Position numbers and translations under genes: made by a program. From positions 213,428 through 277,427 of the forward strand of contig JBCCGL010000007.1 in NCBI GenBank assembly GCA_039029275.1: a stretch of 64,000 bases of DNA. Direction: 5' to 3'. Positions within the stretch are counted from its first letter, which is position 1. Each line of letters opens with the position of its first letter. The notes under the pieces were generated by a model. That model searched no databases. It was given only the letters and a program-made list of their open reading frames with translations, and had not been told where the DNA came from. Source of the DNA: Pseudomonadota bacterium. Its GTDB lineage: Bacteria > Pseudomonadota > Gammaproteobacteria > JBCCGL01. This document shows, in pieces, positions 1 through 64,000 of the stretch.

Positions 1-1236
1 TGTGATGTAGTTAGCAAAATTTATCGATTGATTTATTGTTGCGATCTCGCTTGACTGCTGTCCCTGTGTCAGGCCTTCGCAGTCGGCAAATGTTGCGTTG
101 GAATCACCAGGCACCAGTTGATCCGAGTCGTTTCGAACCAAACAAAACTCGCCGAAGTGTACGTTCAGCGTCACTTCGACGAAGGCGCCGCTGGCGGTGA
201 GTTCGTCAATCAATGAACGCAATTTGAGTAGTTGTGCATCGTCGAGTGGGACTTCTGTGTAGTCGAATGTACTGGAGAGATTTAACGCCCATTCAATCGC
301 TGACAACCACGCGCTAACATCTGAAATCGTTTCAAACTGTCCCGTGCTTTCGCTAAGCTGCCGCTGCAAATCGTCGTTTTCGCGCTGCAACTGACTTAAC
401 AGTATCGAGTCACTGCTTGCCGCCTGATGGACTCTCGGGGGCGATTGAAATGCACTCACCAACACCCAGGTCAGGACAATCGCCGCGCAAACAGTAATCA
501 TCCAAATGAACGTTGAACTGTGACTGCCTCTTTCCCGCTCGTTTTGATTTTCGACCACATCTTTAAGATAAGAAAAGCTGGCCTCCAGAGCTTGTAGTCG
601 ATGGCTTAGCGACTTCAGGACTGTTCGATTGGCGGAGAGAACGTCCTGGCGCAGGTTAAGCCGCTGCTCCTCGAGCAAAGCGTCGAACTGATCCGCTCGA
701 AAATTGCTGCTTGCAGACGTATGGACCAGATCGGATGTCTCGCGCGCGAGGCGCTGAATTGTGCTGTCCGACAGATTAATTTTGACAGTGCGCGAAGATG
801 TGGTTTGTGGTTTCCTGGATTGCGATGGTTCGGGTTGTCGCGGAGTTTTTGCTGAATCGGGTGATTCGATCAGACTCAGGCGGGACAGGACGTTTTTAAG
901 TTGTGTTGGGCGGATGTCTTTGCCCAGTACGTCGACTGCACCCAGCGCACGCGCCTGCCCGACGTACACTTCTCCATCTTGCGAGGTATACATCACAATC
1001 GGAATCATAGCGGTGCTGGGATCTCGTTTGATTTGTTCGATCGCCTGGAGGCCGTCCATACCCGGCATGGTGTGATCCATGAAAATCACATCGGGAACGT
1101 GGCGGGATAAATAATCGAGCGCTTCTTCGGCCGAGCTCGCAGATTGCACGTCCAACGCGTGCTTCTCAAGCATTTTACTGAGAACAACACGGGCCGACTT
1201 CGAATCGTCTACAACCAGTGCTTGTTTGGCTGTCAT
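1..1236 (-). CDS. Response regulator: N-terminal CheY-like receiver domain, then one predicted TM helix and an uncharacterised C-terminal region. 3' partial, ORF runs off the window start
   Basis: Manual reverse-strand translation from ATG 1236..1234 gives MTAKQALVVDDSKSARVVLSKML...DHTMPGMDGLQAIEQIK (receiver motifs). No stop down to nt 1. Plus-strand ORFs 761..1110 are antisense artefacts. Confidence 0.75.
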   Translation of the reverse strand, partial: MTAKQALVVDDSKSARVVLSKMLEKHALDVQSASSAEEALDYLSRHVPDVIFMDHTMPGMDGLQAIEQIKRDPSTAMIPIVMYTSQDGEVYVGQARALGAVDVLGKDIRPTQLKNVLSRLSLIESPDSAKTPRQPEPSQSRKPQTTSSRTVKINLSDSTIQRLARETSDLVHTSASSNFRADQFDALLEEQRLNLRQDVLSANRTVLKSLSHRLQALEASFSYLKDVVENQNERERGSHSSTFIWMITVCAAIVLTWVLVSAFQSPPRVHQAASSDSILLSQLQRENDDLQRQLSESTGQFETISDVSAWLSAIEWALNLSSTFDYTEVPLDDAQLLKLRSLIDELTASGAFVEVTLNVHFGEFCLVRNDSDQLVPGDSNATFADCEGLTQGQQSSEIATINQSINFANYIT

Positions 1237-1331
1237 CACGTTCCGATGGTACCTCGTTACCCCACCCTGCGGGTTCAATTTACTGGATCAATCAGCCGCC
1301 GGTCTGCCGAATAAGGCAGCCGTGGCATCGC

Positions 1332-2234
1332 TTATAGAATAACCGTTACTTCAACCTGATTGCCACGTCCAATGTATTCAACGCTATCAAAACTCAGCTT
1401 ATTGGCCATGGCGATGCCCCTACCGTGGTTGTCATAAACCCGGTCGGTATTGAACTCCAGGTAATTCTCCCAATCAAAACCGGCGCCACAGTCGGAGATC
1501 TTGATTCGAATGGACTGTTTGTCCTTGTAGAAGTCCACCTCGACAAACTTATCCTTGTTTTCGATCTGTTCGAGTCTCCGGTTGACTTCATTTTGCCAGG
1601 TCCCCTTGGTGACCAGCTGTGTTTTGTCGTCATACATGATACCGAGGTTTCCGTGCTCGATGGCATTGATGAGCAGTTCTGACAGGCCTGACACCACGCG
1701 CTCGGGATCCGGAAAAGAATTAGCCAGAAAGCTGGACAAGTCCCGAGCTTCTTCAAGGCGCTGTAACGTGAAAAATCCCGAAGTCAGCATCGATACAACA
1801 TCGGCGCCCGAACGCACTTGATCCTGCAAGGCCTGAATTCTAGTGAAGTCGTCGATCGCTGCGGCAACAATCGACTTCAGAACCTCCTCGTCGAACGGTT
1901 TGGTCAGGTAGTAATACGCGCCACAGCGCAGGCCCTCGCTAATGTCCTGTTTGGAAGCAGCTGCTGTTTGCAAAATCACCGGAAGGTTGCGCAAATCGGC
2001 AGAATTTTTCATTCGAGTGAGCACTTGAATGCCATCCATCTCAGGCATCATTCTATCCAGCAGGACGGCACTGTATCGATTGGGTTCGAGCGCGAGAGCG
2101 TCCCATGCCTCTACCCCATTAGACGCAGTCACTAGCTCATACGGCATGTCTTCCAGATATTCGCTGATTATCTCAAGATTAAATTCTTCATCATCAACCA
2201 CGAGAAGTGTGATTTTCTGATCCATGTGATGCAT
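1332..2234 (-). CDS. Response regulator with receiver domain fused to a GHKL/HATPase_c (RsbW/SpoIIAB-like serine-kinase type) domain
   Basis: LLVVDDEEFN...LLDRMMPEMDGIQ receiver motifs. C-terminal ELLINAIEHGN (N-box) and ISDCGAGFD (G1 box). Confidence 0.75.
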   Translation of the reverse strand: MHHMDQKITLLVVDDEEFNLEIISEYLEDMPYELVTASNGVEAWDALALEPNRYSAVLLDRMMPEMDGIQVLTRMKNSADLRNLPVILQTAAASKQDISEGLRCGAYYYLTKPFDEEVLKSIVAAAIDDFTRIQALQDQVRSGADVVSMLTSGFFTLQRLEEARDLSSFLANSFPDPERVVSGLSELLINAIEHGNLGIMYDDKTQLVTKGTWQNEVNRRLEQIENKDKFVEVDFYKDKQSIRIKISDCGAGFDWENYLEFNTDRVYDNHGRGIAMANKLSFDSVEYIGRGNQVEVTVIL

Positions 2235-2503
2235 CTACCTTTTCATTGGTTACCCTAATAAGTAGTTCAAATTACGCGATTTTTCACTCAAAATTTGCTG
2301 GCAACGTGCAGGTGGCGAAGCTGCAGTTAGGGATGTGTCTGCAACATTTGTTGTAAACATGTATTGAGTGAATGCGTCGTATAAGCTCGTATTTCTGTAG
2401 TCATCGTCACAATGGTGTTGAACTTGAGCGGTATAATCCCTTATTTTGCAGTAGCTTAGCTTTATGCTGCGTTTTGTGTGGTTGGTCTCTCGGTTAGTTT
2501 GCT

Positions 2504-3796
2504 TTGAATCCTCCTGTTCTCAAATTTGTTGAAAACCCCCGGATTGCGGTTGTCGGACTCGGTTACGTGGGCTTGCCGTTAGCGATTGAGTTTGCGAAGC
2601 AATTTGAGACGATAGGATTTGATACAAATCCGCGCAGAATCGAGGCTTTACAAACGGGCGTCGACACGACAAACGAAGTGGATCGGGAAGACCTGCGAAG
2701 TGCGCAAAATATTGTTTTTGCCAGCAATCCAGAAGCCTTGTCGGGTTGCGATGCGTTCATTGTCACAGTACCCACCCCGATCGACAGGCACAAAAACCCC
2801 GATTTGACAGCCCTGCGCTCAGCGAGCGAACTGGTGGGTTCTTACCTGCAACCCAATTGCGTGGTTGTGTACGAATCAACGGTTTACCCCGGCGCCACCG
2901 AACAGGTCTGCGTGCCACTACTCGAACGCCATTCGGGTTTAACAATGAACGTGGACTTTGCGGTCGGATATAGCCCGGAACGCATTAATCCTGGGGATCC
3001 AGGCAGAAGAATAAGCCATATTCTCAAATTGACGTCTGGGTCCAGCGAACAGGCAGCGGACTATATTGACGATCTTTATGCATCGATCATTACCGCGGGC
3101 ACCTACAAGGTAAAATCGATTCAGACAGCTGAGGCGGCCAAGGTTATTGAAAACACCCAGCGTGATGTCAACATCGCATTGATCAATGAGTTGGCGTTGA
3201 TATTTGAGAAACTGGGTTTAGACACCCACGAAGTGCTACAAGCCGCCGAAACCAAGTGGAATTTTCTCAAATTCAAACCAGGGCTTGTCGGCGGACACTG
3301 CATCGGCGTCGATCCTTACTACCTAACCCACAAAGCGCAGGAAATTGGCTACCACCCCCGCGTGATTCTGGCGGGACGGGAAATCAATGACGCCATGGGT
3401 AAACACGTCGCGCATGAGGTTATAAAACGGATGACAAAGAAACGTATTCCGATTGCCGATTCGCGGGTCTTGGTGATGGGGTTTGCGTTCAAGGAAAACT
3501 GTCCCGATATTCGAAACACCCGCGTCATCGACATTGTCGATGAAATCAGCTCGTACGATGTGGCAGTCGATGTTTACGACCCTTGCGTAGACCCAGGAGA
3601 TGCGCAAATCGAATATGGGCTTAAGGTTATTGAGGAGTTGGCCGAGTCTGAGTATGACGCAATCGTCGTCGCTGTTGCGCATGATTCCTTTCGCTCAATG
3701 TCGGTCGAAGATGTCCTTCGCTATGGCAAATCGACGTGCGTACTGTACGACGTCAAAGGTCTGTACCCGAGAGAACAGGTAGACGGCCGACTTTAG
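2504..3796 (+). CDS. UDP-N-acetyl-D-glucosamine 6-dehydrogenase (TviB/WbpO-type nucleotide-sugar dehydrogenase)
   Basis: 430 aa. [14 protein letters not shown] Rossmann motif, [12 protein letters not shown] catalytic Cys motif. Overall strong resemblance to TviB/WbpO, compared from memory. Confidence 0.85.
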
Positions 3797-3837
3797 ACGA
3801 TACTTATGATAATAATGAATTTGGAAAACACAGCTTT

Positions 3838-4845
3838 ATGAAAATTCTTGTAACAGGAACCGCCGGTTTCATTGGTGCTGCGCTGGCGATTCGATTACTC
3901 GAACGCGGTGATGACGTCATCGGTATAGACAACCTCAACGATTATTATGACGTTGCCATCAAACACGCGCGGCTTAAGCGCGTGAACGCGTTTGATCGAT
4001 TCACTGAAATCAATGCAAACCTTGAAGACCGAAACACAATCGAAAAAGTATTTGCGGAGCACAAACCTGAGCGGGTGATCAATCTGGCAGCGCAGGCGGG
4101 TGTGCGATATTCCCTGACTAATCCCTACGCGTATATCGATTCAAACATTTTGGGCTTTATGAATCTGCTCGAGTGCTGCCGCCACAATGAAGTTGAGCAT
4201 CTGGTTTACGCATCGAGTAGCTCGGTTTACGGCGCTAACACTTCCATGCCGTTTTCAGTTCACAATAATGTTGATCACCCGGTCAGCCTTTACGCCGCCA
4301 GTAAGAAATCCAACGAGTTGATGGCGCACACGTATAGTCATTTGTTCAACATTCCGACAACCGGCTTGCGTTTTTTTACCGTGTACGGCCCCTGGGGGCG
4401 TCCGGACATGGCTTTGTTCAAATTTACCAAGAACATTCTTGAGGACAAGCCTATCGATGTTTTCAACTATGGAAACCATCGGCGCGATTTTACCTACATC
4501 GATGACATCGTCGAAGGCGTCATTCGCACGCTTGATAGCGTTGCGAAACCCAATCCGGACTGGAATGGCGACTCGCCCGACGCCGCCACCAGCAAGGCAC
4601 CCTACCGACTCTATAACATCGGAAATAACTCACCGATTGAACTCATGCACTACATTGAAGTTCTGGAAAATTGCCTTGGCAAAAAAGCGGAAAAGAACCT
4701 TCTGCCCATGCAGGCCGGTGATGTACCTGATACCTACGCAAACGTAGAAGATCTGGTTGTCGATGTCGGCTACCGGCCGACAACCACAGTAGAAACCGGG
4801 ATCGCTCATTTCGTCGAGTGGTATCGTGACTTCTACAACTGTTAG
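3838..4845 (+). CDS. NAD-dependent nucleotide-sugar 4-epimerase (WbpP/TviC-like, UDP-GlcNAcA/UDP-GlcA 4-epimerase family)
   Basis: [13 protein letters not shown] Rossmann, [14 protein letters not shown] catalytic motif. Start placed at ATG 3838 rather than the overlong ORF start at 3736. Confidence 0.8.
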
Positions 4846-4854
4846 GTAGAAAGT

Positions 4855-5310
4855 ATGTTGGAAGATGTATGGCGCCCCAACACAACGGTCGCGGCTGTAA
4901 TTGAGCGAGAGGGCCGTTTCCTTATGGTTGAGGAGATAAGTAACGGTAATCGCGTTATCAACCAGCCCGCCGGTCATCTTGAAGACGATGAGACTTTTCT
5001 GGAGGCGGTGCAACGTGAAGTGTTGGAGGAAACCGGTCACCCGTTTCACGCTGAGAGCTTGCTTGGCTGTTACCGATGGCGAAACGCTAACAACGGTTTG
5101 ACGTTCTTGCGACTCGCCTATATTGGTTATGTGGCGGACCCACTTCCGGATGCATCGATCGATGCAGATATTCTCGACGTCAAATGGATGAGCTACGACG
5201 AGATTCAATCCTTCGGCAGACTCCGCAGCCCACTCGTATTAAAATGCCTGGATGACTACCTCGCCGGCACTCGATATCCGCTCACTTTTGTTCAAGAAGT
5301 CCTGGGTTAG
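4855..5310 (+). CDS. NUDIX hydrolase
   Basis: 151 aa. Nudix box GHLEDDETFLEAVQREVLEETG. Confidence 0.75.
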   Translation: MLEDVWRPNTTVAAVIEREGRFLMVEEISNGNRVINQPAGHLEDDETFLEAVQREVLEETGHPFHAESLLGCYRWRNANNGLTFLRLAYIGYVADPLPDASIDADILDVKWMSYDEIQSFGRLRSPLVLKCLDDYLAGTRYPLTFVQEVLG

Positions 5311-5869
5311 GCTAGCGGCAAGCGCGTTTTCGCTTGCGATCGCGAGTTCGGTATCTGCAACCGAAAATCTATCAATCTGTACTAATTTCTCGTGCAAGGA
5401 GAAAGTGCTGGTTGAACTCGATCAATCACATTGGCAGAGGGTCCAGCGCCACTTTCTGCCCGCGCCGAAATCCCCGCTCAACGAACGCAATGCGATCGCG
5501 GCTGCAATCGCCGAGTTCGAGACAATTGCAGGCGAGATGAGTGTCATTGCGCTGGACAAGGGAGGCAATATCGACGGCATCGGACTGCCCGGGCAACTTG
5601 ACTGTATAGCAGAGTCAATCAATACGACTACGTTTTTGAACGCATTAGACGACAACGACCTGTTGAAGTGGCATACGGTTGGCGAGCATTCTTATCGGCG
5701 GCCAAGAATTTTCGACCAGCACTATGCGGCAACAATCACAATAATATCCGGTGCGCAATCGTGGGCCGTTGACAGCTGGCATCTGGACAACGGATTACAG
5801 CCCTATATTCAGCCGGTTGCCGACTGGTCGAGAAAAGTCACCCTCCCCTATAATCCGGATGCGGAATAG
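5252..5869 (+). CDS. Hypothetical secreted protein (Sec signal peptide KKSWVRLAASAFSLAIASSVSA|TE). Start uncertain: TTG at 5288 is plausible, and the ORF as called overlaps the NUDIX gene by 59 nt
   Basis: ORF with textbook n/h/c signal peptide. No recognisable domain. Confidence 0.45.
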   Translation: MTTSPALDIRSLLFKKSWVRLAASAFSLAIASSVSATENLSICTNFSCKEKVLVELDQSHWQRVQRHFLPAPKSPLNERNAIAAAIAEFETIAGEMSVIALDKGGNIDGIGLPGQLDCIAESINTTTFLNALDDNDLLKWHTVGEHSYRRPRIFDQHYAATITIISGAQSWAVDSWHLDNGLQPYIQPVADWSRKVTLPYNPDAE

Positions 5870-5896
5870 CAACGCGTTTAATTTTCATTCGCTGCC

Positions 5897-6985
5897 ATGT
5901 CTCTTGATCATACCCCCTCTGACACGCGCGTCATCGTCGGAATGTCTGGCGGCGTTGACTCGTCCGTCGCCGCGCTCCTGTTGCTCGAGCAAGGGTATCG
6001 GGTCGAAGGCATATTCATGCAAAACTGGGAAGAAGAAGATGAGGACTATTGCACCGCAATACAAGATTACAAAGACGCGCAGGGCGTGTGCCAGAAACTC
6101 GGAATCGAATTAAGCAGCGTTAATTTTTCAACCGAATATTGGGATCGGGTATTCAGTCACTTCCTCGCAGAGTATCAGGGGGGGCGCACACCCAACCCCG
6201 ACATTGTTTGCAATAAGGAAATTAAATTCCGCGCTTTTTTGGATCACGCCACTGCAGTCGGTGCCGACTACATTGCCACCGGTCATTACACGCGCCGACG
6301 CGACGCTGACACGACGCAACTTTTACGCGGCCTGGATCAGAACAAGGACCAGAGTTATTTTCTGTGCGCGCTGAATCAGGATCAGCTTAGCCGCGCGCTA
6401 TTCCCCGTTGGAGAGTTGACTAAAACCGAGGTGCGTGACATTGCGCGAGAAAATGGATTTCACAACCATGCGAAAAAGGACAGCACCGGAATTTGTTTTA
6501 TCGGAGAACGAAAATTCAGTGATTTTTTGTCGAACTATTTACCCGCGCAGGTAGGAGAAATCGTGACCGACTCAGGCGAGGTGATCGGCGAACATCAAGG
6601 ATTGATGTACTACACCCTGGGGCAAAGGCAGGGTATTGGAATTGGCGGACGAAAAGACGCCAGCACAAAACCATGGTACGTCGCCGGGAAATTACTGGAT
6701 CAAAAACAGCTGTTGGTTGTGCAAGGCCATGACCACCCGCTCTTGTTTAAGGATAAACTCTTTGCTGAAAACATAAGTTGGTGCAGCGGGTTCGCCCCGG
6801 GTGAACAATTTCTTTGTTCTGCAAAAGTTCGCTATCGACAAACCGATGAAACGTGCGAAGTCATCTTGCAAAGCGAGGCGACTGCGACGGTTCAGTTTGA
6901 CCGTCCAATAAGAGCGGTCACTCCAGGACAATCCGTAGTGTTTTATCACGATGAAGTTTGCCTTGGTGGTGGAATCATCCAATGA
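5897..6985 (+). CDS. mnmA: tRNA-specific 2-thiouridylase MnmA
   Basis: [12 protein letters not shown]-loop, 362 aa, conserved mnmA-hflD pairing. Confidence 0.95.
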
Positions 6986-7638
6986 CGCTGAACAACTACA
7001 GCCCGGTGCACGAACAGTGCATTGCGCTGGCGGCAACATTTCAGGCCGCACATCTTGTTAATCAGATCGCGCATTCTGGCTGGCAATTCTCAGCATCGCA
7101 TCAAGTCTTGATCGACTCCTTGTTTAAATTTGATGTCGATACCGCTATCGATATTTACGAAAACGTCACGAATCTAGAATGCGGTTTGAACGTCTTACGA
7201 GCACAGTTGGGCGGTACAGGTGACGCGCGCGATCCCATGGTTGCGCGCTATGTAGCGCAGCTGTTGGCACTGCAATCTAAAGTCCGTAAAGACCGGAATA
7301 TCCTCGGTTCATTGAAAGACAAACTTGAGTCCGTTGATCGCGATCGAAGTGCGTACGAGTTAGCTGAATCGACGATACTGGCAAAGCTCGCAGAAATTTA
7401 CTCTACGCATGTAAGCTCATTGCGACCAAGAGTGTTGATTCACGGTAACCAGCTGCATCTGGAGCCGGTCGAAAATGCAAATGCGGTGCGAGCTTTGCTG
7501 TTAGCGGGTGTGCGCGCCGCTGTGCTTTGGGCGCAGGTCAAAGGATCGCGTTGGAAAATATTGGCGGGACGCGGACGATACCTGAGTGCCGCGAATGAAC
7601 TTGTTGCTGCGGCTGCCCGTGCCGACCCAGACTGCTAA
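6981..7638 (+). CDS. hflD: High-frequency-lysogenisation protein HflD
   Basis: Immediately downstream of mnmA with ATGA stop/start overlap. About 219 aa, HflD-like sequence. Confidence 0.8.
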
Positions 7639-7650
7639 ACCGGAATCTGA

Positions 7651-9696
7651 TCAAGCAGTCAGGCTTAATTCTCGCAACTCGGCAATCTTGTCGCGTAGCG
7701 CAGCGGCTTGCTCAAACTCCAGATCCTGTGCGTGTTGGTACATTTCCTTTTCGAGTTTCTTGATGTCTTTTAAAAGCTGAGCAGGTGATTTCGCGGCATA
7801 TTCGGCTGATACATCAGCGACTTTTCGCTGCGCTGAACGCGCGGGTACACCGCTGCTGGCGGCAATGCCCTCCAAAATATCACCAACGGCTTTGGCTACG
7901 CTTTTGGGAGTGATCCCGTTGACTTGATTAAACTGCTCTTGCTTCTCGCGCCGTCGATTTGTTTCGTCCATTGCGCGTTGCATTGATCCAGTAACGTCGT
8001 CGGCGTACAAAATGGCTTTGCCGTTGAGATTCCGCGCCGCGCGCCCGATGGTTTGAATCAATGATCGCTCAGATCGCAGAAAACCTTCCTTGTCTGCATC
8101 CAGGATCGCGACGAGCGAGACTTCTGGCATATCCAGCCCCTCGCGCAAAAGGTTTATTCCAACCAGTACGTCAAACTCTCCCAAACGAAGATCGCGAATA
8201 ATTTCCACACGTTCGACCGTGTCGATGTCTGAATGAAGATAACGCACGCGCACGCCGTGCTCGGCCAGATAGTCGGTAAGGTCTTCGGCCATGCGCTTGG
8301 TCAGCGTAGTGATCAGCACGCGCTCGTTTTGCGCTGCGCGTAAATTGATTTCTGAGAGCACGTCATCGACTTGCGTTACAACCGGACGGACTTCAACCTG
8401 CGGATCAACCAGGCCGGTTGGTCGAACCACCTGCTCGACAACTTCCCCTGCGTGCGTTTCTTCGTAGGGGCCAGGGGTGGCCGAAACGAATATAGTCTGC
8501 GGGGAGAGTTGTTCAAATTCGTCAAACCGCAGCGGTCGATTGTCCAGGGCTGACGGCAATCTAAACCCGAACATCACCAGATTTTCCTTGCGCGAGCGGT
8601 CGCCTTTGTACATCGCGCCAAGCTGAGGAACCGTGACGTGGCTTTCGTCGATCACCAATATCGCGTCCTGCGGCAGGTAGTCGAACAAACAGGGAGGCGG
8701 TTCACCCGCATTACGACCGGAGAGATAGCGAGAGTAGTTTTCGATCCCCGAGCAGTAACCCAACTCAGCAATCATTTCAATGTCGTACTGAGTCCGCTCT
8801 CGCAGACGTTGCGCTTCGAGCAAACGATTGTCGTCGTAGAGCTGTTTTAAACGCTCATCCAGTTCCTCGCGGATGTGGTCTATCGCTTCCAAAAGGGTTT
8901 CACGAGGTGTAACGTAATGCGTTTTCGGGTACACAGTGAGTCTGGGTACCCTGCGCAATACTTCGCCCGTCAGCGGGTCAAAAAAGGACAGATTTTCGAC
9001 CTCGTCATCGAAAAGTTCTATTCGAACGGCTTCGTGATCCGAATCCGCTGGATGAATGTCGATGATCTCGCCGCGCACACGGTAGGTGCCGCGTGTCAAC
9101 TCGGTATCATTGCGCTTGTACTGCAATTCAGCCAGCCGACGCAGGATCTGACGCTGATCAATCTGATCCCCGCGGACTACGTGGAGCAACATTTTTAGAT
9201 ACGAGCGAGGGTCCCCTAACCCGTAAATCGACGAAACCGTCGCCACGATAATCGTATCGCGCCGCTCAAACAGCGACTTAGTGGCGGAAAGCCGCATTTG
9301 TTCGATGTGTTCGTTAACCGAAGCATCTTTTTCGATGTAGGTGTCGGAGGCTGCCACGTACGCTTCTGGCTGATAATAGTCGTAGTACGACACGAAATAC
9401 TCAACCGAGTTATTGGGGAAGAACGTTTTCATCTCCCCGTACAGCTGCGCAGCCAGTGTCTTGTTAGGGGCAAGAATGATCGCCGGTCGCTGCTGCCGCT
9501 CGATCACATGCGCAATCGTGAACGTTTTACCCGAGCCTGTGACACCCAGCAATGTCTGGTATGCCAACCCGGAATCGAGCCCATCGTTTAACTGGGTAAT
9601 CGCGGTCGGTTGATCACCAGCCGGCTTAAACTCGCTTGCGATGGCAAACGGTTTATGGCGTGTATCGTTGCCGGGATTGGGAGTTGCTGTAGACAA
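7651..9696 (-). CDS. uvrB: Excinuclease ABC subunit B
   Basis: 681 aa. [10 protein letters not shown] Walker A, helicase motifs, C-terminal UVR domain. Confidence 0.97.
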
Positions 9697-9808
9697 TTTT
9701 GGTAAGAAACGGCGGTGTGTCGGATGAATATCACTGAGAGCGCTAAGTTTAATGCATTGTCGCCAGATCGCGAATTCGGAAACTGGGTGAAATTGTGTGC
9801 AGTTGCGA

Positions 9809-9837
9809 TTGACCCTGCCGATATCAGCCAGTAATAT
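9809..9837 (+). promoter_or_regulatory. Sigma-70 promoter for tRNA-Asn: TTGACC, 17-nt spacer, TAATAT, followed by a GCGCGC discriminator
   Basis: Read directly. The -10 ends 14 nt before tRNA nucleotide 1. Confidence 0.55.
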
Positions 9838-9851
9838 GCGCGCTTCCCAAT

Positions 9852-9927
9852 TCCCCGGTAGCTCAGTCGGTAGAGCGGGTGACTGTTAATCACTAGGTCG
9901 GCGGTTCGAGCCCGTCCCGGGGAGCCA
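9852..9927 (+). tRNA. tRNA-Asn (anticodon GTT)
   Basis: Cloverleaf folded by hand. Acceptor TCCCCGG/CCGGGGA, anticodon loop CTGTTAA, T-arm GGTTCGAGCCC, encoded CCA. Confidence 0.9.
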
Positions 9928-10101
9928 TATTTTGAGCCAGAACAGGTTAACCCAATACCTCAAATCTTTTGCTGGCAAATCCTAACGACGCTGCCGCCTG
10001 GGCTCCTCAACGTGTGAACGACTACTCGTACAGTTCGACATTAATCAGTACGAATGGCTGCCTGCGTGCTCAAAATTAGATGACTGATTTAGAGCGTTTA
10101 T

Positions 10102-11028
10102 TTATCTGTCTGATTGATGGAGAAGCTTTATTTCATCCACAAATGTTCTCACTAAGTTACTTTGCTTCTTAGTCTTGTTTGTAATAAGAACAATCTGATT
10201 ACTAAAAAAATAGCGATCTGGATCGACCGCTTTCATAAAGCCCTGAGTCACCCAGGTCTCGGCGAAATGTTCAGGTAAATAGCCAACAAATTGCCCAGAC
10301 AAAATTAAGTGAGTTACACCTTCATCGTGAACTGTTGTTGCGGTGGTTTTGCAAGGAGGTTTGGCTCCATGAAACTCTAAGTCGCGTGTGTATCCGTGTC
10401 CGACCAGCTCCGCACTCTCGAGCAGTTTCGGGATTTGACCACTGTCACATTCAAACAAAGGATTTTCTGAGCCGCAGTACAGGTAGATATCTTCGGTATA
10501 TAGAAGTTCATAATGCAACCCTCTGAGAGGATACCTCCGAATGCCAATACCCACGCTGTACTCTCCGTTAAGCACCGATAGTTCAACATTCTCGGGAGAG
10601 CGAACATGAATATTAATCTGAAAATTCCCATCTTTGGATTTAATTCTGGATATCGCTTCCGATAAGCGAAATCTACGATCACTGATTAACATATCGATGG
10701 TTGAAATAGATAAGGTACCCGAAAGTCCAGATTTGGCGTCGGCCACGCTGGCGACAAATGACTCACATTGTTGAAAAAGTGCAATCGACGCCTCATAGAT
10801 GATCCTTCCTTGCTCGGTGATTTGAAATCCCGCGCGCCCGCGCCTGCAAAGCTGCATATTGAGTCGGCCCTCCAGATCGGCTAAATGGCTACTGATAGTC
10901 GAGCGGCCGATATTCAATCTTGTCTCAGCGGCTGACAGCCCCCCGCACTCGACGATTGCCACAAACACCCTCAAGAGACGCAAATCGACGTCCTGAACCT
11001 GCATTTCGATGGCTACTCCAGTTTCCAC
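10102..11028 (-). CDS. LysR-family transcriptional regulator
   Basis: N-terminal HTH LRLLRVFVAIVECGGLSAAETRLNIGRSTIS plus substrate-binding domain. Divergent from the IDO-like gene. Confidence 0.9.
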   Translation of the reverse strand: METGVAIEMQVQDVDLRLLRVFVAIVECGGLSAAETRLNIGRSTISSHLADLEGRLNMQLCRRGRAGFQITEQGRIIYEASIALFQQCESFVASVADAKSGLSGTLSISTIDMLISDRRFRLSEAISRIKSKDGNFQINIHVRSPENVELSVLNGEYSVGIGIRRYPLRGLHYELLYTEDIYLYCGSENPLFECDSGQIPKLLESAELVGHGYTRDLEFHGAKPPCKTTATTVHDEGVTHLILSGQFVGYLPEHFAETWVTQGFMKAVDPDRYFFSNQIVLITNKTKKQSNLVRTFVDEIKLLHQSDR

Positions 11029-11160
11029 CTATTGTTTGATCAAATCGGAACAAAGTCCAACTAATTTGTATTTTTCGGCAAAAAATTGAAGCGTAAGATT
11101 CCCCATCTAGAGTTGGCCCTTACGTATTACCGCTGAAAATCAGCATTAAAAATTCAACCA

Positions 11161-12318
11161 ATGAGTGGTTCTTCCATGCAACAAAGCTGCTGGAATCCGG
11201 TAAATGACACCGGGTTTCTGATGAGCCCAGATCCTGTATTCGACTTATCAATTGTCGGATCAGGCCTGCCCCTGCTCGTCAGCACAACGCTTGAACATAT
11301 TGCCGATTCGCTGCCCGAGTTGATTAAGTCCGGAAATCTTCGCAACGTAATTGATGAGCTTGAAGCATATGACGTATCTGCGTTGCGCAATATCAGGGAC
11401 TTTCGGGTTGTTGAACGCGCTTTTCAGATATATGCGCATCTCGCTAACGCATACGTGTGGTGCGACGAAGAAAACCCCAAACACCATATTCCTGAGGGTG
11501 TTGCTGTTCCGTTAGTTGAGTTATCAAAAATGGTTGAGCGGCCGCCGATTTTGCCCTACGCCGCGACATCATTGTGTAATTTTCGGCGTAGAGATCCGCA
11601 CGATGATTTGGTCGCCGATAACCTCGAGTGCATCATTAAGTTCGTTGACATACCCGATGAATCCTGGTTCCACCTCATTCACGTGGAGATTGAAGCTCAT
11701 GCAGCCAACGCGTTGAAGGCTTGTGTCGAAGCCACGAGCGCGATCTCGAGCGATGACGCTCAAATGGTTAAGTCTGAACTCGCCACAATACCAGAAGCCT
11801 TCGGCAAGATGATGGCAACGTTCAAACGCATGGACGAACACTGCAGTCCTGAGGTCTATTTCCATACTTCGCGCCCCTACCGTTTTGGTTTTGATGACGT
11901 GGTCTACAGGGGTGTAGAGGACTTTAACGGACGACCACAAACATTTTGTGGTGAAACTGGTGAACAAAGTACGGTGGTTCCCGCCTTGAAGGCCTTTTTA
12001 GGCCTGCAGAATGAACAGCATGGACTAAGCGAACCCCTGGAAGTCGTGAAGCCTTACATGCCCTCTCCTCACCGACAACTTTTGGCAGGCATTGATAGCC
12101 AGAAAATTCGCAAGTACGTCGTGAACCAAAAAAGCCAATCACTAAAACAAATATACAACAATTGCCTTGAAGGCTTGTTCGAATTCAGAAGCCTCCATTT
12201 TAATATGCTTAAGGGACATGTGGCGTGCAAGGTAAAAAATCCAATCGGTCGGGGTGGCACGGATTTTATGCACTGGTTACAAAATCTCAGAAACGAAACG
12301 GCCGCGCAATACATATAG
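11161..12318 (+). CDS. Indoleamine 2,3-dioxygenase (IDO) family heme dioxygenase
   Basis: GETGEQSTV (cf. GGSAGQSS), KPYMPSPHRQLL (cf. RRYMPPAHRNFL), FRSLHFNML (proximal His), GRGGTDFMHWL (cf. GTGGTDLMNFL). Exact start uncertain. Confidence 0.7.
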   Translation: MSGSSMQQSCWNPVNDTGFLMSPDPVFDLSIVGSGLPLLVSTTLEHIADSLPELIKSGNLRNVIDELEAYDVSALRNIRDFRVVERAFQIYAHLANAYVWCDEENPKHHIPEGVAVPLVELSKMVERPPILPYAATSLCNFRRRDPHDDLVADNLECIIKFVDIPDESWFHLIHVEIEAHAANALKACVEATSAISSDDAQMVKSELATIPEAFGKMMATFKRMDEHCSPEVYFHTSRPYRFGFDDVVYRGVEDFNGRPQTFCGETGEQSTVVPALKAFLGLQNEQHGLSEPLEVVKPYMPSPHRQLLAGIDSQKIRKYVVNQKSQSLKQIYNNCLEGLFEFRSLHFNMLKGHVACKVKNPIGRGGTDFMHWLQNLRNETAAQYI

Positions 12319-12345
12319 TGCTATCGAATAACAAAAGGAATACCC

Positions 12346-13236
12346 ATGAAGCCTAGAATGATGGCGCACGGCGGCGCTTGGGATTGGGACGACGCTTTAG
12401 ACTTTGGGAAGCATCAGGGGTTAAAAATCGCGATACGGGCCGGCCAGAATATCCTCGACAACGGCGGCAGTGCACTTGACGCAGTTGAGAAAACCGTAAT
12501 TGCGTTAGAAGATAATCCTGTGTTCGATGCGGGGACCGGCGGACACCTCAACGAGGACGGAATCGTACAACTCGATGCACTTATTGTTGACGGCTCTAGA
12601 CATGATTTTGGTGCAGTTGCGGGTGTAACCAGTGTAAAAAACCCGGTAGCACTGGCTCGAAAAATACTGGAAGAGACGAATCAAGTATTCTTTGTCGGGC
12701 ACGGTGCAAATCAACAAGCCGGAAAACTTGGAATATCCCCTGTTGCGAATGAAACGCTCGTCACCCCTGAGATGCGCGAATACTTTTATGATCGTAGAAC
12801 CGATGGACCAAGCGATACTGTCGGTGCCATTGCCATCGACAAAGATGGCAATGTGGCCGCCGCAGCATCAACGAGTGGTTCCCCTTACAAGCCAGCCGGA
12901 CGAGTTGGAGACGCTCCATTTTACGGAGCAGGTGGTTACGCTGAGAATTATATTGGGGCAGCAGGAGCGACAGGCCATGGGGAAATGATTGCACGCACAC
13001 TCTTGTCCAAACACGCATGCGATCAAATCAGCAACGGCGCTTGTGCGATGCATGCGGCTCAGAAATCAATCGAGTATTTTGAGTTGTTGAATGGAAAGTC
13101 TATGTCTGCTCTGATCGTAATTGACAAAGACGGCAATCTCGGTGCGAGTCAAACCGCACCCAAGATGGCATTTGGTTGGGTTGATCTAAACGGCAATATT
13201 CACACAGCAATGACGTCGAGCGAACTCAGAAAATAA
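12346..13236 (+). CDS. Isoaspartyl peptidase / L-asparaginase family Ntn-hydrolase
   Basis: 296 aa. DTVGAIAIDKDGN nucleophile-Thr motif, GAGGYAENYIGAAGATGHGE. Good SD AAGGA before ATG. Confidence 0.8.
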   Translation: MKPRMMAHGGAWDWDDALDFGKHQGLKIAIRAGQNILDNGGSALDAVEKTVIALEDNPVFDAGTGGHLNEDGIVQLDALIVDGSRHDFGAVAGVTSVKNPVALARKILEETNQVFFVGHGANQQAGKLGISPVANETLVTPEMREYFYDRRTDGPSDTVGAIAIDKDGNVAAAASTSGSPYKPAGRVGDAPFYGAGGYAENYIGAAGATGHGEMIARTLLSKHACDQISNGACAMHAAQKSIEYFELLNGKSMSALIVIDKDGNLGASQTAPKMAFGWVDLNGNIHTAMTSSELRK

Positions 13237-13302
13237 AATCTGACAATATCGAAAAATCTTGAATCCAGAACCAACATTGATCGGAACTGTTTCAGGTAAT
13301 TC

Positions 13303-16300
13303 TTAAGCAGCCTGTTCCTCCCCTTGAACGTTTCTTAAATGTCGGAGTAAATGTTTAACAACTGCATAGTTTTCGTCGTACGCTCTTTTTTTGACATAAC
13401 CATATCCACGAACCTTCGCTGCGCTACTCGCCAGCTCGACTGCTACGTCGTAGTTATCGGGCCGAGTTTCTCTCAACAAAATTCCCAGAAGTATTTCATA
13501 CTCATCGATGATGAGTCTTTCCAACTTTCGATCCTCGCTGTAGCCAAAAATATCGAACTTTGTTCCGCGCAGAAATCTTAACCCGGCCAGAATCTTAAAA
13601 ACCGGAATCATCCATTGGCCAAACTCCCGTTTGGACGGTAAGCCGTCTGGATTATTGGAAGCCAGTATAGGCGGAGCCAAGTTGAATTTGACTTGGTAGT
13701 CTCCTTCAAACTTATCGGAGAGATCCGACCAAAATTCATCGCTCGAATAAAGTCGTGCGACTTCGTACTCATCTTTGTACGCAAGTACATGTACATAAGT
13801 CCTGGCAACTTCCTTTGATAGTGCAAAATCAGTTCGGCCCAAAGCTTCATCGATCGACTCGAACGCGCGCACTTGATTAATGTAACGTTCGGCCAATGCT
13901 GTGTTTTGATACTGCTTGAGATGACTGGCGTACTGATCGAGTAAACCCTCAAGCGAATCTTCGCTTTTCTGAGCTGGTGCAGGATTTAGCTCGATAGTCG
14001 ATGGGAGCGACGAGGGTGAGTGACTTGCTAACCTGCCCCAGTTAAATGCAGCGATGTTTTTCTCAATTGCTACGCCATTCAGCTCGATGGCAGCTGTCAA
14101 GGATTCTGATTTTATTGGCACGTATCCTGACTGATACGCATAGCCCAGCAAAAACAGGTTTGCGAACACAGAATCTCCGAAGAGCCGCGTCGCGATATCG
14201 GTCGCATCGATGAATGTGCAATTGTCTGATCTAGTTGCCTTTCGAATAATGTTTTGCATTCGCATGGCGGGAAATTCAAGATCAGGTGTTTGTGTGAACG
14301 AAGACGGCATCGAACGGTAACTGTTTATCACGGCGTTAGTGTTTTGAGGGTCGGTTTTTGCCAAGGTATCAAAGCTGGACGCGACGATAAGGTCACCACC
14401 GATCACGACATTGGCTTCGCCCGCCGGAATGCGCACGGTATGAATGTCATTTTGAGAAACCGCGATACGAATATGACTGACCACTGCGCCGTATTTTTGC
14501 GCTAATCCCGCCATGTCCAGAACTGATATTCCTCTCTCCTCAATATGCGAGGCCATGCCGATGATCGCACCGATTGTGACGATACCTGTTCCTCCTACGC
14601 CTGTGACGACAATGTTGTACGGCATGTCAAGTGACGGTTTTATGGGTTCGGGCAGTGACTTGAATTCCGGGCTTTCCGTCATGGCCTGCTTCACTTTCAG
14701 TTTGCCGCCAACAACACTGACAAAACTCGGACAAAATCCTTTGTTGCACATAAAATCCTTATTACACGCGGACTGATCAATCGCGCGTTTGCGCCCAAAG
14801 GGTGTTTCAACCGGAATGATTGAAAGGCAATTTGATTTTTCTCCGCAATCACCGCATCCTTCACACACAGCCTTGTTGATAAACAAGCGTTTTTTCGGTT
14901 CTGGCATGAGGCCGCGTTTACGGCGTCGGCGCTTTTCTGTCGCGCAGGTTTGATCGTAGATGATGACCGAAACACCAGTGCTTTTACGCAGCGTGCGTTG
15001 CAAGGCATCAAGCTCGTCGCGATGATGCACCGTGACACCAGCGGCAAAATTTGCCTGGTGCGTGTACTTTTCAGGTTCGTCGCTGACCACCTTTAGCATG
15101 CGAACACCCTCGCCATATAGCTGATGAGTGATTTGCTCGACACTCAGTTGTCCGTCGATAGGCTGTCCGCCTGTCATTGCGACCGCGTCGTTGTAGAGCA
15201 ACTTGTAAGTCACATTCACGTCTGCAGCGACTGCTGCGCGAATCGCAAGCAAGCCGGAATGAAAGTACGTGCCATCTCCCAGATTCACAAATACATGTTC
15301 AGTTTCAGTAAAAGGAGATTGACCAATCCAGGCAACGCCCTCGCCGCCCATTTGTGAAAACGTTTCGGTTCGGCGATCCATCCAGATCGCCATATAGTGG
15401 CAGCCAATTCCGGCTAGTGCGCGGCTGCCTTCAGGCACTTTGGTGGATGTGTTATGCGGGCAACCCGAACAAAAATGAGGGACCCGCGCAATGGGTGACA
15501 CCGCCTGTTCCAACGCTTTTTCTTTCTCTTCAAGAAATGACAGACGTTCCTTCACCGCGTCACTGTCATAAAAAGGTTTTATTCGGCGAGCGATAACCCG
15601 TGCGACTTGTGCAGGCGTTAATTCACCGGTTGAAGGCAAAATCCATTCACCTGCCTCGTCAAATTTACCGACCACACGCGGCCTGACTTCCTCACGCCAG
15701 TTGTAGAGCTGTTCCTTAAGCTGGTTTTCGATAACTGCGCGCTTTTCTTCAACCACAATAATTTCTTCAAGACCTTCGGCGAACTCGCGAATTCCCTCTC
15801 GCTCAAGCGGCCAACTCATCCCTACTTTTAAAACCCGCAAGCCGATTTGTTGTGCGGTTTGTTTGTCGATGTGCAAATCGTCAAGTGCCTGCATCACGTC
15901 GAGATAGGACTTGCCGGTACTGACAATGCCAACGCGTGGCTTTTCGCTGTCGAGCGTAATGCGATTAAGCGTGTTGGCGCGCGCAAATGCCAATGCGGCG
16001 TACACCTTGTATTGCTGCAGGCGACGCTCCTGCACCAGCGGGGGATCGGGCCAACGTGCGTGCAAGCCGCCCGCGGGCATGTCGAAGTCCTGAGGCATGA
16101 CGATTGAGACCCGACTGGGGTCCAGGTCGGCAGAAATTGACGAATCGACAGTTTCGGCAATCGTTTTGAATCCAACCCAGCAACCGCTGAACCGCGACAA
16201 GGCCCAACCGATGAGTCCGAAATCCAGTATTTCCTGAACGCCAGATGGGTTAAGTACAGGCATTTGTGCGTCCATAAACGCGTATTCGCTTTGATGCGCC

Positions 16301-16761
16301 AGCGTTGAGGATTTGCAGGTATGGTCGTCCCCGGCAATTGCCAGGACACCTCCGAATTGGGATGTTCCTGCAGAATTGGCGTGTTTAAACACGTCGCCAC
16401 TGCGATCTACCCCGGGCCCTTTGCCGTACCACATTCCGAAAACACCGTCGTAATTAGCGCCATCGAACAGGTTAACTTGCTGCGAGCCCCATACTGCAGT
16501 TGCACCGAGGTCTTCGTTAACGCCGGGCTGAAAGTGTATATGGTGTTCTTTGAGGTAATCGCGCGCTTTCCACAGCGCCATGTCAAAACCGCCCAACGGC
16601 GATCCGCGATAACCTGATATAAACGCTGCGGTGTTCAATCCTGCCGCTAAATCGCGCTGGCGCTGCAGCATGGGGAGTTTGACCAACGCCTGGGTGCCGG
16701 TCAGATAGGCTCGGCCGGTATTAAGCGTGTATTTATCGTCGAGGGCTACTGATCGATTCAT
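13303..16761 (-). CDS. Indolepyruvate:ferredoxin oxidoreductase family protein (fused alpha/beta, 1152 aa)
   Basis: Characteristic N-terminus MNRSVALDDKYTLNTGRAYLTGTQALVKLPMLQR. TPP and 4Fe-4S Cys-motif regions (CEGCGDCGEKSNC). Confidence 0.9.
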   Translation of the reverse strand: MNRSVALDDKYTLNTGRAYLTGTQALVKLPMLQRQRDLAAGLNTAAFISGYRGSPLGGFDMALWKARDYLKEHHIHFQPGVNEDLGATAVWGSQQVNLFDGANYDGVFGMWYGKGPGVDRSGDVFKHANSAGTSQFGGVLAIAGDDHTCKSSTLAHQSEYAFMDAQMPVLNPSGVQEILDFGLIGWALSRFSGCWVGFKTIAETVDSSISADLDPSRVSIVMPQDFDMPAGGLHARWPDPPLVQERRLQQYKVYAALAFARANTLNRITLDSEKPRVGIVSTGKSYLDVMQALDDLHIDKQTAQQIGLRVLKVGMSWPLEREGIREFAEGLEEIIVVEEKRAVIENQLKEQLYNWREEVRPRVVGKFDEAGEWILPSTGELTPAQVARVIARRIKPFYDSDAVKERLSFLEEKEKALEQAVSPIARVPHFCSGCPHNTSTKVPEGSRALAGIGCHYMAIWMDRRTETFSQMGGEGVAWIGQSPFTETEHVFVNLGDGTYFHSGLLAIRAAVAADVNVTYKLLYNDAVAMTGGQPIDGQLSVEQITHQLYGEGVRMLKVVSDEPEKYTHQANFAAGVTVHHRDELDALQRTLRKSTGVSVIIYDQTCATEKRRRRKRGLMPEPKKRLFINKAVCEGCGDCGEKSNCLSIIPVETPFGRKRAIDQSACNKDFMCNKGFCPSFVSVVGGKLKVKQAMTESPEFKSLPEPIKPSLDMPYNIVVTGVGGTGIVTIGAIIGMASHIEERGISVLDMAGLAQKYGAVVSHIRIAVSQNDIHTVRIPAGEANVVIGGDLIVASSFDTLAKTDPQNTNAVINSYRSMPSSFTQTPDLEFPAMRMQNIIRKATRSDNCTFIDATDIATRLFGDSVFANLFLLGYAYQSGYVPIKSESLTAAIELNGVAIEKNIAAFNWGRLASHSPSSLPSTIELNPAPAQKSEDSLEGLLDQYASHLKQYQNTALAERYINQVRAFESIDEALGRTDFALSKEVARTYVHVLAYKDEYEVARLYSSDEFWSDLSDKFEGDYQVKFNLAPPILASNNPDGLPSKREFGQWMIPVFKILAGLRFLRGTKFDIFGYSEDRKLERLIIDEYEILLGILLRETRPDNYDVAVELASSAAKVRGYGYVKKRAYDENYAVVKHLLRHLRNVQGEEQAA

Positions 16762-17001
16762 GACAGGCCCCTAATTTCTTTATTTTCAGCAAGATAGATC
16801 AGAAAATAAAAGTAATTTGAGAACACAAGGCGGAGTCCGCCGTAAGCGCGAAAATCAAACATTTTTGTCACCTTCCTCAGGATCACTGCAGTATAGGTAG
16901 CTTCTGTGCCCTTTTGGGGCAGCCCAATAGTCGCATCATTCGGGGGAGAGACTCAAGTCTGATACCCTTGTTTTCATTATAGCCTGCACCGGAAAAAGCT
17001 A

Positions 17002-17751
17002 TTGAGGATCGTGAGTTGGAACATTCGAGCCGGTGGCGGCAAAAGGATCGGGTGCATTCTTGACAACTTGATACGGTGGCAACCCGATGTAATCTGCCTT
17101 AATGAATTCCGTGGCACGCCGCCCAGTTTGGACTTGGCCTGCGCGCTCGTCAGCTGCGGGTTTCCTTTTCAACGTAACACGGTAAACGCATCAGATAAGG
17201 CCAAAAACGCGTTGTTGATTGCCAGTGCGATTCCGATTAAACGAACGTGGCGCAAAGGCATGCCAGATAACGCCGAACGATGGTTATCAATTCGGCTTAA
17301 CCGAGTGCTCCCGATTTTCCTGGGTATCATGCACATCCCGAATTACACGCACCCACATTTGAAGTATCCGTTCATGCAGGCGGTGCTGGAGTTACAAAAA
17401 CGCTGGCGTTCCAGCCCGGCAATTTTTCTTGGTGATACCAACTGTGGCAAACGTGGAATTGACGAAGAACAATATTCCTCAGTTTTGTTTCGTCGGGAAC
17501 ACGACTGGATGGAGAACATCGAATCGAATCGTTGGGTAGATATTTATCGGCATTTTCACGGTAGTCGTCGTGAATTCACGTGGTACTCCCATCGCAACAA
17601 TGGTTTTCGATTGGATCACGCGTTCTGCAATCAAAAAATGTTACCGGCCGTTTGTTCCATACGCTATGAGTGGGGGCATGACCCCACGCAAGCAAAAAGG
17701 CGCGACGCGGTAAGCGACCACGCCGCGATGATTATCGACCTCGATAGCTGA
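17002..17751 (+). CDS. Endonuclease/exonuclease/phosphatase (EEP, ExoIII/DNase I-like) family protein. TTG start
   Basis: RIVSWNIRAGG, LNEFRG, C-terminal SDHAAMIIDL. Confidence 0.75.
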   Translation: MRIVSWNIRAGGGKRIGCILDNLIRWQPDVICLNEFRGTPPSLDLACALVSCGFPFQRNTVNASDKAKNALLIASAIPIKRTWRKGMPDNAERWLSIRLNRVLPIFLGIMHIPNYTHPHLKYPFMQAVLELQKRWRSSPAIFLGDTNCGKRGIDEEQYSSVLFRREHDWMENIESNRWVDIYRHFHGSRREFTWYSHRNNGFRLDHAFCNQKMLPAVCSIRYEWGHDPTQAKRRDAVSDHAAMIIDLDS

Positions 17752-17776
17752 TATCGATTTCCAGAGAGAAAAACTT

Positions 17777-19048
17777 TTATTTTTCAGCGTTAACCACGTC
17801 GTGAATCAAGCTTTCACTCTGGCGAAGGCGAGTATTCATTTTCTTGAGAAGTGACCAAAACAACTTCATTCCGAGGTCCGGATACCGCCTCAACAACGCG
17901 AATAGTTCCGGCCGCTTCAAAACAAGCATTACTGCGTTACTTGTGGTTGTCACGGTGGCCGATCGGGGAGCCTTATCGATCAGTCCCATTTCACCGAAGT
18001 GCCCTCCCGCTTTTAAATTAGCGACCAGTTTTCCGTTTACCGACACCTCGGCTTCACCGCCGAGAAGTACATACATATCATCGCCTTCCTCGCCTTCGCG
18101 CACCACGACTTCGTTGTTCGCGTATTTGGTAACACGGATAACTTGGAGTAGCAGAGAAATTTGATTGAAGTCGAGATTCTGAAACAAAGGGACACGCTTT
18201 AAAACATTGATCTTTTTAGTAGCGGTAACGTCCGGCGCAGGTGATGCGGTTTCATCTTCGCCGACCTGAACAACAACTGCTGTAATGTTGTCTTTACCGC
18301 CTCGCGCGTTGGCGAATTTAATCAGCTTTTCGGGTAAATCCGCAACATCAGTGCGTGTGCTAAAAGTATGCAAATCATCTTTGGAGGTATAGTCGCTTAA
18401 GCCGTCCGAACAAATAATGAAGCGATCATTGATTTCTGTATCCAGAAATCGGACCTCGGCTTCGACATACTCCTGTACACCCACAGCGCGGGTGATGACG
18501 TTAGCGTTTGGATGATTCTCGGCGTCTTCGCGTGACAAAACGCCCTTCTGCACCAATGTATTAACCAGCGAATGATCCTCGGTGACCTGATGAACTTCGT
18601 TTTTTCGGTGTAGATAAATTCGGCTGTCCCCAACGTGTGCGATAAACGCACCGTGCCTGCAAACCAGTACCAGCACAATGGTTGTGCCCATTCCGTGCCG
18701 GGTCTGATCCTCTTGTGCAAGCTGAAAGACTTTTCGATTGGCATATTCAATCGCGTCCTCAAGCAGAGCGGTGACCTGTTCCCTGTTCGCTTTCTGTGGC
18801 GTTTGATTAAACGTTGACAGACTGTCACTGGAAGCCTGAATACGTTCGACGACCGCTTTGGCCGTTGCTTCGGAGGCGACTTCACCCGCGGCATGACCGC
18901 CCATGCCGTCGCAAACAACGAACAGGCCGATGGTTTCATCGACTAGCAAAAAATCTTCGTTGTGATCGCGTTGAATGCCAACATCCGTTTTACCGGAATG
19001 CTTCACCGTGGGTGCAGACGCGACATTAATTTCAACAGTCTCTTGCAT
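17777..19048 (-). CDS. PP2C-family Ser/Thr phosphatase fused to a C-terminal cyclic-nucleotide-binding (CAP_ED) domain
   Basis: FVVCDGMGGHAAGEVAS metal-binding motif, DGLSD. C-terminal GEMGLIDKAPRSATV cNMP-binding signature. Confidence 0.8.
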   Translation of the reverse strand: MQETVEINVASAPTVKHSGKTDVGIQRDHNEDFLLVDETIGLFVVCDGMGGHAAGEVASEATAKAVVERIQASSDSLSTFNQTPQKANREQVTALLEDAIEYANRKVFQLAQEDQTRHGMGTTIVLVLVCRHGAFIAHVGDSRIYLHRKNEVHQVTEDHSLVNTLVQKGVLSREDAENHPNANVITRAVGVQEYVEAEVRFLDTEINDRFIICSDGLSDYTSKDDLHTFSTRTDVADLPEKLIKFANARGGKDNITAVVVQVGEDETASPAPDVTATKKINVLKRVPLFQNLDFNQISLLLQVIRVTKYANNEVVVREGEEGDDMYVLLGGEAEVSVNGKLVANLKAGGHFGEMGLIDKAPRSATVTTTSNAVMLVLKRPELFALLRRYPDLGMKLFWSLLKKMNTRLRQSESLIHDVVNAEK

Positions 19049-19099
19049 AAACTTGCCCTATGGGTCCGAAACATTGGATTCGGGAAGCAAAATACACTG

Positions 19100-19118
19100 A
19101 GATCAAGGAGCTTGATCT
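19100..19118 (-). promoter_or_regulatory. Perfect 8-bp inverted repeat AGATCAAG-gag-CTTGATCT in the 5' region of the PP2C-CAP_ED gene. Candidate operator
   Basis: Read directly, about 52-70 nt upstream of start codon 19048. Confidence 0.3.
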
Positions 19119-19389
19119 AACCTTCCGCCGTTAGCTAGCCCCTTTTCATTCTGTTTTTGATCATATCAGGGTCCTCCGCTTTCGAATACCGCAAAAATCT
19201 GTCTCCCGATTTGTTCGGCGGCCAAATCGCGACAATGAACTTGGTAATCGACATCCAATCAATCATTGTGGCTGAGATTTGCCTTTGTACCGTTGTCGCT
19301 ACGCGCTGTATCGATGTGCAGGGGTATGTCGGACACAGGCTCTCTGTGCGTAGTGAACTTCGATATAAGTTGTCGGAAACTTTCTGTTT

Positions 19390-20334
19390 TCACTTTGCGA
19401 TTGGCTTGTGATGGCGAGATGCGCGCCAATAAGAAGGAGCTTCGCCAAACTTCGCCTGGAAAGCCCGACTAAACGCTTCTTTTGAAGCATAACCAACACG
19501 ATCAGCAATCGATTCGATTGGCGTACTTGAATGCAAAAGAGCCTCAGCGGCTTGATCCAATCGCCATGCACGCAGGTAGGCACCCGGTTTTTGCCCCATA
19601 ACCTGTTTAAAGCGTTCTGCAAAATTGGAGACAGACATCCCTGCAATATTTGCGAGTTCCGCATTCGTCAGATTTTGTAACGGCTCAGCGTGAATAGCCG
19701 AAACGGCTCGGGCGATACGTTTATCTTTTGCGGCAGCCAGCCAGCCAGGAAGGCTGTCTTCGGATTGGGCCCACCGTCGAAGTATGATGACAAGCAGAAG
19801 ATCGAGGAGGCGCGAAACCATTAGACTTGCACCGGGTCGGGTTGCGCCCAACTCTCCGAGCACGAGTTCACAGACGGTATCAACCCACTCAATCGGATGG
19901 TCATCAAGTCCTGTGAGAACGATGATTTGAGGCAGCGATCGCAATATTCCGGCGGCGAGGTTGCCGTCGACTGAAAAACTCCCCCAGAAACAATTCAGTG
20001 ACGATTCAGGGCTTGCGTTGGGTGAATCAAAATCTGGATAACTGAATCTGGCTTGATGCTGAGTCCCCTGAAGCATCAGGGCAATTTGTTTTTGCTTAAG
20101 AATGACCGGAGATTCAGAATCAATCTGGATTTCAAGTACGCCTTGTTCGACAACATACACACAAGGCTTTCCATGGGGAACTGAATAATCAAGCGGCCCC
20201 TGCGAGGTAATCACACGTGCACTTTCACCGCGCACGTGCACGATATCAAGCACTTCTGAAAAGGCATCCGTTCCAAATATCGGTGTTTCCGCTAACACTT
20301 CCGGCGTCTTCGTCATCGGCAAGTGAGTTCTCAA
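19390..20334 (-). CDS. AraC-family transcriptional regulator (cupin + HTH)
   Basis: C-terminal AraC HTH signature. Confidence 0.85.
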   Translation of the reverse strand: MRTHLPMTKTPEVLAETPIFGTDAFSEVLDIVHVRGESARVITSQGPLDYSVPHGKPCVYVVEQGVLEIQIDSESPVILKQKQIALMLQGTQHQARFSYPDFDSPNASPESSLNCFWGSFSVDGNLAAGILRSLPQIIVLTGLDDHPIEWVDTVCELVLGELGATRPGASLMVSRLLDLLLVIILRRWAQSEDSLPGWLAAAKDKRIARAVSAIHAEPLQNLTNAELANIAGMSVSNFAERFKQVMGQKPGAYLRAWRLDQAAEALLHSSTPIESIADRVGYASKEAFSRAFQAKFGEAPSYWRASRHHKPIAK

Positions 20335-20380
20335 TTTTTAAAATTCGGACCATGCTAATCCAACTACGAGGTACTTCAAA

Positions 20381-21145
20381 ATGATTAATTTTCGTAATGC
20401 TTTTCGCGCGGCGATGGCTGCTGTCGCCATAATTATCTCAATGAACGCGACAGCTAAAGATGCATCGGTTGTGCTTGTTCATGGCGCATTTTCGGACGGA
20501 TCCGCGTGGCACAAAGTGATTCCGATATTGCAGCATGCTGGAATTTCAGTGAATGCTGCCCAGTTGCCAATGTCATCACTCAAGGAGGATGCTTCCGTTG
20601 TGCCGCGCCTGATCGAACTTCAGGAAGGACCCGTCATACTGGTCGGGCATTCCTACGGTGGAAATGTAATTACAGAATCTGGCGCCAACGACAACGTCAG
20701 AGCGTTGGTCTACGTTGCTGGATTCGCTCTGGATGCGGGACAAGCAATGAAGGATTTGCTGAAAGATAAACCACCAGCACCTTGGCAAGCGGAAGCTAAG
20801 GCAGATTCACAGGGGTATGTGCGGCTCACTGAGGCAGGCATAAAAACGTTTTTCGCTCCTGATTTATCCGCAGAGGAAACGGCCCTGGTTTCGGCAACGC
20901 AAGGTCCGATCCAACGTAAGATCAATTACGAAGCGCCTACGGTCGCGGCTTGGAACATGCACCCAACGTTCTATGTTTTAACTGAAAACGACCAAATAAT
21001 TCCGCCTGAATTACAGGGTTTCTTCGCAACGCGAATGGGCGCTCAAATCACACCAGTAGCGTCGAGTCACGTTGCGATGTTGTCGCAGCCGGAGGCCGTT
21101 GCACAAGTGATATTGAAAGCTGTTGAAGCAGCTTTGTCTCGTTAA
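20381..21145 (+). CDS. Secreted alpha/beta-hydrolase (esterase, SABP2/methylesterase-like)
   Basis: Signal peptide, VLVHGAFSDGSAW, GHSYGG nucleophile elbow. Confidence 0.8.
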   Translation: MINFRNAFRAAMAAVAIIISMNATAKDASVVLVHGAFSDGSAWHKVIPILQHAGISVNAAQLPMSSLKEDASVVPRLIELQEGPVILVGHSYGGNVITESGANDNVRALVYVAGFALDAGQAMKDLLKDKPPAPWQAEAKADSQGYVRLTEAGIKTFFAPDLSAEETALVSATQGPIQRKINYEAPTVAAWNMHPTFYVLTENDQIIPPELQGFFATRMGAQITPVASSHVAMLSQPEAVAQVILKAVEAALSR

Positions 21146-21207
21146 GTTATCTACGAAACCCGCCCAAAGTAAATAATTTTTTAACCATTGATTTCAGGAG
21201 TACTTTA

Positions 21208-21570
21208 ATGACTTTTTGGATTCTTGCAGCTCTCTGCCTGTATTTTGTTCAAACCCTTTTACCAGTAACGTTTAGGTATCGCGGCAGTCCAGCGTCGATG
21301 GGAACTCGCGATACCATGCCCGAGGCTACAGATCTGGTTCGACGGGCTGAGCGCGCACTCATCAACGTTGGGGAGGCGATGCTCGTGTTTCTACCACTCG
21401 CTCTTCTAACTCTCGACTCTGAACCGGCAGAGTTAGGTGCGAGCATCTTTTTCTTTGCGCGGGTCGCGCATGTGATTTTGTACCTCGCTGGAGTGTCGTA
21501 CGTTCGAACTGTGGTATGGGTAATTAGCCTCGCAGGCCTGGTCATGATGGCGACCCACGTTGCGGTGTAA
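21208..21570 (+). CDS. MAPEG-family membrane protein
   Basis: 120 aa, three to four predicted TM helices, MAPEG-like. Confidence 0.7.
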   Translation: MTFWILAALCLYFVQTLLPVTFRYRGSPASMGTRDTMPEATDLVRRAERALINVGEAMLVFLPLALLTLDSEPAELGASIFFFARVAHVILYLAGVSYVRTVVWVISLAGLVMMATHVAV

Positions 21571-22202
21571 ACCCTTACTTTTCAACCATTAGTGTGAATC
21601 CGTGCCGTCAATTGATCCCTACAAGGAGATGAATCAAAACAGTATTCACTAAGGACTAAACACGCAAGCTCTTAGCGCGTTGTAAATGGCATTAGTGTTA
21701 AAAACGTCAGATGGGTATAGTTGAAAGCGCGTGACCCGTGACGCATGAAACCTACTTATTTGCTATACGGAAACCATCAAATATTTACACGATTGAATGC
21801 GTGTGTTTAACCTAGACAGACGAAGTACATTGATCGGATTTGGAAAAAAAAGACCGGAGTGAAAGGAACTGACCTCGGATCATCTATGCCCATATGCGTG
21901 GTAAAACGAAAACATGCCACAGGAACGATCGGAGCAGATCGATTACCTGTGCTACAAAATTCTCATTTATACAAAATCAAACACCAACGCTTTGCTTGGC
22001 TAGTTTGGAAAATAGCAATTCACTATATTGCCAATGTAAAAATCTTTTTGCGAGCCTCGCGGATTTTGCGCGCTACTCAGGCAAGAATTTAAAAAGTGGG
22101 CAATAGTAGCGGCGATCGTTCCCGCAATAGTCCTTTGCGGGTTGTCACTAGATAACATTCTACTTGAATAAAGAATTTTAATTTATTGTTTTATTGAGGG
22201 AA

Positions 22203-22280
<78 letters not shown>

Positions 22281-22322
22281 TTTGGAGGTGTGAAGAATAC
22301 AGTAAGCTACCAAGATGGTCGA

Positions 22323-22679
22323 CTAGTGTTTCAGGATTTTCAGGACTTCTTCGAGTTCGCTGCGCAGTTGTTTAACAATCTGCTGCGATTGCGTAGTGTC
22401 TTCTTTGGCTTCTTCGCCGGATAATTTTTGACGGGCACCGCCGATTGTATAGCCGTCGTCATACAGCAAACCGCGAATTTGGCGAATAAGCATGACGTCG
22501 TGACGTTGGTAGTAACGGCGATTGCCACGCCGTTTAACTGGCTTCAGATCCGGAAACTCTTGTTCCCAGTATCGAAGAACGTGCGGTTTTACCTCGCACA
22601 GCTCGCTGACTTCACCGATGGTGAAGTAACGTTTGTTCGGAATCGGTACTAATTCTTTGTTATTGCTGATTTCCAGCAT
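22323..22679 (-). CDS. MerR-family transcriptional regulator (the conserved ihfA-adjacent regulator)
   Basis: [28 protein letters not shown]. Confidence 0.85.
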
Positions 22680-22959
22680 ACGCTTCGACTCGCGCTTTCA
22701 ATTTTTGCCCAGGTCTAAAAGTTACGACTCGTCGTGCCGTGATCGGGATTTCCTCGCCAGTTTTTGGGTTGCGTCCGGGTCGTTCGTTTTTTGATCGAAG
22801 AATGAAATTGCCAAAACCGGACAGTTTTACGTCGCTGCCCTGTTCCAGCGCCAGTCGCACTTCTTCAAAAAACATCTCAACCAGTTCTTTTGCTTCTCGC
22901 TTGTTCAATCCAAGCTCTTCGAAAAGCAAATCTGCCATATCAGCCTTAGTAAGCGCCAT
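22660..22959 (-). CDS. ihfA: Integration host factor alpha subunit
   Basis: 99 aa, [26 protein letters not shown]. Confidence 0.95.
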
Positions 22960-22961
22960 AC

Positions 22962-25334
22962 TTACTCCCTCAAAGTTGCGCCCAACTTTTGCTCTAAAGC
23001 AGCAAGAACCCCAGAAACTGTTTTGTCGATGTCCACCTCGGTAAGAGTGCGCGAAAAATCCTGTAAAATCAAGCCTAAAGCGAGACTTTTTCGACCGGGT
23101 ATCACGCCTTTTCCCGCATAAACATCAAACGCAATCACATCTTTGAGATATTTGGGCGATTCGTTATCGATGCACGCTAACACGTTGTTTAGCGTCACTT
23201 CTTCGTGTACTACTATAGCAATATCTCGGCGGATTGACGGAAATCTGGAGAAATCTTGAAAATTGGGCAAGCGACGCTTGTCCAGTGCCTCTAAATCAAC
23301 CTCGAACAGATAAACTGGCTGGCCGATTGAAAGGCTGTTTTGAACGCGCGGGTGGAGTTTTCCAATCCATCCGATTGGCTGCTCACCAGCATGAATTCGT
23401 GCGGATTGACCCGGATGAAGCGCGGGATGGGTGTCTTTGACGACGCTGACGGTGACGCCATTCGCCTGATCAAACAAGGCCACTAAATCGCCTTTGACAT
23501 CGAAGAAGTCCAGTTCTCGGGCAGGGTCCGACCAATGTTCCTCGACCACGTTACCACTAACAAGGCCTGACAGTACCGGCAGTTGGCGCAGTTCCGAATC
23601 TATGGTGACAAACTTGAGGCCCGACTCAAACAAACGCACGTCTGTTTGCTTGTGGCTAAGATTTCGCTGTAGCGCGCCGAGCAAACCCGTCCAGATAGAG
23701 GTGCGCATAACGGACAAATCGCTCGATATCGGATTCGCGAGCGGTAACTCAGGGTCGCCCGGGTTAATCTGAGCCTGCGCAGTGGCATCAACGAAGCTGT
23801 ACGTGACGGCTTCTTGGTAGCCTCGTTCGACTAAAACGAGCTTCAGGCGATCAATGAGAACGCTGGTCTCACTGCGTGGCTTCATGTCCGGAAGTAAACC
23901 TGGGTGAGTTCGTGGGATACGGTCGTAGCCGTAAACACGCGCAATCTCTTCGACCAGGTCTTCCTCGATTGAAATATCCGGGCGATAACTGGGTACATCA
24001 ACACGCCAGCCGTCATCATGCTCCTCGAGGCCTAAACCCAGCGACGACAGGACCCGAACAATGTCTTCATTTGCGAGCTCTACCCCAAGCAGCGCCTGAA
24101 TTCGACCGCGCGACAAATGTAATGAGGTCGGCTGATAGTCCATACTCGCATCAATCACTTCCACAATCGGGCCGGGCTGGCCGCCGCAAATATCAATCAA
24201 TAAGCGTGCGGCGCGTTCCTGCGCCAGGCGTTGCAGAGTCGGATCGACCGTGCGCTCAAAACGCTGTGCCGCTTCACTGTGTGCGCTGTATTGACGCGGG
24301 CGACCGGCGATTTTTTTCGGGTCAAACATCGCCGCCTCGAAAAGAATATTGGTTGTTTTATCGGTTACGCCGCTTGTCTCCCCGCCCATAATACCGGCAA
24401 TGGCGACAGCGCCTTTTTCGTCGCTGATGACGAGAGTGTTTTCATCAAGCTCCACCGTGCGGCCGTCAAGAAGAAGCAATTCCTCCTCAGCCTTCGCGTT
24501 TCGGACGGTAATTTTTGAGTCGAGCTTGTCCAAATCAAAACCGTGCATCGGCTGGCCGAGCTCCAGCATCACGTAGTTGGTGATATCAACCACGGGAGAA
24601 ATAGGCCGCACACCGCAGCGAAGCAGCTTTTGTTGCATCCACATCGGCGTATTGGCCGTCGGATCAATTCCGCGAATAATTCTCCCGGTAAACCGTGGAC
24701 AACCCACCTCATCGCGGATCTTTACGGGAAACGTGTCGTCTATGTCAGGCTCAACCTCTGGAATATCGAGTTGATTGATCGCTCGTTCGTTGCGTGCGGC
24801 GACATCGCGGGCGATACCGCGAATGCTCAAGCAGTCGCCACGATTTGGGGTCAGATCTATATCGATGACCGTGTCTTCGAGCCCAAGCGCGTTGTTTAAA
24901 GAAGTGCCGGGTTCAAAACTTGCAGGCATTTCGTGTAACCCAGAGGCATCGTCTGACAGCCCCAATTCTTTTGCCGAACACAACATGCCCGACGACTCAA
25001 CACCGCGAAGTTTCGCGTTTTCAATTTTGAGATCGCCAGGTAACGTTGCACCGACCTTGGCAACGGGCACTGTAATCCCCTCGCGCGCATTGGGCGCCCC
25101 GCAAACAATTTGTAGTGATTCACTTTCACCTGCATTGACTCGGCAGACACGAAGCTTGTCGGCGTTCGGATGTTGCTCAACAGATTCAATCGTCCCAACG
25201 ACGATGTTATCGTCCAGCATCATCGACTCTGCGCTGTCAACTTCGAGACCAAGCATCGTTAACTGATCGGTCAGGGTTTCGGTGTCGATTTCCAGGTCAA
25301 CCCATTCGCGCAGCCATTTTTCACTGAATTTCAT
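22962..25334 (-). CDS. pheT: Phenylalanine--tRNA ligase beta subunit
   Basis: 790 aa, downstream of pheS. Confidence 0.97.
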
Positions 25335-25352
25335 TGTTCTTGTCCTTTTCGA

Positions 25353-26441
<1,089 letters not shown>

Positions 26442-26801
26442 CTACTCTGCCAGGTTGGCTTTAGCTTGCTCTGCCAGCTTGGTAAACGCAGGCATATCGT
26501 CTACTGCTAGACCTGCGAGCACTTTCCGATCGATTTCAATGCCGGCACGGCTTAAGCCGTTCATCATACGGCTATAAGACAGCCCACACATACGCGCCCC
26601 GGCGTTGATTCGCGCAATCCAAAGCGCGCGAAACTGGCGTTTTTTCTGACGGCGATCGCGATACGCGTATTGACCGGCTTTGGTCACCGCCTGCTTGGCA
26701 ACGCGAAAAACCTTGCTGCGCGCACCAGAATAGCCTTTGGCTTTTTTTAGAACTTTTTTGTGACGTGCCCGTGCGGTAACACCACGTTTTACTCTTGGCA
26801 T
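26442..26801 (-). CDS. rplT: 50S ribosomal protein L20
   Basis: 119 aa. Confidence 0.97.
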
Positions 26802-26815
26802 GGCTGTACTCCCGC

Positions 26816-27013
26816 TTAGGTGTTGGGCAACATCTGACGAACGAGGCCGACGTCAGATTCATGAACCATAGAAGCTGAACGCAAGTGACGTTTGCGCTTG
26901 CTGCTTTTCTTGGTGAGGATGTGTCGCAGGTGCGACTGCTTTCGTTTAAAGCCGCCACCGCCGGTTTTCTTGAACCGTTTAGCGGCGCCTTTGTTGTTCT
27001 TCAACTTCGGCAC
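26816..27013 (-). CDS. rpmI: 50S ribosomal protein L35
   Basis: 65 aa. Confidence 0.95.
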
Positions 27014-27135
27014 TTTCGTGACTCCCGTTCTAATAACTTAAATTAAAGCCCGATCAGTCGGAGTATGTACTGAGCCGGACAACGTTTGCGCTGTGCGCTA
27101 GAACCCCCTCTTTGTGGGGGGCTTTAACATCGAAG

Positions 27136-27654
27136 CTATTGTTTCTTCGGTGCCAATACCATCACCATCTGGCGGCCTTCGAATTTGGGAAACTGTTCCA
27201 CAGCCCCGTATTCCGCCAGATCGGCCTCAACCCTTTTTAATAACTGCCCACCTAATTCCTGATGCGCCATTTCCCGACCGCGAAACCGCAGTGTTACTTT
27301 TGTTTTGTCACCTTGTTCAAGAAATTTGACTAGTTTTTTCAGCTTGACCTGATAGTCGCCTTCTTCAGTCCCGGGTCGGAATTTGATTTCCTTGATTTGA
27401 ACTTGTTTTTGCTTCTTTTTAGCTGTGTGTTGTTTTTTGCTCTGTTCAAACTTGAAGCGACCGTGATCCATAATCCGGCAAACGGGTGGATCAGAGTTGG
27501 GCACAATTTCAACCAGGTCCAGTCCGATTTCGCCCGCCTTATCGAGCGCTTGCTGAATCGACACGACGCCGACCTGTTCCCCGTTTTCATCGATCAAACG
27601 GACGTCAGAGACGTCGATTTCGTCGTTTTTTCGATGCGTTTTTGCTGCGGCGAT
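27136..27654 (-). CDS. infC: Translation initiation factor IF-3. Non-AUG start: in-frame AUC at 27654 just after the thrS stop, or GUG at 27684 inside thrS
   Basis: Conserved body [22 protein letters not shown]...[17 protein letters not shown]. The 228-aa ORF is an upstream in-frame extension into thrS. Confidence 0.85.
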
Positions 27655-27658
27655 GTTG

Positions 27659-29587
27659 TTAGCCCTCCAAACCGTTAGCCCCACGAGAGGCGATCTCGTC
27701 GGATATCTTTCGGGCAAAGTCTGCAACCGGCATGCTGCCCAAGTCTTCTCCGGATTGCGTTCTAACAGCAACGGCCCCGGACTCGAGTTCCTTGTCGCCG
27801 ACAACCAGCAGGTAAGGAACACGTTTCAAAGTGTAATCGCGTATTTTAAATCCGATTTTTTCGTTTCTCAAGTCAACAATGGCGCGAATTCCCCGATTCT
27901 TAAGCTCCTTTGTAATCTCTGACGCACCATCTGACTGCTTGTCAGTGATGGTGAGCACCGCAGCCTGAACAGGTGAAAGCCACACAGGAAACTTCCCTTC
28001 GTAGTGCTCAACCAATATACCGAAGAAACGTTCTAAAGAGCCGAACAACGCGCGATGTAACATAACGGGCCGAACGCGTTCTCCTTCTTCGTCGACATAC
28101 GAGATGTCGAAACGTTCTGGCAAGTTCATGTCGACCTGCAAAGTGCCACACTGCCAATCTCGTCCTATAGCGTCTCGCAGAACAAATTCTAGCTTAGGCC
28201 CATAGAACGCGCCTTCGCCTGGGAAGAGCGTGTATTCGCGGCCTGTGCTTTCAAGGGCGCCCTTTAACGCTCCCTCCAGTTTGTCCCAGATCTCGTCGGA
28301 ACCAATCCGGTTTGCGGGGCGATCGGAAAACTTAATCACTACATCGCCAAAGCCGAAATCCTTATAAATGTCGAGGATGAGTTCGATTACATCAACGCAC
28401 TCCTGTTCCATCTGTTCTTCAGTGCAGTAGATATGTGCGTCATCCTGCGTAAAGTGGCGAACGCGCATCAGACCATGCAAGGCCCCGGAAGGCTCGTAAC
28501 GATGTACTTTGCCAAATTCGGCCATCCGCAGCGGTAGATCGCGATAGCTTTTCAACCCTTGTGCGAACATCATAACCGACCCAGGGCAGTTCATCGGTTT
28601 TAACGCGAAAACACGCTCATCTTCAGTTGTAGTGGTGAACATGTTCTCGCGGTAGTTGTCCCAGTGGCCTGAAGTTTCCCAAAGACTGCGATCCATCACG
28701 TCAGGTGTATTCACTTCAACATAACCTGCGTCATCCTGGCGGGCACGCATGTACTCAAGCAGCTTGTTAAAAACTGTCCAACCTTTTGGATGCCAGAAAA
28801 CTGAACCCGGCGCTTCTTCATGCAAATGAAACAGGTCGAGGTGCTTGCCTATTTTTCGATGGTCGCGTTTTTCGGCTTCTTCGAGCTGGTGAAGATATTG
28901 CTTAAGCTGCTTTTTGTCCGGCCATGCAGTGCCGTAAATTCGTTGCAGCATTTCGTTGTTTGAGTCGCCACGCCAGTAGGCCCCGGCAACCTTCATCAAT
29001 TTAAACGCCTTCAGATGACCGGTACTGGGCACGTGTGTGCCACGGCAAAGATCGATAAAGTCATCCTGGCGGTACAGCGACAAGGTTTCATCGGTCGGGA
29101 TGGATTCAATGATTTCGGCCTTGTACTCCTCACCCATCTCTTTAAAGAACGCAACGGCATCCTCGCGCTCCATTTCCGATCGCTCGATGGTGTAGTCTGC
29201 TTTGCTGAGTTCGCCCATGCGTTCTTCAATCGCCTCGAGATCCTCCGGCGTGAATGCTCGTTCGAACGCGAAGTCGTAGTAGAACCCATTTTCGATAACC
29301 GGCCCGATTGTAACCTGCGCGGAGGGATACAACTGTTTTACCGCCTGAGCCATCAAATGCGCGCAGGAATGACGAATGATGTAAATGCCTTCGTCGTCAC
29401 GCGGCGTGAGAATACTGATGTCTGAGTCATCCTTAACGACGTACGACGTATCGACTGGATTGCCGTTGACCTTGCCTCCCACAGCGGCTTTAGCCAAACC
29501 GGGGCCAATGTCAGTCGCGATTTCGTGAATAGAAACGGGGTTGTCGAACGAACGTTTGCTGCCGTCTGGCAAGGTAATGAATGGCAT
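27659..29587 (-). CDS. thrS: Threonine--tRNA ligase
   Basis: 642 aa, TGS and class II core. Confidence 0.97.
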
Positions 29588-29748
29588 AAGGCTCTCGCGT
29601 CAGTGGTGACCCCCACAAAAGGTCACGTGAGCTAAGTGTTAAAGCGAAAAAACGAATATAAAAATCGCACTCGACTCGTCCCTTTACAGGCGGGGTGCGA
29701 GCCAGCACGCGAATTATAGTGTCGCAAGTGCGGATATCAAGAGCGGAT

Positions 29749-29825
<77 letters not shown>

Positions 29826-29911
29826 ATCGAGGGGCGCAGATTATAACGGCGGCTTTCACTACGTCAACACAAACGACAGTACCTGACGGGGAATGTGAGC
29901 GCGCTGTATAA

Positions 29912-31910
<1,999 letters not shown>

Positions 31911-31911
<1 letters not shown>

Positions 31912-32678
31912 TAAGCTTCACCCGAGCGATTTAAAGCCGCTTCTACCATCGCAATGTCGTTCTCAGTATTGACGTCTTGCCCAGGAATCTCCCGAGCGAC
32001 ATCTACATAAATTTTGTAGCCGTTCCAAAGCGCTCTTAGCTGTTCAAGTTTTTCAATTTCTTCAAGAGGACTAATGGGAAGATTTGGGTACGATTTAAGA
32101 AACCCAACCCGATACGCGTACAGCCCGATGTGTTTGTAAGCAAAGGCGCGAACATCTGATGCAGCTGAATCTCTGTCGTGCGGTATTGCTGCGCGGCTGA
32201 AGTAATGTGCAAATCCTTTTCGATCACTGACCACTTTGACGACCGCCGGATCGTTTACAAGTTCAGCATCTTTTAGTGCAGTGCACAGCGTCGAGATACT
32301 GGCTTCTGAAAATTTGTTTAAATTACTCGCGACCTGATTGATCAAAACAGGGCTAATCAGTGGTTCATCCCCCTGAACATTCACGACAATTTCCTCGTCT
32401 AACCAATCCAATTTTTCAACGACTTCGCTGATGCGATCAGTGCCACTTACGTGTTCTGAAGATGTCATACAAACTGACGCGCCAAACCCTGATGCGCATT
32501 CGGCAATTCTCTTGTCATCTGTCGCGATAACGGTTTCGCTCGAACCGGATTGCGCTGCGCGTTCATATACATGCTGAATCATCGGCTTACCTGCCAGTTC
32601 AAGCAAAGGCTTACCCGGCAATCGATGTGAGTTGTACCTTGCCGGAATAACAACTTTAAAAAAGCACGTTTGTGTCAT
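31911..32678 (-). CDS. kdsB: 3-deoxy-manno-octulosonate cytidylyltransferase
   Basis: 255 aa, VVIPARYNSHRLPGKPL. Confidence 0.95.
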
Positions 32679-33673
32679 ACGTCAGTGGACTGCGCGTTGT
32701 TTAATGATTTGATTCTGTCCAATAGTCTTTGGGAAAAGTCCGAGTGAAACTCAACGCCAACTTGCATTACCCAAGCGTTGCTAATATTGAAATAAGTTAT
32801 TTTCACTGCGTCTTTCTCTGTCATTACAATCGGAATCGAATCGCCAAATGCCAAATCACTTTTACTAAAAAAATAGTGATCCGGGAAGGCGTGCTCAATT
32901 ACCTTGATATCATACTTTCGCAGAGAGTCAAAAAAGCTTTGAGGTCGGGCAATGGCGGCGACCGCGTGAATTTCTGAACCGGAGAATGCGTTGAGGTCGA
33001 GTGTTATGGCATTGTCGCTAGTCGATACAAACCTCAATGGCTTTAAGGAAAAACTATCGTTTGTGTAGGAAGATTTGTTTTTCGAAATAACAAAGTCCAC
33101 AGACTTCAATCGTGAAGCTGGTTCACGCAAAGGGCCTGCAGGATGAAGCAACCGGTTGCCCAATTCACACTCTCCGTCGATGGTCGCTATTTCAATATCT
33201 CGCGCCATTGGGTAGTGCTGCAACCCGTCATCGCTCAGGACAATGTTGCACGGTGTTTTTTCCTGGATAAATTGAATGGCAGCCGGTCGGTTTTTGTCAA
33301 CCACGACCGAGACCCCGGTTTTCAAGAAGTGCAAATACGGTTCATCCCCAACTTGTGCCACGTCGGTCTTTTCGGTAATCAGAGTCGGGGTGCTGCACGC
33401 TGTACCTCCGAATCCTCTTGACACAATTCCCGGTCGATAACCGTGTTTCAACAACAACAGAGCGAGTGCCGAGACAGTTGGCGATTTACCGGTTCCTCCC
33501 GCTGTAATATTGCCAATTACTACTACTGGAATGGTTGATTTTTTCGAATTGAAAAATCCGACCTTGTAACAAACTCGTCTAACATATACCAAAAGTCTGA
33601 AAACCAGCGAAGGAAGTAATAGAAGCGCACTTACCCACGTAAATGTTCGCCAATGTTGCTCAAGCGTGGTCAT
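32675..33673 (-). CDS. lpxK: Tetraacyldisaccharide 4'-kinase
   Basis: 332 aa, GNITAGGTGKSP P-loop. Confidence 0.92.
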   Translation of the reverse strand: MTTLEQHWRTFTWVSALLLLPSLVFRLLVYVRRVCYKVGFFNSKKSTIPVVVIGNITAGGTGKSPTVSALALLLLKHGYRPGIVSRGFGGTACSTPTLITEKTDVAQVGDEPYLHFLKTGVSVVVDKNRPAAIQFIQEKTPCNIVLSDDGLQHYPMARDIEIATIDGECELGNRLLHPAGPLREPASRLKSVDFVISKNKSSYTNDSFSLKPLRFVSTSDNAITLDLNAFSGSEIHAVAAIARPQSFFDSLRKYDIKVIEHAFPDHYFFSKSDLAFGDSIPIVMTEKDAVKITYFNISNAWVMQVGVEFHSDFSQRLLDRIKSLNNAQSTDV

Positions 33674-35456
33674 TCGACTCAGTAGCAGTTTCCTTAAATT
33701 GCATCGCGTGCAAATTGGCGTAGTGACCGCCTGCCTTGAGTAATTCCTTGTGCGAACCCTGTTCGACTATTTCGCCCTGATGCATAACTACAATCTTATC
33801 TGCATGCTCGATCGTTGACAGTCTGTGTGCCACAACCAGCGTTGTGCGACCCTCTAGCAATCTCTCTAACCCTCGTTGCACCATCCGCTCAGATTCTGTG
33901 TCGAGCGCCGAGGTCGCCTCGTCCAAAATCAAAAGAGGCGCATTTTTCAAAAGAGCCCGGGCTATAGCGAGCCGCTGGCGCTGACCGCCTGATAACAACA
34001 CGCCGTTTTCTCCAACCATAGTGTCGTAGCCATTTGACAGCTTCTCGATAAATGTTGCCGCGTGCGCGAGAGTGGCAGCTCCCCTGACGTCATCCTGGGT
34101 ATGGGAATGGAGGCTTCCGTACGCAATGTTGTGAGAAATCGTGTCGTTAAAAAGCGTCACTTGTTGCCCAACATAAGCGATGTTGGCACGCATGTTCTCT
34201 AAACTTATGCTTTCGATGTTTTTTCCATTAATCGATATTGATCCGCTACACGCAGAGTTATCGCCTAACTGGTACATCCGAGCCAGCAAATTTGCCAGAG
34301 TGGTCTTGCCACTACCTGATTTTCCCACCAGCGCCACGGTTTCACCTGATTTTATTGTGAGTGAAACATTGCGTAAAACAGGGTCAGCTTCCTCCGCATA
34401 AGCAAAAGACACATTATCAAAATCGATTGAAGAGATGGGTAGGTCAATTTTGGTATCACCGCGATCAGATTCGGACGGTGTATCCAACAAGCTGAAAATT
34501 GAAATACTCGCTGCTATGCCTTGTTGTAGCTTTTCGTTAACGTTGGTGAGCTGTTTGATCGGAGCGAACAACATCATCATCGCTGTAATAAAGGACACGA
34601 ATTGACCCGGAGTGATGGGGTTTATCCAGTCGCTCTGAGTGCACACGTAGACGATCCCTGCCATAAATATCGCGATAATAAACTGCATAATCGGCACACT
34701 CGAGGCGCGCGTTGCAGTCATTTTCAAGCGCTGTTTTCGATTGCGTTCATTCGTATCTTCAAATTGTGCCTGCTCGTAGTTTTGCCCTCCATAAATTTTG
34801 ATTTCACGGTGACTCTCTACCGCTTCTTCAATTATGTGGCTGACTTTCCCCATCGATGCTTGAAGCTTCTTACTGATTCTTCGGAAACGCTTACTCACGT
34901 AGTAAACAATGCTTGCAACAATTGGGGCCAACACCAGGAGACTGATTGACAGTTGCCAGCTGTGATAAAACATCAACCCAAGTAGACCAAAGACGGCAAT
35001 ACTGTCGCGAATTAACACGGTGATTGCATTACTCGCAGCTTTAGAGACTTGCTGAGTATTGTAGGAAACCAGTGAAATCATCTCGCCAGAGGATGAATGA
35101 TCGTAGTGCGTAGAGGGTAGTTGCAAATACTTGCTAAAAACCTCGGAGCGCAGCTTGTTGACAACTTGACCTCCAATGTATGCCATGTAATACATTGACA
35201 AAAAGCTGCCAAGGCCGCGGAAAAAGAAAATCACCAGGATACTGAGTGGCGCATAGATCGCAGCGTTGGATGTGCGGTCGGAGAACCCGCTGTCCAATAG
35301 AGGTTCCAGCCACGCGGCAAAGGCCGCAAAGGTCAAGCCGTAGAGTACCATTCCGACGACAGCGACTGTGAACTGGTATTTATACGGGAAAACGTAGCGA
35401 AGGAGTCTGCGATAGGCGAGCAGCCCTTCCTTGTCGTCCGCGTTGGGAGTCGACAC
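33660..35456 (-). CDS. msbA: Lipid A export ABC transporter MsbA (permease/ATPase)
   Basis: 598 aa. TMD plus Walker A GKSGSGKTT, LSGGQRQR signature. Adjacent to lpxK. Confidence 0.93.
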   Translation of the reverse strand: MSTPNADDKEGLLAYRRLLRYVFPYKYQFTVAVVGMVLYGLTFAAFAAWLEPLLDSGFSDRTSNAAIYAPLSILVIFFFRGLGSFLSMYYMAYIGGQVVNKLRSEVFSKYLQLPSTHYDHSSSGEMISLVSYNTQQVSKAASNAITVLIRDSIAVFGLLGLMFYHSWQLSISLLVLAPIVASIVYYVSKRFRRISKKLQASMGKVSHIIEEAVESHREIKIYGGQNYEQAQFEDTNERNRKQRLKMTATRASSVPIMQFIIAIFMAGIVYVCTQSDWINPITPGQFVSFITAMMMLFAPIKQLTNVNEKLQQGIAASISIFSLLDTPSESDRGDTKIDLPISSIDFDNVSFAYAEEADPVLRNVSLTIKSGETVALVGKSGSGKTTLANLLARMYQLGDNSACSGSISINGKNIESISLENMRANIAYVGQQVTLFNDTISHNIAYGSLHSHTQDDVRGAATLAHAATFIEKLSNGYDTMVGENGVLLSGGQRQRLAIARALLKNAPLLILDEATSALDTESERMVQRGLERLLEGRTTLVVAHRLSTIEHADKIVVMHQGEIVEQGSHKELLKAGGHYANLHAMQFKETATESNDHA

Positions 35457-35878
35457 TATTGTTGCTCGTTGATTTGCGATGTCGCTATAGACATTTTAAC
35501 GAGTCCTAGTTGGCCTACAACATCCATCACCGTCACCATCGCTTGCAACGGCGCACGCGAATCGCCACGAATAACGACCGGCCGATCTACCCGGCCTTCC
35601 GTGACCTGAATTAGCGCGGCGCGCAACGTTGCGACATCGCTGTTGAGCAACTCTTGCCCACCGACGAAATACGAACCAACCGGGTTAATCACGATTTCGA
35701 TTGGCGTTTCATTTTGATCAATTGTCCTGGTTGTCGATTCTGGCAATTGAACCTGCAACTCAGCTTCTTTTTGAAACGTTGTCGAGACCATAAAAAAGAT
35801 CAGCAGTAAAAAGACCACGTCGATCAGAGGAGTAATATTGACGTCTGCGGAGTCGCGTTCGACAGGGCGGAAATTCAT
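35456..35878 (-). CDS. exbD: ExbD/TolR-family biopolymer transport protein
   Basis: 140 aa, single N-terminal TM. Confidence 0.85.
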   Translation of the reverse strand: MNFRPVERDSADVNITPLIDVVFLLLIFFMVSTTFQKEAELQVQLPESTTRTIDQNETPIEIVINPVGSYFVGGQELLNSDVATLRAALIQVTEGRVDRPVVIRGDSRAPLQAMVTVMDVVGQLGLVKMSIATSQINEQQ

Positions 35879-36516
35879 GCGGCGTTTTTCTCGTTACGAG
35901 ACGAGCGTCTAACCGAATCCGAATGCAGCAGTTCAACAAGCTTGATTGCTTCTTGCTCCATCTCCACAACCAGTGCGTCGACCCGCCCGCGAAAGAATCT
36001 GTGAAACATCATCGAGGGAATAGCGACTGACAAGCCAGCTGCGGTCGTGATAAGCGCTTGCGAAATGCCGCTGGCGAGTTCGCCGGGATCCCCAACCCCA
36101 ACACTGGTGATCGTAGTGAACACGCTAATCATACCTACCACTGTGCCGAGTAAGCCAAGTAACGGAGTCACAGCCGCAATCGTACCGAGCGCGTTGAGAA
36201 ACCGTTCCAAGTCGTGCGCGACGTGACGCCCGACATCCTCAACTATCCCCTTTAGCACGGTGCGATCTTTAGAGCGATTAATCAACCCTGCTGCGAGAAT
36301 GCGTCCAAACGGTGATCCTTCCTGTAGCGCTCGAATGTGGTCGTCGTTCAGGGTCTTGCTGTTCACCAGGCGCCGGGTATTGGTAACCAGGTTGGCAGGC
36401 AAAACCTTACTCGGTCTCAGTGTCCAGAAACGCTCCCCGATAACTGCCAGAGCGACAATCGAACACAACACTATGGGTAGCATAAGCCACCCTCCCGCTA
36501 CTACCAGCTCGTACAC
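35875..36516 (-). CDS. exbB: MotA/TolQ/ExbB proton-channel protein
   Basis: 213 aa, three TM helices. Confidence 0.85.
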   Translation of the reverse strand: MYELVVAGGWLMLPIVLCSIVALAVIGERFWTLRPSKVLPANLVTNTRRLVNSKTLNDDHIRALQEGSPFGRILAAGLINRSKDRTVLKGIVEDVGRHVAHDLERFLNALGTIAAVTPLLGLLGTVVGMISVFTTITSVGVGDPGELASGISQALITTAAGLSVAIPSMMFHRFFRGRVDALVVEMEQEAIKLVELLHSDSVRRSSRNEKNAA

Positions 36517-36575
36517 GCAATCGCTCCGAAATTCATTTTGCTGTCAGGTCTGCTGACGACGGGCGCAATGATACT

Positions 36576-38882
36576 TTATTCGGCAATCGCGGTGAATGCG
36601 GGATTGCCCGCTTGATGATGCCAAAAGCGCAATTGGTCATTACGGAACGAATAGGCGCGCCAATCCGTGTGATCATCAAGAAGTTCGAAGACAACTGCAC
36701 CATGATGATCGCTTCGCCATAAGGCCGCATCTGTTTGAGAATACCGATTAACTACATCTTGTTTCGGAAAGCCAAAGCGATTTCGGTAACCAACAGGAAA
36801 GACCACATGATCCGGCTCGACCGCGGCTATGAATGCTGGCGTGGATGAACTGGCACTTCCATGGTGTGGTGCAAGCAAAATATCGGCGGAAACGTTCTGG
36901 TGCGAGCGCAGGAGACGACTTTCGCTGGTGTGCTCGATATCCCCGGGCAACAACACGGCCCGCTCACCGAAGGAAACTCGCAGCACGCAGGATCGATCAT
37001 TTCGATTACTTGAGGGTTTTCCTGCAGATGGATGCAATATCTCGAATAGTACCCCGTCCCAGTTCCAGGTCTGGCCTTGAAAGCAAGGCTTCGCCGGGCG
37101 TGGAAGCATCAGTGGATTGCCGCTAAGCAGACGCTCGATATCGACATTCTCAACCAGATCGTTGAAGCCGCCTCGATGATCGAGATCTCCGTGTGAAATG
37201 ATCACAGCGTCAAGCTTGCGGATTCCCAGCTGACGCAACGTGGGTACAATTACTGCGCTGCCCGCGTTAAAAGAATCAGAAAACCGACCGCCCGTGTCGT
37301 AAAGCAAATTGTGGTTGCGCGTGCGCACCAATACCGACAGGCCTTGACCGACGTCGAGTGCTGTAACCTGCAAATCACCCTCCAATGGCTGGGGACGCAC
37401 TGCTGCTACAATGAGCGAAACGCCTCGCGACACTAACACCAACACCCGAGGTGTACGTGCAGGTAATAAAGCGACCGCGCCCATCATGAGGACCGTACCG
37501 ATAACAGCCGGGCTTGTTGGAATTGCGACAGTCTCTAGCCAGCCGTGACTATCCAGCAGCCCCAGACACCGCCAGAACATGTCGATTAATAGGTCGCACA
37601 CCTTCAAAATCAGCAGTCCGCTCGGTGCGTGAACCAAGCTTAAGACCACACCAAAAAGTGTTGTCGGGACGACTAAAAGCCCGATCCAGGGCACTGCGAT
37701 TGAATTTATCAACGCACTGGTTACAGGAATCTGACCAAACTGTGTTAGCAGTAATGGCGACAAACCAATTGCAATGACCACCTGCAGCGCCAGCAATCGC
37801 GCAATGCGCGTCGGTGATCCGAGCCGTCCACCAAGGTACAAAAAGATCACGCCAACTGCGCCAAACGACAACCAAAAGTCTGCGCCTAAACCCGCAAACG
37901 GATCGATCAACAACACAGCCAGCAGAGCGAGACCGTAACCTGACAATGGGCTAAATTGACGCTGACAGAAGGCGTAAATTGCGGGCACCATTAACATGGC
38001 GATGGCTCGCTGCGTGGGCAGAGAAAAACCGGCCATCGCGGCGTAGCAACAGGCGGCGACCGCAGCAATAGCCCAACCTAATGTCGGTCTGGAGATAGCG
38101 TATTTCAGCGTTCCGGAAAATCGCCACACCAAACCCGACAAGAAATACATCAATGTCGCTATCAAGCCGATATGAAGCCCCGAGATGGCAAACAGGTGAT
38201 TTGTGCCGCTGCGGGTTAACCGGTCCCACTGCACAGTAGCCAACCCAGACCGATCGCCAAGGCTTAACCCGATTATCGTGCCGAAATGATCAAGATGCCC
38301 GGCTGTAGTTGTAAGAGAGCTGTATAGGCGCTGTCTCAAGGATTGTAAAGAGATGTCAGACGCAGCACTTTTGAGCGCAAAATTGTCACCTTTGCGCAGG
38401 ACGTAGCCGGTCGCGCGAATGTTTTTACGGAAGAGCCAGGCCTCGTAATCAAAACCACCGGGGTTTCGAAATCCGTGCGGTTGCTTGAGCTTGACGGTGA
38501 GTTGCCAACGGTCGCCCGCCCTTACGTTTGCATCGGTGTTGTACCAGCTGATTCGCGTGTTAAGCCTGAAGGGTGAGTCAATTTCGAACAAAAACCGTGT
38601 CCGCGACGAGTTGGCATCAGGCAGGGACATCACAGTTCCCGTCACTGTTATTACCTCACCTTCGAAATATTGGCGCAATTCATTGTTGAGACGAAGATCG
38701 GCGTTGAAACAGACCCAGGAAAAACCGAGCAACGCAATTGCGAATAGCCGAGTGTGGCGATAAGTGAACCCGATAAGCGCGATTAGCGTAAGAGTAAGGG
38801 TAAACCACGCAGATGGTAGCTCATGCAAACACAACGCGACGAAATCGCCCACGAGAAAAGCTATCCCTGCCAGAAACACCAA
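36576..38882 (-). CDS. comEC: DNA internalisation-related competence protein ComEC/Rec2 (with metallo-beta-lactamase domain)
   Basis: 768 aa. Polytopic N-terminal half, C-terminal HGDLDH. Confidence 0.9.
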   Translation of the reverse strand: MVFLAGIAFLVGDFVALCLHELPSAWFTLTLTLIALIGFTYRHTRLFAIALLGFSWVCFNADLRLNNELRQYFEGEVITVTGTVMSLPDANSSRTRFLFEIDSPFRLNTRISWYNTDANVRAGDRWQLTVKLKQPHGFRNPGGFDYEAWLFRKNIRATGYVLRKGDNFALKSAASDISLQSLRQRLYSSLTTTAGHLDHFGTIIGLSLGDRSGLATVQWDRLTRSGTNHLFAISGLHIGLIATLMYFLSGLVWRFSGTLKYAISRPTLGWAIAAVAACCYAAMAGFSLPTQRAIAMLMVPAIYAFCQRQFSPLSGYGLALLAVLLIDPFAGLGADFWLSFGAVGVIFLYLGGRLGSPTRIARLLALQVVIAIGLSPLLLTQFGQIPVTSALINSIAVPWIGLLVVPTTLFGVVLSLVHAPSGLLILKVCDLLIDMFWRCLGLLDSHGWLETVAIPTSPAVIGTVLMMGAVALLPARTPRVLVLVSRGVSLIVAAVRPQPLEGDLQVTALDVGQGLSVLVRTRNHNLLYDTGGRFSDSFNAGSAVIVPTLRQLGIRKLDAVIISHGDLDHRGGFNDLVENVDIERLLSGNPLMLPRPAKPCFQGQTWNWDGVLFEILHPSAGKPSSNRNDRSCVLRVSFGERAVLLPGDIEHTSESRLLRSHQNVSADILLAPHHGSASSSTPAFIAAVEPDHVVFPVGYRNRFGFPKQDVVNRYSQTDAALWRSDHHGAVVFELLDDHTDWRAYSFRNDQLRFWHHQAGNPAFTAIAE

Positions 38883-38950
38883 TCAGCTCCCAAATCACGT
38901 CATGAAGATAACGCATCAAATCCGTTTGGCATTTATACTAATGGCTAAAC

Positions 38951-39541
38951 GTGCCGATAGCCACTCGACAATGTCAGCGTAGACTGATCAGACTCGGCAC
39001 TTCCAGGATATCGATCATCAAAAAACTGATTCGAAAATATATGCCCGATGAGGGTAGATTGCGACAATCGAGCGCGCTCGGATTTCTGGGAGATCTGATT
39101 CACGACAGCCGCTTGTGGCAATTCAACCGGCGAAGCGTAGCCAATGCGTTTGCACTCGGGATGTTTTCGATGTGGATTCCGATCCCAATGCAAATGTTAG
39201 TTGTTGCGCTGTTTGCAATTCCGTGCCGCGCAAACCTACCCATTGCAATTGCGCTGGTCTGGATCACCAATCCAATCACTTTGCCGCCTATGTTCCTGGG
39301 AGCATACCTGTTTGGTGCATGGGTACTTGGTCACGAAATGCAGGCCGTCGAGTTTGATATCAGTCTGGAGTGGCTCACCGGCACACTGCTTCAGATTTGG
39401 GAGCCATTTTTACTCGGTTGCGCGCTACTGGGAACTCTGAGTGCGGCTGCCGGCTATTTAACGATACAAATCGCCTGGCGATTTTATATACAAAACGCTA
39501 TTCAAAGAAGAAGAGACCGGAAGGCCCAGCGGGCAAATTAA
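38951..39541 (+). CDS. DUF2062-family membrane protein (true start probably ATG 39041)
   Basis: Hydrophobic, DUF2062-like. Confidence 0.55.
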   Translation: MPIATRQCQRRLIRLGTSRISIIKKLIRKYMPDEGRLRQSSALGFLGDLIHDSRLWQFNRRSVANAFALGMFSMWIPIPMQMLVVALFAIPCRANLPIAIALVWITNPITLPPMFLGAYLFGAWVLGHEMQAVEFDISLEWLTGTLLQIWEPFLLGCALLGTLSAAAGYLTIQIAWRFYIQNAIQRRRDRKAQRAN

Positions 39542-39579
39542 CACGCGCAGACCAACGAAATGAAAGTGGTCGAGTGGCT

Positions 39580-40341
39580 TTACGCCTCGTACTTTCGAAT
39601 ACCAAGTTTTTGCATCGTAGCAAAGCAGATAAACATAGGCACGATTGTGAAGTAGCGCTTCCACAACCGGCGAGGTTCTGTAATAAGTCGAAACAACCAC
39701 TCCAAGCCAGAACGTCGCAAAAACTTCGGCGCCTGACGGGTTCGACCCGCGTGAAAATCAAATGCTGCCCCCACTCCAACGAGCACCGGTGCGTGTAATT
39801 TGGCTCGATGTTCGGCCATCCATCGCTCCTGCTTTGGCGTGCTCAATCCGACCCAAACAATATCGGCTTCAGACGCATTAATTTGATTGGCAATTTCTTC
39901 GCTCTCCTGATCGGTGAGTGCACGAAACGGCGGTGATATGGCGCCTACAATCTGGATTTTGGGAAAACGCCGTTTTAGATTTGCCTGCAGCGCTGCCAGA
40001 GACTCCTCTGATGCCCCATAGAGAAAGTGGCGATATCCGTGGTCGTGCCCGTGATTGATCACTTCGAGCATGAGGTCAGGACCGTATACGCGGTCAGCCT
40101 GTTTGTGGCCTTCGCTGCGCATAAACCAAACCAATGGCATACCATCAGGAGTAACCAGGCCAGCATGATTGTGGATTTGCTTCAGCGCATCGTCAAACTG
40201 GCTTTCAATTATGCCGTGTACCGACGTCACACAAACGTACCGAGCAACCCGTTTGCCAATCCACGAGTGAATGGTGCCGACTGCTTCTGGCATATTGGTC
40301 GCACTTTGTCGTACGCCAAGAATATTGCAACGTTCAACCAT
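39580..40341 (-). CDS. WecB/TagA/CpsF-family glycosyltransferase (start taken at MVERCNILG)
   Basis: LLYGASEE, RFPKIQIVG, IVWVGLSTPKQE. Confidence 0.8.
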   Translation of the reverse strand: MVERCNILGVRQSATNMPEAVGTIHSWIGKRVARYVCVTSVHGIIESQFDDALKQIHNHAGLVTPDGMPLVWFMRSEGHKQADRVYGPDLMLEVINHGHDHGYRHFLYGASEESLAALQANLKRRFPKIQIVGAISPPFRALTDQESEEIANQINASEADIVWVGLSTPKQERWMAEHRAKLHAPVLVGVGAAFDFHAGRTRQAPKFLRRSGLEWLFRLITEPRRLWKRYFTIVPMFICFATMQKLGIRKYEA

Positions 40342-41620
40342 TCTGGTATTGCCCCGGGGTGCTTTGGTTTGTTGTGTTTCGCTGCCCCGACTTACGCCGA
40401 TCAGCGAGCAGCACAACAAGGTCAGCTTGATCTTCGGCTAACCTTTCAGACGCTGCGACCAACGCCAGTATTAATAAAAATGTCGTGGGGTTTGGGATAA
40501 TCAGTACCGGATTAAATAGTCCGCCAATAACACCCGAAACGAGCATTCCCATCAAAAAGGCATCCTTCGATTTGATAGCAATGATCAATGCGTAGAAAAG
40601 GATGATCAGCATCAATCCCAGTCCGATAATGCCAGTTGTTAATGCCGCTTCCACGTAACTGTTGTGGGCATGTCCAGCGAACGCAAAATGCTCTAAAAGA
40701 AAATATCGACTGGAAAAATATCCGACACCGAAAAAAGGGCTGTCTGATATAAATTCACTGGATTTTATCCATAGTGGAACTCGATTGTTTAAAGTCCAAA
40801 AGTCACGCGGCAAATTCTCGATGATGTCACCTGACAATAGGAAAACGACGAAAACCAACACGCATGCGACTGTGCAAAACCACAGTGCTACTCGCGTAGT
40901 GATTCCGCCAGAAAAATACATCACAACTGCTACAACGAGGGGGCACATCCCGATGAGGTTACGTCCGTGGGTCAAGAGAAGTATGTAGAAAAACACACCA
41001 CCGAGTATTAATTTGAGTGCAATGGGTGCACGTAATACGGTAGTAATAATTATTGCAATCAACATCAGCTCACCGGTTTCAAGAGGGTGAGAATAGCCGA
41101 GGTAAAAGCGACCTGGGCGACCGCTCCATTCGGATGCCTCGGTAAATCTAAACGGCGATCCTCCTTCTATCGCAAAGTTGGCGAATATCAATGCCACCAC
41201 CGCCGCAAAGACGCCTAACGCAATTACACGCAGAAAGCTGTTGGAGTCCAAAATGTCGAGCCCCTTCATGTAAACCACAAGCGCAACTGCGATGAAGTAA
41301 CATAGAATGAGCTCACCTCCTTTGCCGAACGACAATACGGGGTTTGTCGACCATAAAAATGTGAGCATCGCCCAGACGGCATACGCCAGTACTACAAACC
41401 ATCCTGCCGACTTAATCGCAACATAGCACTGGTTCACTATGATCGCTATGACGATAATTCCGGATGCGGCCAACAAAAGTCCGATTTCAATCACACGACT
41501 AATGCTGGACTCGCTGGTCATTACATTGCCAGTTTCCACAACGGGCATAAAAGCCATCACAACCAGAAAAATGATACAGGCAGGCAGATACAGGGTTGAC
41601 ATGTGGCCAGGACGATTCAC
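40334..41620 (-). CDS. O-antigen ligase / Wzy-like polytopic membrane protein
   Basis: 428 aa, 10 or more TM helices, Wzy_C-like loop. Confidence 0.7.
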   Translation of the reverse strand: MNRPGHMSTLYLPACIIFLVVMAFMPVVETGNVMTSESSISRVIEIGLLLAASGIIVIAIIVNQCYVAIKSAGWFVVLAYAVWAMLTFLWSTNPVLSFGKGGELILCYFIAVALVVYMKGLDILDSNSFLRVIALGVFAAVVALIFANFAIEGGSPFRFTEASEWSGRPGRFYLGYSHPLETGELMLIAIIITTVLRAPIALKLILGGVFFYILLLTHGRNLIGMCPLVVAVVMYFSGGITTRVALWFCTVACVLVFVVFLLSGDIIENLPRDFWTLNNRVPLWIKSSEFISDSPFFGVGYFSSRYFLLEHFAFAGHAHNSYVEAALTTGIIGLGLMLIILFYALIIAIKSKDAFLMGMLVSGVIGGLFNPVLIIPNPTTFLLILALVAASERLAEDQADLVVLLADRRKSGQRNTTNQSTPGQYQNG

Positions 41621-41622
41621 TG

Positions 41623-42822
41623 TCAGTGCCTTATGTGATTGCCGGCGCGGGTTTGTTGCGACGTTTGCATTGCCTGTTCGTAGATATCCATCAGCAGAGG
41701 ATAGTTTGATTCCTCCGTGTAGTTATCAAGATAAGTATTACGCGCATTGTTTCGCATTGTTGCGAGCTGTCGGTGCGATGTGCTGTATATTTCGGCTATT
41801 TTATCAGCCAGGTCGCCGGAATTCGTTGGCTCGAAAAATAGTCCGTTTACGCCATTGTTAACCAGCTCTGAAATACCTCCGATATTGGAGGCGACAACAG
41901 GTGTTCCTTTTGAAAATGACTCTATCACCGTACGACCAAACGGCTCATACCATCGTGATGGGATGACCAGGCATTTAGCCTCCCCTACTATCTTCATGGT
42001 TTGCTCAAGTGGTAATTGACCCAACCATTCGATGTTACAGCTTAAAGACGCTTGACGCGCAAGATCTGCCATAGGTCCGTCGCCAATTATCTTCAATTGA
42101 TAGTTAGAACCGAGTATTTCCCATGCACTCAGTAACGTTTCTAAATCCTTTTCTTCAGATAGACGACCAACAAACACCGCGTAGTTTCCTGACCCTTGTC
42201 CTTTGTCAATTTCACCTGATAGAAAATTCGGTTTAACAAACATACGTTGCGGGTCAAATCCAGCTTCGATATATTTTTTCCGAGTGAACTCGCTGATAGC
42301 AAAAAATGCGCTCACCTTTTTCTGCCAGGTACGAACGGAACGGTGAACCGCATTATGGAGCGTGAGGATCGTGGACGCGGCCAAGTCACCCCGGTAACAT
42401 TTGTGAACGATTGCGGGATACGCAATACGTTTATTAATGCACTTCTCGCAGATGCTTCCCTGCCTCAATAACGTTGCGCCGGGACAGATTAAGCGATAAT
42501 TTCTTAGCGACTGAACGACAGCGACGCCTTTCTTCTGCGCCGCAAAGTAAACAGACGGTGAAAGCAGCGGGAATATATTGGTGCAGTGAATGACATCCGG
42601 CTTGAAATCGCTAATCTTCTTCTCAACACGGCGATAAGAATTGCGACTCCAGAAAGTATCGATTGCTAATGCAATTTTCCCTTGATCGTTTACCTGATCG
42701 TTGTGCACGGTTAGTGTTTCGACAGCGTGGCCATGATTCCTGAGCATCGAAATTTCGTCATGAAACGACAGGTCTTCACCACCGCGAAGTTGGTAATAAT
42801 TGTGGCAGGCGAGTACGCGCAT
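41623..42822 (-). CDS. Glycosyltransferase family 4
   Basis: GT4 EX7E-type C-terminal region. Start ATG shares one nucleotide with the upstream stop. Confidence 0.85.
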   Translation of the reverse strand: MRVLACHNYYQLRGGEDLSFHDEISMLRNHGHAVETLTVHNDQVNDQGKIALAIDTFWSRNSYRRVEKKISDFKPDVIHCTNIFPLLSPSVYFAAQKKGVAVVQSLRNYRLICPGATLLRQGSICEKCINKRIAYPAIVHKCYRGDLAASTILTLHNAVHRSVRTWQKKVSAFFAISEFTRKKYIEAGFDPQRMFVKPNFLSGEIDKGQGSGNYAVFVGRLSEEKDLETLLSAWEILGSNYQLKIIGDGPMADLARQASLSCNIEWLGQLPLEQTMKIVGEAKCLVIPSRWYEPFGRTVIESFSKGTPVVASNIGGISELVNNGVNGLFFEPTNSGDLADKIAEIYSTSHRQLATMRNNARNTYLDNYTEESNYPLLMDIYEQAMQTSQQTRAGNHIRH

Positions 42823-43463
42823 TACACCACAATTTTTCTGCAATAAAATGCTTCGGCGTAACCGCTCTTTGCGTTGCATTCGATGCCGCGAATGCGCATC
42901 AAACTTTCAAATGTCTCACGAGAAAACCAATTTTTCTCGAATTGACTTGTAAAGCACTGGGTCAGATAGTCCACCTTATTTTTAACTGTCTCAGGTTCCA
43001 GTCGAAAATAAAGGTTGGGCTGACCCAGATCGCCTTCATACTTTGGAATTTCATATTCCAGAATCAGATTGTCACGAAACGTATTCCAGCATACCTCACC
43101 TAACAAGCGATGGTCCTGATGCCGATCTTCAAGCCTATGTGTGATGACCAGATCCGGATTGAATTCTCCTCGTAATTCACTGAATAGAGCTTTTATTTCT
43201 TTGTGTGAGTCAAACAAAAGGGTGTCGGTAAATGATTCGCATCTGACATTTGCATGTTTGGCGGTGGCGAGAAATTTTTGGGCAGACGCTTCGGCTTCTT
43301 TAAGCCTGACCCCGTTTGCACTCATGACTAACCAGTAAACTCTGATATTGGGGTTTGAGTCAATAAGTTGTAGAAGCGCACCACCGCAGCCGATTTCGAT
43401 GTCGTCGGCGTGTGCTCCCACCAGTAGAACGCTGCCAATTGACGAAAGATCTGGATGATACAT
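42822..43463 (-). CDS. PIG-L / LmbE-family N-acetylglucosaminyl deacetylase
   Basis: LLVGAHADDIEIGCGG. Confidence 0.8.
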   Translation of the reverse strand: MYHPDLSSIGSVLLVGAHADDIEIGCGGALLQLIDSNPNIRVYWLVMSANGVRLKEAEASAQKFLATAKHANVRCESFTDTLLFDSHKEIKALFSELRGEFNPDLVITHRLEDRHQDHRLLGEVCWNTFRDNLILEYEIPKYEGDLGQPNLYFRLEPETVKNKVDYLTQCFTSQFEKNWFSRETFESLMRIRGIECNAKSGYAEAFYCRKIVV

Positions 43464-43490
43464 TGAGCGGCCCGGTTTTCGATCTAAGTC

Positions 43491-44210
43491 TTAGTCGGAG
43501 AAAACCCAGGGAGCTTCACCGCTGGCATACATTTCATCAAGCATCGCTTTCTCCTTATAAGTGTCCATGCAGCCCCAAAAGCCCGGGTAATGATACGCGT
43601 GAAGTTTTTCTGCATTGATTAAACGGTCAAAGGGTTCTTCAACGAGCTCTTCACCTTCGTTGATATGCTCGAAAATATCGTAGTCGAATATAAAAAAACC
43701 GCCATTCATCCAAACTCCGGCCTGATCGACAGGATATATTTTCTGCACTTGCCCGCTATCCTTGGACTCAATTACGTGGAAGCTGTGGTACTTGGGTGAG
43801 ACAGCAACAAACGTAGCAGTGCCCTCACTGGCTTTGTGAAATTCATACATTTTGCTAAGTCGCACACTCGACAAACCGTCGGCGTAATTCGCAAAAAATG
43901 TCTCCCCTGGTTCAAAGCACTCACGGGACGCTAGAAGTCGCTGGCCGAGGTTTGCGTCTATCCCCGTGTCACGAACGCTGATTGTCCAGTCATTTGGAAC
44001 GCAATCGGGTCGCTTGCTGAAGTAATCCCTGATGATGTCGGCTTTCCAGCCCACGCACAAAATGAATTCAGTGTGTCCAAAGTACGCGTAGTAATGCATG
44101 ATGTGGACGACCATTGGTCTGTCGCCAACGGGAACCATCGGTTTTGGCAAAGGGTTAGTGTCGCCGCCAAGACGCATTCCCATACCACCGCAAAAAAGTA
44201 ATACTTTCAC
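43491..44210 (-). CDS. rfbF: Glucose-1-phosphate cytidylyltransferase
   Basis: 239 aa, FCGGMGMRLG. Confidence 0.88.
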   Translation of the reverse strand: MKVLLFCGGMGMRLGGDTNPLPKPMVPVGDRPMVVHIMHYYAYFGHTEFILCVGWKADIIRDYFSKRPDCVPNDWTISVRDTGIDANLGQRLLASRECFEPGETFFANYADGLSSVRLSKMYEFHKASEGTATFVAVSPKYHSFHVIESKDSGQVQKIYPVDQAGVWMNGGFFIFDYDIFEHINEGEELVEEPFDRLINAEKLHAYHYPGFWGCMDTYKEKAMLDEMYASGEAPWVFSD

Positions 44211-44252
44211 CTACGAGCCTCCAAGCAAACCTGGCGTACGAAAATGATCATT

Positions 44253-45530
44253 TTAAAAAACATCAAGGTGTGGGATCGGTACTACAAATTTACATCCCCA
44301 TTCACGAACGTAGGCGAGCTGATCAGTGATTTCTTCCCGTAAGTTCCAGGGCAAAATAAGTATGTAGTCAGGCCTGGTTTTTGCTATCACATCCGGAGAG
44401 TGAATAGGGATATGGCTGCCAGGCATGAACTTGCCCTGTTTGAAATCGCTGCGATCAACCGTGTAGTCAAGAAAGTCCTCACGAATTCCACAATAGTTCA
44501 ACAGAGTACCGCCCTTACCGGGGGCACCGTAACCGACTACTGATTCGCCGGCACGTTTCTTATCGATCAGAAATTCGAGCAAGGCACGTTTTATTTCCTT
44601 TGCTCTATCGCTGAAGGCCTGATAAGTCTGCATCTGATCAAAACCGTCAGCGATCTCCTGTGATTTAACGCGATCGACAGAATTAGATACCTTGTGTGTC
44701 TGACAGTCCGCGTGTTTAACGTAGTAACGCAGTGAGCCACCGTGTGTTGGAAGCTCATCAACATCGAAAACAATCAGGTCGTGGGCCTCGAATATTTTTT
44801 GAGCACTGAGTAGTGAGTAGTACGAGAAATGTTCTTGATAAAATTGATCAAACTGATTGCCTTTGATCGTTTTTGCCACATGCGGTATTTCAACTGTCAG
44901 GACACCGTCATCCGCTAACGCTATTTTCATCCCCGCGACAAAATCATTGATGTCAGGGACATGACCAAAGACATTGTTTGCGATCAGCAAATTTGCTTTT
45001 CGCCCTTCTTCGGTCAAATCTCTTGCGCATTCGCTGCCAAAAAATCTGGCAATTGTCTCAATGCCTTTACTTCGCGCGTACTCCGCAATGTTTTCTGCAG
45101 GTTCAATACCTAAGGCCGGAATTCCACGTGCTTTAACGTATTGAAGGAGGTAACCGTCATTACTTGCGATTTCGATTACCTGGCTATTTGCGTCAATTCC
45201 AAACCGTTCAACCATATTACCTACGTAATCGTCAACATGTTTTAACCATGATTCAGAGAATGAAGAGAAATATGCGTAGTGGCTGTAGATTTCTTCACCG
45301 CTGACGAAATCCAGTACTTGAACAAGGTAACAGGAGCTGCACACATAGGCTTTGACCGGGTACGTGGGCTCCATAGAATCGAGCGCTTCACGCGCAACGT
45401 AGCTTTCGCACAATGGCTGCATGCCAAGATCGACGACTTGCTGTGTTAATTCTGACTCGCAAAACCGGCAGAAGTGTTTGCTAGCGGTCGCTCCGGCGAC
45501 TGAGGTTTTCATTGCGGCTTGGGCACTCAT
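44253..45530 (-). CDS. NDP-hexose C-methyltransferase (TylC3/TcaB9-like: N-terminal Cys4 zinc ribbon, SAM-MT, C-methyltransferase C-domain)
   Basis: CRFCESE...CSSCYLVQ Cys pairs. IASNDGYLL SAM motif. Confidence 0.75.
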   Translation of the reverse strand: MSAQAAMKTSVAGATASKHFCRFCESELTQQVVDLGMQPLCESYVAREALDSMEPTYPVKAYVCSSCYLVQVLDFVSGEEIYSHYAYFSSFSESWLKHVDDYVGNMVERFGIDANSQVIEIASNDGYLLQYVKARGIPALGIEPAENIAEYARSKGIETIARFFGSECARDLTEEGRKANLLIANNVFGHVPDINDFVAGMKIALADDGVLTVEIPHVAKTIKGNQFDQFYQEHFSYYSLLSAQKIFEAHDLIVFDVDELPTHGGSLRYYVKHADCQTHKVSNSVDRVKSQEIADGFDQMQTYQAFSDRAKEIKRALLEFLIDKKRAGESVVGYGAPGKGGTLLNYCGIREDFLDYTVDRSDFKQGKFMPGSHIPIHSPDVIAKTRPDYILILPWNLREEITDQLAYVREWGCKFVVPIPHLDVF

Positions 45531-45580
45531 ATTAATTCACGCATCTAGTGGAATATTGAAAAAAATCACGGCACCTGATA

Positions 45581-46927
45581 TCAGCATGCCTGCTCAATAC
45601 CTTGAATCATTTCGAGCAAATTTTTTTCTCTAAGCGTATTCGCTGCTCGCCTGAGGGTACCCACGCTTAATCCACTGCGCTGTGCGATGCTCAGCAAATC
45701 CTGTTCGCCATCGGCACAACTGAGCATCCATAAAACAGCTTTGTGAAATGCGTCGCGTCCTGCATCTCGCGAATACCCTTCATAAAGGTTGTGCGGCGCA
45801 AGAAAAGGCTCCGCGCCATTCAAAACGGTTTTGAATACCGCGTTTGCGTCTACCGCATGTAACATTGCGAGCACCTTGTCGTAGGAATCTTGCAGACTCT
45901 GAGGGCAGACGATGTCCATGTTGTCAGCCGAGGTGTGGTATTGCGGATACTCCCCGTACGGCGTCCGCATCACGCAACCGACAGGCAGATTGATACCTGG
46001 CGAGCAATACTGGCGCTCGTCGTGCCCCCAGGGCACAAATGGGCGAATGTCGTGATCGTCACCGCTTTGTTGCAAAATCAAATCTGCAGCCCTATCGAAC
46101 TCGCTTGTTGCATGCCGTGATTGCTTATAGTGTATATGACCACTGTCGCCTAAAAGGCCGATCGAATATCCGCCTTTGATCTTGTTGAGTTGATTTTCGT
46201 TTTTCGCAAGCCATGTAATCGAGCCGATTGTTGCGGGCACAAATACGAACCGAAAACTGTAGTGGCATTTTGACTGCAAAAGCGTTTTAGCCAAGAACGC
46301 CGATACTGCAATTCCTGAAACATTGTCGTTGGCAAGCGCTGGATGACAAATATGCGTGGAGACAATAATTTCCTCATTCGACGCGCCCGGTACAAGCACT
46401 TCGCCATAACTAAGAGAACCGTCGAAATGATCAGCATCAACAAATACCTTGAATCGCTCCCCGCTTCGGGCTTTCATATCGCGGTATTGCTGTCGCTTAA
46501 CACAAAAACCCCACGACGGCGTGAAGTACGATGTTCGATAAGGAACAGCATCGTCAAATTCATGAACTGTATATAAATGCGGCTCCAGTTCTTCCCAGGT
46601 GAAATATGCATCGACCGCCGTGCTGTAACTCATTAAATGCAAATTGGAGTTTTCGATATCGACAATCTTGCGACCGGTTGAGTCCGCGATATACGCAGCG
46701 TTGACTCGCCATTCTTTCGGCACAGTCCAGTCAAATACAGCCGTGCCAGTGGGAATTTCAAAAGTCTGGATTGGAACGTGCTCTCCAATCGCGTTTAGCG
46801 TCATCCGATTCCCATCGCCGGTGATACTGCGTGGAAGATCAAACAGTGTTTCCATGAACTCATAGATCGCGTCGCCTTCTACACTCGGTGAGGTTGCCGG
46901 ATGAACACTATGAGGTGAGTTTTTCAC
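45581..46927 (-). CDS. DUF4910 / COG4310 aminopeptidase-like (M28-like) domain protein with C-terminal winged-helix region
   Basis: 448 aa. Resembles the conserved unknown-function protein found in glycan clusters. Confidence 0.65.
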   Translation of the reverse strand: MKNSPHSVHPATSPSVEGDAIYEFMETLFDLPRSITGDGNRMTLNAIGEHVPIQTFEIPTGTAVFDWTVPKEWRVNAAYIADSTGRKIVDIENSNLHLMSYSTAVDAYFTWEELEPHLYTVHEFDDAVPYRTSYFTPSWGFCVKRQQYRDMKARSGERFKVFVDADHFDGSLSYGEVLVPGASNEEIIVSTHICHPALANDNVSGIAVSAFLAKTLLQSKCHYSFRFVFVPATIGSITWLAKNENQLNKIKGGYSIGLLGDSGHIHYKQSRHATSEFDRAADLILQQSGDDHDIRPFVPWGHDERQYCSPGINLPVGCVMRTPYGEYPQYHTSADNMDIVCPQSLQDSYDKVLAMLHAVDANAVFKTVLNGAEPFLAPHNLYEGYSRDAGRDAFHKAVLWMLSCADGEQDLLSIAQRSGLSVGTLRRAANTLREKNLLEMIQGIEQAC

Positions 46928-48234
46928 TGGTTATAGGTTCGGTACACAACCTGTGTTGGACCGCCAGAGAGATAACGATCAACCCCGTCGCTGATCGCAC
47001 GTGAGTAAACCGCTAGTGCTCCATCTACTGCTTCAATGGTTTTGTCGACATCATCGTTCGAATGGGAATAGCTGATAATGAATGACGGCCCGATAATACC
47101 GCGCTTGATGATTTCCTGCATAAACAGGGCACGATAATACTGCGATGATTTTTTGTCTTGATCTTTAGTTACATAGACAAGGCATTGGGGTTCGCCAACG
47201 ATTTGCACATAGTCTTGGAGATCGTGGTTTGCAATTACTTCATCCAACCCAGATTTCAGCCTCATGCCTTGATTACTCAGGGTTTCAATGACGGGTTCAT
47301 TCTTGTATGTATCCATGGTTGCGATAGCGGCTGCTAGCGCGTGAGTTTCTGCACCGTGCGTGGTTGATAACAAAAACACACGTGGGTGATTGTGATACAG
47401 GCCACCTCGTTCCATGTATTGCGATTTTCCTAACAGTGCTGAAACGGCAAACCCATTGCCTAACGCTTTGCCAAATGTCGATAGGTCAGGTTCGATATCG
47501 TAAAGAGACTGGCAGCCACCGTTGTGCCAGCGAAAACCCGTTATCATTTCGTCCAGAACAAACAAGGCACCGTTCCTATGGCAAAGATCTTTAACTCTGT
47601 GTAAAAAGTTATCTTTCGGCGGTTCGTATTTAGTCGGCTCCAAAATCACACAGGCGATTTCATTGGGGTTCGCGTTAAAGAGTGCCTCAAGGCCGTTTAT
47701 ATCATTGAAGGAAAATGTTAGAGAAAGCGATTTTGTTTGCTCTGGAATACCGGCGTCCATGGCAGTTTTTCCGATAAACCAATCATTCGTGGCAAAGAAC
47801 GGATGGTCAATGCAAAACGCTACCTTGTCGCGACCGGTCACCGCACGCGCGAGCTTTACAGCTGCAGTTGTCGCTGACGAACCATCTTTGACAAACTTAA
47901 CCATTTCCGCTGCCGGTACCATTTCTAAAAGTGACTGAGCGCAATAGGTTTCAATTGGGGCGGGGCGACAAAAATTAGCCCCATTTAGCATTTCATTCTG
48001 CGCGGCCTCTACCACTGGTGGATACGCGTGCCCCAAAGTGACCGCGCGGCAGCCCATTCCGTACTCGATATATTCGTTGTCATCGAAGTCCCATACGTGA
48101 CTACCCGATCCGCGTTTCAAGAATGCCGGTGAATTTTCCGGAAATTGGTCGTCGCCCTTCGCATATGTGTGACATCCACCTGGGATAATTTCGTGGCAGA
48201 TTTTTTGTAGGGACTTTGATTCATCTGACTGCAT
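46924..48234 (-). CDS. Class-III (GSA-aminomutase-like) PLP aminotransferase
   Basis: 436 aa, LDEMITGFR PLP-lysine region. Confidence 0.85.
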   Translation of the reverse strand: MQSDESKSLQKICHEIIPGGCHTYAKGDDQFPENSPAFLKRGSGSHVWDFDDNEYIEYGMGCRAVTLGHAYPPVVEAAQNEMLNGANFCRPAPIETYCAQSLLEMVPAAEMVKFVKDGSSATTAAVKLARAVTGRDKVAFCIDHPFFATNDWFIGKTAMDAGIPEQTKSLSLTFSFNDINGLEALFNANPNEIACVILEPTKYEPPKDNFLHRVKDLCHRNGALFVLDEMITGFRWHNGGCQSLYDIEPDLSTFGKALGNGFAVSALLGKSQYMERGGLYHNHPRVFLLSTTHGAETHALAAAIATMDTYKNEPVIETLSNQGMRLKSGLDEVIANHDLQDYVQIVGEPQCLVYVTKDQDKKSSQYYRALFMQEIIKRGIIGPSFIISYSHSNDDVDKTIEAVDGALAVYSRAISDGVDRYLSGGPTQVVYRTYNQ

Positions 48235-48256
48235 GATTAACTCGCTTTCAAGTTTT

Positions 48257-49408
48257 CTATCTGGTCAATCCATGTGCGCTACGGTATGCACGTTCAAACA
48301 CCTCGATCTGACCGAGGCTGAAATCACGCATGTTATGAGCTGAATCAGTGAAATAGTGCTTGTACCAGTCGACTGTATGTTGCAGCGCCTCGTCAATACC
48401 CCACACTGGCCGCCAGTGTAATTGCCATAGAGCTTTGTCAATCGTGAGGCGCAAAATCGTCGATTCATGCGGTTGCTCCGGATCGCTGCAATCTTGCCAA
48501 CTGCCGTGCCCCCAAACAGACAGAAAGCGTTCAACAATGTCGCGAACAGGCAGCTCGTTACCGGGCACGGGGCCAAAATTCCAACCACTGCAGTACGTTG
48601 GATCGTCAGAGCTTAAAAGTCGATCAGCTAATGTGAGATAGCCACTCAGGCATGAAAGCACATGCTGCCACGGTCTGTATGCACCCGGATTTCGAATATG
48701 TGCGGGTTTGTTTTGCGATATCGCGGCGATCAAATCAACCAGTAAGGCATCTGCCGTCCAATCACCGCCTCCAATTACGTTGCCTGCACGCGCACTTGCT
48801 AGTTTTACACCGTGTTCACTAATTTTTTCTTCGGGAAAGAAAGAAGAGCGGTAGCTTTGAACAACTATCTCAGTGCTACCTTTGCTTGCCCCGTAAGGGT
48901 CAGGTGATCCAAAGGCGTCTGATTCACGATAGCCCCACACTTGTTCACGATTTTCATAACACTTGTCGCTGCTCACAACAATAACGCTGCAAGGTTTGTC
49001 GAGACCCCGAACACCATCCAGCAGACATGCAGTACCCACTGTGTTTATATCGAACGTTTCGCGCGGTGAACGATAACCCTCTAGCACGACAGTTTGCGCT
49101 GCCATGTGAATTATCAAATCTGGGGTCGCCTCGCGCATCGCTGCATGCATCTTCGACTCATCACGGATATCACCTTCTATATGGCGTGCAAGCGTCGATT
49201 CGATCTGTGAGATCGAGAAGTGATTTGGCGTTGTTGGAGGGGTCCATGAATAGCCGGTTACCTCCGCGCCAAGACGTTGCAACCACAAACACAACCACGG
49301 GCCTTTAAATCCGGTGTGTCCGGTAACGAAAACCCGCTTACCTTTTATTGATTGAAACAACTGGTTTGACAATGTGATAAACCAAAATAGACTGATTGAA
49401 CTAAGCAA
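48257..49408 (-). CDS. rfbG: CDP-glucose 4,6-dehydratase (true start probably about 20 codons inside the ORF)
   Basis: KGKRVFVTGHTGFKGPWLCLWL. Confidence 0.88.
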   Translation of the reverse strand: MLSSISLFWFITLSNQLFQSIKGKRVFVTGHTGFKGPWLCLWLQRLGAEVTGYSWTPPTTPNHFSISQIESTLARHIEGDIRDESKMHAAMREATPDLIIHMAAQTVVLEGYRSPRETFDINTVGTACLLDGVRGLDKPCSVIVVSSDKCYENREQVWGYRESDAFGSPDPYGASKGSTEIVVQSYRSSFFPEEKISEHGVKLASARAGNVIGGGDWTADALLVDLIAAISQNKPAHIRNPGAYRPWQHVLSCLSGYLTLADRLLSSDDPTYCSGWNFGPVPGNELPVRDIVERFLSVWGHGSWQDCSDPEQPHESTILRLTIDKALWQLHWRPVWGIDEALQHTVDWYKHYFTDSAHNMRDFSLGQIEVFERAYRSAHGLTR

Positions 49409-50351
49409 TCTTTGGCGACACTCGCGACACGATGTTGTTCAATCGAGTTTCCGCGATGAGCCACCACTTCTTGTATTGAAATAGGTAAACAATAAGCCAG
49501 AAAATACACTTAAGTTTCGTAGACGCGTCGTTCCCACTGTCCATTGCAACCGACAAGTAGCCGGAAAACTGCCGCAACAGGGGGGTATGTATAATTCGTT
49601 TCCGAATAGCGGAATTTTTTGACTCACGTGTAGCGCCTGAAATTGAACCGGAGTGAACACGCTGGCTGAACAGCATCTGTGGTAAATCCCAAAAGCGTCC
49701 ATGTACAGCCAACTCAGCCATCATTAACTTTTCTGACCCGTAGAACGATTGCATTAGTCCGGTTTTACCCAATGCTTCGGACTTGAAAACGCCGGAGCAG
49801 CGCACGCCCCACCCTGACGACAGCAACACATCGCCAAAACGTCGGGAAAAATAGTGTGACGACCCATCGCGTCTGTGCCGGATGTTGTCCTTCTCTTGAC
49901 CACCATCCGTGGGGTCAGGAAAGCCCTTAATCTCGTTACCGTACTCGTTAATCGTCATCGTGCGCGAGTGACAACAAACAACGCTCAAATCGTTCTCCAG
50001 AACCTCTACGCACCTTGCCACGAACTCCGGATCACATAGATCATCACAAGCGGCCCACTTAAAATACTTACCATTGGACAAGTGGAAAACACGCGAGAAA
50101 TTCCAGTTTGACCCTTTGTTTTGACTCTCCCTGACGTAACGTATTCTTTTGTCCTTCTCCGCGTATAATCGACAAATCTCAGCTGTTTGATCGGTCGATG
50201 CGTTATCCGAAATCACGATCTCGATGTTGTCGTAAGTCTGGGCGAGCAATGAGTCGAGCGACTCTGATAGAAACTCATCAGCGTTGTACACCGGTACCCC
50301 GATACTGACCAGCGGTTGTTGTGAATTGCTCTGATTCATTTCAGTCCGCAA
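49401..50351 (-). CDS. Glycosyltransferase family 2
   Basis: VSIGVPVYNADEFL...ISDNASTD. Confidence 0.85.
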   Translation of the reverse strand: MRTEMNQSNSQQPLVSIGVPVYNADEFLSESLDSLLAQTYDNIEIVISDNASTDQTAEICRLYAEKDKRIRYVRESQNKGSNWNFSRVFHLSNGKYFKWAACDDLCDPEFVARCVEVLENDLSVVCCHSRTMTINEYGNEIKGFPDPTDGGQEKDNIRHRRDGSSHYFSRRFGDVLLSSGWGVRCSGVFKSEALGKTGLMQSFYGSEKLMMAELAVHGRFWDLPQMLFSQRVHSGSISGATRESKNSAIRKRIIHTPLLRQFSGYLSVAMDSGNDASTKLKCIFWLIVYLFQYKKWWLIAETRLNNIVSRVSPKIA

Positions 50352-50354
50352 TCG

Positions 50355-51848
50355 CTAGTACGCGTTCTCACCAACGATGCCGCGAAATGCAGTCATCACC
50401 AGAATCTTGATATCCAAACCAATTGACCAGTTATCAATATAGTAAAGGTCATGATCGACGCGTTTGCGCATGTCGGCTTCTTCCCACACTGCTCCACGCA
50501 ATCCATTAACCTGAGCCCAGCCGGTGATGCCTGGGCGTACGCGATGGCGCGCAAAATATCGTGTGACAACAGGCGCAAATTCGTCACCCAATGGCACTGG
50601 GTGTGGGCGGGGACCAATCAGCGACATAGTGCCTTGCAAGACGTTCAATATTTGCGGTAACTCATCAATACTGGTGCTTCGCAGAAACGCGCCAATTCGT
50701 GTAATCCGAGGATCGTCACGCAACGTTTGATCTTCACCTGAGACAGGTGCGGCGCCTTCTTTCATTGTGCGAAATTTGTAAACGAAGAATTCCTTGTTAT
50801 TGAATCCGTGACGAGGCTGCCTAAACAATGCAGGTCCCGGGCTGTCCAATCGAATGAGAATCGCCACTATCAGTAAGATCGGTGATAATAAAATGATTAG
50901 AATAAAAGCAAGGATTTTATCCTCTGCCAGTTTTAGCGCGTATCGCCATCCGTCCAGGGGGTGGAATACGATATCTAATGTTTTTACGTTGCCGATTGCA
51001 CTGTTAGTCGGGGTGGAGTAAATGAAGTTTTCAAGATTACTGCCAAGGCGAATGTTAATCGGTAATTCCATCAACTTTTCTATGATTTCACCGATACGCT
51101 TATTGGCAGTCCAAGGTAAAGTAATGACAATGTCGTCGACTCGATTACGACGGCAAAACTCTATAACGTCGTCAACCTTTCCCCATTTTTTCGATTGAAG
51201 TCGCCTCTCGAATCCCTCTCGCTGTATTCTGTCGTCAAAGACCCCTATTACTCGGTTCCAAGGCTCAGATTCGTAATCCAGACCATCGAGAAAATGATCG
51301 GCCTCGGCGCCACCTCCAATCAGGACAATACGGCGAACGAAACGACCATGCCGCGCTAACCAGTGCAATAGAAAAAACCAGACGATTCGGTGAACGCCGA
51401 AGAGAACCAATGAGGATGCAAACCAACTGAGCAACCACAGGCGTGAAAACTGATCAGAGATTTTTAGAAAAAAGGCGACCGCAGTGAATAGTAGAAACAC
51501 AACGCCGACGGAAAGTACTTGTCTCCAAACAAATCCAACCGGGCGCGAAATCGCATTAAAGCTATCCAACTTCCATAAAAAATTGGAAACTACAATCCCT
51601 ATCGAGATCATAACGCAGGCAGAAAAATGCTGACTAAGCAAGGCGTTTTCTACCCCAAGGATGACTACGAAGGAAGCAGCACCGGTCAGAATCAGGATCA
51701 GGAAATCGACAGTGAACACGGCAGCGATGATCACGGCTTCAGAATACGGCACCACCTTTCGTCTCCGTCTGGGCTTTATCTCATTGTCCGACGGCGAAAC
51801 GCTAAAGTCCTGACTCATGTAATGACTACCAAAATTTGCGCTGACCAT
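50355..51848 (-). CDS. Undecaprenyl-phosphate hexose-1-phosphate transferase (WbaP/WcaJ-type initiating enzyme)
   Basis: 497 aa. N-terminal TM block plus CoA-binding-like domain, C-terminal sugar-transferase domain DELPQ...SLIGPRP. Confidence 0.88.
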
Positions 51849-51891
51849 TTGCGGAATTCAAACCCGGAACACATACATCCAAATTCCATGA

Positions 51892-52878
51892 TCATGTAAC
51901 CGCTGCCACGCGCGGTTTCAGTTGAATTGACCTAAAATAGTCTATGGTCTTCGCGAGCCCATGCTCTATCCCAATTTCCGGTTTCCATTTCAGTTCCTGC
52001 TTAGCAAGCGTAATGTCAGGGCAACGACGCACCGGGTCATCTTGTGGTAGTTCTTCAAAAACGAGTTCCGAATTCGACGCGCATAATTCGATCACAAGCT
52101 CAGCTAACTCCCGTATAGTTTTTTCCGAGGGATTGCCTAAATTAACAGGGCCAGTGAACTTAGAATCGGTTTGTGCAATTTTGATAAATCCCTCGATTAA
52201 GTCATCAACATAACAAAACGAACGGGTTTGATTGCCCTCACCGAACACCGTCAGTGGCTCATTATTGAGAGCCTGAATTATGAAATTTGAAACCACACGC
52301 CCATCGTCCGGATACAGACGTGGACCGTAAGTGTTAAATATTCGGGCGACTTTAATTTCAAGATGGTGTTGACGGTGATAATCGAAAAACAAGGTTTCTG
52401 CGCAGCGTTTGCCTTCGTCATAGCATGCACGGGGCCCCACAGGGTTCACGCTACCGAGATAGCTTTCGTGTTGTGGATGGACTTCAGGGTCTCCGTAAAC
52501 TTCACTGGTGGATGCTTGTATTATTTTGGCGCCGACGCGTTTAGCCAGCCCGAGCATATTGATCGCCCCGTGAACGTTTGTTTTTACCGTTTGCGCGGGG
52601 TCGCTTTGGTAATGTATTGGAGACGCCGGGCACGCAAAGTTAAATATTTCGTCTACTTCCACATAAAGCGGGAATGTAATGTCGTGCCTCAACAGCTCAA
52701 AGCGCGTGTCGTCGAGTAAGTGAACAACGTTGTCGCGTGAGCCGGTATAGTAGTTGTCGACACAAAGGACTTCGCAATCCTCTGCAAGCAAACGCTCGCA
52801 TAAATGTGAGCCAAGAAACCCTGCTCCCCCTGTCACAAGCACACGCTTGCGCCCCCAGTTTCTTCGTCTGCTTGTCAT
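51892..52878 (-). CDS. UDP-glucuronate decarboxylase (UDP-xylose synthase, short-chain dehydrogenase/reductase family)
   Basis: [20 protein letters not shown] catalytic motif. Confidence 0.88.
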
Positions 52879-53402
52879 CTTGTGTTGATCAAAATTTCCG
52901 TTCGATGGGTGATGTGTCGACCGCTTAATGAAAAAGTAAAGCGGTCGAAAGTGTAACCGCTGATCGGACGGGTTATTTTGAGGTGAAGCACAGAATCTGC
53001 TCCAAGGGCGCTGGGGTAATGAGAGGCAACGCGTTGAATACTATTGTTTTTGTGAACGCGATCACCATTGTGTGAGAACGCGTCGAATCAGAACAGATCT
53101 TTCAGGAAAACATGAGCGCAGCGGTTAACACAAACAGATAAAACTTATTGACTATCAGTTCACTATCAACGCGATGCGCATTCAGACATTCGCATCAACG
53201 AAAGGCAGGTTTCGCGATTCTCTTTGTATCGCAGCGCGGGGAAATCTGGATTGTCGTGGTTACGCCGAATTACGTATCGCGGGGCAAATCGCTGTCAATA
53301 TAAGCCCGAGTCTATTTGGATGGTTCAGCACGAGCCTTGACCCTCTGCAGCTCTTGTGTCTAAGCAATTGTGAGCGTTCAGAATTCAAGCTCTGAGGAGC
53401 GG

Positions 53403-54479
53403 CTATTGCATTGCTTCGAGGGTCCACTCTTTAATGGATTGAATCGTGTGCTCGCTGTTAACACCGAAGTTGGGATTTATCACCAATGGCCCCGGGCGGT
53501 ACCCTTTGCTCTTAAGTCCTTTTTGAACGGAGTTGACCAGCAAAATGTCTTCGGCCACCGTTGTATTGCGATCCAGTTCAGCGACTTGTTTCGTGGTCTC
53601 AGACGCTTCGTCGCTGGTTGAAAACCAGTCGCGATGAACTCGCACGTTTTCATGATCCACGGGTTCCCACAGGTATGTATTGAGTTCGTTTCCCGGGTAC
53701 ACCTGGAATGAAAACATCGGCCACAAGAACCAAGAGCTGTAATCGTTCGCATGGGGCACACTGGCATCAAATGCATAGGTCTGTTTGTCACCTTTTGATA
53801 CGGTTTGGTGACGCAAACAGTACCCCTGCGGACGAATGTCGTAACACTTCGCGTCGATCACACCGCTCGTAAATGCCTGATGCACAGGCGCACAGTGATA
53901 ACACTCGGAATAGTTTTCAATGCTGACTTTCCAATTGCATGCTTCTTCTGCACTTACCCGCAAAACCGGCTTCAGGTCAGGCAGGTTTGGGAGGTATTCA
54001 GCGAGCTGCTCGCGAACTTGTGGATAGAGTTCATCCATTGTTGGTGCGCTATCATCGAGATTCAAAAACAAAAAGCCGTGAAAATTTTCCAGACGAACTG
54101 GAGTGAGGCAGACTTTTCCTTTGTCAAAGCCTGGTACTTTATCGGCGTGTGGCGCTCGAATTAACTCGCCGCTCAGTTGATAAGCCCACGTGTGATACGG
54201 GCATACAATGACGCTCGTATTTCCCTGCCCTTCCAAAAGTTCGTGCGCCCGGTGTTGGCACACATTATAAAAAGCGCGCAGAGCGTTGTCTTTGCCGCGC
54301 GAGATAAACACACTTTGATCACCGATGCGCGTCGTAATGTAGTCTCCAGGATTTCGCAGGCTCGAGACATGTCCGGCATATTGCCAGGTACGGTAAAATA
54401 ATTTCTCCTTTTCTTGCTCGAAAATCGCCGGATCGGTGTAATAGTGGTTTGGGAGTGCCGTGACTAATTCTGCGCTCAT
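53403..54479 (-). CDS. Rieske [2Fe-2S] non-heme-iron oxygenase alpha subunit, CntA/GbcA (carnitine or betaine C-N cleaving) family
   Basis: CQHRAHEL...CPYHTW Rieske. ENYSECYHC mononuclear iron. NSVQKGLKSKGYRPG (cf. CntA ESVQRGLKSRGYRG). Confidence 0.85.
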   Translation of the reverse strand: MSAELVTALPNHYYTDPAIFEQEKEKLFYRTWQYAGHVSSLRNPGDYITTRIGDQSVFISRGKDNALRAFYNVCQHRAHELLEGQGNTSVIVCPYHTWAYQLSGELIRAPHADKVPGFDKGKVCLTPVRLENFHGFLFLNLDDSAPTMDELYPQVREQLAEYLPNLPDLKPVLRVSAEEACNWKVSIENYSECYHCAPVHQAFTSGVIDAKCYDIRPQGYCLRHQTVSKGDKQTYAFDASVPHANDYSSWFLWPMFSFQVYPGNELNTYLWEPVDHENVRVHRDWFSTSDEASETTKQVAELDRNTTVAEDILLVNSVQKGLKSKGYRPGPLVINPNFGVNSEHTIQSIKEWTLEAMQ

Positions 54480-54499
54480 TGGTCAATCTCTACAAACTG

Positions 54500-55384
54500 T
54501 TATGCCTTACCGTCGTCATAGACGCCTGTTTCAAAGCGAAGTTGGTGAAAGCCTTCGATGCTCGCGACAACTTCTGGTTCGGAGTCCGCGACGATAAACG
54601 CCGTGAGTGTTTCCAGCAATGCTAAAGTCGCCATGTGCGAAGGGAAAAACTGCGGAGTCTTGTTCGGTGCTATGAAGACGTAATCTGCCCCAGCGACAAT
54701 CGGAGCAGATAGGCTATCGGTAATCACCGCCGTCGTCGCGCCCTTTGATTGCGCGTATGCCGTCGCTTCAATTACATCCGTGCGATAAGGCGCAAACGTC
54801 ATCGATAGCAACAGATCGCTTTTACCCGTTTTGACCATATCGTCAATTGGCAGACTACCAATTCGCGGAACCTGCACCAGGTTGTCTAACGCCATTCGCG
54901 TCACGTACCAGAAGTTGTGCGCCATCGAGTAAACCGCTCCAACCCCGAGCACATATGTAAGTCGTGACGCGACGATTGCGTCAGCTAACTCTTTGAGTTT
55001 CGCCACATCGATTCCGGCGAACAGTTCTTCCGTATTCGAAATACTTGCGGCTGCCATCTCGGCCAACAGGTCGCTGTGACTGTGTCCTTTTTTTATTGAC
55101 TGTAACCAACGAGCGCGATCAGGAAAGCTCTCACCCGCCTCAAGTAGCGACTGGCGAAATGGCTCGCGCATCCCTTCGTAACTGTCAAATCCAACAGCAC
55201 GTGCAAGCCTGACCAAGGTGTTCGGATGAACGTTGGCGTCGTTGGCAACATGCCGCATGGAATTGATTCCGATCTCATTGCCGTTATCAAGCAGATACTG
55301 TGCCGCACGCTTGAGCTGTGGACTTAACTCAGGATACGAGTCAGCGACTTTTTCCAGAACGGATTGTGCGGTCAGGGCTGGCAT
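54500..55384 (-). CDS. RpiR/MurR-family regulator (HTH + SIS)
   Basis: 294 aa. Confidence 0.85.
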   Translation of the reverse strand: MPALTAQSVLEKVADSYPELSPQLKRAAQYLLDNGNEIGINSMRHVANDANVHPNTLVRLARAVGFDSYEGMREPFRQSLLEAGESFPDRARWLQSIKKGHSHSDLLAEMAAASISNTEELFAGIDVAKLKELADAIVASRLTYVLGVGAVYSMAHNFWYVTRMALDNLVQVPRIGSLPIDDMVKTGKSDLLLSMTFAPYRTDVIEATAYAQSKGATTAVITDSLSAPIVAGADYVFIAPNKTPQFFPSHMATLALLETLTAFIVADSEPEVVASIEGFHQLRFETGVYDDGKA

Positions 55385-55484
55385 ATCACTCCATTATGGT
55401 ACACACGTACTAATTTGTATTGACAATTATTCAAATGTATCAATACTACGCGACCAAGTCGAGTTTTTTTAGCGCAAAATTGAG

Positions 55485-57926
55485 TTGTTATTCCCTATGC
55501 AAAGTCACGCACGAGTCGTCATTATCGGTGGTGGAATTATGGGCACCAGCCTCTTGTACCATTTGGCCAAAGTAGGCTGGACAGATAGTGTGCTGATCGA
55601 AAAAGCGGAGCTCACCTCAGGCTCAACATGGCATGCAGCTGGTCAAGTCGGCCACTCAACATCGCACTGGGGACTTGCTTTGATGAGTAAGTACGCCAGC
55701 GAAACCTACTCAACAATCGAGACGGAGACTGAGCAATCCGTTAGCTGGCACGGCAGCGGTAGTTTGCGGCTGGCGTATAACAGCGACGAGGTGGACTGGC
55801 TCAAATACACGGTCGCGATTGGCAGGGGTGCCGGTAACGAGATGGAGATCATCAGTCCTGACGAGATTCGGAAGTTGCATCCGTTCTACAATCTCGATGG
55901 CGTCATCGCGGCGCTGCACACACCAAACGACGGACACGCCGACCCGGCGGGCGCCGCTTTCGCATTCGCCAAAGGTGCGCGCATGATGGGTGCCACGGTG
56001 ATTCGTCACAACCGCGTTACCAATACAGTGCAACTGCCCAACGGCGAGTGGAAAGTTGAAACCGAAAAAGGCGACATCACCTGCGAACTGGTGGTCAACG
56101 CTGGGGGCACCTACGCGCGACAGATGGCTGAATGGGTCGGGTATGACTTGCCCAGTACGAATATGACTCATCACTATTTCGTCACTGAAAACGTACCGGA
56201 ATTCGCTGACATCGATAAAGAACTGCCCGTTGTTCGTGATGACAGACTCGTTTCAGGTTACATCCGCATGGAGCAAAAGGCAGGCCTTATCGGTATTTAC
56301 GAAAAAGCCAATGCGAACACCGTGTGGGATGATGGGACGCCTTGGGAGTCGGAAAACGAACTATTTGATGCGGATTACGACCGCATCATGCCGTGGTTGG
56401 AAAACGCGATGGATCGTATGCCGATACTCGCCGACCTTGGCATCAAGCGCACCGTCCACGGGGCGATCACGCACCCTCCCGATGGAAATATGTTGCTTGG
56501 ACCTGCCCCCGGCCTGAAAAATTACTGGTGCTGCTGCGGATCCCAGGTCGGGATCGCATGGGGCCCTGGCGCAGGCAAGTACCTTGCGCAATGGATGGTT
56601 CACGGCGCAGCAGACATCAATATGCGCGAGTTCGATCCGCGTCGTTACGGAGACTTCGCTAACCGCGATTATCAAATCACGAAAGCCAAAGAAGACTACC
56701 TGTTGCGTCACGAAATCCCGTTTCCCGGGTTTAACCGAACCGCAGGCAGGCCGGTCAAAACAACCGCAATCTACAACCGCTTAATCGATCAAAACGCCAT
56801 TTTCGAAGAAGTCTTCGGTTGGGAGCGCCCGCGCTGGTTTGCCACGGGCGATACGCCTCGTGAAGATGTGCACAGCTTTCGACGCAGCATCGTGTTCGAT
56901 AAGGTAAAAGAAGAATGCCTTGCAGTTCAAAATCGCGTCGGGTTAATCGACCTGACCGCCTTCGCCAAGATTGAGATTTACGGAGCAGATGCGGAGCGTT
57001 TTCTGGATCGCCTGGTAGCCAATAAACTGCCACAAAAGAGCGGCGGGATTGTACTTAGTCACTTTTTAAATGAAAAAGGCACGATCGAATCGGAAACATC
57101 GATCTGCAAGCTTGGCGACAACCACTACTTTCTGGTTTTCGCAGGATTCTTTGAACTGCGCATCCACGACTGGCTCATTCAACACAAGCGCGAAGATGAA
57201 AACGCCACCATTGACGTGGTTTCAGAAAACTTTGGCGTGCTGTCACTCAATGGTCCACGCGCACGCGATGTCCTGGCCGCCGTTTGTGACGACCCGCTCG
57301 ACAACGCCAACTTTCCCTGGCTAACGGCGCGCAACATCATAATCGATGGCGTTACCGTGCGTGCGCTGCGTGTCTCCTATGTCGGAGAACTGGGATGGGA
57401 GCTGTACGTGCCCATTATCAATCTGATGATTGTTTATGATGCGCTTAAAGCGGCAGGAGAACCGCATGGCATGGTCAATTTCGGATCGTTCGCCCTGAAT
57501 GCAATGCGCATGGAAAAAGCATTCAAGGGCGCAGGCGAACTCACCTCGGAAGTTACCCTGCCCGAGGCCGATGTCATGCGTTTTGTTAAGGTGGACAAGG
57601 GCGAGTTTCATGGACGCGACAAAACTGTCGAAAGTATGGATAAGCCGCTCCCCTGGATTTGCGTGTACCTTGAAGTCGACGGTGGCGATATTGACTGCGT
57701 CGGGTCCGAAACGGTTTTTCATAATGGTGTTCGTACCGGGCAAGTTGCAACCGCGGGATATGGGCACCGCGTCGAGAAAAGCCTCGCCTTTGCGTTCGTA
57801 AAGCCAGAGCACTCGGCTCCAGGTACTGAACTGGAAGTCCTTTTACTCGACGGAAAAGTACCCGCGCGCGTGCTCGCTGAACCCGTGTATGACCCCAAGA
57901 GCGAACTGCCGCGAGTCGATGCCTGA
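55485..57926 (+). CDS. Dimethylglycine/sarcosine-dehydrogenase-like enzyme (FAD DAO domain + GcvT aminomethyltransferase domain)
   Basis: 813 aa, VVIIGGGIMGTS FAD motif. Confidence 0.9.
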   Translation: MLFPMQSHARVVIIGGGIMGTSLLYHLAKVGWTDSVLIEKAELTSGSTWHAAGQVGHSTSHWGLALMSKYASETYSTIETETEQSVSWHGSGSLRLAYNSDEVDWLKYTVAIGRGAGNEMEIISPDEIRKLHPFYNLDGVIAALHTPNDGHADPAGAAFAFAKGARMMGATVIRHNRVTNTVQLPNGEWKVETEKGDITCELVVNAGGTYARQMAEWVGYDLPSTNMTHHYFVTENVPEFADIDKELPVVRDDRLVSGYIRMEQKAGLIGIYEKANANTVWDDGTPWESENELFDADYDRIMPWLENAMDRMPILADLGIKRTVHGAITHPPDGNMLLGPAPGLKNYWCCCGSQVGIAWGPGAGKYLAQWMVHGAADINMREFDPRRYGDFANRDYQITKAKEDYLLRHEIPFPGFNRTAGRPVKTTAIYNRLIDQNAIFEEVFGWERPRWFATGDTPREDVHSFRRSIVFDKVKEECLAVQNRVGLIDLTAFAKIEIYGADAERFLDRLVANKLPQKSGGIVLSHFLNEKGTIESETSICKLGDNHYFLVFAGFFELRIHDWLIQHKREDENATIDVVSENFGVLSLNGPRARDVLAAVCDDPLDNANFPWLTARNIIIDGVTVRALRVSYVGELGWELYVPIINLMIVYDALKAAGEPHGMVNFGSFALNAMRMEKAFKGAGELTSEVTLPEADVMRFVKVDKGEFHGRDKTVESMDKPLPWICVYLEVDGGDIDCVGSETVFHNGVRTGQVATAGYGHRVEKSLAFAFVKPEHSAPGTELEVLLLDGKVPARVLAEPVYDPKSELPRVDA

Positions 57927-57947
57927 ATCACAAAGTGAGTTCACAAT

Positions 57948-59306
57948 ATGCTACTAGCAAGCCATTACCCCAGCGACAACCCAGAATGGGTCTCTGAGAT
58001 CCATGCAAACCTGTATTTGCAGAGCTGGTCCAAGCAAGGGGCCAGACCGCGTGTTATTACCGGTGGCAAGGGAAGCTGGTTTTGGGACAGTGACGGCAAC
58101 AGGTACCTCGATTTCCAATCACAGCTGGTCAACCTGAACCTGGGTCACCAACACCCAAAAATCGTTCAGGCCATTAAAGATCAGGCCGACAAACTTTGTT
58201 ACATCGGTCCCGCGATGGGGTCTGATGTGCGCAGCGAACTCGCGGCGATGATCGCTGACATCACACCCGCTAACATAACATCAACGTTTTTTACCAGCGG
58301 TGGAGCAGCGGCCAATGAGTCCGCCATTCGCATAGCTCGCCACTTTACCGGTCGTACCAAAGTCATCGCCCGATATCGCAGCTATCACGGCGCAACAGGC
58401 GGATCCTTGAGTTTGACCGGCGACCCGCGACATCACCTCACCCGCGCTGACATGCCGGGGGTCGTGCGAATGTTGGATCCGTATGTTTATCGTTTGCCGT
58501 CCGGTCACACGGACCCCGCGCATTGTCCTATCTGTCAGGGTGCTCCGCATCTGGAAGAAATCCTGATGTACGAAAACCCTGACACCGTCGCTGCGGTTAT
58601 CCTGGAACCTGTCGTGGGTACCAACGGGATCATCGTGCCGCCGGATGGTTACATGCAGTCAATCGCCGAGACCTGCAAAAAGTATGGCATTTTGCTGATA
58701 GCCGACGAAGTTATGGCTGGGTTCGGGCGCACGGGCACGTGGTTTGCTGTCGATCACTGGGGAATTGAACCAGACATCATTACCGCAGCGAAAGGTATCA
58801 ATTCAGGGTACGTGCCGCTCGGCACCATGAGTGTGTCGCGTGAACTCGCAGAATGGCTGCAGGATTACTCCCTACCCGCCGGATTGACGTATGCCGGCCA
58901 TCCATTGGCCTGTGCGTCCGGTATCGCTGCAATACGCGCAATGGAGGAGGAAGACACCCTCGGTAATGCCACTCGTCTCGGTGAGAAAATGCGTGGGCGC
59001 CTGCGCGAAATGGCGAATCATCATCCCTGTATTGGTGACATTCGCGGCCTTGGCATGTTTAACGGTATCGAGTTGGTCAAAGATCGTGACACCCGCGAAC
59101 CGCTCGTCCCATTTGCTGCCAAAGGCGATGCGGCGGCACCGATGAACGTGATCATGAAGGCCGGAATGGAAAACGGTTTGTATTTGTCATGTTTCTCAAA
59201 TGTGATTCGTCTTACTCCCCCTCTAAATATCTCCGAAGAAGATATGTTTATGGGTTTGGATATTCTCGATAAGATACTGGCCATCGGCGACGAAGAGTGC
59301 GCCTAA
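57948..59306 (+). CDS. Class-III omega-aminotransferase (PLP)
   Basis: 452 aa, LLIADEVMAGFGRTG. Confidence 0.9.
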   Translation: MLLASHYPSDNPEWVSEIHANLYLQSWSKQGARPRVITGGKGSWFWDSDGNRYLDFQSQLVNLNLGHQHPKIVQAIKDQADKLCYIGPAMGSDVRSELAAMIADITPANITSTFFTSGGAAANESAIRIARHFTGRTKVIARYRSYHGATGGSLSLTGDPRHHLTRADMPGVVRMLDPYVYRLPSGHTDPAHCPICQGAPHLEEILMYENPDTVAAVILEPVVGTNGIIVPPDGYMQSIAETCKKYGILLIADEVMAGFGRTGTWFAVDHWGIEPDIITAAKGINSGYVPLGTMSVSRELAEWLQDYSLPAGLTYAGHPLACASGIAAIRAMEEEDTLGNATRLGEKMRGRLREMANHHPCIGDIRGLGMFNGIELVKDRDTREPLVPFAAKGDAAAPMNVIMKAGMENGLYLSCFSNVIRLTPPLNISEEDMFMGLDILDKILAIGDEECA

Positions 59307-59340
59307 TCGATAGATATCTGCAAAGAACACGAGCATACCT

Positions 59341-59721
59341 ATGAAAGATGATCTTTTTGAAATTGGCTTACACCAGCGCAAAAGCACCCTGGGCGCTGAA
59401 TACGTCGAAAAAAACCTTGCCGCGGCGGATGATTTCACGCGACCGTTTCAGGAGGCAATGACCGCATGGTGCTGGGGTTTTGGATGGGGTGACGACGCTA
59501 TCGAACCCAAGACTCGATCAATGATGAATTTGACCATGATTGGCGCGCTTGGGAAGATGCATGAGTGGGAAATCCATTGTAAAGGTGCACTTAACAATGG
59601 TGTCAGCAAAGAGGAAATTCGCGCGATCGTGCACGTTATAGGCATTTACTGCGGTGTACCGCAAGCGCTGGAGTGTTTTCGCGTAGCGCGCAAAGTGCTT
59701 GAAGAGGCAGGCGAGATTTGA
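59341..59721 (+). CDS. Carboxymuconolactone decarboxylase (CMD/AhpD-like) family protein
   Basis: 126 aa. Confidence 0.8.
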   Translation: MKDDLFEIGLHQRKSTLGAEYVEKNLAAADDFTRPFQEAMTAWCWGFGWGDDAIEPKTRSMMNLTMIGALGKMHEWEIHCKGALNNGVSKEEIRAIVHVIGIYCGVPQALECFRVARKVLEEAGEI

Positions 59722-60108
59722 CACTCAAGACACTTAAGCGACCCGATCGAGTGTGCAAACAAACATGGTTTTCCGCAGTAAGTTTTTGAGTACACGCAAA
59801 TCAATCGAGGATGTTGTTGCCGAAAACCCCGATGGCAACATCGTCGAGCCAGTTGAAAAGGTGGCAGAACGCAATAGAGCCTCCCATAACATATGCCCGG
59901 CAAAATCAGATGAAACCCGACATACGGGACTTTCAAAAGCCAATAAGCAGGTGCCCACGGAATAGCGACTGTTAATCTATTCATATACTTATGCGAACAA
60001 TTTCAGATGAACTCCGCATAAAAGCAGCGTCACCAGATTAGAGATTTCATCACGCAATTTGAACAAACCAACAGAAACTGATTGCGGAATTTGCACGCGG
60101 TTAAAAAC

Positions 60109-60124
60109 TGGCACCAGTTTTGCG
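60109..60124 (+). promoter_or_regulatory. Sigma-54 (RpoN) promoter TGGCAC-cagtt-TTGCg (-24/-12), embedded in the palindrome AAAACTGGcaCCAGTTTT
   Basis: Exact match to TGGCAC-N5-TTGC. About 78 nt upstream of the 60202 ORF. Confidence 0.5.
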
Positions 60125-60201
60125 AAATTTTCCGCGCGCTAATGAAAATTTTTTGTAATAATACGCCCCCAAAATTTCACCCCAGATAGAGGAAATACTA
60201 G

Positions 60202-60957
60202 TTGGAACCCGACAACATCGAGCTGAAAGTCTGGAAAGATCTCGCCGTAAGTAAACAAATTTTGATGCGCACCGCTTCTGACGCACTTGGCTTGAGCCCC
60301 GACTGCAGCGCTGATGAGCTGAAAGTTGCTCTGGAGGCGGCCATCGCCAAAGGCAACAACGCCGAGAAAACCGTCGAGGCGGCAGACGAGCAATCCAAAG
60401 CGCAAATCGCCGACATCGAACGAAAGCTCAAAATAACCGAAAAGGCGCTCGCCGAAGCACAAGGTAGAAACGATGACGCCGCGCAGGGTCAACGTGACGC
60501 CGAGCACCGCGTCACGGCGGCGCGCGAAGCCAACGCTAAGGAACTTAAAAAGCTCAACGAACAGTTGGCCGAAAAACAGCGCACTATCAAGGCAATTCAC
60601 ACGGCTTTAGCGGATACCCCAGAGAACGTCGTTAAAAAACTGAAGAAATTAAAGAAGGAAAAGCTGGACGAAGCGAATGCCTGCAAACGCGCAGAGAGTG
60701 AAGTCCGTCAACTCAAAAAGGACAAAAAGAAACTCGAAGATGAGGTCGAACAAGGCAAAACAACTGTTGAAAAAAGCAGCCAGTTAGCCGAGCGCTACCG
60801 TGAACTGTATGAATTTTGCGAATCCCAGCGAACACAGCTAGAGTCACTCGCCGGCAAAGATACAAAGATCGACGACCTCCCTGTTCTCGACGAACACTTG
60901 CTCGAAAGCCTGGAAGGCAAGGCTGGCAAGGCTGATCCAAAAGACAAAGCTGCCTGA
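60202..60957 (+). CDS. Lys/Glu/Ala-rich coiled-coil protein, unknown function (TTG start with AGAGGA SD)
   Basis: 251 aa, heptad-like KKLKKLKKEKL. Confidence 0.55.
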   Translation: MEPDNIELKVWKDLAVSKQILMRTASDALGLSPDCSADELKVALEAAIAKGNNAEKTVEAADEQSKAQIADIERKLKITEKALAEAQGRNDDAAQGQRDAEHRVTAAREANAKELKKLNEQLAEKQRTIKAIHTALADTPENVVKKLKKLKKEKLDEANACKRAESEVRQLKKDKKKLEDEVEQGKTTVEKSSQLAERYRELYEFCESQRTQLESLAGKDTKIDDLPVLDEHLLESLEGKAGKADPKDKAA

Positions 60958-61194
60958 TTGACGTAGCGATTAGCTTCCGGCGTTGCTCCTGCGCCGGATT
61001 ATCATCTGGTTGCAAAACCACAACACCCTAATCCACCTGGAACACCTGGCCGGCGGAACTGCAGCCTCAAACAACTTCACTTTCGCACTTTTACACGCTG
61101 AAGCCTTGTGTAGTCGGCATTTGCGGTTGCTTTATTCACCCTAAGTTCCGCAGTACAATAGCGCGTTTTTGTATCCCAACCGGAGCCAGTTTAA

Positions 61195-61623
61195 ATGGCA
61201 ATTGAACAAACCTTTTCTATCGTCAAACCAGACGCCGTTGCCAAGAATGCGATCGGTGAAATCTACAGCCGTTTCGAGAAAGCGGGCTTGAAAATTGTAG
61301 CGTCAAAAATGCTGCACATGACAGTAGAGCAAGCTAAAGCGTTTTACGCCGTTCACAGCGAGCGTCCATTTTACAATGATCTGGTTGCATTTATGACCTC
61401 CGGCCCGGTTATGGTTCAAGTTCTTGAGGGCGAAAACGCCATTGCACGCAATCGCGAAATCATGGGCGCAACAAACCCTGCCGATGCCGACGCCGGAACG
61501 ATTCGCGCAGATTTTGCCAGCAACGTTGAAGAGAATGCCGTGCATGGGTCCGATGCACCGGAAACGGCGAAAGATGAGATCGCTTTCTTCTTCCCGGACG
61601 GAACGGTTCCCCGCACTCGTTGA
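61195..61623 (+). CDS. ndk: Nucleoside diphosphate kinase
   Basis: 142 aa, NAVHGSD active-site His. Confidence 0.97.
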
Positions 61624-61624
61624 T

Positions 61625-62746
61625 ATGCTGGCCGCCGCTACCCAGGCAAAATACAACCTGCTTGATTTCGATCAGGCAGGCCTGCGTGACTTTCTTGTTG
61701 AAAGCGGCGAAAAACCCTTTCGTGCCCAACAATTGATGAAATGGATTTACCATGAGGGAGAATCGGATTTCTCGCACATGAGCAACCTGAGCAAGGCTTT
61801 GCGAGCAACCCTTGAGACGAGCACAGAAATTCGTTTGCCACGCGTCACCCATAGCCACCAATCGCTGGACGGTACATGGAAATGGCTATTCAGATTGGAT
61901 AGTGGTAACAGCATCGAATGCGTGTTTATCCCAGAAGAGCGTCGCGGCACTCTATGTGTCTCATCTCAGGTCGGCTGCGCGCTGGATTGCTCGTTTTGCG
62001 CTACAGCTCGAGAAGGATTTAACCGCAATCTGAGCACTGGAGAAATCGTCGGTCAGTTGATGCTCGCAACCAAGTTATTGCGCGATTCACAGCCTGACGA
62101 CCCACCCAGAATTACTAACGTTGTGTTGATGGGAATGGGTGAGCCACTCGCCAACTTTCAAAATGTTGTCCGGGCGCTTCGGCTGATGATTGATGACTTC
62201 GCTTTCGGTTTGAGCAAGCGTCGGGTAACGATCAGTACTTCAGGTATCGTTCCGGCGATGCACCGCTTATACGATGCAGTCGATGTCGCACTGGCGGTAT
62301 CTCTGCACGCACCCAACGACGCACTTCGCGATAAGCTGGTTCCGATAAATCGAAAATATCCCATTTCTCAGTTAATGGACGCGTGTCGTGCATATATAGA
62401 TGGCGACCGCAAGAAACACGTGACGTTTGAATATGTCATGTTGGATCGTATCAATGATGAACCAGAACACGCATACGAACTGACGAAGCTTGTTCAAGGT
62501 GTCCCTTCGAAAATTAATCTTATCCCGTTTAACCCCTTCCCGCAGTCGGGTTACACGTGTTCGAGTAAAACGCGCATCGACCGTTTTCGTAAAATCTTGT
62601 GTGATGCAGGACTCGTAGCCGTAACACGTAAAACACGCGGCGATGACATCAGCGCCGCATGCGGGCAACTCGCAGGCAAGGTGCAGGATAAAAGTCGACG
62701 GGCCTTGAAATTCAGTGAACTCCGATTTGGAGAAATTGGCAAATGA
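61625..62746 (+). CDS. rlmN: 23S rRNA/tRNA m2A methyltransferase RlmN (radical SAM)
   Basis: [10 protein letters not shown] radical-SAM motif. Start at ATG 61625, 1 nt after the ndk stop. The longer ORF from 61424 overlaps ndk. Confidence 0.93.
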
Positions 62747-63498
62747 TTGCTCGTTTTGCTTGTCTTTTAGTCGCCATAAGTCTCACTGCGTGCACCACTA
62801 CAACAGTTCGTGTGCAATCTGAATCCAGCAAAAAAGAAGCTGCGGAAATCAACGCGGAACTCGGCTCCCGTTACCTTCGCGCCGGAGAATTAAAAAAAGC
62901 ACGTGACAAACTGCAAAAGGCTCTCGAACAAGACCCCAAAAATGCAGCGGCAAACTTCAACTATGGACTTTTACTGGCGCGTCTCAAGCACGCTGAAGAT
63001 GCAGAACCGTATTTCGCTTCGGCGGTTCAACATGCACCGGATGAAATTCACTACCACGAAGCTTACGGGGTTTACCTGTGCGGGCAGCGCAGAGCCGATG
63101 ATGCGACGGATCAGTTCCTTTTTGCTGCAAAGAATCCATTCAACCAGAGACCAGAGCAGTCATACAACAATGCCGGAAGTTGTCTGCTGAGTTTAGGGCA
63201 ACTCGACGAGGCTGAGCAAAATATTCGCGCCGCATTGCGTCAAAATCCGCAGTTTCCGCCTGCGCTTTTGAATATGGCAGAGGTTTCACTTGAAAATCGA
63301 AAAATCGAAGTCGCTGACGCGTATTTTTCCCGCTACTTGAAATACGGCCAACACAACGCGGATAGCTTGTGGCTTGGTATTCAGATAAAACGATTTCTCG
63401 GTGACAGGCAAACAATTGATGATTACGGCTTGAGACTTAAGAGGGACTTTCCGGAATCCAAGCAAACGCTGGAATACCTCGAATCAAAAGAGCTATGA
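62743..63498 (+). CDS. pilW: Type IV pilus biogenesis/stability TPR lipoprotein PilW (PilF)
   Basis: Lipobox LTAC, TPR repeats, conserved ndk-rlmN-pilW-rodZ order. Confidence 0.85.
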
Positions 63499-64000
63499 CT
63501 GAGAATAACAACGAACAAAATTTTGGCGACCAGCTTGCAAGCGCACGTGAAAAACAAGGATTAACGACCCAAGAGGTTGCCAATCAGCTCAATTTGCAAC
63601 TAAGGACCATCGAGCAAATTGAATCAAGCGAAGTCGATAGCCTACCGCCTCCGTCGTTTACTCGCGGTTATATTCGAAGCTTTGCAAAATTGGTAAAAAT
63701 CGATAGCGAACCGCTCATTGATTTGTACAACGAAGTTTCCCCCGGCGATCCAGAATTGGTTTCAGCCAGTGCCCTCGCGCCCGAGGCGCAAAGCGATCAT
63801 CCGTTGATTCGTTGGACCAGTATCGTAATTGTTGTCATCATTCTTGCGCTACTCGGGTTCTGGATGTTTGGCCCGGAAAACGGGAACGGCGAAACAGTTG
63901 ATTACGATACGATCGAAAACGCTGAGCAAACATCTGAAACGACGGAAAGCAACGATAAAACAGCAGTTGTGGTCAACTCGCAAATCGAGTTGTCGTCCGA
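63495..64000 (+). CDS. rodZ: Cytoskeleton protein RodZ (XRE HTH + TM), 3' partial
   Basis: FGDQLASAREKQGLTTQEVANQL HTH, TM IVIVVIILALLGFWMF. Confidence 0.85.
   Translation, partial: MTENNNEQNFGDQLASAREKQGLTTQEVANQLNLQLRTIEQIESSEVDSLPPPSFTRGYIRSFAKLVKIDSEPLIDLYNEVSPGDPELVSASALAPEAQSDHPLIRWTSIVIVVIILALLGFWMFGPENGNGETVDYDTIENAEQTSETTESNDKTAVVVNSQIELSS

Follow-up and report, generated by a model that had tools for sequence, protein, structure and literature searches.

The 64,000-nucleotide stretch of DNA analyzed here (hereafter the window) contains a 12-kb interval that is probably a mosaic flexible chromosomal region lying at old rearrangement breakpoints, and not one integrated element. It would thus be an ordinary flexible region. 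ARAGORN and Rfam located a tRNA-Asn(gtt) at 9852-9927 on the plus strand, divergent from uvrB, and a tRNA-Pro(ggg) at 22203-22279 on the minus strand, the last gene of a thrS...ihfA-MerR block. These two genes form the left and right boundaries, with their 3' ends facing inward. The left flank consists of a NUDIX gene, mnmA (5897-6985), hflD (DUF489, 6958-7638) and uvrB (7651-9696, minus strand), and the right flank is MerR-ihfA-pheTS-rplT-infC-thrS-tRNA-Val-purB, with tRNA-Val(gac) at 29749-29825 on the minus strand and purB at 29942-31321. Between the tRNAs we found nine accessory genes and a 632-nt AT-rich spacer (21571-22202, GC 0.403) adjoining the tRNA-Pro 3' end. A preliminary description of this DNA had reported the facing tRNA 3' ends, the housekeeping flanks, the gene calls and the AT-rich noncoding stretch; all were upheld, the gene calls by both Pfam and NCBIfam.

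By domain inference, the interval genes would be separate modules and not one functional system. Next to tRNA-Asn, a LysR regulator (10102-11028, minus strand), an IDO gene (11161-12318, plus strand) and an Asparaginase_2/Ntn hydrolase (12346-13236, plus strand), all assigned by Pfam, may encode a LysR-controlled tryptophan or indole-ring oxygenase with an amidohydrolase. The following gene (13303-16761, minus strand; 1152 aa) belongs to the fused indolepyruvate:ferredoxin oxidoreductase (IOR) family (NCBIfam NF009588, 1680 bits) and is a predicted aromatic 2-oxoacid:ferredoxin oxidoreductase. Further on lie an EEP (exo/endonuclease/phosphatase) family gene (17002-17751, plus strand; PF03372) and a PP2C Ser/Thr phosphatase fused to a cNMP-binding domain (17777-19048, minus strand; Pfam, and NCBIfam Stp1/IreP at 250 bits). 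The latter, putatively a protein phosphatase gated by a cyclic nucleotide, matched PADLOC entries at the domain level only, and no cyclase gene was found near it. An AraC regulator (19390-20334, minus strand) is divergent from an alpha/beta hydrolase (20381-21145, plus strand) and a MAPEG protein (21208-21570, plus strand), all three found with Pfam, which suggests an AraC-controlled esterase and a membrane glutathione-transferase-like pair.

We analyzed the position of the boundary tRNAs in other genomes. Across several gammaproteobacterial orders, 22 loci (Lysobacter, Steroidobacteraceae, Halieaceae, Rickettsiella, Pseudohongiellaceae and Pseudomonadales MAGs) have uvrB and thrS on one strand and at most 8 kb apart, with tRNA-Asn divergent upstream of uvrB, and tRNA-Val, thrS...ihfA, MerR and finally tRNA-Pro(ggg) following on the strand of uvrB, so that tRNA-Asn and tRNA-Pro are the outermost genes. 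The divergent tRNA-Asn/uvrB pair was present in 37 of 61 evaluable genomes, and pheT-ihfA-MerR was followed by tRNA-Pro(ggg) in half of the evaluable loci (27/54). The uvrB-tRNA-Val pair was detected in 18 of 68 genome loci, and the uvrB-tRNA-Val-thrS adjacency, within 3.5 kb, in 12 of the same 68; this adjacency is widespread, not universal, and was presumably ancestral for the lineage of the window. An inward-facing tRNA-Asn/tRNA-Pro pair occurred in none of the 169 other loci. The preliminary description had taken the facing geometry as a signature of insertion. This part is not supported: elsewhere the two tRNAs mark the limits of a widely conserved block, which appears to have been broken up and rearranged in the lineage of the window.

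In the window, both the block tRNA-Asn-uvrB-tRNA-Val-thrS-infC-rpmI-rplT-pheST-ihfA-MerR-tRNA-Pro and the nudJ-mnmA-hflD-purB cluster are broken. The order of the second cluster is nudJ-mnmA-hflD-purB-...-roxA in E. coli K-12, E. coli being the species in which the hflD-purB adjacency was checked. Two junctions replace the conserved hflD-purB and uvrB-tRNA-Val adjacencies: hflD and uvrB meet at convergent stop codons (7638-7651), and tRNA-Val and purB are divergent neighbors (29826-29941), a reciprocal novel adjacency common to the nearest relatives on this side, L169 and L170 (pheT 63-64%), in which purB diverges from tRNA-Val-thrS...tRNA-Pro. In L169 a RoxA-type gene remains next to purB, and NUDIX, kdsB, lpxK and msbA lie further out, as in the window. 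In a third relative, L175 (uvrB 83%), uvrB is followed on the opposite strand by hflD, mnmA, one further gene and a NUDIX gene. The closest genomes found reach 85% for uvrB and 64% for pheT; the relatives on the pheT side (L169-L172) and on the uvrB side (L173-L175) come from different samples and possibly from different organisms. In L169-L172 the roughly 9 kb that follow tRNA-Pro contain no tRNA-Asn, in L173 the roughly 9.7 kb on the far side of tRNA-Asn contain no tRNA-Pro, and the wide separation of the two tRNAs in relatives is thus judged from about 9-10 kb of flank per side.

These data suggest the following scenario. Both conserved clusters would have been broken in the ancestor of the clade, and their four broken ends rejoined as hflD-uvrB and tRNA-Val-purB, the reciprocal pair expected from one inversion. 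Since the two new junctions are only 22 kb apart in the window and the order is permuted, at least one further event is needed. This later event, in the window lineage only, may have joined the thrS block, by its tRNA-Pro end, to genes already located beyond tRNA-Asn, and such a joining would explain why the tRNA 3' ends face each other. In its most economical form it would be another inversion, one of whose breakpoints was the 3' end of tRNA-Pro, where the spacer now lies. On parsimony, two inversions, or excision of a circle and its reinsertion, fit the observed order equally well.

Alternatively, the interval could mark the replication terminus (dif region), where convergent genes, rearrangements and accessory genes accumulate. 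Up to about 7.6 kb the genes run on the plus strand and from 22 to 53 kb on the minus strand, and the cumulative GC skew peaks locally at 8-13 kb. However, the best dif match reached 18 of the 28 consensus positions when shuffled sequence gives 17-19, and the sole strong match resembling a XerD arm lies inside thrS. Moreover, the skew flips back near 52 kb, at the very point where the genes change orientation, and thus tracks the transcription strand and not replication. With no dif-like site, the terminus reading is effectively refuted and we consider it extremely improbable.

Going back to the mosaic flexible region, its layers can be told apart in the relatives on the uvrB side. Orthologues of IOR were found in L173 (67%) and L175 (71%), where their strand and their side relative to tRNA-Asn-uvrB are those seen in the window. 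Because it is syntenic in these two nearest relatives, IOR is an ancestral neighbor of tRNA-Asn-uvrB in the clade and, as it lies in the middle of the 12 kb, the interval is not one inserted unit. IOR would form a layer inherited vertically together with tRNA-Asn-uvrB. The segment from the tRNA-Asn 3' end to the IOR stop codon (9928-13302, about 3.3 kb) differs in all three genomes sharing these anchors: it carries LysR-IDO-Ntn in the window, a toxin-antitoxin pair of TacA and a GNAT toxin in L173, both on the tRNA-Asn strand with TacA nearer to the tRNA, and small ORFs with a Tll0287-like gene in L175, and homology to both relatives stops 0-12 nt beyond the CCA end of the tRNA. Within the 12 kb, only this segment behaves like a swappable slot, and it may have been refilled in each lineage. 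The EEP, PP2C-cNMP and AraC/hydrolase/MAPEG genes would represent another layer of independently regulated accessory units; the EEP gene was not found upstream of IOR in L173, and no homologues of AraC/hydrolase/MAPEG were observed beside either tRNA in the 169 other loci.

The LysR-IDO-Ntn cassette was also detected in L163 and L164 (63, 67 and 76% amino-acid identity), in an unrelated context and followed by IS21. The cassette is demonstrably portable, and it was most likely acquired horizontally, probably so long ago that its codon usage has since adjusted. Could the whole interval instead be vertically inherited and lineage-specific, its differences arising from distance, loss and shuffling with no horizontal input? 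Its composition is inseparable from that of the rest of the window, IOR is syntenic, and the nearest relatives are distant enough for synteny breakdown to be expected. In addition, the identity of the cassette to that of L163 (63-76%) matches the range of vertical genes (IOR 67-71%, pheT 63-64%), so L163 could belong to the clade and carry the cassette at another position. However, apart from the cassette L163 has nothing in common with the window or the loci of the window's relatives, IS21 adjoins its cassette, and the slot of L173 carries a toxin-antitoxin pair of mobile type. Other IDO homologues, found without the cassette, come from Chloroflexota and Alphaproteobacteria and reach 52-57% identity, whereas pheT reaches only about 50% to other Gammaproteobacteria, which indicates that the IDO family has moved between phyla. 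Purely vertical descent is quite unlikely in light of these observations.

In the preliminary description, the interval was proposed as an island insertion hot-spot. The content beside both tRNA 3' ends does vary among relatives, as the junction comparison it had suggested revealed, and on the tRNA-Pro side similarity to L169-L172 is lost within a few bases of the CCA end. However, no single inserted unit, integrase, att repeat or remnant was found. Its own negatives were confirmed: no ORF has an integrase domain (Pfam, NCBIfam), and neither tRNA 3' half recurs even in part anywhere in the 64-kb window, in searches that allowed no mismatch over 14 nt, one over 16 nt, two over 18 nt and three over 20 nt. 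Transposase domains were likewise not found in any ORF. The proposed composition check did not set the interval apart either: its pooled codon-usage distance was 0.105, compared with 0.083-0.159 for control blocks of the same window, every gene fell in the normal range of the window, and IOR had the lowest codon-bias distance. Parts of the interval were 2-4 points lower in GC (LysR 0.46, spacer 0.40). The preliminary description had stated that the same gene content in all relatives, with core-like composition, would speak against an island; the composition is core-like, and the content of the relatives differs.

A decayed tRNA-targeting integrative island, with integrase and attR lost and composition ameliorated, could account for the interval as a whole or for a portion of it, 17002-22202 being the most plausible. 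The genes at 17002-21570 are missing from the relatives' loci, the lower GC is compatible with an old insertion there, homology breaks at the tRNA CCA end, and the spacer has the lowest GC of all intergenic regions above 150 nt in the window. Furthermore, tRNA-Pro(ggg) hosts islands with P4 integrases in P. aeruginosa (PMC8373256), and among 23 distant tRNA-Pro loci the first gene beyond the tRNA was an integrase (Phage_integrase) in two, an rve transposase in one and hsdM in one. Against this stand the missing integrase, the lack of any tRNA-derived repeat of at least 14 nt and the normal codon usage; rearrangement equally predicts breaks at tRNA ends, which are expected there since the tRNA itself is under selection. 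The spacer matched nothing in Rfam, its ORFs matched nothing in Pfam, and neither blastn nor blastx gave similarity to any locus, blastx covering 4226 locus ORFs, integrase-bearing loci included. We observed no decayed coding remnant in it and no enrichment of sites resembling promoters or terminators, and its fold z-scores were -0.9 and -0.5. Overall, a decayed island appears unlikely, and under the mosaic reading the spacer may be the breakpoint of the lineage-specific rearrangement.

A chromosomal inversion that cuts two conserved clusters leaves a reciprocal pair of new adjacencies, and the replacement of hflD-purB and uvrB-tRNA-Val by hflD-uvrB and tRNA-Val-purB has this one-inversion signature, although the new junctions are only 22 kb apart in a permuted order and no mediating repeats or elements could be recognized. 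Regions of genomic plasticity, or 'genomic islets', of Pseudomonas and Enterobacteria are small integrase-less variable segments between conserved anchors, often at tRNA genes. The slot at 9928-13302, between tRNA-Asn-uvrB and IOR, resembles them in its exchangeable cargo (LysR-IDO-Ntn, TacA/GNAT or Tll0287-like) and sharp homology breaks; islets are usually defined by strain-level polymorphism, whereas the slot, compared in only three very divergent genomes, varies between genera or families. Islands associated with Asn-tRNA, such as the high-pathogenicity island of Yersinia and E. coli, have a P4-like integrase and a 17-nt att repeat. They share with the interval a tRNA-Asn 3' end bordering variable content, but the interval lacks integrase and repeat, and no integrase was found at uvrB-linked tRNA-Asn among the first-neighbor families listed for 37 distant genomes.

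A tRNA-Pro(ggg) follows pheT-ihfA-MerR in many Gammaproteobacteria. In P. aeruginosa, the PAGI-97A family comprises genomic islands of 21-103 kb integrated at tRNA-Pro(ggg), with a P4-type tyrosine integrase at one border, a flanking 49-bp direct repeat of the tRNA 3' end and a GC content below that of the chromosome (PMC8373256). Unlike these islands, the interval has no integrase, tRNA repeat, island size or composition shift; what it shares with them is the same boundary, the 3' end of a single tRNA-Pro(ggg), with variable cargo beyond.

ARAGORN and Rfam placed tRNA-Asn(gtt) at 9852-9927 on the + strand and tRNA-Pro(ggg) at 22203-22279 on the - strand, each with an encoded CCA end and with its 3' end towards the ~12 kb interval that they enclose (9928-22202). 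The arrangement of one interval enclosed by a facing pair of tRNA 3' ends, from which the preliminary description had proposed an island insertion hot spot, was thus borne out, as were, by Pfam and NCBIfam searches, all its accessory gene calls and housekeeping flanks. Nine genes occupy the interval: a LysR regulator (10102-11028, - strand), an IDO-family oxygenase (11161-12318, + strand, 380 aa in the NCBI annotation), an Asparaginase_2-type Ntn hydrolase (12346-13236, + strand), a fused indolepyruvate:ferredoxin oxidoreductase (IOR) family protein of 1152 aa (13303-16761, - strand; NCBIfam NF009588, 1680 bits), an EEP nuclease/phosphatase (17002-17751, + strand), a PP2C phosphatase with a C-terminal cNMP-binding domain (17777-19048, - strand) and an AraC regulator (19390-20334, - strand) divergent from an alpha/beta hydrolase gene (20381-21145, + strand) and a MAPEG gene (21208-21570, + strand). 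On the left, Pfam identified UDP-glucose dehydrogenase, epimerase, NUDIX, an uncharacterised gene, mnmA (5897-6985) and hflD (6958-7638), followed by uvrB on the opposite strand; on the right lie MerR-ihfA-pheT-pheS-rplT-infC-thrS-tRNA-Val and then purB. The epimerase (3736-4845) is a sugar epimerase according to Pfam, and its 77% homologues in two other loci were uninformative on mnmA synteny. The uncharacterised gene between NUDIX and mnmA, a 205-aa ORF (5252-5869) without Pfam match, has a 47% counterpart at the same position (15678-16178) in L175, one of the relatives recovered on the uvrB side, and on this sequence comparison is a conserved gene of the clade.

According to strand changes and the presence of their own regulators, the nine genes form at least five independent units. 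From their domains, these are predicted to be a haem dioxygenase for tryptophan or an indole compound, under LysR control and paired with an Ntn amidohydrolase; an aromatic 2-oxoacid:ferredoxin oxidoreductase yielding acyl-CoA (IOR); a nuclease or phosphatase (EEP); a protein phosphatase responsive to cyclic nucleotides (PP2C-cNMP); and an esterase under AraC control with a membrane transferase of the MAPEG type. We found no evidence that the units work as one system. Using PADLOC, the cNMP domain of the PP2C protein matched the sensor domains of Pycsar TIR effectors (E = 4e-21) and its PP2C portion matched the candidate system PDC-M21C. However, Pycsar requires a pyrimidine cyclase beside the cNMP-sensing effector, whereas the interval has the sensor-domain likeness alone, with no cyclase domain among its nine proteins and no other defence gene adjacent. 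A Pycsar or defence-island reading was rejected since the cyclase is absent, and the PADLOC matches probably reflect shared domains only. The alpha/beta hydrolase matched PHROG 26434 ('esterase/lipase') over nearly its full length (E = 8e-64); its neighbours are otherwise un-phage-like.

To place the two tRNAs in their genomic context, window proteins and tRNAs were located in 160 loci recovered through uvrB (genome collection, among the matches listed) or pheT (metagenomes), and adjacencies were counted, among the matches listed, only for loci with a flank long enough to judge. A recurrent order emerged, in which tRNA-Asn is divergent from uvrB, and uvrB is followed on its own strand by tRNA-Val(gac), thrS, infC, rpmI, rplT, pheS, pheT, ihfA, MerR and tRNA-Pro(ggg). 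Among the matches listed, tRNA-Asn was divergent from uvrB in 37 of 61 loci, tRNA-Val directly followed uvrB in 18 of 68, and thrS followed uvrB within 3.5 kb in 12 of 68 genome loci; the last adjacency was also present in 4 of 21 metagenome loci, and tRNA-Pro(ggg) followed pheT in 27 of the 54 loci listed. At least 22 loci had the complete arrangement in a single orientation, uvrB and thrS lying no more than 8 kb apart; these loci belong to Lysobacter, Steroidobacteraceae, Halieaceae, Rickettsiella, Pseudohongiellaceae, several Pseudomonadales MAGs and one MAG labelled Rhodoferax. The block is therefore widespread and taxonomically scattered, but present in a minority of loci, and the counts (12-18 of 68 among the matches listed) led us to discard the idea that it is nearly universal.

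The conserved block is bounded by the two tRNAs, both directed outward, and an inward-facing Asn/Pro(ggg) pair was found in none of the 169 other loci listed. The facing geometry of the window is a by-product of the splitting and re-ordering of this housekeeping block and not of an insertion; the interpretation of the facing tRNAs as island-insertion geometry does not hold, both being natural outer ends of the block, re-ordered here. An interval with a tRNA 3' end directed into it from either side can therefore resemble an island hot spot and yet reflect block re-ordering, and a modest gain of the analysis is the documentation of the tRNA-Asn|uvrB-tRNA-Val-thrS...ihfA-MerR-tRNA-Pro(ggg) block across several gammaproteobacterial orders. 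In L174, another uvrB-side relative (uvrB 81%), tRNA-Asn (9884-9959) is co-stranded with uvrB, inverted relative to the usual divergent pair; the upstream genes there are eamA and fdhD, and IOR is not among them.

The history of the split was approached by comparison with E. coli K-12, in which nudJ-mnmA-hflD-purB-(phoPQ)-roxA lie on one strand. In the window, the NUDIX-x-mnmA-hflD run (x being the uncharacterised gene) stops at 7638 and purB begins at 29942; between them lie uvrB on the - strand, tRNA-Asn on the + strand, the interval, and the block from tRNA-Pro to thrS and tRNA-Val on the - strand. Since this material intervenes, the hflD|purB and uvrB|tRNA-Val adjacencies are both broken. 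By parsimony, the four broken ends, rejoined as hflD|uvrB and tRNA-Val|purB, would be the reciprocal pair of a single inversion. Among the relatives recovered on the pheT side, L169 and L170 present purB divergent from tRNA-Val, followed by thrS...MerR and tRNA-Pro, and past purB L169 carries the NUDIX, kdsB, lpxK and msbA genes of the window and a RoxA-type gene. On the uvrB side, L175 presents uvrB, acnB, phzF and a DEAD helicase, then hflD, mnmA, x and NUDIX on the opposite strand. The junctions common to these nearest relatives indicate that the split is old and clade-wide.

What follows tRNA-Pro is different in these relatives: an fdhD/formate-dehydrogenase cluster in L169 and L170, ribD ... 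rpsB-tsf in L171 and parA-cheW-GGDEF-ggt ... rpsB-tsf in L172. No tRNA-Asn was present within ~9 kb after tRNA-Pro in L169-L172, and no tRNA-Pro within 9.7 kb beyond tRNA-Asn in L173. As the two tRNAs are apart in these flanks, the joining of tRNA-Pro to the tRNA-Asn-side genes appears specific to the lineage of the window. This junction would be explained by a second inversion if one of its breakpoints lay at the 3' end of tRNA-Pro; a circular intermediate, excised and then reinserted, would fit equally well.

Window proteins IDO, PheT and UvrB had identical counterparts in one NCBI MAG (locus tag AAF434) and in fragmented contigs of one run, and exact matches to the window ihfA and IOR were restricted to fragmented contigs of run SRR22824298. 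The nearest other PheT proteins were 64, 63, 58 and 57% identical (the remainder ~50%), and the nearest other UvrB proteins 85, 83 and 81% (the remainder ~77%). As an anchor in the genome collection, uvrB was too conserved to yield a close relative (best 77% among the matches listed), and pheT matched metagenome contigs at no more than 50%. In the Logan assembly of SRR22824298, the sole further assembly of this organism recovered, a 12,333-bp contig corresponds to window ~9.9-22.2 kb with both ends at tRNA genes, and the pheT-ihfA contig stops just short of tRNA-Pro. Contig ends at tRNAs suggest that these tRNA sequences occur more than once in the genome or in the metagenome graph. Both mnmA in L175 (14553-15610) and acnB in L174 (12154-14749) are split into two adjacent ORFs, probably through frameshift errors of long-read metagenomes and not as true pseudogenes.

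In the nearest relatives, which are no closer than 85% for uvrB and 64% for pheT, comparison of the two tRNA junctions did not recover the interval as a single unit: IOR is kept beside tRNA-Asn and the remainder differs. In L173 and L175, a fused IOR of 1150-1155 aa (67 and 71% identical to that of the window, respectively) keeps the strand and the side relative to tRNA-Asn-uvrB that it has in the window, and DNA homology spans uvrB and tRNA-Asn, ends 0-12 nt past the CCA and returns inside IOR. This synteny and the resumption of homology within the gene argue that IOR is an ancestral neighbour and not recent cargo. Between these two anchors, tRNA-Asn-uvrB and IOR, which are present, colinear and co-oriented in all three loci, the slot at 9928-13302 holds the ~3.3 kb LysR-IDO-Ntn genes in the window, a TacA antitoxin paired with a GNAT-acetyltransferase toxin, as is typical of small mobile modules, in L173 (8571-9339), and small ORFs with a Tll0287-like gene in L175. 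Counterparts of EEP, PP2C-cNMP or AraC/hydrolase/MAPEG were found beside either tRNA in none of the loci listed, and upstream of IOR L173 carries cbtAB, cysG, dsrH and motY instead. Overall, the hot-spot proposal stands in part: gene content varies beside each tRNA, and the slot adjoining tRNA-Asn behaves like a small replaceable hot spot in one sparsely sampled clade, but the interval is not a single island, IOR being ancestral.

The content of this slot was also recovered elsewhere. In L163 and L164, two contigs with no other similarity to the window or to its relatives, LysR-IDO-Ntn occur in the same order and orientation (63, 67 and 76% identity), and in L163 an IS21-family transposase (rve/Mu-transposase C) with its IstB helper lies at 6248-8631, 0.9 kb 3' of the cassette. 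These were the only other cassette copies found; further IDO homologues (61-63%) lacked the partner genes, and the named homologues came from Chloroflexota and Alphaproteobacteria. A plasmid origin of IDO was rejected, plasmid relatives being at most 34% identical and mostly from haloarchaeal megaplasmids, and a literature search on bacterial IDO returned host-IDO papers only. Judged from these sequence comparisons, the evidence points to LysR-IDO-Ntn as a portable, horizontally acquired cassette, whose gain was not recent since its codon usage is normal. The kynurenine operon (kynA/kynB/kynU) pairs a tryptophan dioxygenase (TDO) with kynurenine formamidase and/or kynureninase, whereas the window oxygenase belongs to the IDO family and its sole co-transcribed partner is the Asparaginase_2 Ntn hydrolase; Pfam and NCBIfam detected neither a formamidase nor a kynureninase domain in the interval, and a bacterial kynurenine-pathway operon was rejected on these grounds. 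What we identified is a portable cassette with a biochemistry predicted from domains. We consider very improbable the combined proposal that the cassette, as a self-contained catabolic unit, moves without its own recombinase into tRNA-3' slots and encodes a non-canonical tryptophan/indole-ring opening, with the Ntn amidohydrolase replacing kynurenine formamidase.

We then searched for island hallmarks. No recombinase/integrase, transposase or phage-structural domain was detected by Pfam, NCBIfam and PHROGs scans of the nine interval proteins, in agreement with the absence of an integrase noted from the bare sequence. The absence of tRNA 3'-end repeats was likewise upheld: a search of both strands of the 64 kb with the last 45 nt of each tRNA gave no copy when 0, 1, 2 or 3 mismatches were allowed over 14, 16, 18 or 20 nt, respectively. 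A general repeat search of the window returned short matches only, most likely due to chance, and blastx of the intergenic regions against 4226 ORFs, integrase-bearing loci included, showed no similarity. Regarding composition, for which a check of GC and codon usage had been proposed, the codon usage of the interval was not distinctive. The pooled Karlin codon-bias distance between the interval and the rest of the window was 0.105, within the range of twelve controls, each a run of nine consecutive genes from outside the interval (0.083-0.159); every interval gene was at or below the 91st percentile, with no single-gene outlier, and the distance was smallest for IOR. Relative to the housekeeping flanks, the interval genes were slightly lower in GC and GC3, GC being locally down by just 2-4 points. 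The most codon-deviant block of the window was 38951-49408 (B = 0.159 vs 0.105 for the interval), overlapping an O-antigen or polysaccharide gene run on the - strand (40334-51848; GC 0.44-0.49) encoding a Wzy-type ligase, GT1 and GT2 glycosyltransferases, PIG-L deacetylase, nucleotidyl transferase, C-methyltransferase, aminotransferase, dehydratase and an initiating sugar transferase; this run looks more foreign than the tRNA-Asn/tRNA-Pro interval. Cumulative GC skew has a local maximum at 8-13 kb and gene orientation is convergent, which prompted a replication terminus reading. It was rejected because the window contains no dif-like site (the best match, 18 of 28, equalled shuffled sequence) and the skew flips again at ~52 kb together with gene orientation.

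The AT-rich noncoding stretch of about 630 bp described at the tRNA-Pro 3' end was recovered as a 632-nt spacer (21571-22202) with a GC of 0.403, the lowest among the larger intergenic regions of the window. Rfam gave no match to it, even at E = 1, nor did Pfam for its longest ORFs; promoter- and terminator-like sites were not in excess and its folding was ordinary (z = -0.9 and -0.5). A structured RNA, riboswitch or small gene was rejected on these scans. Neither blastn nor blastx revealed similarity of the spacer to the fetched loci, including those with integrases beside tRNA-Pro, and a decayed integrase was rejected on the lack of blastx similarity to the 4226 ORFs. The tRNA-Pro(ggg) site itself is a plausible integration target: past MerR-linked tRNA-Pro(ggg), the 23 loci listed included Phage_integrase in 2, an rve transposase in 1 and an HsdM methylase in 1. 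Past the uvrB-linked tRNA-Asn, the first sizeable ORF belonged to 56 Pfam families in 37 genomes among the matches listed, with no integrase among those families. Given the tRNA-Pro(ggg) target, a decayed island in the tRNA-Pro-proximal part of the interval keeps some plausibility, but we regard it as unlikely and favour re-ordering of the housekeeping block.

Islands of the PAGI-97A family, inserted at tRNA-Pro(ggg), carry a P4-type integrase, repeat 49 bp from the 3' end of the tRNA and are lower in GC than the chromosome (PMC8373256). In the window, a tyrosine (P4-type) integrase at one border, a distal direct repeat of a tRNA 3' end (attL/attR, 17-49 nt) and a deviating composition or codon usage are all missing, and the interval is therefore not a member of this family. 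It is an ordinary flexible region of a gammaproteobacterial lineage, which does not overturn current understanding. Within it, 9928-13302 resembles an integrase-less islet, or region of genomic plasticity, with conserved anchors on both sides and unrelated content between them in three divergent genomes (the window, L173 and L175).

Follow-up and report, generated by a model that had tools for sequence, protein, structure and literature searches.

The window, that is, the whole 64-kb stretch of DNA analyzed here, comes from a marine bacterium and carries a two-gene cassette in which a gene for an IDO-family heme dioxygenase is followed by a gene for an Asparaginase_2-type Ntn amidohydrolase. 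The adjacency of these two genes across genomes is far beyond chance, and the cassette, which is also found in further marine bacteria, matches no described pathway. Our best explanation overall, a leading guess that we hold only tentatively, is that a LysR-controlled, catabolic two-gene cassette has been passed down as a single block within a marine bacterial clade and pairs the IDO with an N-formylkynurenine (NFK) formamidase. Family membership, fold, catalytic residues, conservation of the operon, co-divergence, and the conserved spacer motif are shown here; what either enzyme acts on, which step comes first, and what the LysR effector is are inferred.

Locus organization and a candidate LysR operator

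The IDO gene (positions 11161 to 12318, forward strand; PF01231) and the gene for the Asparaginase_2 hydrolase precursor (12346 to 13236, forward strand; PF01112) form an operon divergent from a gene for a LysR-type transcriptional regulator (10102 to 11028, reverse strand), whose product has HTH_1 (PF00126) and LysR_substrate (PF03466) domains. The first-pass annotation had described the same layout, and we found all three open reading frames at its positions, the regulator on the opposite strand with both expected domains, and the reported 27-nt gap between IDO and hydrolase to be exact (12319 to 12345, forward strand). This spacer carries an AAGGA Shine-Dalgarno sequence (12335 to 12339), read from the sequence, which ends 6 nt ahead of the hydrolase ATG, and a consensus scan found no terminator-like site within it. 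A promoter and terminator consensus scan of positions 10950 to 13400 returned nothing above shuffle expectation, sigma-70 promoters included. As listed, the lysR reading frame opens with GTG at 11028; in the public annotation the gene begins at M9 (about 11004), for a product of 300 amino acids. The true start of the IDO gene is likely the ATG at 11176; the public annotation and every relative use this start, which gives a protein of 380 amino acids.

The regulator recurs beside the IDO gene in the IDO clade, which we define as proteins with at least 48% identity to the window IDO. An orthologous divergent lysR adjoins the IDO gene at loci L005, L019, L021, L096, L102, and L107, and loci L003 and L030 have a more distant LysR gene at position −2. 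A LysR gene lies within three genes of the IDO gene in 9 of 25 clade loci, and the divergent lysR-IDO arrangement is kept in at least seven loci. Alignment of six lysR-IDO spacers, from loci whose IDO proteins share only 48 to 67% identity, revealed 17 invariant columns and an operator-like conserved motif (11030 to 11086 in the window). In the window, this motif consists of GTTTGAT (11034 to 11040) and then CGGAAC (11046 to 11051), with a degenerate second half-site, TATTTTTCGGCA, at 11069 to 11080; the relatives have AGTTTGAT-N5-CGGAAT followed at a distance by TATTTATCAAAC. The motif is a candidate LysR operator, presumably bound by the adjacent regulator.

On the other side of lysR, 174 nt separate its 3′ end from a tRNA-Asn(GTT) gene, and G+C content drops to 44 to 47%. 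A genomic island at this tRNA gene was considered but is not supported, with no direct repeat of the tRNA end found within 12.7 kb.

An IDO-fold dioxygenase with an unusual pocket

The product of the first gene is labeled a "hypothetical protein" in its public record, and NCBIfam has no model for its clade. In a Pfam profile search it matched PF01231 over residues 40 to 356 (E = 1.6e-70; 238.4 bits, where the gathering score is 26), and its best solved relative is human IDO1 (E ~1e-39, 26 to 30% identity). The AlphaFold2 model has a mean pLDDT of 89.5 and a pTM of 0.90, with a poorly modeled JK loop (pLDDT below 50, residues 356 to 367). Foldseek aligned this model to human IDO1 with a TM score of 0.88 to 0.89 and an rmsd of about 2 Å, and the top 50 PDB matches were all IDO1 or IDO2 (TM, 0.85 to 0.89; rmsd, 2.0 to 4.1 Å); model and search together give the two-domain, all-helical IDO fold. 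The proximal His346 (codon 12196 to 12198) aligns with IDO1 His346, a residue that 90 of 91 clade members have, and the equivalents of IDO1 Y126, F163, R231, H346, and R343 are conserved in the window protein, the Arg231 equivalent (R238) being invariant in the clade. The first-pass annotation had staked its IDO reading on the family model and the heme-ligating His; the protein passes the model, and the His is there. The GTGGTD-like motif that it also described held in part: a Gly-rich JK-loop motif is present at residues 363 to 368, but it reads GRGGTD, with Arg in place of Thr. Sequence and predicted fold together indicate that the first gene encodes a true IDO-fold heme dioxygenase.

The window IDO has in common with human IDO1 and IDO2 the Pfam family, the two-domain fold, the proximal His, and the Arg that binds the substrate carboxylate; it also has a Gly-rich JK-loop motif, with the Arg substitution just described. 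It differs from IDO1 in its low identity and in a JK loop about 20 residues shorter, and from both human proteins in that its gene shares an operon with that of an Ntn hydrolase. The clade as a whole also departs from IDO1 on the distal side, where the Ser167 position is His in all 91 members as well as in the window protein, and the Phe164 position is His throughout. Bacterial IDOs were surveyed by Yuasa, Ushigoe, and Ball (2011, as cited in PMC4191572).

Beyond these clade features, the window copy has changes of its own. Compared with 91 relatives (92 sequences in all), it departs from the consensus at eight columns that are at least 97% conserved, against three in the next worst member and a median of zero. 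Three of the eight lie at predicted pocket or JK-loop positions: R241 at the position of IDO1 L234 (Leu in the relatives, nearly or fully invariant at 99 to 100%), E268 at that of G265 (Ala in the relatives, likewise 99 to 100% invariant), and R364, within GRGGTD, at that of T379 (Thr in 91 of 91 relatives). Among the substrate-binding elements, R238 is kept and the equivalents of Thr379, L234, and G265 are changed, so the activity or specificity of this copy may differ from the clade norm, and it may be altered or inactive.

A decaying or repurposed dioxygenase, in a cassette that here no longer performs the function it has in the rest of the clade, would account for this excess of departures, which include the three at positions that are otherwise 99 to 100% invariant, and the neighboring hydrolase is no outlier within its own family. 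We nevertheless consider this unlikely: the IDO reading frame is intact and full length, the fold is predicted with confidence outside the JK loop, the protein keeps the proximal His, R238, and the distal His, and the Arg/Glu/Arg trio resembles a compensated change more than random decay.

A Thr-nucleophile hydrolase with an intact beta-aspartyl site

The second gene product matched PF01112 over residues 4 to 283 (249.5 bits against a threshold of 27, E = 5.7e-74; Pfam profile search), and among proteins of solved structure human ASRGL1 comes closest to it (E = 4e-52). Autocleavage is predicted to precede Thr158 (codon 12817 to 12819), which lies in SD|TVGAIAID and aligns with ASRGL1 Thr168. 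R186 and D189 (in a GRVGD motif) and T209-G210 align with ASRGL1 R196, D199, and T219-G220, and T176 is likewise aligned to the ASRGL1 active-site set. H8-G9-G10 forms the HGG loop, which together with the nucleophile Thr is conserved in all clade members examined. The full beta-aspartyl recognition and catalytic set (T158, T176, R186, D189, T209-G210, and HGG) is therefore intact, and no signal peptide was found. With the family match, the nucleophile, and the HGG loop in place, the earlier call of an asparaginase-type Ntn hydrolase stands, and the protein is best read from its alignments as an autoprocessing Thr-nucleophile amidohydrolase.

The hydrolase agrees with Escherichia coli IaaA/EcAIII and human ASRGL1 in Pfam family, autoprocessing Thr, oxyanion residues, aspartyl-binding Arg/Asp pair, and HGG loop. 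It differs from them in a conserved, clade-specific HGGAWDWDD loop, which sets two Trp residues beside the HGG motif, in a shorter linker ahead of the nucleophile, and in its frequent operon place behind an IDO gene. It scores 149.9 bits against the NCBIfam beta-aspartyl-peptidase equivalog NF007589, the IaaA-type model, far below the cutoff of 567. By this score it belongs to the superfamily of E. coli IaaA without being an ortholog of IaaA. Glycosylasparaginase (Flavobacterium, human AGA), which hydrolyzes N4-substituted asparagine with a bulky leaving group, belongs to the same Ntn family (E ~1e-39); unlike with that enzyme, nothing points to a sugar substrate for the hydrolase.

The AWDW loop may lie at roughly the place from which Trp11 and Phe13 of glycosylasparaginase face the bulky leaving group of that enzyme. 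It is a lead toward an unrecognized substrate in which an indole is joined through a beta-aspartyl or N4-substituted-asparagine linkage, or in which ring opening creates a beta-aspartyl anilide, so that both enzymes would act on one molecule, in either order, and release L-aspartate. Such a substrate would reconcile the intact aspartyl pocket with true pathway coupling, and a class-V PLP enzyme encoded at locus L104 (kin of cysteine-sulfinate desulfinase and kynureninase) could act on aspartate-like products. We know of no indole-beta-aspartyl conjugate metabolite, however, and literature searches turned up none. The IDO clade consensus also keeps the Arg and the GTGGT loop, which in IDO1 bind the free amino-acid end of tryptophan, and this argues for a plain amino acid as substrate. 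The first-pass annotation had offered a different indole or amide substrate as its second option; we regard the indole-aspartyl form of it as quite improbable.

Conservation of the gene pair

Among 25 distinct IDO-clade loci, 14 place an Asparaginase_2 gene at position +1 and on the same strand as the IDO gene, and in an unbiased count over these 25 loci it is the commonest neighbor family. The pair is thus found together in many other genomes, as the first-pass annotation had proposed to check. The spacers between the two genes in the relatives measure 2 to 78 nt, and the two genes stay neighbors even where sequences have diverged by more than 40% and in different phyla, with paired loci in Pikeienuella and Henriciella (Alphaproteobacteria), an unclassified Pseudomonadota metagenome-assembled genome (MAG), and a Chloroflexota MAG. 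Pairwise distances of IDO and hydrolase correlate (r = 0.74, Mantel P = 2e-4, 15 pairs). Among some 70 loci from IDO clades further away, none had an Asparaginase_2 partner.

The association is not obligate on either side. About half of the IDO clade has no hydrolase beside it, including the sister loci L098, L105, and L106, and locus L103 has a hydrolase without an IDO. When contigs of at least 8 kb carrying hydrolase relatives were matched by length to those of the IDO matches, 38 had no IDO and 20 had one on the same contig, so that about two-thirds of these relatives occur without it. IDOs with and without the hydrolase showed no specificity-determining positions at a 75% threshold, which means that a neighboring hydrolase does not set an IDO subtype apart. 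The active-site residues of the hydrolase are equally conserved in members without an IDO neighbor, such as P0128 (L103).

These observations bear on a simpler reading, in which the two enzymes are chemically independent and only co-regulated: a tryptophan-degrading dioxygenase and an ordinary L-asparaginase or isoaspartyl dipeptidase, yielding aspartate and ammonia, would be expressed from one LysR-controlled promoter while a marine heterotroph scavenges amino acids and peptides. The canonical, fully conserved beta-aspartyl site, identical in IDO-linked and unlinked hydrolases, speaks for this reading, as do the loci that have one gene alone and the variable flanks, in which peptidases, aminotransferases, RidA, D-amino-acid genes, and amino-acid transporters abound. 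Co-regulation alone gives no reason, however, for an adjacency so lasting and so tight, and unrelated catabolic genes seldom co-diverge as a fixed pair. We judge this reading somewhat unlikely.

Kynurenine genes and other neighbors

The first-pass annotation had noted the lack of a kynureninase, and within the 64-kb window this holds: searches of its open reading frames turned up neither a kynureninase nor a KynB-type cyclase nor a TDO. None of the three is among the 25 commonest neighbor families (97 matched) of the 25 clade loci, and the known formamidase family (KynB cyclase, PF04199) was not seen in the window or in those neighborhoods. The cassette resembles Pseudomonas aeruginosa kynA-kynB-kynU in combining genes for a ring-opening heme dioxygenase and an amidohydrolase with a dedicated transcription factor. 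It differs in having an IDO in place of TDO, an Ntn Thr-nucleophile hydrolase in place of KynB, and no kynureninase in the window or the neighborhoods; its regulator is of the LysR type, whereas KynR is of the Lrp/AsnC type. KynB is a binuclear-zinc cyclase-type enzyme (PMC4243253), and ido and kynU occurred together in none of the KEGG bacteria examined in one study (PMC12451956).

Among third partners of the pair, an SNF-family Na+ transporter, a class-V PLP enzyme, RidA, M20, M81, and DUF2891 are each limited to one locus; the SNF transporter is an extra operon member in one locus, RidA and an M20 amidohydrolase are extra members in one, and the class-V PLP gene follows the hydrolase in L104. 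Only an IclR gene and two MBL/ODP genes recur as third partners, and only in one Chloroflexota-like subclade. The occasional extra members (SNF transporter, class-V PLP enzyme, RidA with M20) fit amino-acid catabolism. As a kynureninase, the L104 class-V PLP enzyme was set aside without a call, its scores being weak to both families (58 bits, against 75 for the cysteine desulfurase CsdA). In the window, a convergent gene of the indolepyruvate:ferredoxin oxidoreductase family (13303 to 16761, 1,152 amino acids) was likewise rejected as a partner; by tblastn it adjoins no other IDO locus, and we treat it as coincidental.

A possible formamidase role

In our leading guess, the dioxygenase would most likely open the pyrrole ring of L-tryptophan, or of a close indole amino acid, to give NFK; the heme ligand, carboxylate-binding Arg, and GTGGT loop kept in the clade consensus accompany this assignment of an L-tryptophan-type substrate. 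The hydrolase would act next, removing the formyl group to yield kynurenine and formate; the first-pass annotation had likewise suggested that it might stand in for the formamidase. Its conserved aspartyl-binding Arg/Asp pair could anchor NFK, since NFK has the same L-2-amino-4-oxobutanoate skeleton as asparagine. The cassette would then be an IDO-based, KynB-independent entry into kynurenine metabolism.

Several lines of evidence are in favor of the formamidase role: the conservation of the operon, the co-inheritance of its genes, their phyletic spread, and the lack of any known formamidase in the neighborhoods. To our knowledge, the N-formyl group is the only new amide made by an indole 2,3-dioxygenase, and an amidohydrolase comes next in every known pathway; this chemical logic, in which an N-formyl amide calls for an amidohydrolase, would favor a formamidase. 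The facultative presence of the hydrolase also fits a reaction for which other enzymes, or slow hydrolysis without an enzyme, could stand in.

Other evidence stands against it. The beta-aspartyl set is intact and indistinguishable from that of members without an IDO neighbor, which is a real weakness, and the incomplete linkage of the two families in both directions counts in the same sense. From structural reasoning, the canonical binding mode would put the Thr facing the ketone carbon of NFK, away from the formyl carbon. With its nonconservative pocket changes, the window IDO may also be no normal enzyme. Literature searches found no Asparaginase_2-type family member acting on a formamide, and nothing relevant that linked indoleamine or kynurenine with isoaspartyl, asparaginase, or Ntn hydrolases. 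A C-C hydrolase that would convert kynurenine to aspartate and an aniline was rejected on chemical grounds, the aryl leaving group being too poor.

Known NFK formamidases are of two kinds, one a cyclase-type zinc enzyme (KynB) and the other an alpha/beta-hydrolase (AFMID). It is possible, though on balance doubtful, that the Ntn hydrolase is a third, non-orthologous kind and that, with a His-distal IDO, it makes up an unrecognized cassette for tryptophan degradation that marine Alphaproteobacteria share with other Pseudomonadota and with Chloroflexota.

Implications for bacterial IDOs

Bacterial IDOs are poorly understood and are seldom found with the remaining kynurenine pathway, and the fixed partner gene described here gives this IDO clade its first testable biochemical context. 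If the partner is a formamidase, a textbook step would be solved by new catalytic means, and the asparaginase/Ntn family would gain an activity new to it. If aspartate is instead released from an indole conjugate, an unknown marine metabolite would be implied, and if the two genes are merely co-regulated, the cassette would be an ordinary amino-acid scavenging operon. The mutated dioxygenase of the window, for its part, offers a natural variant for asking which pocket residues matter.

Organization and conservation of the IDO-hydrolase pair

The cassette comprises a LysR regulator gene on the reverse strand (10102-11028; Pfam HTH_1/LysR_substrate) and, divergent from it on the forward strand, genes for a 385-aa IDO-family protein (11161-12318; PF01231, E = 1.6e-70, 238 bits) and a 296-aa Asparaginase_2 hydrolase (12346-13236; PF01112, E = 5.7e-74). 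The latter two are separated by 27 nt, with a ribosome-binding site (AAGGA) 6 nt upstream of the hydrolase ATG. The first-pass annotation had placed all three open reading frames at exactly these positions, and its assignments to a LysR, an IDO, and an asparaginase-type Ntn family agree with the Pfam results. In the public annotation, the IDO gene is read from the second ATG (11176) as a 380-aa "hypothetical protein," and the hydrolase is an "isoaspartyl peptidase/L-asparaginase"; an NCBIfam search with the window IDO found no matching model.

We examined 109 loci, taken from genomes and metagenomes, that surround IDO relatives. The pairing noticed in this one contig recurs: in the clade of IDOs sharing at least 48% identity with the window protein, 14 of 25 distinct loci have Asparaginase_2 as the next gene downstream in the same orientation, after a spacer of 2 to 78 nt, and the roughly 70 loci of more distant IDO clades have no such arrangement. 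An unbiased Pfam tally of three genes on each side of the 25 clade loci ranked Asparaginase_2 first (13 loci), followed by LysR (9), MBL-fold (8), MarR (5), and MFS (4); at the 14th Asparaginase_2 locus, L101, ORF picking overlooked the gene and adjacency was seen directly. IDO and hydrolase matches on contigs of exactly equal length imply 10 further pairs. The pair's named hosts are Pikeienuella and Henriciella, along with one Pseudomonadota MAG and one Chloroflexota MAG. Pairwise IDO distances correlate with pairwise hydrolase distances (15 pairs, r = 0.74, Mantel p = 2e-4), and therefore the pair has traveled together across >40% divergence. All hydrolase-linked IDOs fall inside the clade in a neighbor-joining tree, intermixed with unlinked ones; sister IDO loci L098, L105, and L106 lack the hydrolase, locus L103 has the hydrolase without an IDO, and no residues separating linked from unlinked IDOs were found. 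The pair is thus conserved within a single IDO clade only, in part of its members. The IDO family as a whole yields 2163 matches at E ≤ 1e-3 and 278 at E ≤ 1e-30 among 1.84 billion 50%-identity representatives; one representative alone, P0065, reaches 48% identity to the window IDO among the matches listed, and the clade is therefore small. Both genes belong to known families, and the pair that they form is real, conserved, and undescribed.

Two cassettes have paired IS21-family transposase and IstB genes no more than a few kilobases away (L096:6248-8631 and L101:14589-16552), which hints at horizontal movement. In a Pikeienuella MAG, the hydrolase gene (L003:3156-4017) matches in two reading frames (3156-3545 and 3553-4017), so that it is a frameshifted pseudogene or else reflects an error in the assembly.

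At least seven loci have the pair together with a divergently oriented LysR gene; other loci have, instead, MarR with a response regulator, IclR, or an MFS gene in divergent orientation. The lysR-IDO spacers share the motif AGTTTGAT-N5-CGGAAT ... TATTTATCAAAC, located at about 11030-11086 in the window, where the second half-site is degenerate; scans for consensus promoters and terminators were uninformative.

An atypical member of a conserved dioxygenase clade

By profile, fold, and heme ligand, the window dioxygenase belongs to the IDO family. Its nearest solved structures are human IDO1 (E about 1e-39) and then IDO2, and an AlphaFold2 model built with 26 relatives as input (pLDDT 89.5, pTM 0.90) superposes on IDO1 with a TM score of 0.88 to 0.89 and an rmsd of about 2 Å. 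In an alignment of the window IDO, human IDO1, and 91 clade relatives, the proximal His346, R343, Y126, and F163 are retained in the window protein and the clade, as is the carboxylate-binding arginine (IDO1 R231, window R238). Unlike IDO1, the window protein has a JK loop shorter by about 20 residues and, as throughout the clade, histidine at both distal positions (IDO1 Ser167 and Phe164). The first-pass annotation had reported a proximal histidine and a GTGGTD-like motif; the histidine is present, but the loop threonine (IDO1 T379, GTGGT) is R364 in the window.

This last substitution is one of several. Where at least 97% of the 92 sequences (window protein plus relatives) agree at an alignment column, the window IDO deviates eight times, compared with three in the next worst member and a median of zero; the outlier residues are listed as 159, 237, 241, 268, 284, 287, 296, and 364. 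Leucine is replaced by R241 (IDO1 L234; leucine in 91/91 relatives) and by S237 (L230; 89/91), alanine by E268 (G265; 90/91), threonine by R364 (91/91), histidine by N284 (Q281; 91/91), glycine by H287 (G284; 91/91), methionine by V296 (M295; 91/91), and isoleucine by V273 (F270; 90/91). R241, E268, and R364 are predicted to occupy pocket or JK-loop positions. The reading frame is intact, and the partner hydrolase has no comparable excess of deviations. These changes may reflect selection that has been relaxed or a shift in specificity that has been compensated, the Arg/Glu/Arg trio being suggestive of the latter. That the enzyme is impaired or re-specified at this locus, a question orthogonal to what the pair does elsewhere, we consider unlikely; the window copy is nonetheless atypical, and its eight deviations lower confidence that it acts as other clade members do.

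The partner hydrolase

Among solved structures, human ASRGL1 matches the hydrolase best (E = 4e-52); glycosylasparaginases and E. coli EcAIII come next. All catalytic and substrate-anchoring residues are present. They include the HGG loop, T176, the oxyanion pair T209-G210, the nucleophile Thr158, where autocleavage is predicted, and R186 and D189, which in the Asparaginase_2 family bind the aspartyl moiety by its alpha-carboxylate and alpha-amino groups. Judged by its sequence, the protein is predicted to be an active beta-aspartyl-type amidohydrolase. The listed residues are kept in every IDO-linked copy and equally in clade members without an IDO neighbor; an HGGAWDWDD loop is the hallmark of the hydrolase clade. 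Although it belongs to the Asparaginase_2 Ntn family, the hydrolase is no IaaA equivalog, scoring 150 bits against an NCBIfam cut-off of 567 bits.

Genomic surroundings and other IDO contexts

A tRNA-Asn(GTT) gene (9852-9927, forward strand) lies beside this asparaginase-type operon, 174 nt from the lysR 3' end, and G+C falls from about 53% to 44 to 47% across the junction (9700-11500). An island integrated at the tRNA is unsupported because the tRNA end does not recur as a direct repeat within 12.7 kb. Converging on the operon, a reverse-strand gene (13303-16761) encodes a fused 1152-aa indolepyruvate:ferredoxin oxidoreductase-family protein (NF009588, 1680 bits); none of the other IDO loci examined has this gene, and its "indole" link to the cassette is therefore probably meaningless. 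Elsewhere in the window are housekeeping genes (mnmA, uvrB, pheST, thrS, purB, lpxK, msbA, comEC) and a long co-oriented polysaccharide biosynthesis cluster (39580-52878, reverse strand) encoding WecG, Wzy_C, GT1, GT2, a sugar C-methyltransferase, DUF4910, an aminotransferase, epimerases, and an initiating sugar transferase. Genes for a Rieske ring-hydroxylating oxygenase alpha subunit, an RpiR regulator, a DAO/GCV_T fusion (dimethylglycine/sarcosine dehydrogenase-like), and a class III aminotransferase (53403-59306) probably form a methylated-amine or osmolyte catabolic locus.

Other IDO loci have their own neighborhoods. A probably Chloroflexota subclade (L002, an Anaerolineae MAG; L004, a Chloroflexota MAG; L104; and L106) shares the order IclR, ODP/MBL-fold, MBL-fold, IDO (e.g., L104:4443-8206), and its MBL-fold proteins are similar to the di-iron domain of flavorubredoxin NO reductase. 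In L104 the hydrolase and a class V PLP enzyme are added; L106 has DinB instead. The PLP enzyme gene (L104:9169-10308, forward strand) overlaps the hydrolase gene end by 4 nt, and its product matches the cysteine desulfurase/sulfinate desulfinase CsdA (75 bits) and kynureninase (58 bits; PDB 1qz9, E = 2e-13) weakly and about equally; if it is a kynureninase, L104 would encode a complete noncanonical anthranilate pathway. A Kordiimonadaceae MAG (L001) and two metagenome contigs closely related to it (L016, L017) carry IDOs about 60% identical to the window protein that lack the hydrolase and have a divergent upstream gene for a PLP-dependent aromatic-amino-acid-type decarboxylase (PF00282; e.g., L017:8135-9568, reverse strand). 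A separate marine clade (L048-L061; 38 to 39% identity) has a conserved cluster encoding an Ldh_2-family dehydrogenase, SDR, arylmalonate-decarboxylase-like protein, M55 D-aminopeptidase, luciferase-like monooxygenase, and TauD, a different and likewise uncharacterized bacterial IDO context.

Possible functions of the pair

Conservation of the pair argues for functional coupling of the IDO and the hydrolase. Dioxygenase first and amidohydrolase second would be the simplest chemistry, because the N-formyl group is the only amide made by indole 2,3-cleavage. We tentatively rank first the reading, already put forward in the first-pass annotation, that the hydrolase serves as an N-formylkynurenine formamidase; N-formylkynurenine and asparagine share a 2-amino-4-oxobutanoate skeleton, which may account for the retained aspartyl anchor. 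The evidence against this reading is substantial: the active site matches that of an ordinary beta-aspartyl hydrolase, it is the same in copies with no IDO link, and canonical binding would put the nucleophile at the ketone, away from the formyl carbon. A literature search found no precedent for such formamidase activity. That the two are co-regulated yet independent amino-acid catabolic enzymes is somewhat doubtful, and a shared, unrecognized indole/beta-aspartyl substrate is quite improbable. Sporadic operon extensions (an SNF-type Na+ transporter, a class V PLP enzyme, and RidA plus an M20 amidohydrolase) are compatible with kynurenine or aspartate as product alike and do not discriminate.

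No kynureninase, KynB-type cyclase, or tryptophan 2,3-dioxygenase (TDO) was found within the 64-kb window, where kynureninase had already been reported missing, or among the 25 commonest neighbor families of the IDO clade. The cassette stands outside the kynA-kynB-kynU type, though it may work like the first two steps of that pathway. The pair could prove to include a new type of formamidase or to act on a new substrate, and ordinary co-regulation is equally possible.

Follow-up and report, generated by a model that had tools for sequence, protein, structure and literature searches.

A predicted cyclic-nucleotide-modulated protein phosphatase of the Stp1/IreP type in Gammaproteobacteria and its candidate Hanks-type kinase partner

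Introduction

In a 64 kb stretch of gammaproteobacterial DNA (the whole analyzed stretch, hereafter the window), a gene encoding a PP2C phosphatase that bears a cyclic-nucleotide-binding (CNB) domain at its C-terminus lies tail-to-tail with a gene of the EEP fold, raising the question of what sets the activity of this phosphatase and which genes, nearby or elsewhere in the genome, belong with it. An earlier note on this DNA had likened the phosphatase, its EEP neighbor and a distant REC-GHKL gene to the dispersed components of a partner-switching circuit that takes nucleotide and phosphorelay signals as input. We favor another reading, with a probability of roughly 0.7, in which the gene encodes a predicted cNMP-modulated phosphatase of the Stp1/IreP type that is transcribed alone and opposes a Hanks-type kinase carrying a CNB-like domain, the EEP gene being unrelated.

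Domain architecture of the PP2C-CNB protein

The phosphatase gene and its parts are as follows.

17777..19048, minus strand: PP2C-CNB phosphatase gene, 423 aa, MEM7208417.1 (open reading frame, domain matches, identical protein P0001 and AlphaFold2 model)
18266..18991, minus strand: PP2C (PPM) catalytic domain of the Stp1/IreP type, residues 20-261 (NF033484, invariant motifs)
17792..18223, minus strand: CNB domain with a long C-terminal helix, residues 276-419 (PF00027, PDB matches, model)
17951..17998, minus strand: phosphate-binding cassette FGEMGLIDKAPRSATV, residues 351-366 (read from the sequence; G352, E353, R362 and A364 invariant)

The fusion of the two domains, already recognized in the earlier note, was borne out by profile searches. 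The NCBIfam model of Stp1/IreP phosphatases, NF033484, matched over its entire length (profile positions 1-232 of 232) with 250.5 bits against a cut-off of 230, and the Pfam models PF13672 and PF00481 also exceeded their own cut-offs. The PP2C motif set (RxxNED, DGMGG, GDSR, SDG and DN) was complete, with R27, N30, E31, D32, D47-G51, G140-D141, R143, S214-G216 and D253-N254 invariant in an alignment of 38 homologs, and the metal- and phosphate-binding motifs of Stp1, IreP, PstP and tPphA were all kept. The best solved relatives of this domain, namely Stp1 (2pk0), tPphA (2j82) and PstP (1txo), showed 29-38% identity in a structure-based alignment, and their TM-scores relative to the target ranged from 0.85 to 0.92. 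The gene product is thus predicted from its sequence to be a soluble Ser/Thr phosphatase that belongs to the Stp1/IreP subfamily of the PPM/PP2C enzymes and lacks a membrane anchor of the PstP type.

Unlike the solved PP2Cs, none of which has a C-terminal CNB domain, the protein continues into a region that passed the Pfam gathering score of cNMP_binding (PF00027, residues 307-389; 64.9 bits against 27.5) and was matched by the CNB domains of PKA-R and PKG with E-values of 1e-20 to 1e-34. The AlphaFold2 model was a confident two-domain one (mean pLDDT 89.1, pTM 0.85), in which the CNB part formed a beta-barrel (residues 304-378) with a helical lid (helices 379-388 and 390-419); the long C-terminal helix (390-419) was conserved, with K395, W398 and R409 invariant. 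No solved structure spanning both domains was found in the PDB search, where matches covered either the PP2C or the CNB domain. In addition, the Gly-Glu...Arg-Ser-Ala cassette was intact, and its key residues were constant across the 38 family members (alignment A1), including R362 and E353, the cassette Arg and Glu to which the earlier note had pointed. Since the cassette is both intact and invariant, cyclic-nucleotide control of dephosphorylation, as the earlier note had proposed, is a reasonable prediction. The most likely ligand is cAMP, because the Arg-Ser-Ala form of the cassette resembles that of the cAMP binders CAP and MloK1, though this form does not decide the ligand.

Family size, taxonomy and phylogeny

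The architecture proved to be widespread. Both PP2C and cNMP_binding were present in all of the best 120 matches among 90%-identity clusters, and when clusters were drawn at 50% identity, about 140 of the 150 top-ranked representatives matched residues ~18-412 in one stretch, with the representative ranked 150 still reaching E = 4e-76. The full-length matches among these 150 came mainly from Bdellovibrionota and Myxococcota, and identity within the family was only 40-50% overall. The PP2C-CNB family is therefore large, centered in these two phyla and not rare as a whole. The earlier note had called the architecture rare in Gammaproteobacteria, and so it looks: only three of the top 120 matches were labeled Pseudomonadota, all from one small clade, only two close relatives of the window protein were found in this class, and the GTDB loci returned held no gammaproteobacterial full-length match. 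In a neighbor-joining tree, the three Pseudomonadota sequences fell among Bdellovibrionota-type sequences; the small gammaproteobacterial clade probably acquired the gene horizontally.

Family members occupied diverse housekeeping contexts (e.g., with genes for Tex, ABC-F and seryl-tRNA synthetase). Clustering of the flanking ORFs revealed no universally conserved family neighbor, and synteny was seen at the subclade level only, in Polyangiales-type genomes. A 2025 survey ranked cNMP_binding with the commonest accessory domains of PP2C phosphatases, and the architecture has thereby already been catalogued (PMC12088040). Our literature search found no binding or activity data for any bacterial PP2C-CNB member, returning surveys and plant work only. 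The window gene is an ordinary additional member of this catalogued, biochemically unstudied bacterial family.

The convergent EEP neighbor

17002..17751, plus strand: EEP-fold gene, 249 aa, MEM7208416.1 (Pfam Exo_endo_phos PF03372, 4.5e-14)

As the earlier note had described, the EEP and phosphatase genes are convergent and separated by 25 nt (17752-17776). The EEP protein shares its fold with the ExoIII/Mth212-type AP endonucleases (3g91/3fzi; match at 8e-10 over residues 1-213), and the catalytic-looking motifs NEF, GDTN and SDH are visible in it. It nevertheless failed both ExoIII/Xth equivalog cut-offs, scoring 61.0 bits against 99.05 for TIGR00633 (xth) and 53.1 bits against 182.55 for TIGR00195, and passed only the superfamily model PF03372; it belongs to a separate family of ~250 aa.

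The pairing of this gene with the phosphatase, whose recurrence across genomes the earlier note had proposed as a check, was absent from both sides of the comparison. Homologs of the EEP protein (50-59% identity) occurred in MAGs of Chloroflexota and Gammaproteobacteria in other contexts, where they adjoined Cas3-HD and Fe-ADH genes and had no PP2C neighbor. In a phmmer search against all ORFs of 83 loci, the window EEP protein matched itself alone, and no homolog was found in 37 related PP2C-CNB loci (33 full-length plus four further contexts). Three of these four contexts lacked any EEP gene; the fourth had one for a 387-aa EEP protein 2.4 kb away, which is unrelated to that of the window, with no sequence similarity. 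A functional EEP-PP2C pairing was rejected on these grounds, a lack of linkage in other genomes being what the earlier note had itself named as counting against its reading: the EEP gene, predicted to encode a divergent ExoIII-like nuclease/phosphatase, is unrelated to the phosphatase gene and its convergent neighbor by chance.

Upstream and downstream elements

Three elements flanking the phosphatase gene were considered.

19160..19189, minus strand: conserved 30-nt upstream block GTATTCGAAAGCGGAGGACCCTGATATGAT, candidate promoter/operator (the only conserved upstream stretch in three orthologs)
19100..19118, no strand: palindrome AGATCAAG-GAG-CTTGATCT (exact; 8-bp arms, 3-nt loop)
17701..17727, minus strand: terminator-like hairpin of 11 pairs (8 G-C), followed by CCTTTTTGCT (consensus scan)

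The 30-nt block contains an extended -10-like sequence, TGATATGAT, and the remaining upstream DNA of the three PP2C-CNB orthologs was unalignable. Its exact pattern was matched only in loci L001, L002 and L003 (the window); it was a single copy in the window even at three mismatches (0 expected), and it was not found at the unlinked kinase locus (L084, see below) with three mismatches allowed. The hairpin lies 50 nt past the phosphatase stop codon, inside the EEP gene at its 3' end. Its assignment as the phosphatase terminator is suggestive only, the consensus scan of the region having returned 6 sites against 3.6 expected, with no enrichment overall. With a conserved upstream element of its own and a terminator-like hairpin downstream, the PP2C-CNB gene appears, as judged from these signals, to be a single-gene transcription unit.

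The palindrome, to which the earlier note had drawn attention, is exact. Perfect inverted repeats with 8-bp arms and a loop of at most 10 nt, however, number 22 in the window (~11 expected under uniform base composition). This one was not kept in the two orthologous upstream regions, and the minimum-free-energy structure predicted for the putative leader (z-score -1.1) does not involve it. Rfam detected three tRNAs in the window and no other match. A role as operator or RNA element was therefore rejected, and the palindrome is probably a chance occurrence without function.

Candidate kinase partner

Partners of the phosphatase were searched for in the window. The domain scan covered the ORFs of at least 150 aa other than pheS, pheT and thrS, and non-overlapping ORFs of 80-149 aa were judged by eye instead (rplT, exbD, ihfA, merR and MAPEG being recognizable). 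Among the scanned ORFs there was no cyclase, Hanks kinase, FHA or STAS protein, and no STAS protein was apparent among the ORFs of at least 80 aa. The same-strand adjacent Hanks kinase of Stp/Stk operons was thus not present in the window, and a tblastn search with the kinase of an orthologous locus gave a best E-value of 1.2; the idea that a leftover of a lost kinase gene follows the phosphatase was rejected, the matches being chance ones on the wrong strand. The earlier note's view that no cyclase, kinase or STAS partner is in sight accordingly holds within the scanned ORFs, but a candidate kinase exists outside the window.

This candidate emerged from the orthologous loci. Locus L002 carries an ortholog with 68% identity at the matching pheT-ihfA-merR-tRNA-Pro(GGG) position, and 87 nt past the phosphatase on the same strand, in an operon with it, follows a gene combining cNMP_binding with Pkinase, i.e., a Hanks kinase whose CNB-like domain is N-terminal. 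The phosphatase precedes the kinase there, as in classical Stp/Stk pairs, of which L053, L068 and further loci yielded examples. In GCA_039029075.1, a phosphatase gene with 71% identity ends one contig, and another contig starts with a kinase 71% identical to that of L002, so the adjacency probably holds in that genome as well; no overlap that would prove it was found when the end of L001 was compared with the start of L085.

A corresponding kinase, P0127 (MEM7210106.1), was found in the same sequencing run and NCBI submission as the window, encoded on another contig. Its accession lies 1,689 numbers past that of the phosphatase, and in tetranucleotide usage its contig correlated with the window at 0.948, equal to the values of 0.94-0.96 within the window, against 0.82 for L002; the contig is assigned to the genome by the order of accessions, the common sample and the base composition rather than by a closed assembly. 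The VAIK, HRD, DFG and APE motifs of the kinase are present. In its CNB-like domain, Tyr replaces the phosphate-clamping Arg, as in 117 of 120 family members, suggesting that the domain may bind a different ligand or no cyclic nucleotide, which weakens the case for one messenger acting on both enzymes. In 37 more distant loci, no Hanks kinase stood beside the full-length family gene and one occurred only sporadically within 10 kb, so the pairing may be peculiar to the small gammaproteobacterial clade. Near the family loci, single-sequence phmmer searches, which have low sensitivity, detected no class III cyclase. MEM7210106.1 is the best candidate for the partner of the phosphatase in this genome.

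Proposed function and alternative readings

In the favored reading, a cyclic mononucleotide bound to the PKA/PKG-like C-terminal CNB domain would probably set the phosphatase activity, and the phosphatase would most likely serve to reverse the phosphorylation carried out by the Hanks-type kinase encoded on the other contig. A comparable fusion of a CNB domain to an enzymatic output is known from Bd1971 of Bdellovibrio, a cAMP-sensing EAL phosphodiesterase with a regulatory CNB domain (PMC6717892), in the phyla where the PP2C-CNB family is commonest; in Bd1971, the sensor is N-terminal and the output is an EAL domain, so that the PP2C-CNB protein differs in both output and domain order. For rice OsPKG, a kinase activity that depends on cGMP and a phosphatase activity that cGMP inhibits have been reported (PMC11775391). 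By analogy, nucleotide binding may inhibit the bacterial phosphatase as well, the direction of regulation being taken from the plant enzyme.

The likeness to plant PKG also invites a more far-reaching reading. Plant PKG (OsPKG; Arabidopsis PP2C19/At2g20050) is a single polypeptide made up of PP2C, a pair of cNMP-binding domains and a protein kinase, in an order identical to that of the adjacent L002 genes taken together (PP2C-CNB, then CNB-like-kinase). The two bacterial genes could accordingly be a counterpart of plant PKG in which the nucleotide sets both activities reciprocally on shared substrates, the pair being split in this genome and working in trans, and the Arg-to-Tyr change in the kinase pocket would give the two proteins different ligand specificities or thresholds. 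We regard this as possible but unlikely. Plant PKG is a single chain, whereas here two polypeptides are encoded by genes that are unlinked in this genome; the 423-aa protein has PP2C and one CNB domain only, compared with four domains in the plant protein; and the CNB-like domain of the bacterial kinase is without the cassette Arg.

It is rather improbable that the CNB domain serves only for structure or dimerization, independently of any ligand, or binds something other than a nucleotide as in some CRP/FNR proteins, leaving a constitutive Stp1-like phosphatase. Such a role would fit the conserved helix 390-419, which could serve dimerization, the clear drift of the partner kinase family from the canonical pocket, and the lack of a visible cyclase across the 64 kb. 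The window is only a small part of the genome, however, and a full cassette, with Gly-Glu and Arg-Ser/Thr-Ala, kept invariant in a family of 40-50% identity is the signature expected of selection for cyclic-phosphate binding.

A role in anti-phage defense, with the CNB domain sensing cCMP or cUMP made upon infection in a Pycsar-like or other system and the phosphatase carrying out the response, possibly aided by the EEP nuclease, is very improbable. The CNB domain did match the CNB part of the PADLOC PycTIR model with 73.7 bits (3.9e-21), the PP2C part weakly matched the candidate defense model PDC-M21C with 46 bits, and the gene lies within a variable block beside tRNA-Pro. The PycTIR match, however, is limited to the generic CNB domain, which PKA-R and PKG match equally well; no Pycsar cyclase, TIR or membrane effector is nearby; and neither the EEP protein nor the other neighbors had a PADLOC match. 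Moreover, the housekeeping contexts of the family and the pairing of the orthologs with a Hanks kinase instead argue against it.

Finally, the partner-switching circuit of the RsbU/RsbV/RsbW kind is hardly credible: a protein with REC and the RsbW-like ATPase fold HATPase_c_2, the only one with that domain, does exist at 1332-2234, as the earlier note had stated, and the PP2C fold is common to RsbU/SpoIIE phosphatases, but the phosphatase passes the Stp1/IreP model with no match to SpoIIE (PF07228) at E <= 0.01, the window ORFs of at least 80 aa offer no apparent STAS protein and the related loci no homolog of the EEP gene, and the REC-GHKL gene, followed by a second REC protein in a separate REC-REC cluster of its own, lies 15.5 kb away behind uvrB, mnmA, hflD and other housekeeping genes. 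The earlier note was right about the domains, its prediction of gating is reasonable and the architecture does look uncommon in Gammaproteobacteria; its EEP pairing and partner switching were not upheld.

Implications

For annotation, the lesson of this locus is to group neither the convergent EEP gene nor the distant REC-GHKL gene with the phosphatase. Cyclic-nucleotide control of bacterial Ser/Thr phosphorylation is sparsely documented, and the PP2C-CNB family comprises hundreds of diverged members, for none of which an experimental study was found in the literature. Should the plant fusion have arisen from the bacterial pair, the origin of the unusual plant PKG architecture would be explained. 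The small gammaproteobacterial clade, with two close relatives and a defined kinase neighbor in the sister genomes, offers a simple pair suited to asking whether Hanks kinase and phosphatase are balanced by a second messenger, as reported for plant PKG.

Domain architecture and conservation of the phosphatase

17777-19048, - strand, PP2C-CNB phosphatase gene (ORF, 423 aa)
17002-17751, + strand, EEP gene (ORF, 249 aa)

The phosphatase is intact, and the description in the earlier note of a PP2C domain with a C-terminal cyclic-nucleotide-binding (CNB) domain was borne out, with the 423-aa product (MEM7208417.1) passing both the Stp1/IreP PP2C NCBIfam equivalog model (250.5 bits against a cut-off of 230, residues 20-261) and Pfam cNMP_binding (64.9 bits against 27.5, residues 307-389). 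The Arg/Glu phosphate-binding cassette of the CNB domain (FGEMGLIDKAPRSATV, residues 351-366), whose loss the earlier note would have counted against nucleotide gating, was kept: G352, E353, R362, and A364 were invariant in a 38-member family alignment whose members otherwise share only 40-50% identity with the query, and all PP2C metal- and phosphate-binding motifs were likewise invariant. The AlphaFold2 model built on this alignment was confident for both domains (mean pLDDT 89.1, pTM 0.85) and showed the CNB domain as a canonical beta-barrel, after which comes a C-terminal helix of 30 residues. Sequence comparison put the CNB domain nearer to those of PKA-R and PKG (1e-20 to 1e-34) than to CRP (1e-8), and none of the structural matches was a solved structure holding both domains. 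The domain-level function of the protein is well supported.

Family distribution and origin

A search of 5.8 billion proteins revealed PP2C and cNMP_binding in 120/120 of the best 90%-identity clusters (~430 aa), the named sources being Halobacteriovoraceae, Bacteriovoracaceae, Bdellovibrionota, and Myxococcota. A second search, run without filters over the representatives of 1.84 billion 50%-identity clusters, gave an alignment over residues ~18-412 in a single stretch for ~140 of the top 150, and rank 150 still had E = 4e-76. In a 2025 survey of bacterial PP2Cs, cNMP_binding is one of the eight accessory domains found most often (PMC12088040), and our literature search found no paper characterizing any bacterial PP2C-CNB member. 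The architecture is not unusual across bacteria overall. The family is large and catalogued. Within Gammaproteobacteria, the class for which the earlier note had claimed rarity, it does look rare: among the matches listed, the only close relatives were P0002 (71% identity) and P0003 (68%), both from 'Pseudomonadota bacterium' MAGs, after which the next matches fell to 50% identity and came from Bdellovibrionota. Given this drop, and the nesting of the three Pseudomonadota sequences among Bdellovibrionota-type sequences in a crude neighbour-joining tree, horizontal acquisition by the gammaproteobacterial clade is a reasonable inference. The gene order of the window (thrS-infC-rplT-pheST-ihfA and comEC-exbBD-msbA-lpxK-kdsB) is, in our own reading, presumably gammaproteobacterial.

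Three giant proteins of 2,600-3,800 aa (P0362, P0364, and P0366), with 12-16 tandem CNB-matching stretches, ranked among the best matches purely via repeat number. P0009, a Bdellovibrionota-type relative, has a stand-alone REC gene directly against the start of its PP2C-CNB gene (L091 5567-7302), a hint that this lineage may feed in a phosphorelay signal.

Neighbouring genes as candidate partners

The EEP gene converges on the phosphatase gene tail-to-tail at a distance of 25 nt, as the earlier note had described. Its 249-aa product passed only the superfamily model Exo_endo_phos, falling below both exonuclease III equivalog cut-offs, and its nearest solved relatives were Mth212-type ExoIII enzymes (E = 8e-10). 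Its own family comprises ~250-aa proteins from Chloroflexota and Gammaproteobacteria MAGs (nearest relative 59% identical), and in one such genome the homologue adjoins Cas3-HD and Fe-ADH genes. A phmmer search with the EEP protein against every ORF of 83 loci, 33 of them with a full-length PP2C-CNB member, recovered the window's own copy only. Further family contexts contained Tex and ABC-F genes, a REC gene, and an acetyltransferase, with no related EEP; one further locus had an EEP of another type (387 aa) 2.4 kb off, with no detectable similarity to the window EEP. Because none of these contexts holds the pairing, the proposed EEP-PP2C linkage is refuted, and the EEP gene was rejected as a partner of the phosphatase.

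The earlier note had also read the phosphatase as part of a scattered partner-switching circuit with a REC-GHKL protein. That protein (REC + HATPase_c_2, 1332-2234) is real; its gene, however, lies 15.5 kb from the phosphatase gene, with uvrB, mnmA, hflD, and other genes between. The phosphatase is of the Stp1/IreP type with no SpoIIE/RsbU match, and none of the scanned window ORFs of 150 aa or more had a domain of the STAS, FHA, cyclase, or Hanks kinase type, in agreement with the earlier observation that no cyclase, kinase, or STAS partner was in view. Partner switching was therefore rejected. Recognizable non-overlapping window ORFs of 80-149 aa, read by eye, were rplT, exbD, ihfA, merR, and MAPEG. 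A second REC protein (>429 aa, with a hydrophobic segment) follows the REC-GHKL gene on its own strand and runs off the window, and the two (1-2234, - strand) are a separate signalling pair.

Elsewhere in the window, a bacterial indoleamine 2,3-dioxygenase gene (IDO, 11161-12318) is grouped with an Asparaginase_2 gene, a LysR regulator, and a 1152-aa indolepyruvate:ferredoxin-oxidoreductase-like protein (POR/TPP/DUF6537); this region (10102-16761) may serve tryptophan or indole catabolism. At 39580-52878 lies a large gene cluster for surface polysaccharide, with glycosyltransferases of the WecG/TagA, group 1, and group 2 types, Wzy_C, a C-methyltransferase, a DUF4910/M28-like protein, aminotransferases, epimerases, and a Bac_transf initiating transferase. 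Two putative ORFs, 5252-5869 (205 aa) and 60202-60957 (251 aa), had no Pfam match at E <= 1e-3.

Pairing with a CNB-like kinase in relatives

Window 19390-22279, variable block bordered by tRNA-Pro(GGG) (22203-22279), with MAPEG, alpha/beta-hydrolase, and Cupin_6/AraC genes; L002 is without these
Window 19160-19189, - strand, conserved 30-nt block from upstream comparison (also L001 2790-2819 and L002 2836-2865)
L002 4357-5790, CNB-like kinase of L002
L084 10001-11392, CNB-like kinase P0127 (family proteins P0121-P0240)

In L002, the locus of the 68%-identical orthologue, the phosphatase gene directly follows pheT-ihfA-merR-tRNA-Pro(GGG), and the gene after it, on the same strand across an 87-nt gap, encodes a 477-aa protein with an N-terminal cNMP_binding match and a Hanks kinase domain. 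In GCA_039029075.1, the gene of the 71%-identical phosphatase runs into its contig end, and a kinase 71% identical to that of L002 begins another contig, ~75 nt from that contig's end; no overlap was found between the two contig ends, and the layout fits the L002 arrangement. The window has the same tRNA landmark, with the three extra genes between it and the phosphatase gene, but contains no kinase gene, the converging EEP gene standing in its place. A 463-aa protein with CNB-like and kinase domains (P0127, MEM7210106.1) was found on a 115-kb contig. The evidence that it is an unlinked cognate kinase of the same organism is good, though not conclusive, since it shares the sequencing run (SRR22824298) and organism label, its accession is 1,689 numbers after that of the phosphatase, and the tetranucleotide correlation of its contig with the window is 0.948 (window-internal 0.94-0.96; L002 0.82). 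As no kinase was seen to adjoin a full-length family gene in the more distant PP2C-CNB loci, the pairing is clade-specific and not a property of the PP2C-CNB family.

The CNB-like kinase family (~464 aa) is abundant in marine Gammaproteobacteria MAGs. Its CNB-like domain has Tyr at the phosphate-clamping Arg position in 117/120 sequences while keeping the Gly-Glu pair, suggesting a non-canonical pocket that may bind another ligand, or none. In one Gammaproteobacteria MAG (CP070646.1; L086 1900-4567 and 19901-21104), a class III nucleotide cyclase (Guanylate_cyc) and a second Hanks kinase lie within 8 kb of the CNB-like kinase, and an Apyc1-like (anti-Pycsar family) metallo-beta-lactamase-fold protein is encoded ~8.5 kb downstream.

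The 30-nt block, GTATTCGA-N6-A-N2-A-N-CCTGATATGAT, is the sole conserved stretch in the otherwise unalignable upstream DNA of the three orthologues. Within it is an extended -10-like TGATATGAT. The block occurs only once in the window and does not recur upstream of the unlinked kinase. Together with a terminator-like hairpin 50 nt beyond the stop codon, within the EEP 3' end, it suggests that the phosphatase gene is monocistronic with its own conserved control element. The perfect palindrome noted earlier at 19100-19118 is exact; the window has 22 repeats of this kind in all, and this one is not conserved in the orthologues and takes no part in the predicted fold of the leader. The region has no Rfam match.

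Proposed mechanism

We infer the nucleotide ligand, direction of regulation, and kinase partnership of the phosphatase as follows. A cyclic mononucleotide would bind the C-terminal CNB domain of the cytoplasmic enzyme and shift its lid helix with respect to the flap or the catalytic domain, thereby modulating phosphatase activity. The enzyme would act on Ser/Thr sites that a Hanks kinase, most plausibly the CNB-like one, has phosphorylated. In function, the nearest precedent is plant PKG, which carries PP2C, CNB, CNB, and kinase domains in the same order in a single chain; rice PKG has been reported as a cGMP-dependent kinase and cGMP-inhibited phosphatase (PMC11775391). In a donor-like phylum, the CNB-enzyme fusion Bd1971 of Bdellovibrio senses cAMP (PMC6717892). 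The CNB domain could conceivably be ligand-independent, although the invariant cassette argues against this. The only pointers to a Pycsar-like role in defence are the match between the CNB region and PycTIR (73.7 bits), which is at the level of the domain, and a weak match of the PP2C part to a candidate defence model. No cyclase, TIR, or membrane effector was found with the gene, and its contexts elsewhere are housekeeping. For nucleotide gating of the phosphatase together with its kinase, the Arg-to-Tyr pocket of the kinase is a caveat on the idea of a shared messenger.

The phosphatase adds an ordinary new member to a large family, already catalogued but biochemically unstudied, and is uncommon in the class of its host. 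Of modest interest is that its gene is paired with that of a CNB-like Hanks kinase in sister genomes and separated from it here, an arrangement resembling a split plant PKG.

What the first reader, a model, noticed from the sequence alone, without database searches (positions are those of the whole stretch)
39580..52878. 13-kb single-strand glycan locus combining a UDP-xylose branch and a CDP-hexose branch, but with no flippase, chain-length regulator or exporter
Reading direction is 52878 to 39580. The genes in order are UDP-glucuronate decarboxylase, WbaP-like initiating transferase, GT2, CDP-glucose 4,6-dehydratase, class-III aminotransferase, DUF4910, C-methyltransferase, Glc-1-P cytidylyltransferase, PIG-L deacetylase, GT4, Wzy/ligase-like protein, and TagA-like GT. 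Several junctions show translational coupling by ATGA or 1-nt overlaps. A Wzy-like protein without Wzx, Wzz, Wza or Wzc, and without an ABC transporter, is unusual. The cluster is also 35 kb from the TviB/TviC-like UDP-GalNAcA genes at 2504-4845.
Basis: partly seen in the sequence, partly recalled or inferred. Interest (0 to 1): 0.5.

Follow-up and report, generated by a model that had tools for sequence, protein, structure and literature searches.

The report
Glycan gene island lacking its flippase
This is a 13-kb, horizontally acquired surface-sugar gene island that belongs to a widespread cluster family making an uncharacterised branched sugar, and unlike most of its relatives it lacks the flippase, chain-length and export genes, which most likely lie elsewhere in the genome.

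Summary
No Wzx, Wzz/PCP, Wza/OPX or ABC-2 exporter lies in the locus or anywhere in the 64-kb window.

Three corrections:
- The initiating transferase is WcaJ-type (glucose-1-phosphate), not WbaP-type.
- PIG-L and DUF4910 are not stand-alone genes. With the class-III aminotransferase, the 3-C-methyltransferase and the RfbF-like nucleotidyltransferase they form a conserved five-gene sugar cassette. All five were found together in 40 of 56 genome loci from many phyla, including the uncharacterised Brucella chromosome-II polysaccharide island.
- The polytopic protein belongs to the Wzy/WaaL superfamily. It is not a Wzx.

Related loci usually read (OPX)-PCP-PGT-Wzx-Wzy-GT4-WecG-SDR-GT2-cassette. 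A Wzx gene is present in 12 of 14 informative relatives. The window carries a stripped version, inserted next to comEC-DUF2062, where the two relatives examined have lolCD directly.

Best reading: this is an undecaprenyl-diphosphate repeat-unit assembly and polymerisation island that depends on a flippase, and on a ligase or exporter, encoded elsewhere. That dependence is inferred. The rest of the metagenome-assembled genome could not be searched. Interest is moderate, mainly for the uncharacterised sugar cassette.

The parts
51892..52878 (-). UDP-glucuronate decarboxylase (UXS), which makes UDP-xylose
   Evidence: E 6e-119 over residues 9-317 to human UXS1, PDB 2b69/4gll. Pfam Epimerase and GDP_Man_Dehyd. 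No UDP-glucose 6-dehydrogenase was found in the window to supply its substrate.
50355..51848 (-). Initiating polyprenyl-phosphate hexose-1-phosphate transferase, WcaJ type
   Evidence: Bac_transf plus CoA_binding_3. TIGR03023 WcaJ_sugtrans scores 453 bits against a cutoff of 410.75; the WbaP model scores 240.5 against a cutoff of 403. About 5 hydrophobic segments.
49401..50351 (-). GT2 glycosyltransferase
   Evidence: Pfam Glycos_transf_2, E 3e-29. Homologues scoring 130-237 bits recur beside the cassette and GT4 in other phyla.
48257..49408 (-). CDP-glucose 4,6-dehydratase
   Evidence: TIGR02622 equivalog, 425.5 bits against a cutoff of 278. The TTG start at 49408 is provisional. The Rossmann motif begins at about residue 24 of the ORF, so the shorter 297-aa gene call in L001 is too short.
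46924..48234 (-). Class-III (glutamate-1-semialdehyde-aminomutase-like) PLP enzyme of the sugar cassette
   Evidence: NF004856, 694.5 bits against a cutoff of 486. 62-70% identical to homologues from several phyla; all 8000 scored candidates reach E <= 1e-40. K256 in the FGK motif, taken to be the PLP lysine, is invariant.
45581..46927 (-). DUF4910/DUF2172/HTH_47 protein (M28-peptidase-like, CA_C2195 family)
   Evidence: Pfam DUF4910, 332 bits. E 7e-112 to PDB 3k9t. The family was linked to modified-sugar biosynthesis by gene neighbourhood in PMC4000134.
44253..45530 (-). NDP-4-keto-sugar 3-C-methyltransferase (TylC3/TcaB9-like)
   Evidence: Methyltransf_13, _23 and _14 domains. E 2e-81 to a D-mycarose 3-C-methyltransferase (4rv9) and about 1e-61 to the 5t64 sugar 3-C-methyltransferase and TcaB9.
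43491..44210 (-). RfbF-like sugar-1-phosphate (probably glucose-1-phosphate) cytidylyltransferase
   Evidence: Pfam NTP_transferase. TIGR02623 scores 166 bits, below its cutoff of 300. The sequence keeps the RfbF-type C-terminal GFW..MDT...APW motif (motif identity from my own knowledge, sequence).
42822..43463 (-). PIG-L/LmbE-family putative deacetylase, part of the sugar cassette
   Evidence: Pfam PIG-L, 53.8 bits. The closest solved structure is BshB, E 3e-6. The AHADD and HQDH metal motifs are present. Adjacent to the NTP-transferase gene in 38 of 40 cassette loci.
41623..42822 (-). GT4 glycosyltransferase, conserved partner of the cluster family
   Evidence: Pfam Glycos_transf_1. 40-47% identical to GT4s of Planctomycetota, Hyphomicrobiales and metagenome loci, with four invariant cysteines. 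570 related stretches in metagenomes. Its start overlaps the PIG-L stop by 1 nt.
40334..41620 (-). Wzy_C-superfamily polytopic membrane protein: putative repeat-unit polymerase, alternatively a ligase or O-oligosaccharyltransferase
   Evidence: Pfam Wzy_C, 48.8 bits against a cutoff of 31.7. About 10 transmembrane segments. R280, H319 and H178 are invariant in alignment A3, and an H-N-x9-G-x2-G motif is present. It scores 61 bits over residues 7-392 against a profile of the Wzy proteins of related loci, built without it. It has only one homologue (32% identity) in the k-mer-filtered search of 5.8 billion proteins.
39580..40341 (-). WecG/TagA/CpsF-family (GT26) glycosyltransferase
   Evidence: Pfam Glyco_tran_WecG, 213.8 bits. 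TIGR00696, 180 bits against a cutoff of 69. Homologues follow GT4 in the related loci.
52879..53402 (-). 524-nt non-coding leader upstream of the first gene
   Evidence: No ORF of 80 aa or more on the cluster strand. No Rfam match and no ops element. A hairpin followed by a T-run lies at 52961-52940. Function not established.

Best explanation
The locus is a compact, horizontally acquired island that builds and probably polymerises a repeat unit of about four sugars on undecaprenyl diphosphate. It is a stripped-down member of a widespread Wzx/Wzy-type cluster family.

Proposed mechanism:
1. The WcaJ-type transferase puts glucose-1-phosphate on undecaprenyl phosphate.
2. The GT26 (WecG-family), GT2 and GT4 enzymes add three further sugars. 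Their donors include UDP-xylose from UXS and a CDP-activated 6-deoxyhexose.
3. The five-gene cassette plus the CDP-glucose 4,6-dehydratase make that CDP-sugar: Glc-1-P to CDP-Glc, then CDP-4-keto-6-deoxy-Glc, then 3-C-methylation, then amination by the class-III PLP enzyme. DUF4910 and PIG-L carry out further steps that have not been characterised.
4. The Wzy_C protein polymerises the unit on the periplasmic face, or ligates it.

The island has no flippase, no chain-length/PCP protein and no outer-membrane exporter. These functions, and the UDP-glucuronate supply for UXS, must come from genes elsewhere in the genome.

What is shown: gene identities, cassette conservation, the gene order usual in relatives, absence of these genes from the 64-kb window, and the island's insertion site.
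What is inferred: the order of sugar additions, the chemistry after the dehydratase, supply of the flippase in trans, and the fate of the glycan (O-antigen or capsule/EPS).
For: - Gene identities.
- All twelve ORFs are intact and tightly coupled, with overlaps of -8, -4, -1 and -8 nt and gaps of +2 and +3 nt. This argues for an expressed operon.
- Cassette: in 56 genome loci of 20 kb or more anchored on the aminotransferase, 40 carry AT, DUF4910, C-methyltransferase, NTP-transferase and PIG-L together. In 36 of those 40 all five are on one strand, and NTP-transferase and PIG-L are adjacent in 38 of 40. The loci span Alphaproteobacteria, Planctomycetota, Chloroflexota, Cyanobacteria, Gemmatimonadota and Bacteroidota. 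The Brucella suis BRA0433-0439 island has the same arrangement.
- Gene order in relatives: the order PCP-PGT-Wzx-Wzy-GT4-WecG-SDR-GT2-cassette, or part of it, is seen in L093, L098, L135, L161, L166, L004, L011 and L007. Pfam confirms Polysacc_synt or Polysacc_synt_3 for the Wzx family, Wzz/GNVR for the PCP, and Poly_export in L099.
- Frequency: 12 of 14 GT4 loci that have a WecG or cassette gene and at least 5 kb upstream of GT4 carry a Wzx.
- The window's polytopic protein matches the Wzy proteins of those loci, not their Wzx proteins.
- Island status: the two relatives examined (DUF2062 about 60% identical) keep NUDIX-kdsB-lpxK-msbA-exbD-exbB-comEC-DUF2062. In one lolD/lolC follow directly, and in the other after a single unannotated 420-aa ORF. 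Neither has a glycan cluster there. Cluster GC is 47.8% against 50.4% for the rest of the window.
- A second dependence on genes elsewhere is visible: UXS has no UDP-glucose 6-dehydrogenase in the window. The only sugar dehydrogenase is TviB-like.
Against: - No flippase was identified anywhere, so supply in trans is an assumption. The rest of the MAG could not be searched, and the source genome is not among the GTDB representatives.
- Whether the Wzy_C protein is a polymerase or a ligase cannot be decided from sequence. Its only NCBIfam match is a weak one to the O-oligosaccharyltransferase TfpM (28 bits).
- The nucleotidyltransferase scores below the RfbF equivalog cutoff.
- No class-III aminotransferase is known to me that acts on an NDP-4-keto sugar, so the amination step is uncertain.
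- Donor specificities of the three glycosyltransferases are unknown.
Confidence: 0.6

Rival explanations
1. The Wzy_C protein is not a polymerase. It is a WaaL-type ligase or a PglL/TfpM-type O-oligosaccharyltransferase that transfers a single unpolymerised tetrasaccharide to lipid A-core or to proteins. In that case no chain-length regulator or exporter is needed, and only the flippase is missing.
For: - Pfam Wzy_C is the O-antigen-ligase family.
- The only NCBIfam match is to the O-oligosaccharyltransferase TfpM.
- The loop carries the H-N-x9-G-x2-G motif described for WaaL-type ligases (for the sequence; the motif definition is from my own knowledge).
- The island has no PCP or OPX gene.
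- It lies about 4 kb from msbA-lpxK-kdsB.
Against: - In related loci the homologous protein sits directly after a Wzx and near PCP or OPX genes, which is the classic position of a polymerase.
- The TfpM score is 28 bits against a cutoff of 600.
- Proximity to msbA-lpxK reflects conserved synteny that also exists in relatives without the island.
- A flippase is still required.
Confidence: 0.2
2. The island is a non-functional or decaying fragment of a larger Wzx/Wzy cluster. It was captured without its flippase and export genes and makes no surface glycan.
For: - It lacks Wzx, PCP and OPX, which most relatives have.
- Its gene order is rearranged relative to the order usual in relatives.
- It is an insertion relative to related genomes.
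Against: - All twelve ORFs are full length, with catalytic motifs intact and translational coupling preserved.
- There are no frameshifts and no Wzx pseudogene fragments of 50 aa or more in the six-frame translation.
- Initiating a sugar chain on undecaprenyl phosphate without a flippase would trap that carrier lipid, which established work on O-antigen mutants shows to be harmful, so the initiating transferase gene would be expected to degrade first.
Confidence: 0.12
3. The repeat unit is flipped by something other than a MOP-family Wzx. Candidates are the neighbouring MsbA-type ABC transporter (as PglK and Wzk do elsewhere), the Wzy_C protein itself, or the adjacent DUF2062 membrane protein.
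For: - Variants with no Wzx within the DNA held for the locus recur in otherwise complete relatives. L099 has OPX, PCP, PGT and Wzy but no Wzx within the 10 kb upstream of GT4. L014 and L137 are further cases.
- An MsbA gene lies 4 kb away and shares the PglK architecture (PglK model 205 bits).
Against: - The transporter is an MsbA equivalog (703 bits against a cutoff of 602) in the conserved msbA-lpxK-kdsB context, which is also present in relatives without the island.
- DUF2062 is likewise conserved without the island.
- No precedent is known to me for a Wzy_C protein acting as a flippase.
- The flanks of the variants that lack Wzx are truncated at 10 kb.
Confidence: 0.05

Closest known systems
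Wzx/Wzy-dependent heteropolysaccharide loci initiated by a WcaJ/GumD-type transferase (colanic acid, xanthan gum, Caulobacter holdfast hfs)
   Same: - A polyprenyl-phosphate glucose-1-phosphate transferase initiates the chain (TIGR03023 above cutoff).
- A WecG/TagA-family transferase is present, like GumM and HfsJ (from my own knowledge).
- GT2 and GT4 transferases and a Wzy_C-family polytopic protein are present.
- Sugar-nucleotide genes are embedded in the operon.
   Different: - There is no Wzx, no PCP (Wzc/Wzz) and no OPX (Wza) in the locus or in the 64-kb window.
- The sugar precursors differ: UDP-xylose plus a CDP-derived C-methyl sugar.
The uncharacterised cluster family PCP-PGT-Wzx-Wzy-GT4-WecG-SDR-GT2 plus cassette, found here in metagenomes and MAGs (for example L093, L135, L161, L166, L011, L004)
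   Same: - Homologues of GT4 (40-47% identity to L011, L014 and L004), the GT2, the WecG-family glycosyltransferase and the PGT.
- Homologues of the dehydratase, aminotransferase (57-69% identity), DUF4910, C-methyltransferase, NTP-transferase and PIG-L genes.
- A distant Wzy homologue (61 bits against the family profile).
   Different: - The window has no Wzx and no PCP.
- Its gene order is permuted: UXS-PGT-GT2-cassette-GT4-Wzy-WecG.
- It carries a true UXS, where most relatives have a different SDR next to WecG. UXS proper is seen in L004, L014, L018, L130 and L132.
Brucella chromosome-II 25-kb polysaccharide island (BRA0428-0439 / BMEII0827-0839) and its Phyllobacterium and Paramesorhizobium counterparts
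   Same: - The same cassette of GSA-aminomutase-like aminotransferase, DUF4910, C-methyltransferase, cytidylyltransferase-like NTP-transferase and PIG-L.
- A polysaccharide product is predicted but was not identified in the papers read.
   Different: - The Brucella-type locus starts with a WecA-type (Glycos_transf_4) transferase and has a Polysacc_synt flippase and a pyruvyl transferase.
- It uses a different SDR, plus an RmlC-like cupin and an apiosidase-like gene.
CA_C2195 (PDB 3k9t) neighbourhoods described in PMC4000134
   Same: The DUF4910/DUF2172/HTH_47 protein is embedded among a sugar epimerase/dehydratase, a nucleotidyltransferase, a glycosyltransferase and a methylase. The paper proposes a role in the biosynthesis of a modified surface carbohydrate.
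   Different: - That paper did not define the five-gene cassette with the class-III aminotransferase and PIG-L.
- The Clostridium locus it describes is a nonulosonate/flagellin-type context.
- No biochemical function has been established in either case.
TylC3/TcaB9-type NDP-sugar 3-C-methylation pathways of actinomycete antibiotics; CDP-linked 3-C-methyl sugar vinelose of Azotobacter
   Same: A three-domain C-methyltransferase with a zinc-binding N-terminal domain (E 2e-81 to 4rv9) that acts next to a 4,6-dehydratase. CDP activation resembles CDP-vinelose (from my own knowledge).
   Different: - The antibiotic pathways use dTDP-sugars and DegT-type aminotransferases.
- Here the nucleotide is predicted to be CDP and the aminotransferase is class III.
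- The M28-like and LmbE-like partners have no counterpart in those pathways.

Membership tests
Wzx/Wzy-dependent polysaccharide gene cluster | Initiating polyprenyl-phosphate sugar-phosphate transferase | tested here: met
   Bac_transf, 210 bits. TIGR03023, 453 bits against a cutoff of 410.75.
Wzx/Wzy-dependent polysaccharide gene cluster | Wzy-type polytopic polymerase | tested here: inconclusive
   Member of the Wzy_C superfamily, matching the Wzy proteins of related loci at 61 bits. Polymerase and ligase activity cannot be told apart from sequence.
Wzx/Wzy-dependent polysaccharide gene cluster | MOP-family Wzx flippase encoded in the locus | tested here: not met
   No Polysacc_synt-type hit among the window ORFs of 150 aa or more that were scanned. 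Profiles of the two Wzx families found beside related clusters give a best E of 0.6 in the six-frame translation.
Wzx/Wzy-dependent polysaccharide gene cluster | Chain-length regulator/PCP (Wzz, Wzc) and, for capsule or EPS, an OPX exporter (Wza) | tested here: not met
   No Wzz, GNVR or Poly_export hit in the window. These are present in relatives L004, L093, L135 and L099.
ABC-transporter-dependent (Wzm/Wzt) O-antigen or capsule pathway | ABC-2 permease plus ATPase pair in or next to the locus | tested here: not met
   The only ABC transporter in the window is an MsbA equivalog at 33660-35456, in the msbA-lpxK-kdsB context.
Wzx (MOP superfamily), as a candidate identity for the 40334-41620 protein | Match to Polysacc_synt/MOP profiles with the 12-TM MOP architecture | tested here: not met
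   The only Pfam hit is Wzy_C. There is no match to the Wzx profiles c0 or c3. About 10 TM segments, with an approximately 50-aa loop carrying conserved Arg and His residues. The AF2 model was unusable (pLDDT 40).
O-antigen ligase / O-oligosaccharyltransferase (WaaL, PglL, TfpM) | Wzy_C domain with a conserved periplasmic-loop Arg and a His in an H-[NSQ]-x9-G-x2-[GTY] motif | tested here: met
   Wzy_C scores 48.8 bits. R280 and H319 are invariant, and the motif HNSYVEAALTTGIIG is present. This feature is shared with Wzy_C-type polymerases, so it does not prove ligase function. TfpM scores 28 bits against a cutoff of 600.
Conserved sugar cassette (class-III AT, DUF4910, 3-C-methyltransferase, RfbF-like NTP-transferase, PIG-L) | All five genes co-directional within about 5-11 kb, with NTP-transferase adjacent to PIG-L | tested here: met
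   In the window the five genes span 42822-48234, contiguous and on one strand. The pattern was defined from 40 genome loci.
UDP-glucuronate decarboxylase (UXS) | Full-length high-scoring similarity to characterised UXS, clearly above other SDR sugar enzymes | tested here: met
   400 bits to human UXS1, against 135 bits to the next class of SDR. Activity was not tested.
CDP-glucose 4,6-dehydratase (RfbG/DdhB equivalog) | Score above the TIGR02622 cutoff | tested here: met
   425.5 bits against a cutoff of 278.45.
Glucose-1-phosphate cytidylyltransferase (RfbF equivalog) | Score above the TIGR02623 cutoff | tested here: not met
   166.5 bits against a cutoff of 300.25, in two stretches, with a shortened central loop. 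It is RfbF-like but not an equivalog, so its substrate is inferred.

The most novel reading that the evidence does not exclude
The island is self-sufficient. The undecaprenyl-diphosphate-linked unit crosses the membrane without any MOP-family Wzx. The flippase would be a housekeeping transporter, such as the MsbA encoded 4 kb away, or the Wzy_C-family protein itself. The recurrent variants of this cluster family in which no Wzx was found (window, L099, L014, L137) would then mark a Wzx-independent assembly route.

A second, more likely novelty is that the five-gene cassette makes a so far undescribed CDP-activated 3-C-methyl amino-6-deoxyhexose, using a class-III PLP enzyme, an M28-like protein and an LmbE-like protein.
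Probability: 0.06. Interest if true: 0.8.

Novelty: new variant of a known kind. Interest (0 to 1): 0.4.

Why it matters
The missing flippase is most likely a matter of gene location and is only modestly interesting. If the whole genome did lack a Wzx, the island would be a natural test case for how lipid-linked glycans can cross the membrane without one.

The more useful outcome is the context. The island belongs to a cluster family found in hundreds of genomes across at least six phyla, including the long-known but unexplained polysaccharide island on Brucella chromosome II. That family is built around a five-gene cassette whose sugar product and enzymology are uncharacterised as far as I could find: a GSA-aminomutase-like PLP enzyme, the DUF4910 M28-like protein with a solved structure but no known function, and an LmbE-like enzyme. 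Defining that sugar would assign functions to several large families of proteins of unknown function and would identify a widespread surface epitope.

Tried and rejected
1. Structure test of the polytopic protein. A sequence search of PDB found nothing at E <= 10.
2. Walking along the source contig. The exact-protein look-up found only short Logan contigs from run SRR22824298, and one look-up failed because of start-codon choice. The high-side extension holds only housekeeping genes. The 285-kb NCBI contig itself could not be retrieved.
3. The source genome is not among the GTDB species representatives, so wzx and wzz could not be sought in the rest of the genome.
4. Regulatory leader. There is no Rfam family and no RfaH ops element in the 524-nt leader; ops-like matches across the window are at chance level. 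Promoter-like and terminator-like hits are at or below shuffle expectation.
5. No tRNA gene flanks the island. Repeats and integrase genes were not searched for.
6. Literature searches for a biochemical characterisation of the cassette found only neighbourhood-level statements (PMC4000134) and Brucella comparative genomics (PMC1413539, PMC1435926).
7. Donor specificity of GT4 and the substrate of PIG-L. PDB matches are generic: GlgA-like for GT4, and BshB at E 3e-6 for PIG-L. A GT4 plus PIG-L 'GlcNAc transfer then de-N-acetylation' pair, as in MshA/MshB or PIG-A/PIG-L, was considered. It is neither supported nor excluded. PIG-L tracks the NTP-transferase gene rather than the GT4 gene.
8. A functional link between the island and the TviB/TviC-like pair at 2504-4845 was rejected, because that pair sits among unrelated housekeeping genes.

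Full report
**1. Observation**

The region 39580-52878 holds twelve co-directional ORFs on the minus strand and no sizeable intergenic space.

| Gene | Coordinates | Evidence |
|---|---|---|
| UXS | 51892-52878 | E 6e-119 to human UXS1 |
| WcaJ-type initiating transferase (PGT) | 50355-51848 | TIGR03023 453 bits vs cutoff 410.75; WbaP model 240.5 vs 403 |
| GT2 | 49401-50351 | |
| CDP-glucose 4,6-dehydratase | 48257-49408 | TIGR02622 425 vs 278 |
| Class-III aminotransferase (AT) | 46924-48234 | NF004856 694 vs 486 |
| DUF4910/DUF2172/HTH_47 protein | 45581-46927 | E 7e-112 to PDB 3k9t |
| TylC3/TcaB9-like 3-C-methyltransferase | 44253-45530 | |
| RfbF-like nucleotidyltransferase | 43491-44210 | TIGR02623 166 vs 300, below the equivalog cutoff |
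| PIG-L | 42822-43463 | |
| GT4 | 41623-42822 | |
| Wzy_C protein | 40334-41620 | |
| WecG/TagA/CpsF transferase | 39580-40341 | |

Junctions show coupling: GTGA between AT and DUF4910, TAATG between PIG-L and GT4, 8-nt overlaps at GT2/dehydratase and Wzy_C/WecG (depending on start choice), and +2 and +3 nt gaps elsewhere.

**2. Absence of transport genes**

I scanned the ORFs of 150 aa or more in the window against Pfam, leaving out eight that are nested inside longer annotated genes. None matches Polysacc_synt/Wzx, Wzz/GNVR, Poly_export or an ABC-2 permease. The one ABC transporter (33660-35456) is an MsbA equivalog in an msbA-lpxK-kdsB block.

The immediate flanks are DUF2062 and ComEC on one side and a Rieske oxygenase, an RpiR regulator and a dimethylglycine-dehydrogenase-like gene on the other. 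About 10 kb beyond the high edge of the window there are only housekeeping genes.

Profiles built from the two Wzx families I later found beside related clusters match nothing in the six-frame translation of the whole window (best E 0.6). So there is no flippase pseudogene either.

**3. The polytopic protein**

- It has about ten hydrophobic segments and a roughly 50-residue loop at 272-322.
- Its only Pfam hit is Wzy_C, and its only NCBIfam hit is a weak one to the O-oligosaccharyltransferase TfpM.
- Aligned with Wzy proteins of related loci, W90, H178, R280, W284, G298, G300, H319 and G330 are invariant.
- A profile of those proteins built without the window sequence scores it at 61 bits over residues 7-392.
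- It is therefore a Wzy/WaaL-superfamily protein, not a Wzx.
- It is nearly an orphan in the k-mer-filtered search of 5.8 billion proteins, with one homologue at 32% identity. From my own knowledge, that degree of divergence is common for Wzy proteins.

**4. The sugar cassette**

The aminotransferase is unusually conserved. It is 62-70% identical to homologues from several phyla, and all 8000 scored candidates reach E <= 1e-40.

Results from the loci anchored on the aminotransferase:
- In 56 loci with at least 20 kb of sequence, 40 carry homologues of AT, DUF4910, C-methyltransferase, NTP-transferase and PIG-L together.
- In 36 of those 40 all five genes are on one strand, and NTP-transferase and PIG-L are adjacent in 38 of 40.
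- The taxa include Brucella, Phyllobacterium, Paramesorhizobium, Planctomycetota, Chloroflexota, Cyanobacteria, Gemmatimonadota, Bacteroidota and Nitrospirota.
- The Brucella suis BRA0433-0439 genes, part of the 25-kb chromosome-II fragment absent from B. abortus and said to be 'possibly involved in polysaccharide synthesis', have this arrangement.
- DUF4910 (CA_C2195, PDB 3k9t) was proposed from gene neighbourhoods to act in modified-sugar biosynthesis (PMC4000134). I found no biochemical characterisation of it.
- Some variants (L002, L170) add an acyl carrier protein, an AMP-ligase, a decarboxylase and a FemAB-like acyltransferase. This fits an amino sugar that is N-acylated in those lineages.

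So PIG-L and DUF4910 are parts of the sugar-nucleotide module. They are not separate tailoring genes.

**5. The cluster family and the gene order usual in it**

The window's GT4 is 40-47% identical to GT4s next to the cassette in a Blastopirellula MAG, a Filomicrobium MAG and a soil metagenome contig.

In the longer loci a recurrent order appears: PCP (Wzz/GNVR), sometimes a ParA-like ATPase, PGT, Wzx, Wzy, sometimes an acyltransferase, GT4, WecG, an SDR, GT2, a second methyltransferase, and then the dehydratase and cassette. This order is seen in L093, L098, L135, L161 and L166, and in the genome or metagenome loci L004, L011 and L007.

Pfam confirms the following:
- Polysacc_synt or Polysacc_synt_3 for the Wzx family. 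Some members get no Pfam hit.
- Wzz/GNVR for the proteins of about 500-560 aa with two transmembrane segments.
- Poly_export in L099.

Among GT4 loci that also carry a WecG or cassette gene and have at least 5 kb upstream of GT4, 12 of 14 have a Wzx. The exceptions are L099 (OPX, PCP, PGT and Wzy present, no Wzx) and L137. L014 also shows none within +-10 kb.

The window has a permuted, minimal version: UXS-PGT-GT2-dehydratase-AT-DUF4910-C-methyltransferase-NTP-transferase-PIG-L-GT4-Wzy-WecG.

**6. Island status**

Two relatives found through the DUF2062 protein (about 60% identical) were examined. Both keep NUDIX-kdsB-lpxK-msbA-exbD-exbB-comEC-DUF2062. lolD/lolC follow directly in one, and after a single unannotated 420-aa ORF in the other. 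Neither has a glycan cluster there. The cluster's GC content is 47.8%, against 50.4% for the rest of the window. No tRNA gene flanks it. The 524-nt leader has no Rfam match and no ops element.

**7. Interpretation**

The best reading (confidence about 0.6) is a functional, horizontally acquired island for repeat-unit assembly and polymerisation. It relies on a flippase encoded elsewhere, on either WaaL (an O-antigen fate) or PCP/OPX (a capsule or EPS fate), and on a UDP-glucose dehydrogenase. That dehydrogenase is also absent from the window: the only one present is TviB-like.

What is shown:
- the gene identities;
- the conserved cassette and cluster family;
- the absence of transport genes from 64 kb;
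- the insertion site.

What is inferred:
- the reaction order after the 4,6-dehydratase (3-C-methylation, then amination);
- the roles of DUF4910 and PIG-L;
- the glycosyltransferase donors;
- supply of the flippase in trans.

Rivals:
- The Wzy_C protein is a ligase or O-oligosaccharyltransferase that transfers a single unit (0.2).
- The island is a non-functional fragment (0.12). Twelve intact, coupled ORFs argue against this.
- Flipping is non-canonical (0.05).

**8. Novelty and score**

The locus is a new, reduced variant of a known kind of system, the Wzx/Wzy-type glycan cluster. The missing flippase is real and atypical for this cluster family, but the ordinary explanation that it is encoded elsewhere could not be excluded.

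The more valuable by-product is a delineated, very widespread cluster family and five-gene cassette for an uncharacterised CDP-linked branched sugar. Interest: 0.4.

Noticed in passing
window 31318-39541; L167, L169: The block NUDIX-kdsB-lpxK-msbA-exbD-exbB-comEC-DUF2062 is syntenic with the two relatives examined. In those, lolD/lolC follow DUF2062, directly in one and after a single unannotated ORF in the other. In the window the glycan island and then betaine/sarcosine-type catabolic genes follow instead, so lolCD have been displaced from this site.
   Followed up: partly
window 41623-42822; alignment A2: The GT4 family tied to this cluster has four invariant cysteines in its N-terminal domain (C113, C125, C128, C142 in the window protein). 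This suggests a metal-binding site, which as far as I know is unusual for GT4 enzymes.
   Followed up: no
window 46924-48234: The GSA-aminomutase-like PLP enzyme of the cassette is 57-70% identical across at least six phyla. That is much higher than for its neighbours, for example GT4 at 40-47%. It implies strong constraint, frequent horizontal transfer, or both.
   Followed up: partly
L004 4307-5632, L047 2896-4314, L007 138-1538, L093 3197-4660: The Wzx family that accompanies the related clusters is so divergent that some members have no Pfam hit at E <= 0.01, while others just pass the Polysacc_synt or Polysacc_synt_3 cutoff. Automated annotation would therefore miss the flippase in some of these loci.
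   Followed up: partly
L099 3543-14321: This metagenome locus has Poly_export, a GNVR-type PCP, PGT, Wzy, GT4, WecG, SDR and GT2 genes, but no Wzx between PGT and Wzy or anywhere in the 10 kb upstream of GT4. It is a second variant of the same cluster family in which no Wzx was found.
   Followed up: partly
L002 4899-8180; L170 1795-5233: Some cassette variants carry an acyl carrier protein, an AMP-dependent ligase, an Orn/DAP-type decarboxylase and a FemAB-like Acetyltransf_6 gene. This suggests the sugar's amino group is acylated with an amino-acid-derived group in those lineages.
   Followed up: no
window 2504-4845: A TviB-like NDP-sugar 6-dehydrogenase (NF011729, 564 bits against a cutoff of 592) and an SDR epimerase form an isolated pair. 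They lie between a response-regulator gene and NUDIX/mnmA housekeeping genes, with no glycosyltransferase nearby.
   Followed up: partly
window 11161-12318: This ORF has a strong match to indoleamine 2,3-dioxygenase (Pfam IDO, E 2e-70). It lies next to a LysR regulator and an isoaspartyl-peptidase/asparaginase-like gene. As far as I know this enzyme family is uncommon in bacteria.
   Followed up: no
window 52940-52961 (minus strand): A hairpin followed by a T-run lies about 60 nt upstream of the UXS start, within a 524-nt non-coding leader. It could be the terminator of the upstream Rieske gene or an attenuator for the island.
   Followed up: no
window 53403-59306: A Rieske oxygenase, an RpiR/SIS regulator, a DAO-GCV_T fusion (dimethylglycine/sarcosine-dehydrogenase-like) and a second class-III aminotransferase form a probable osmolyte or amine catabolic cluster directly upstream of the island.
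   Followed up: no
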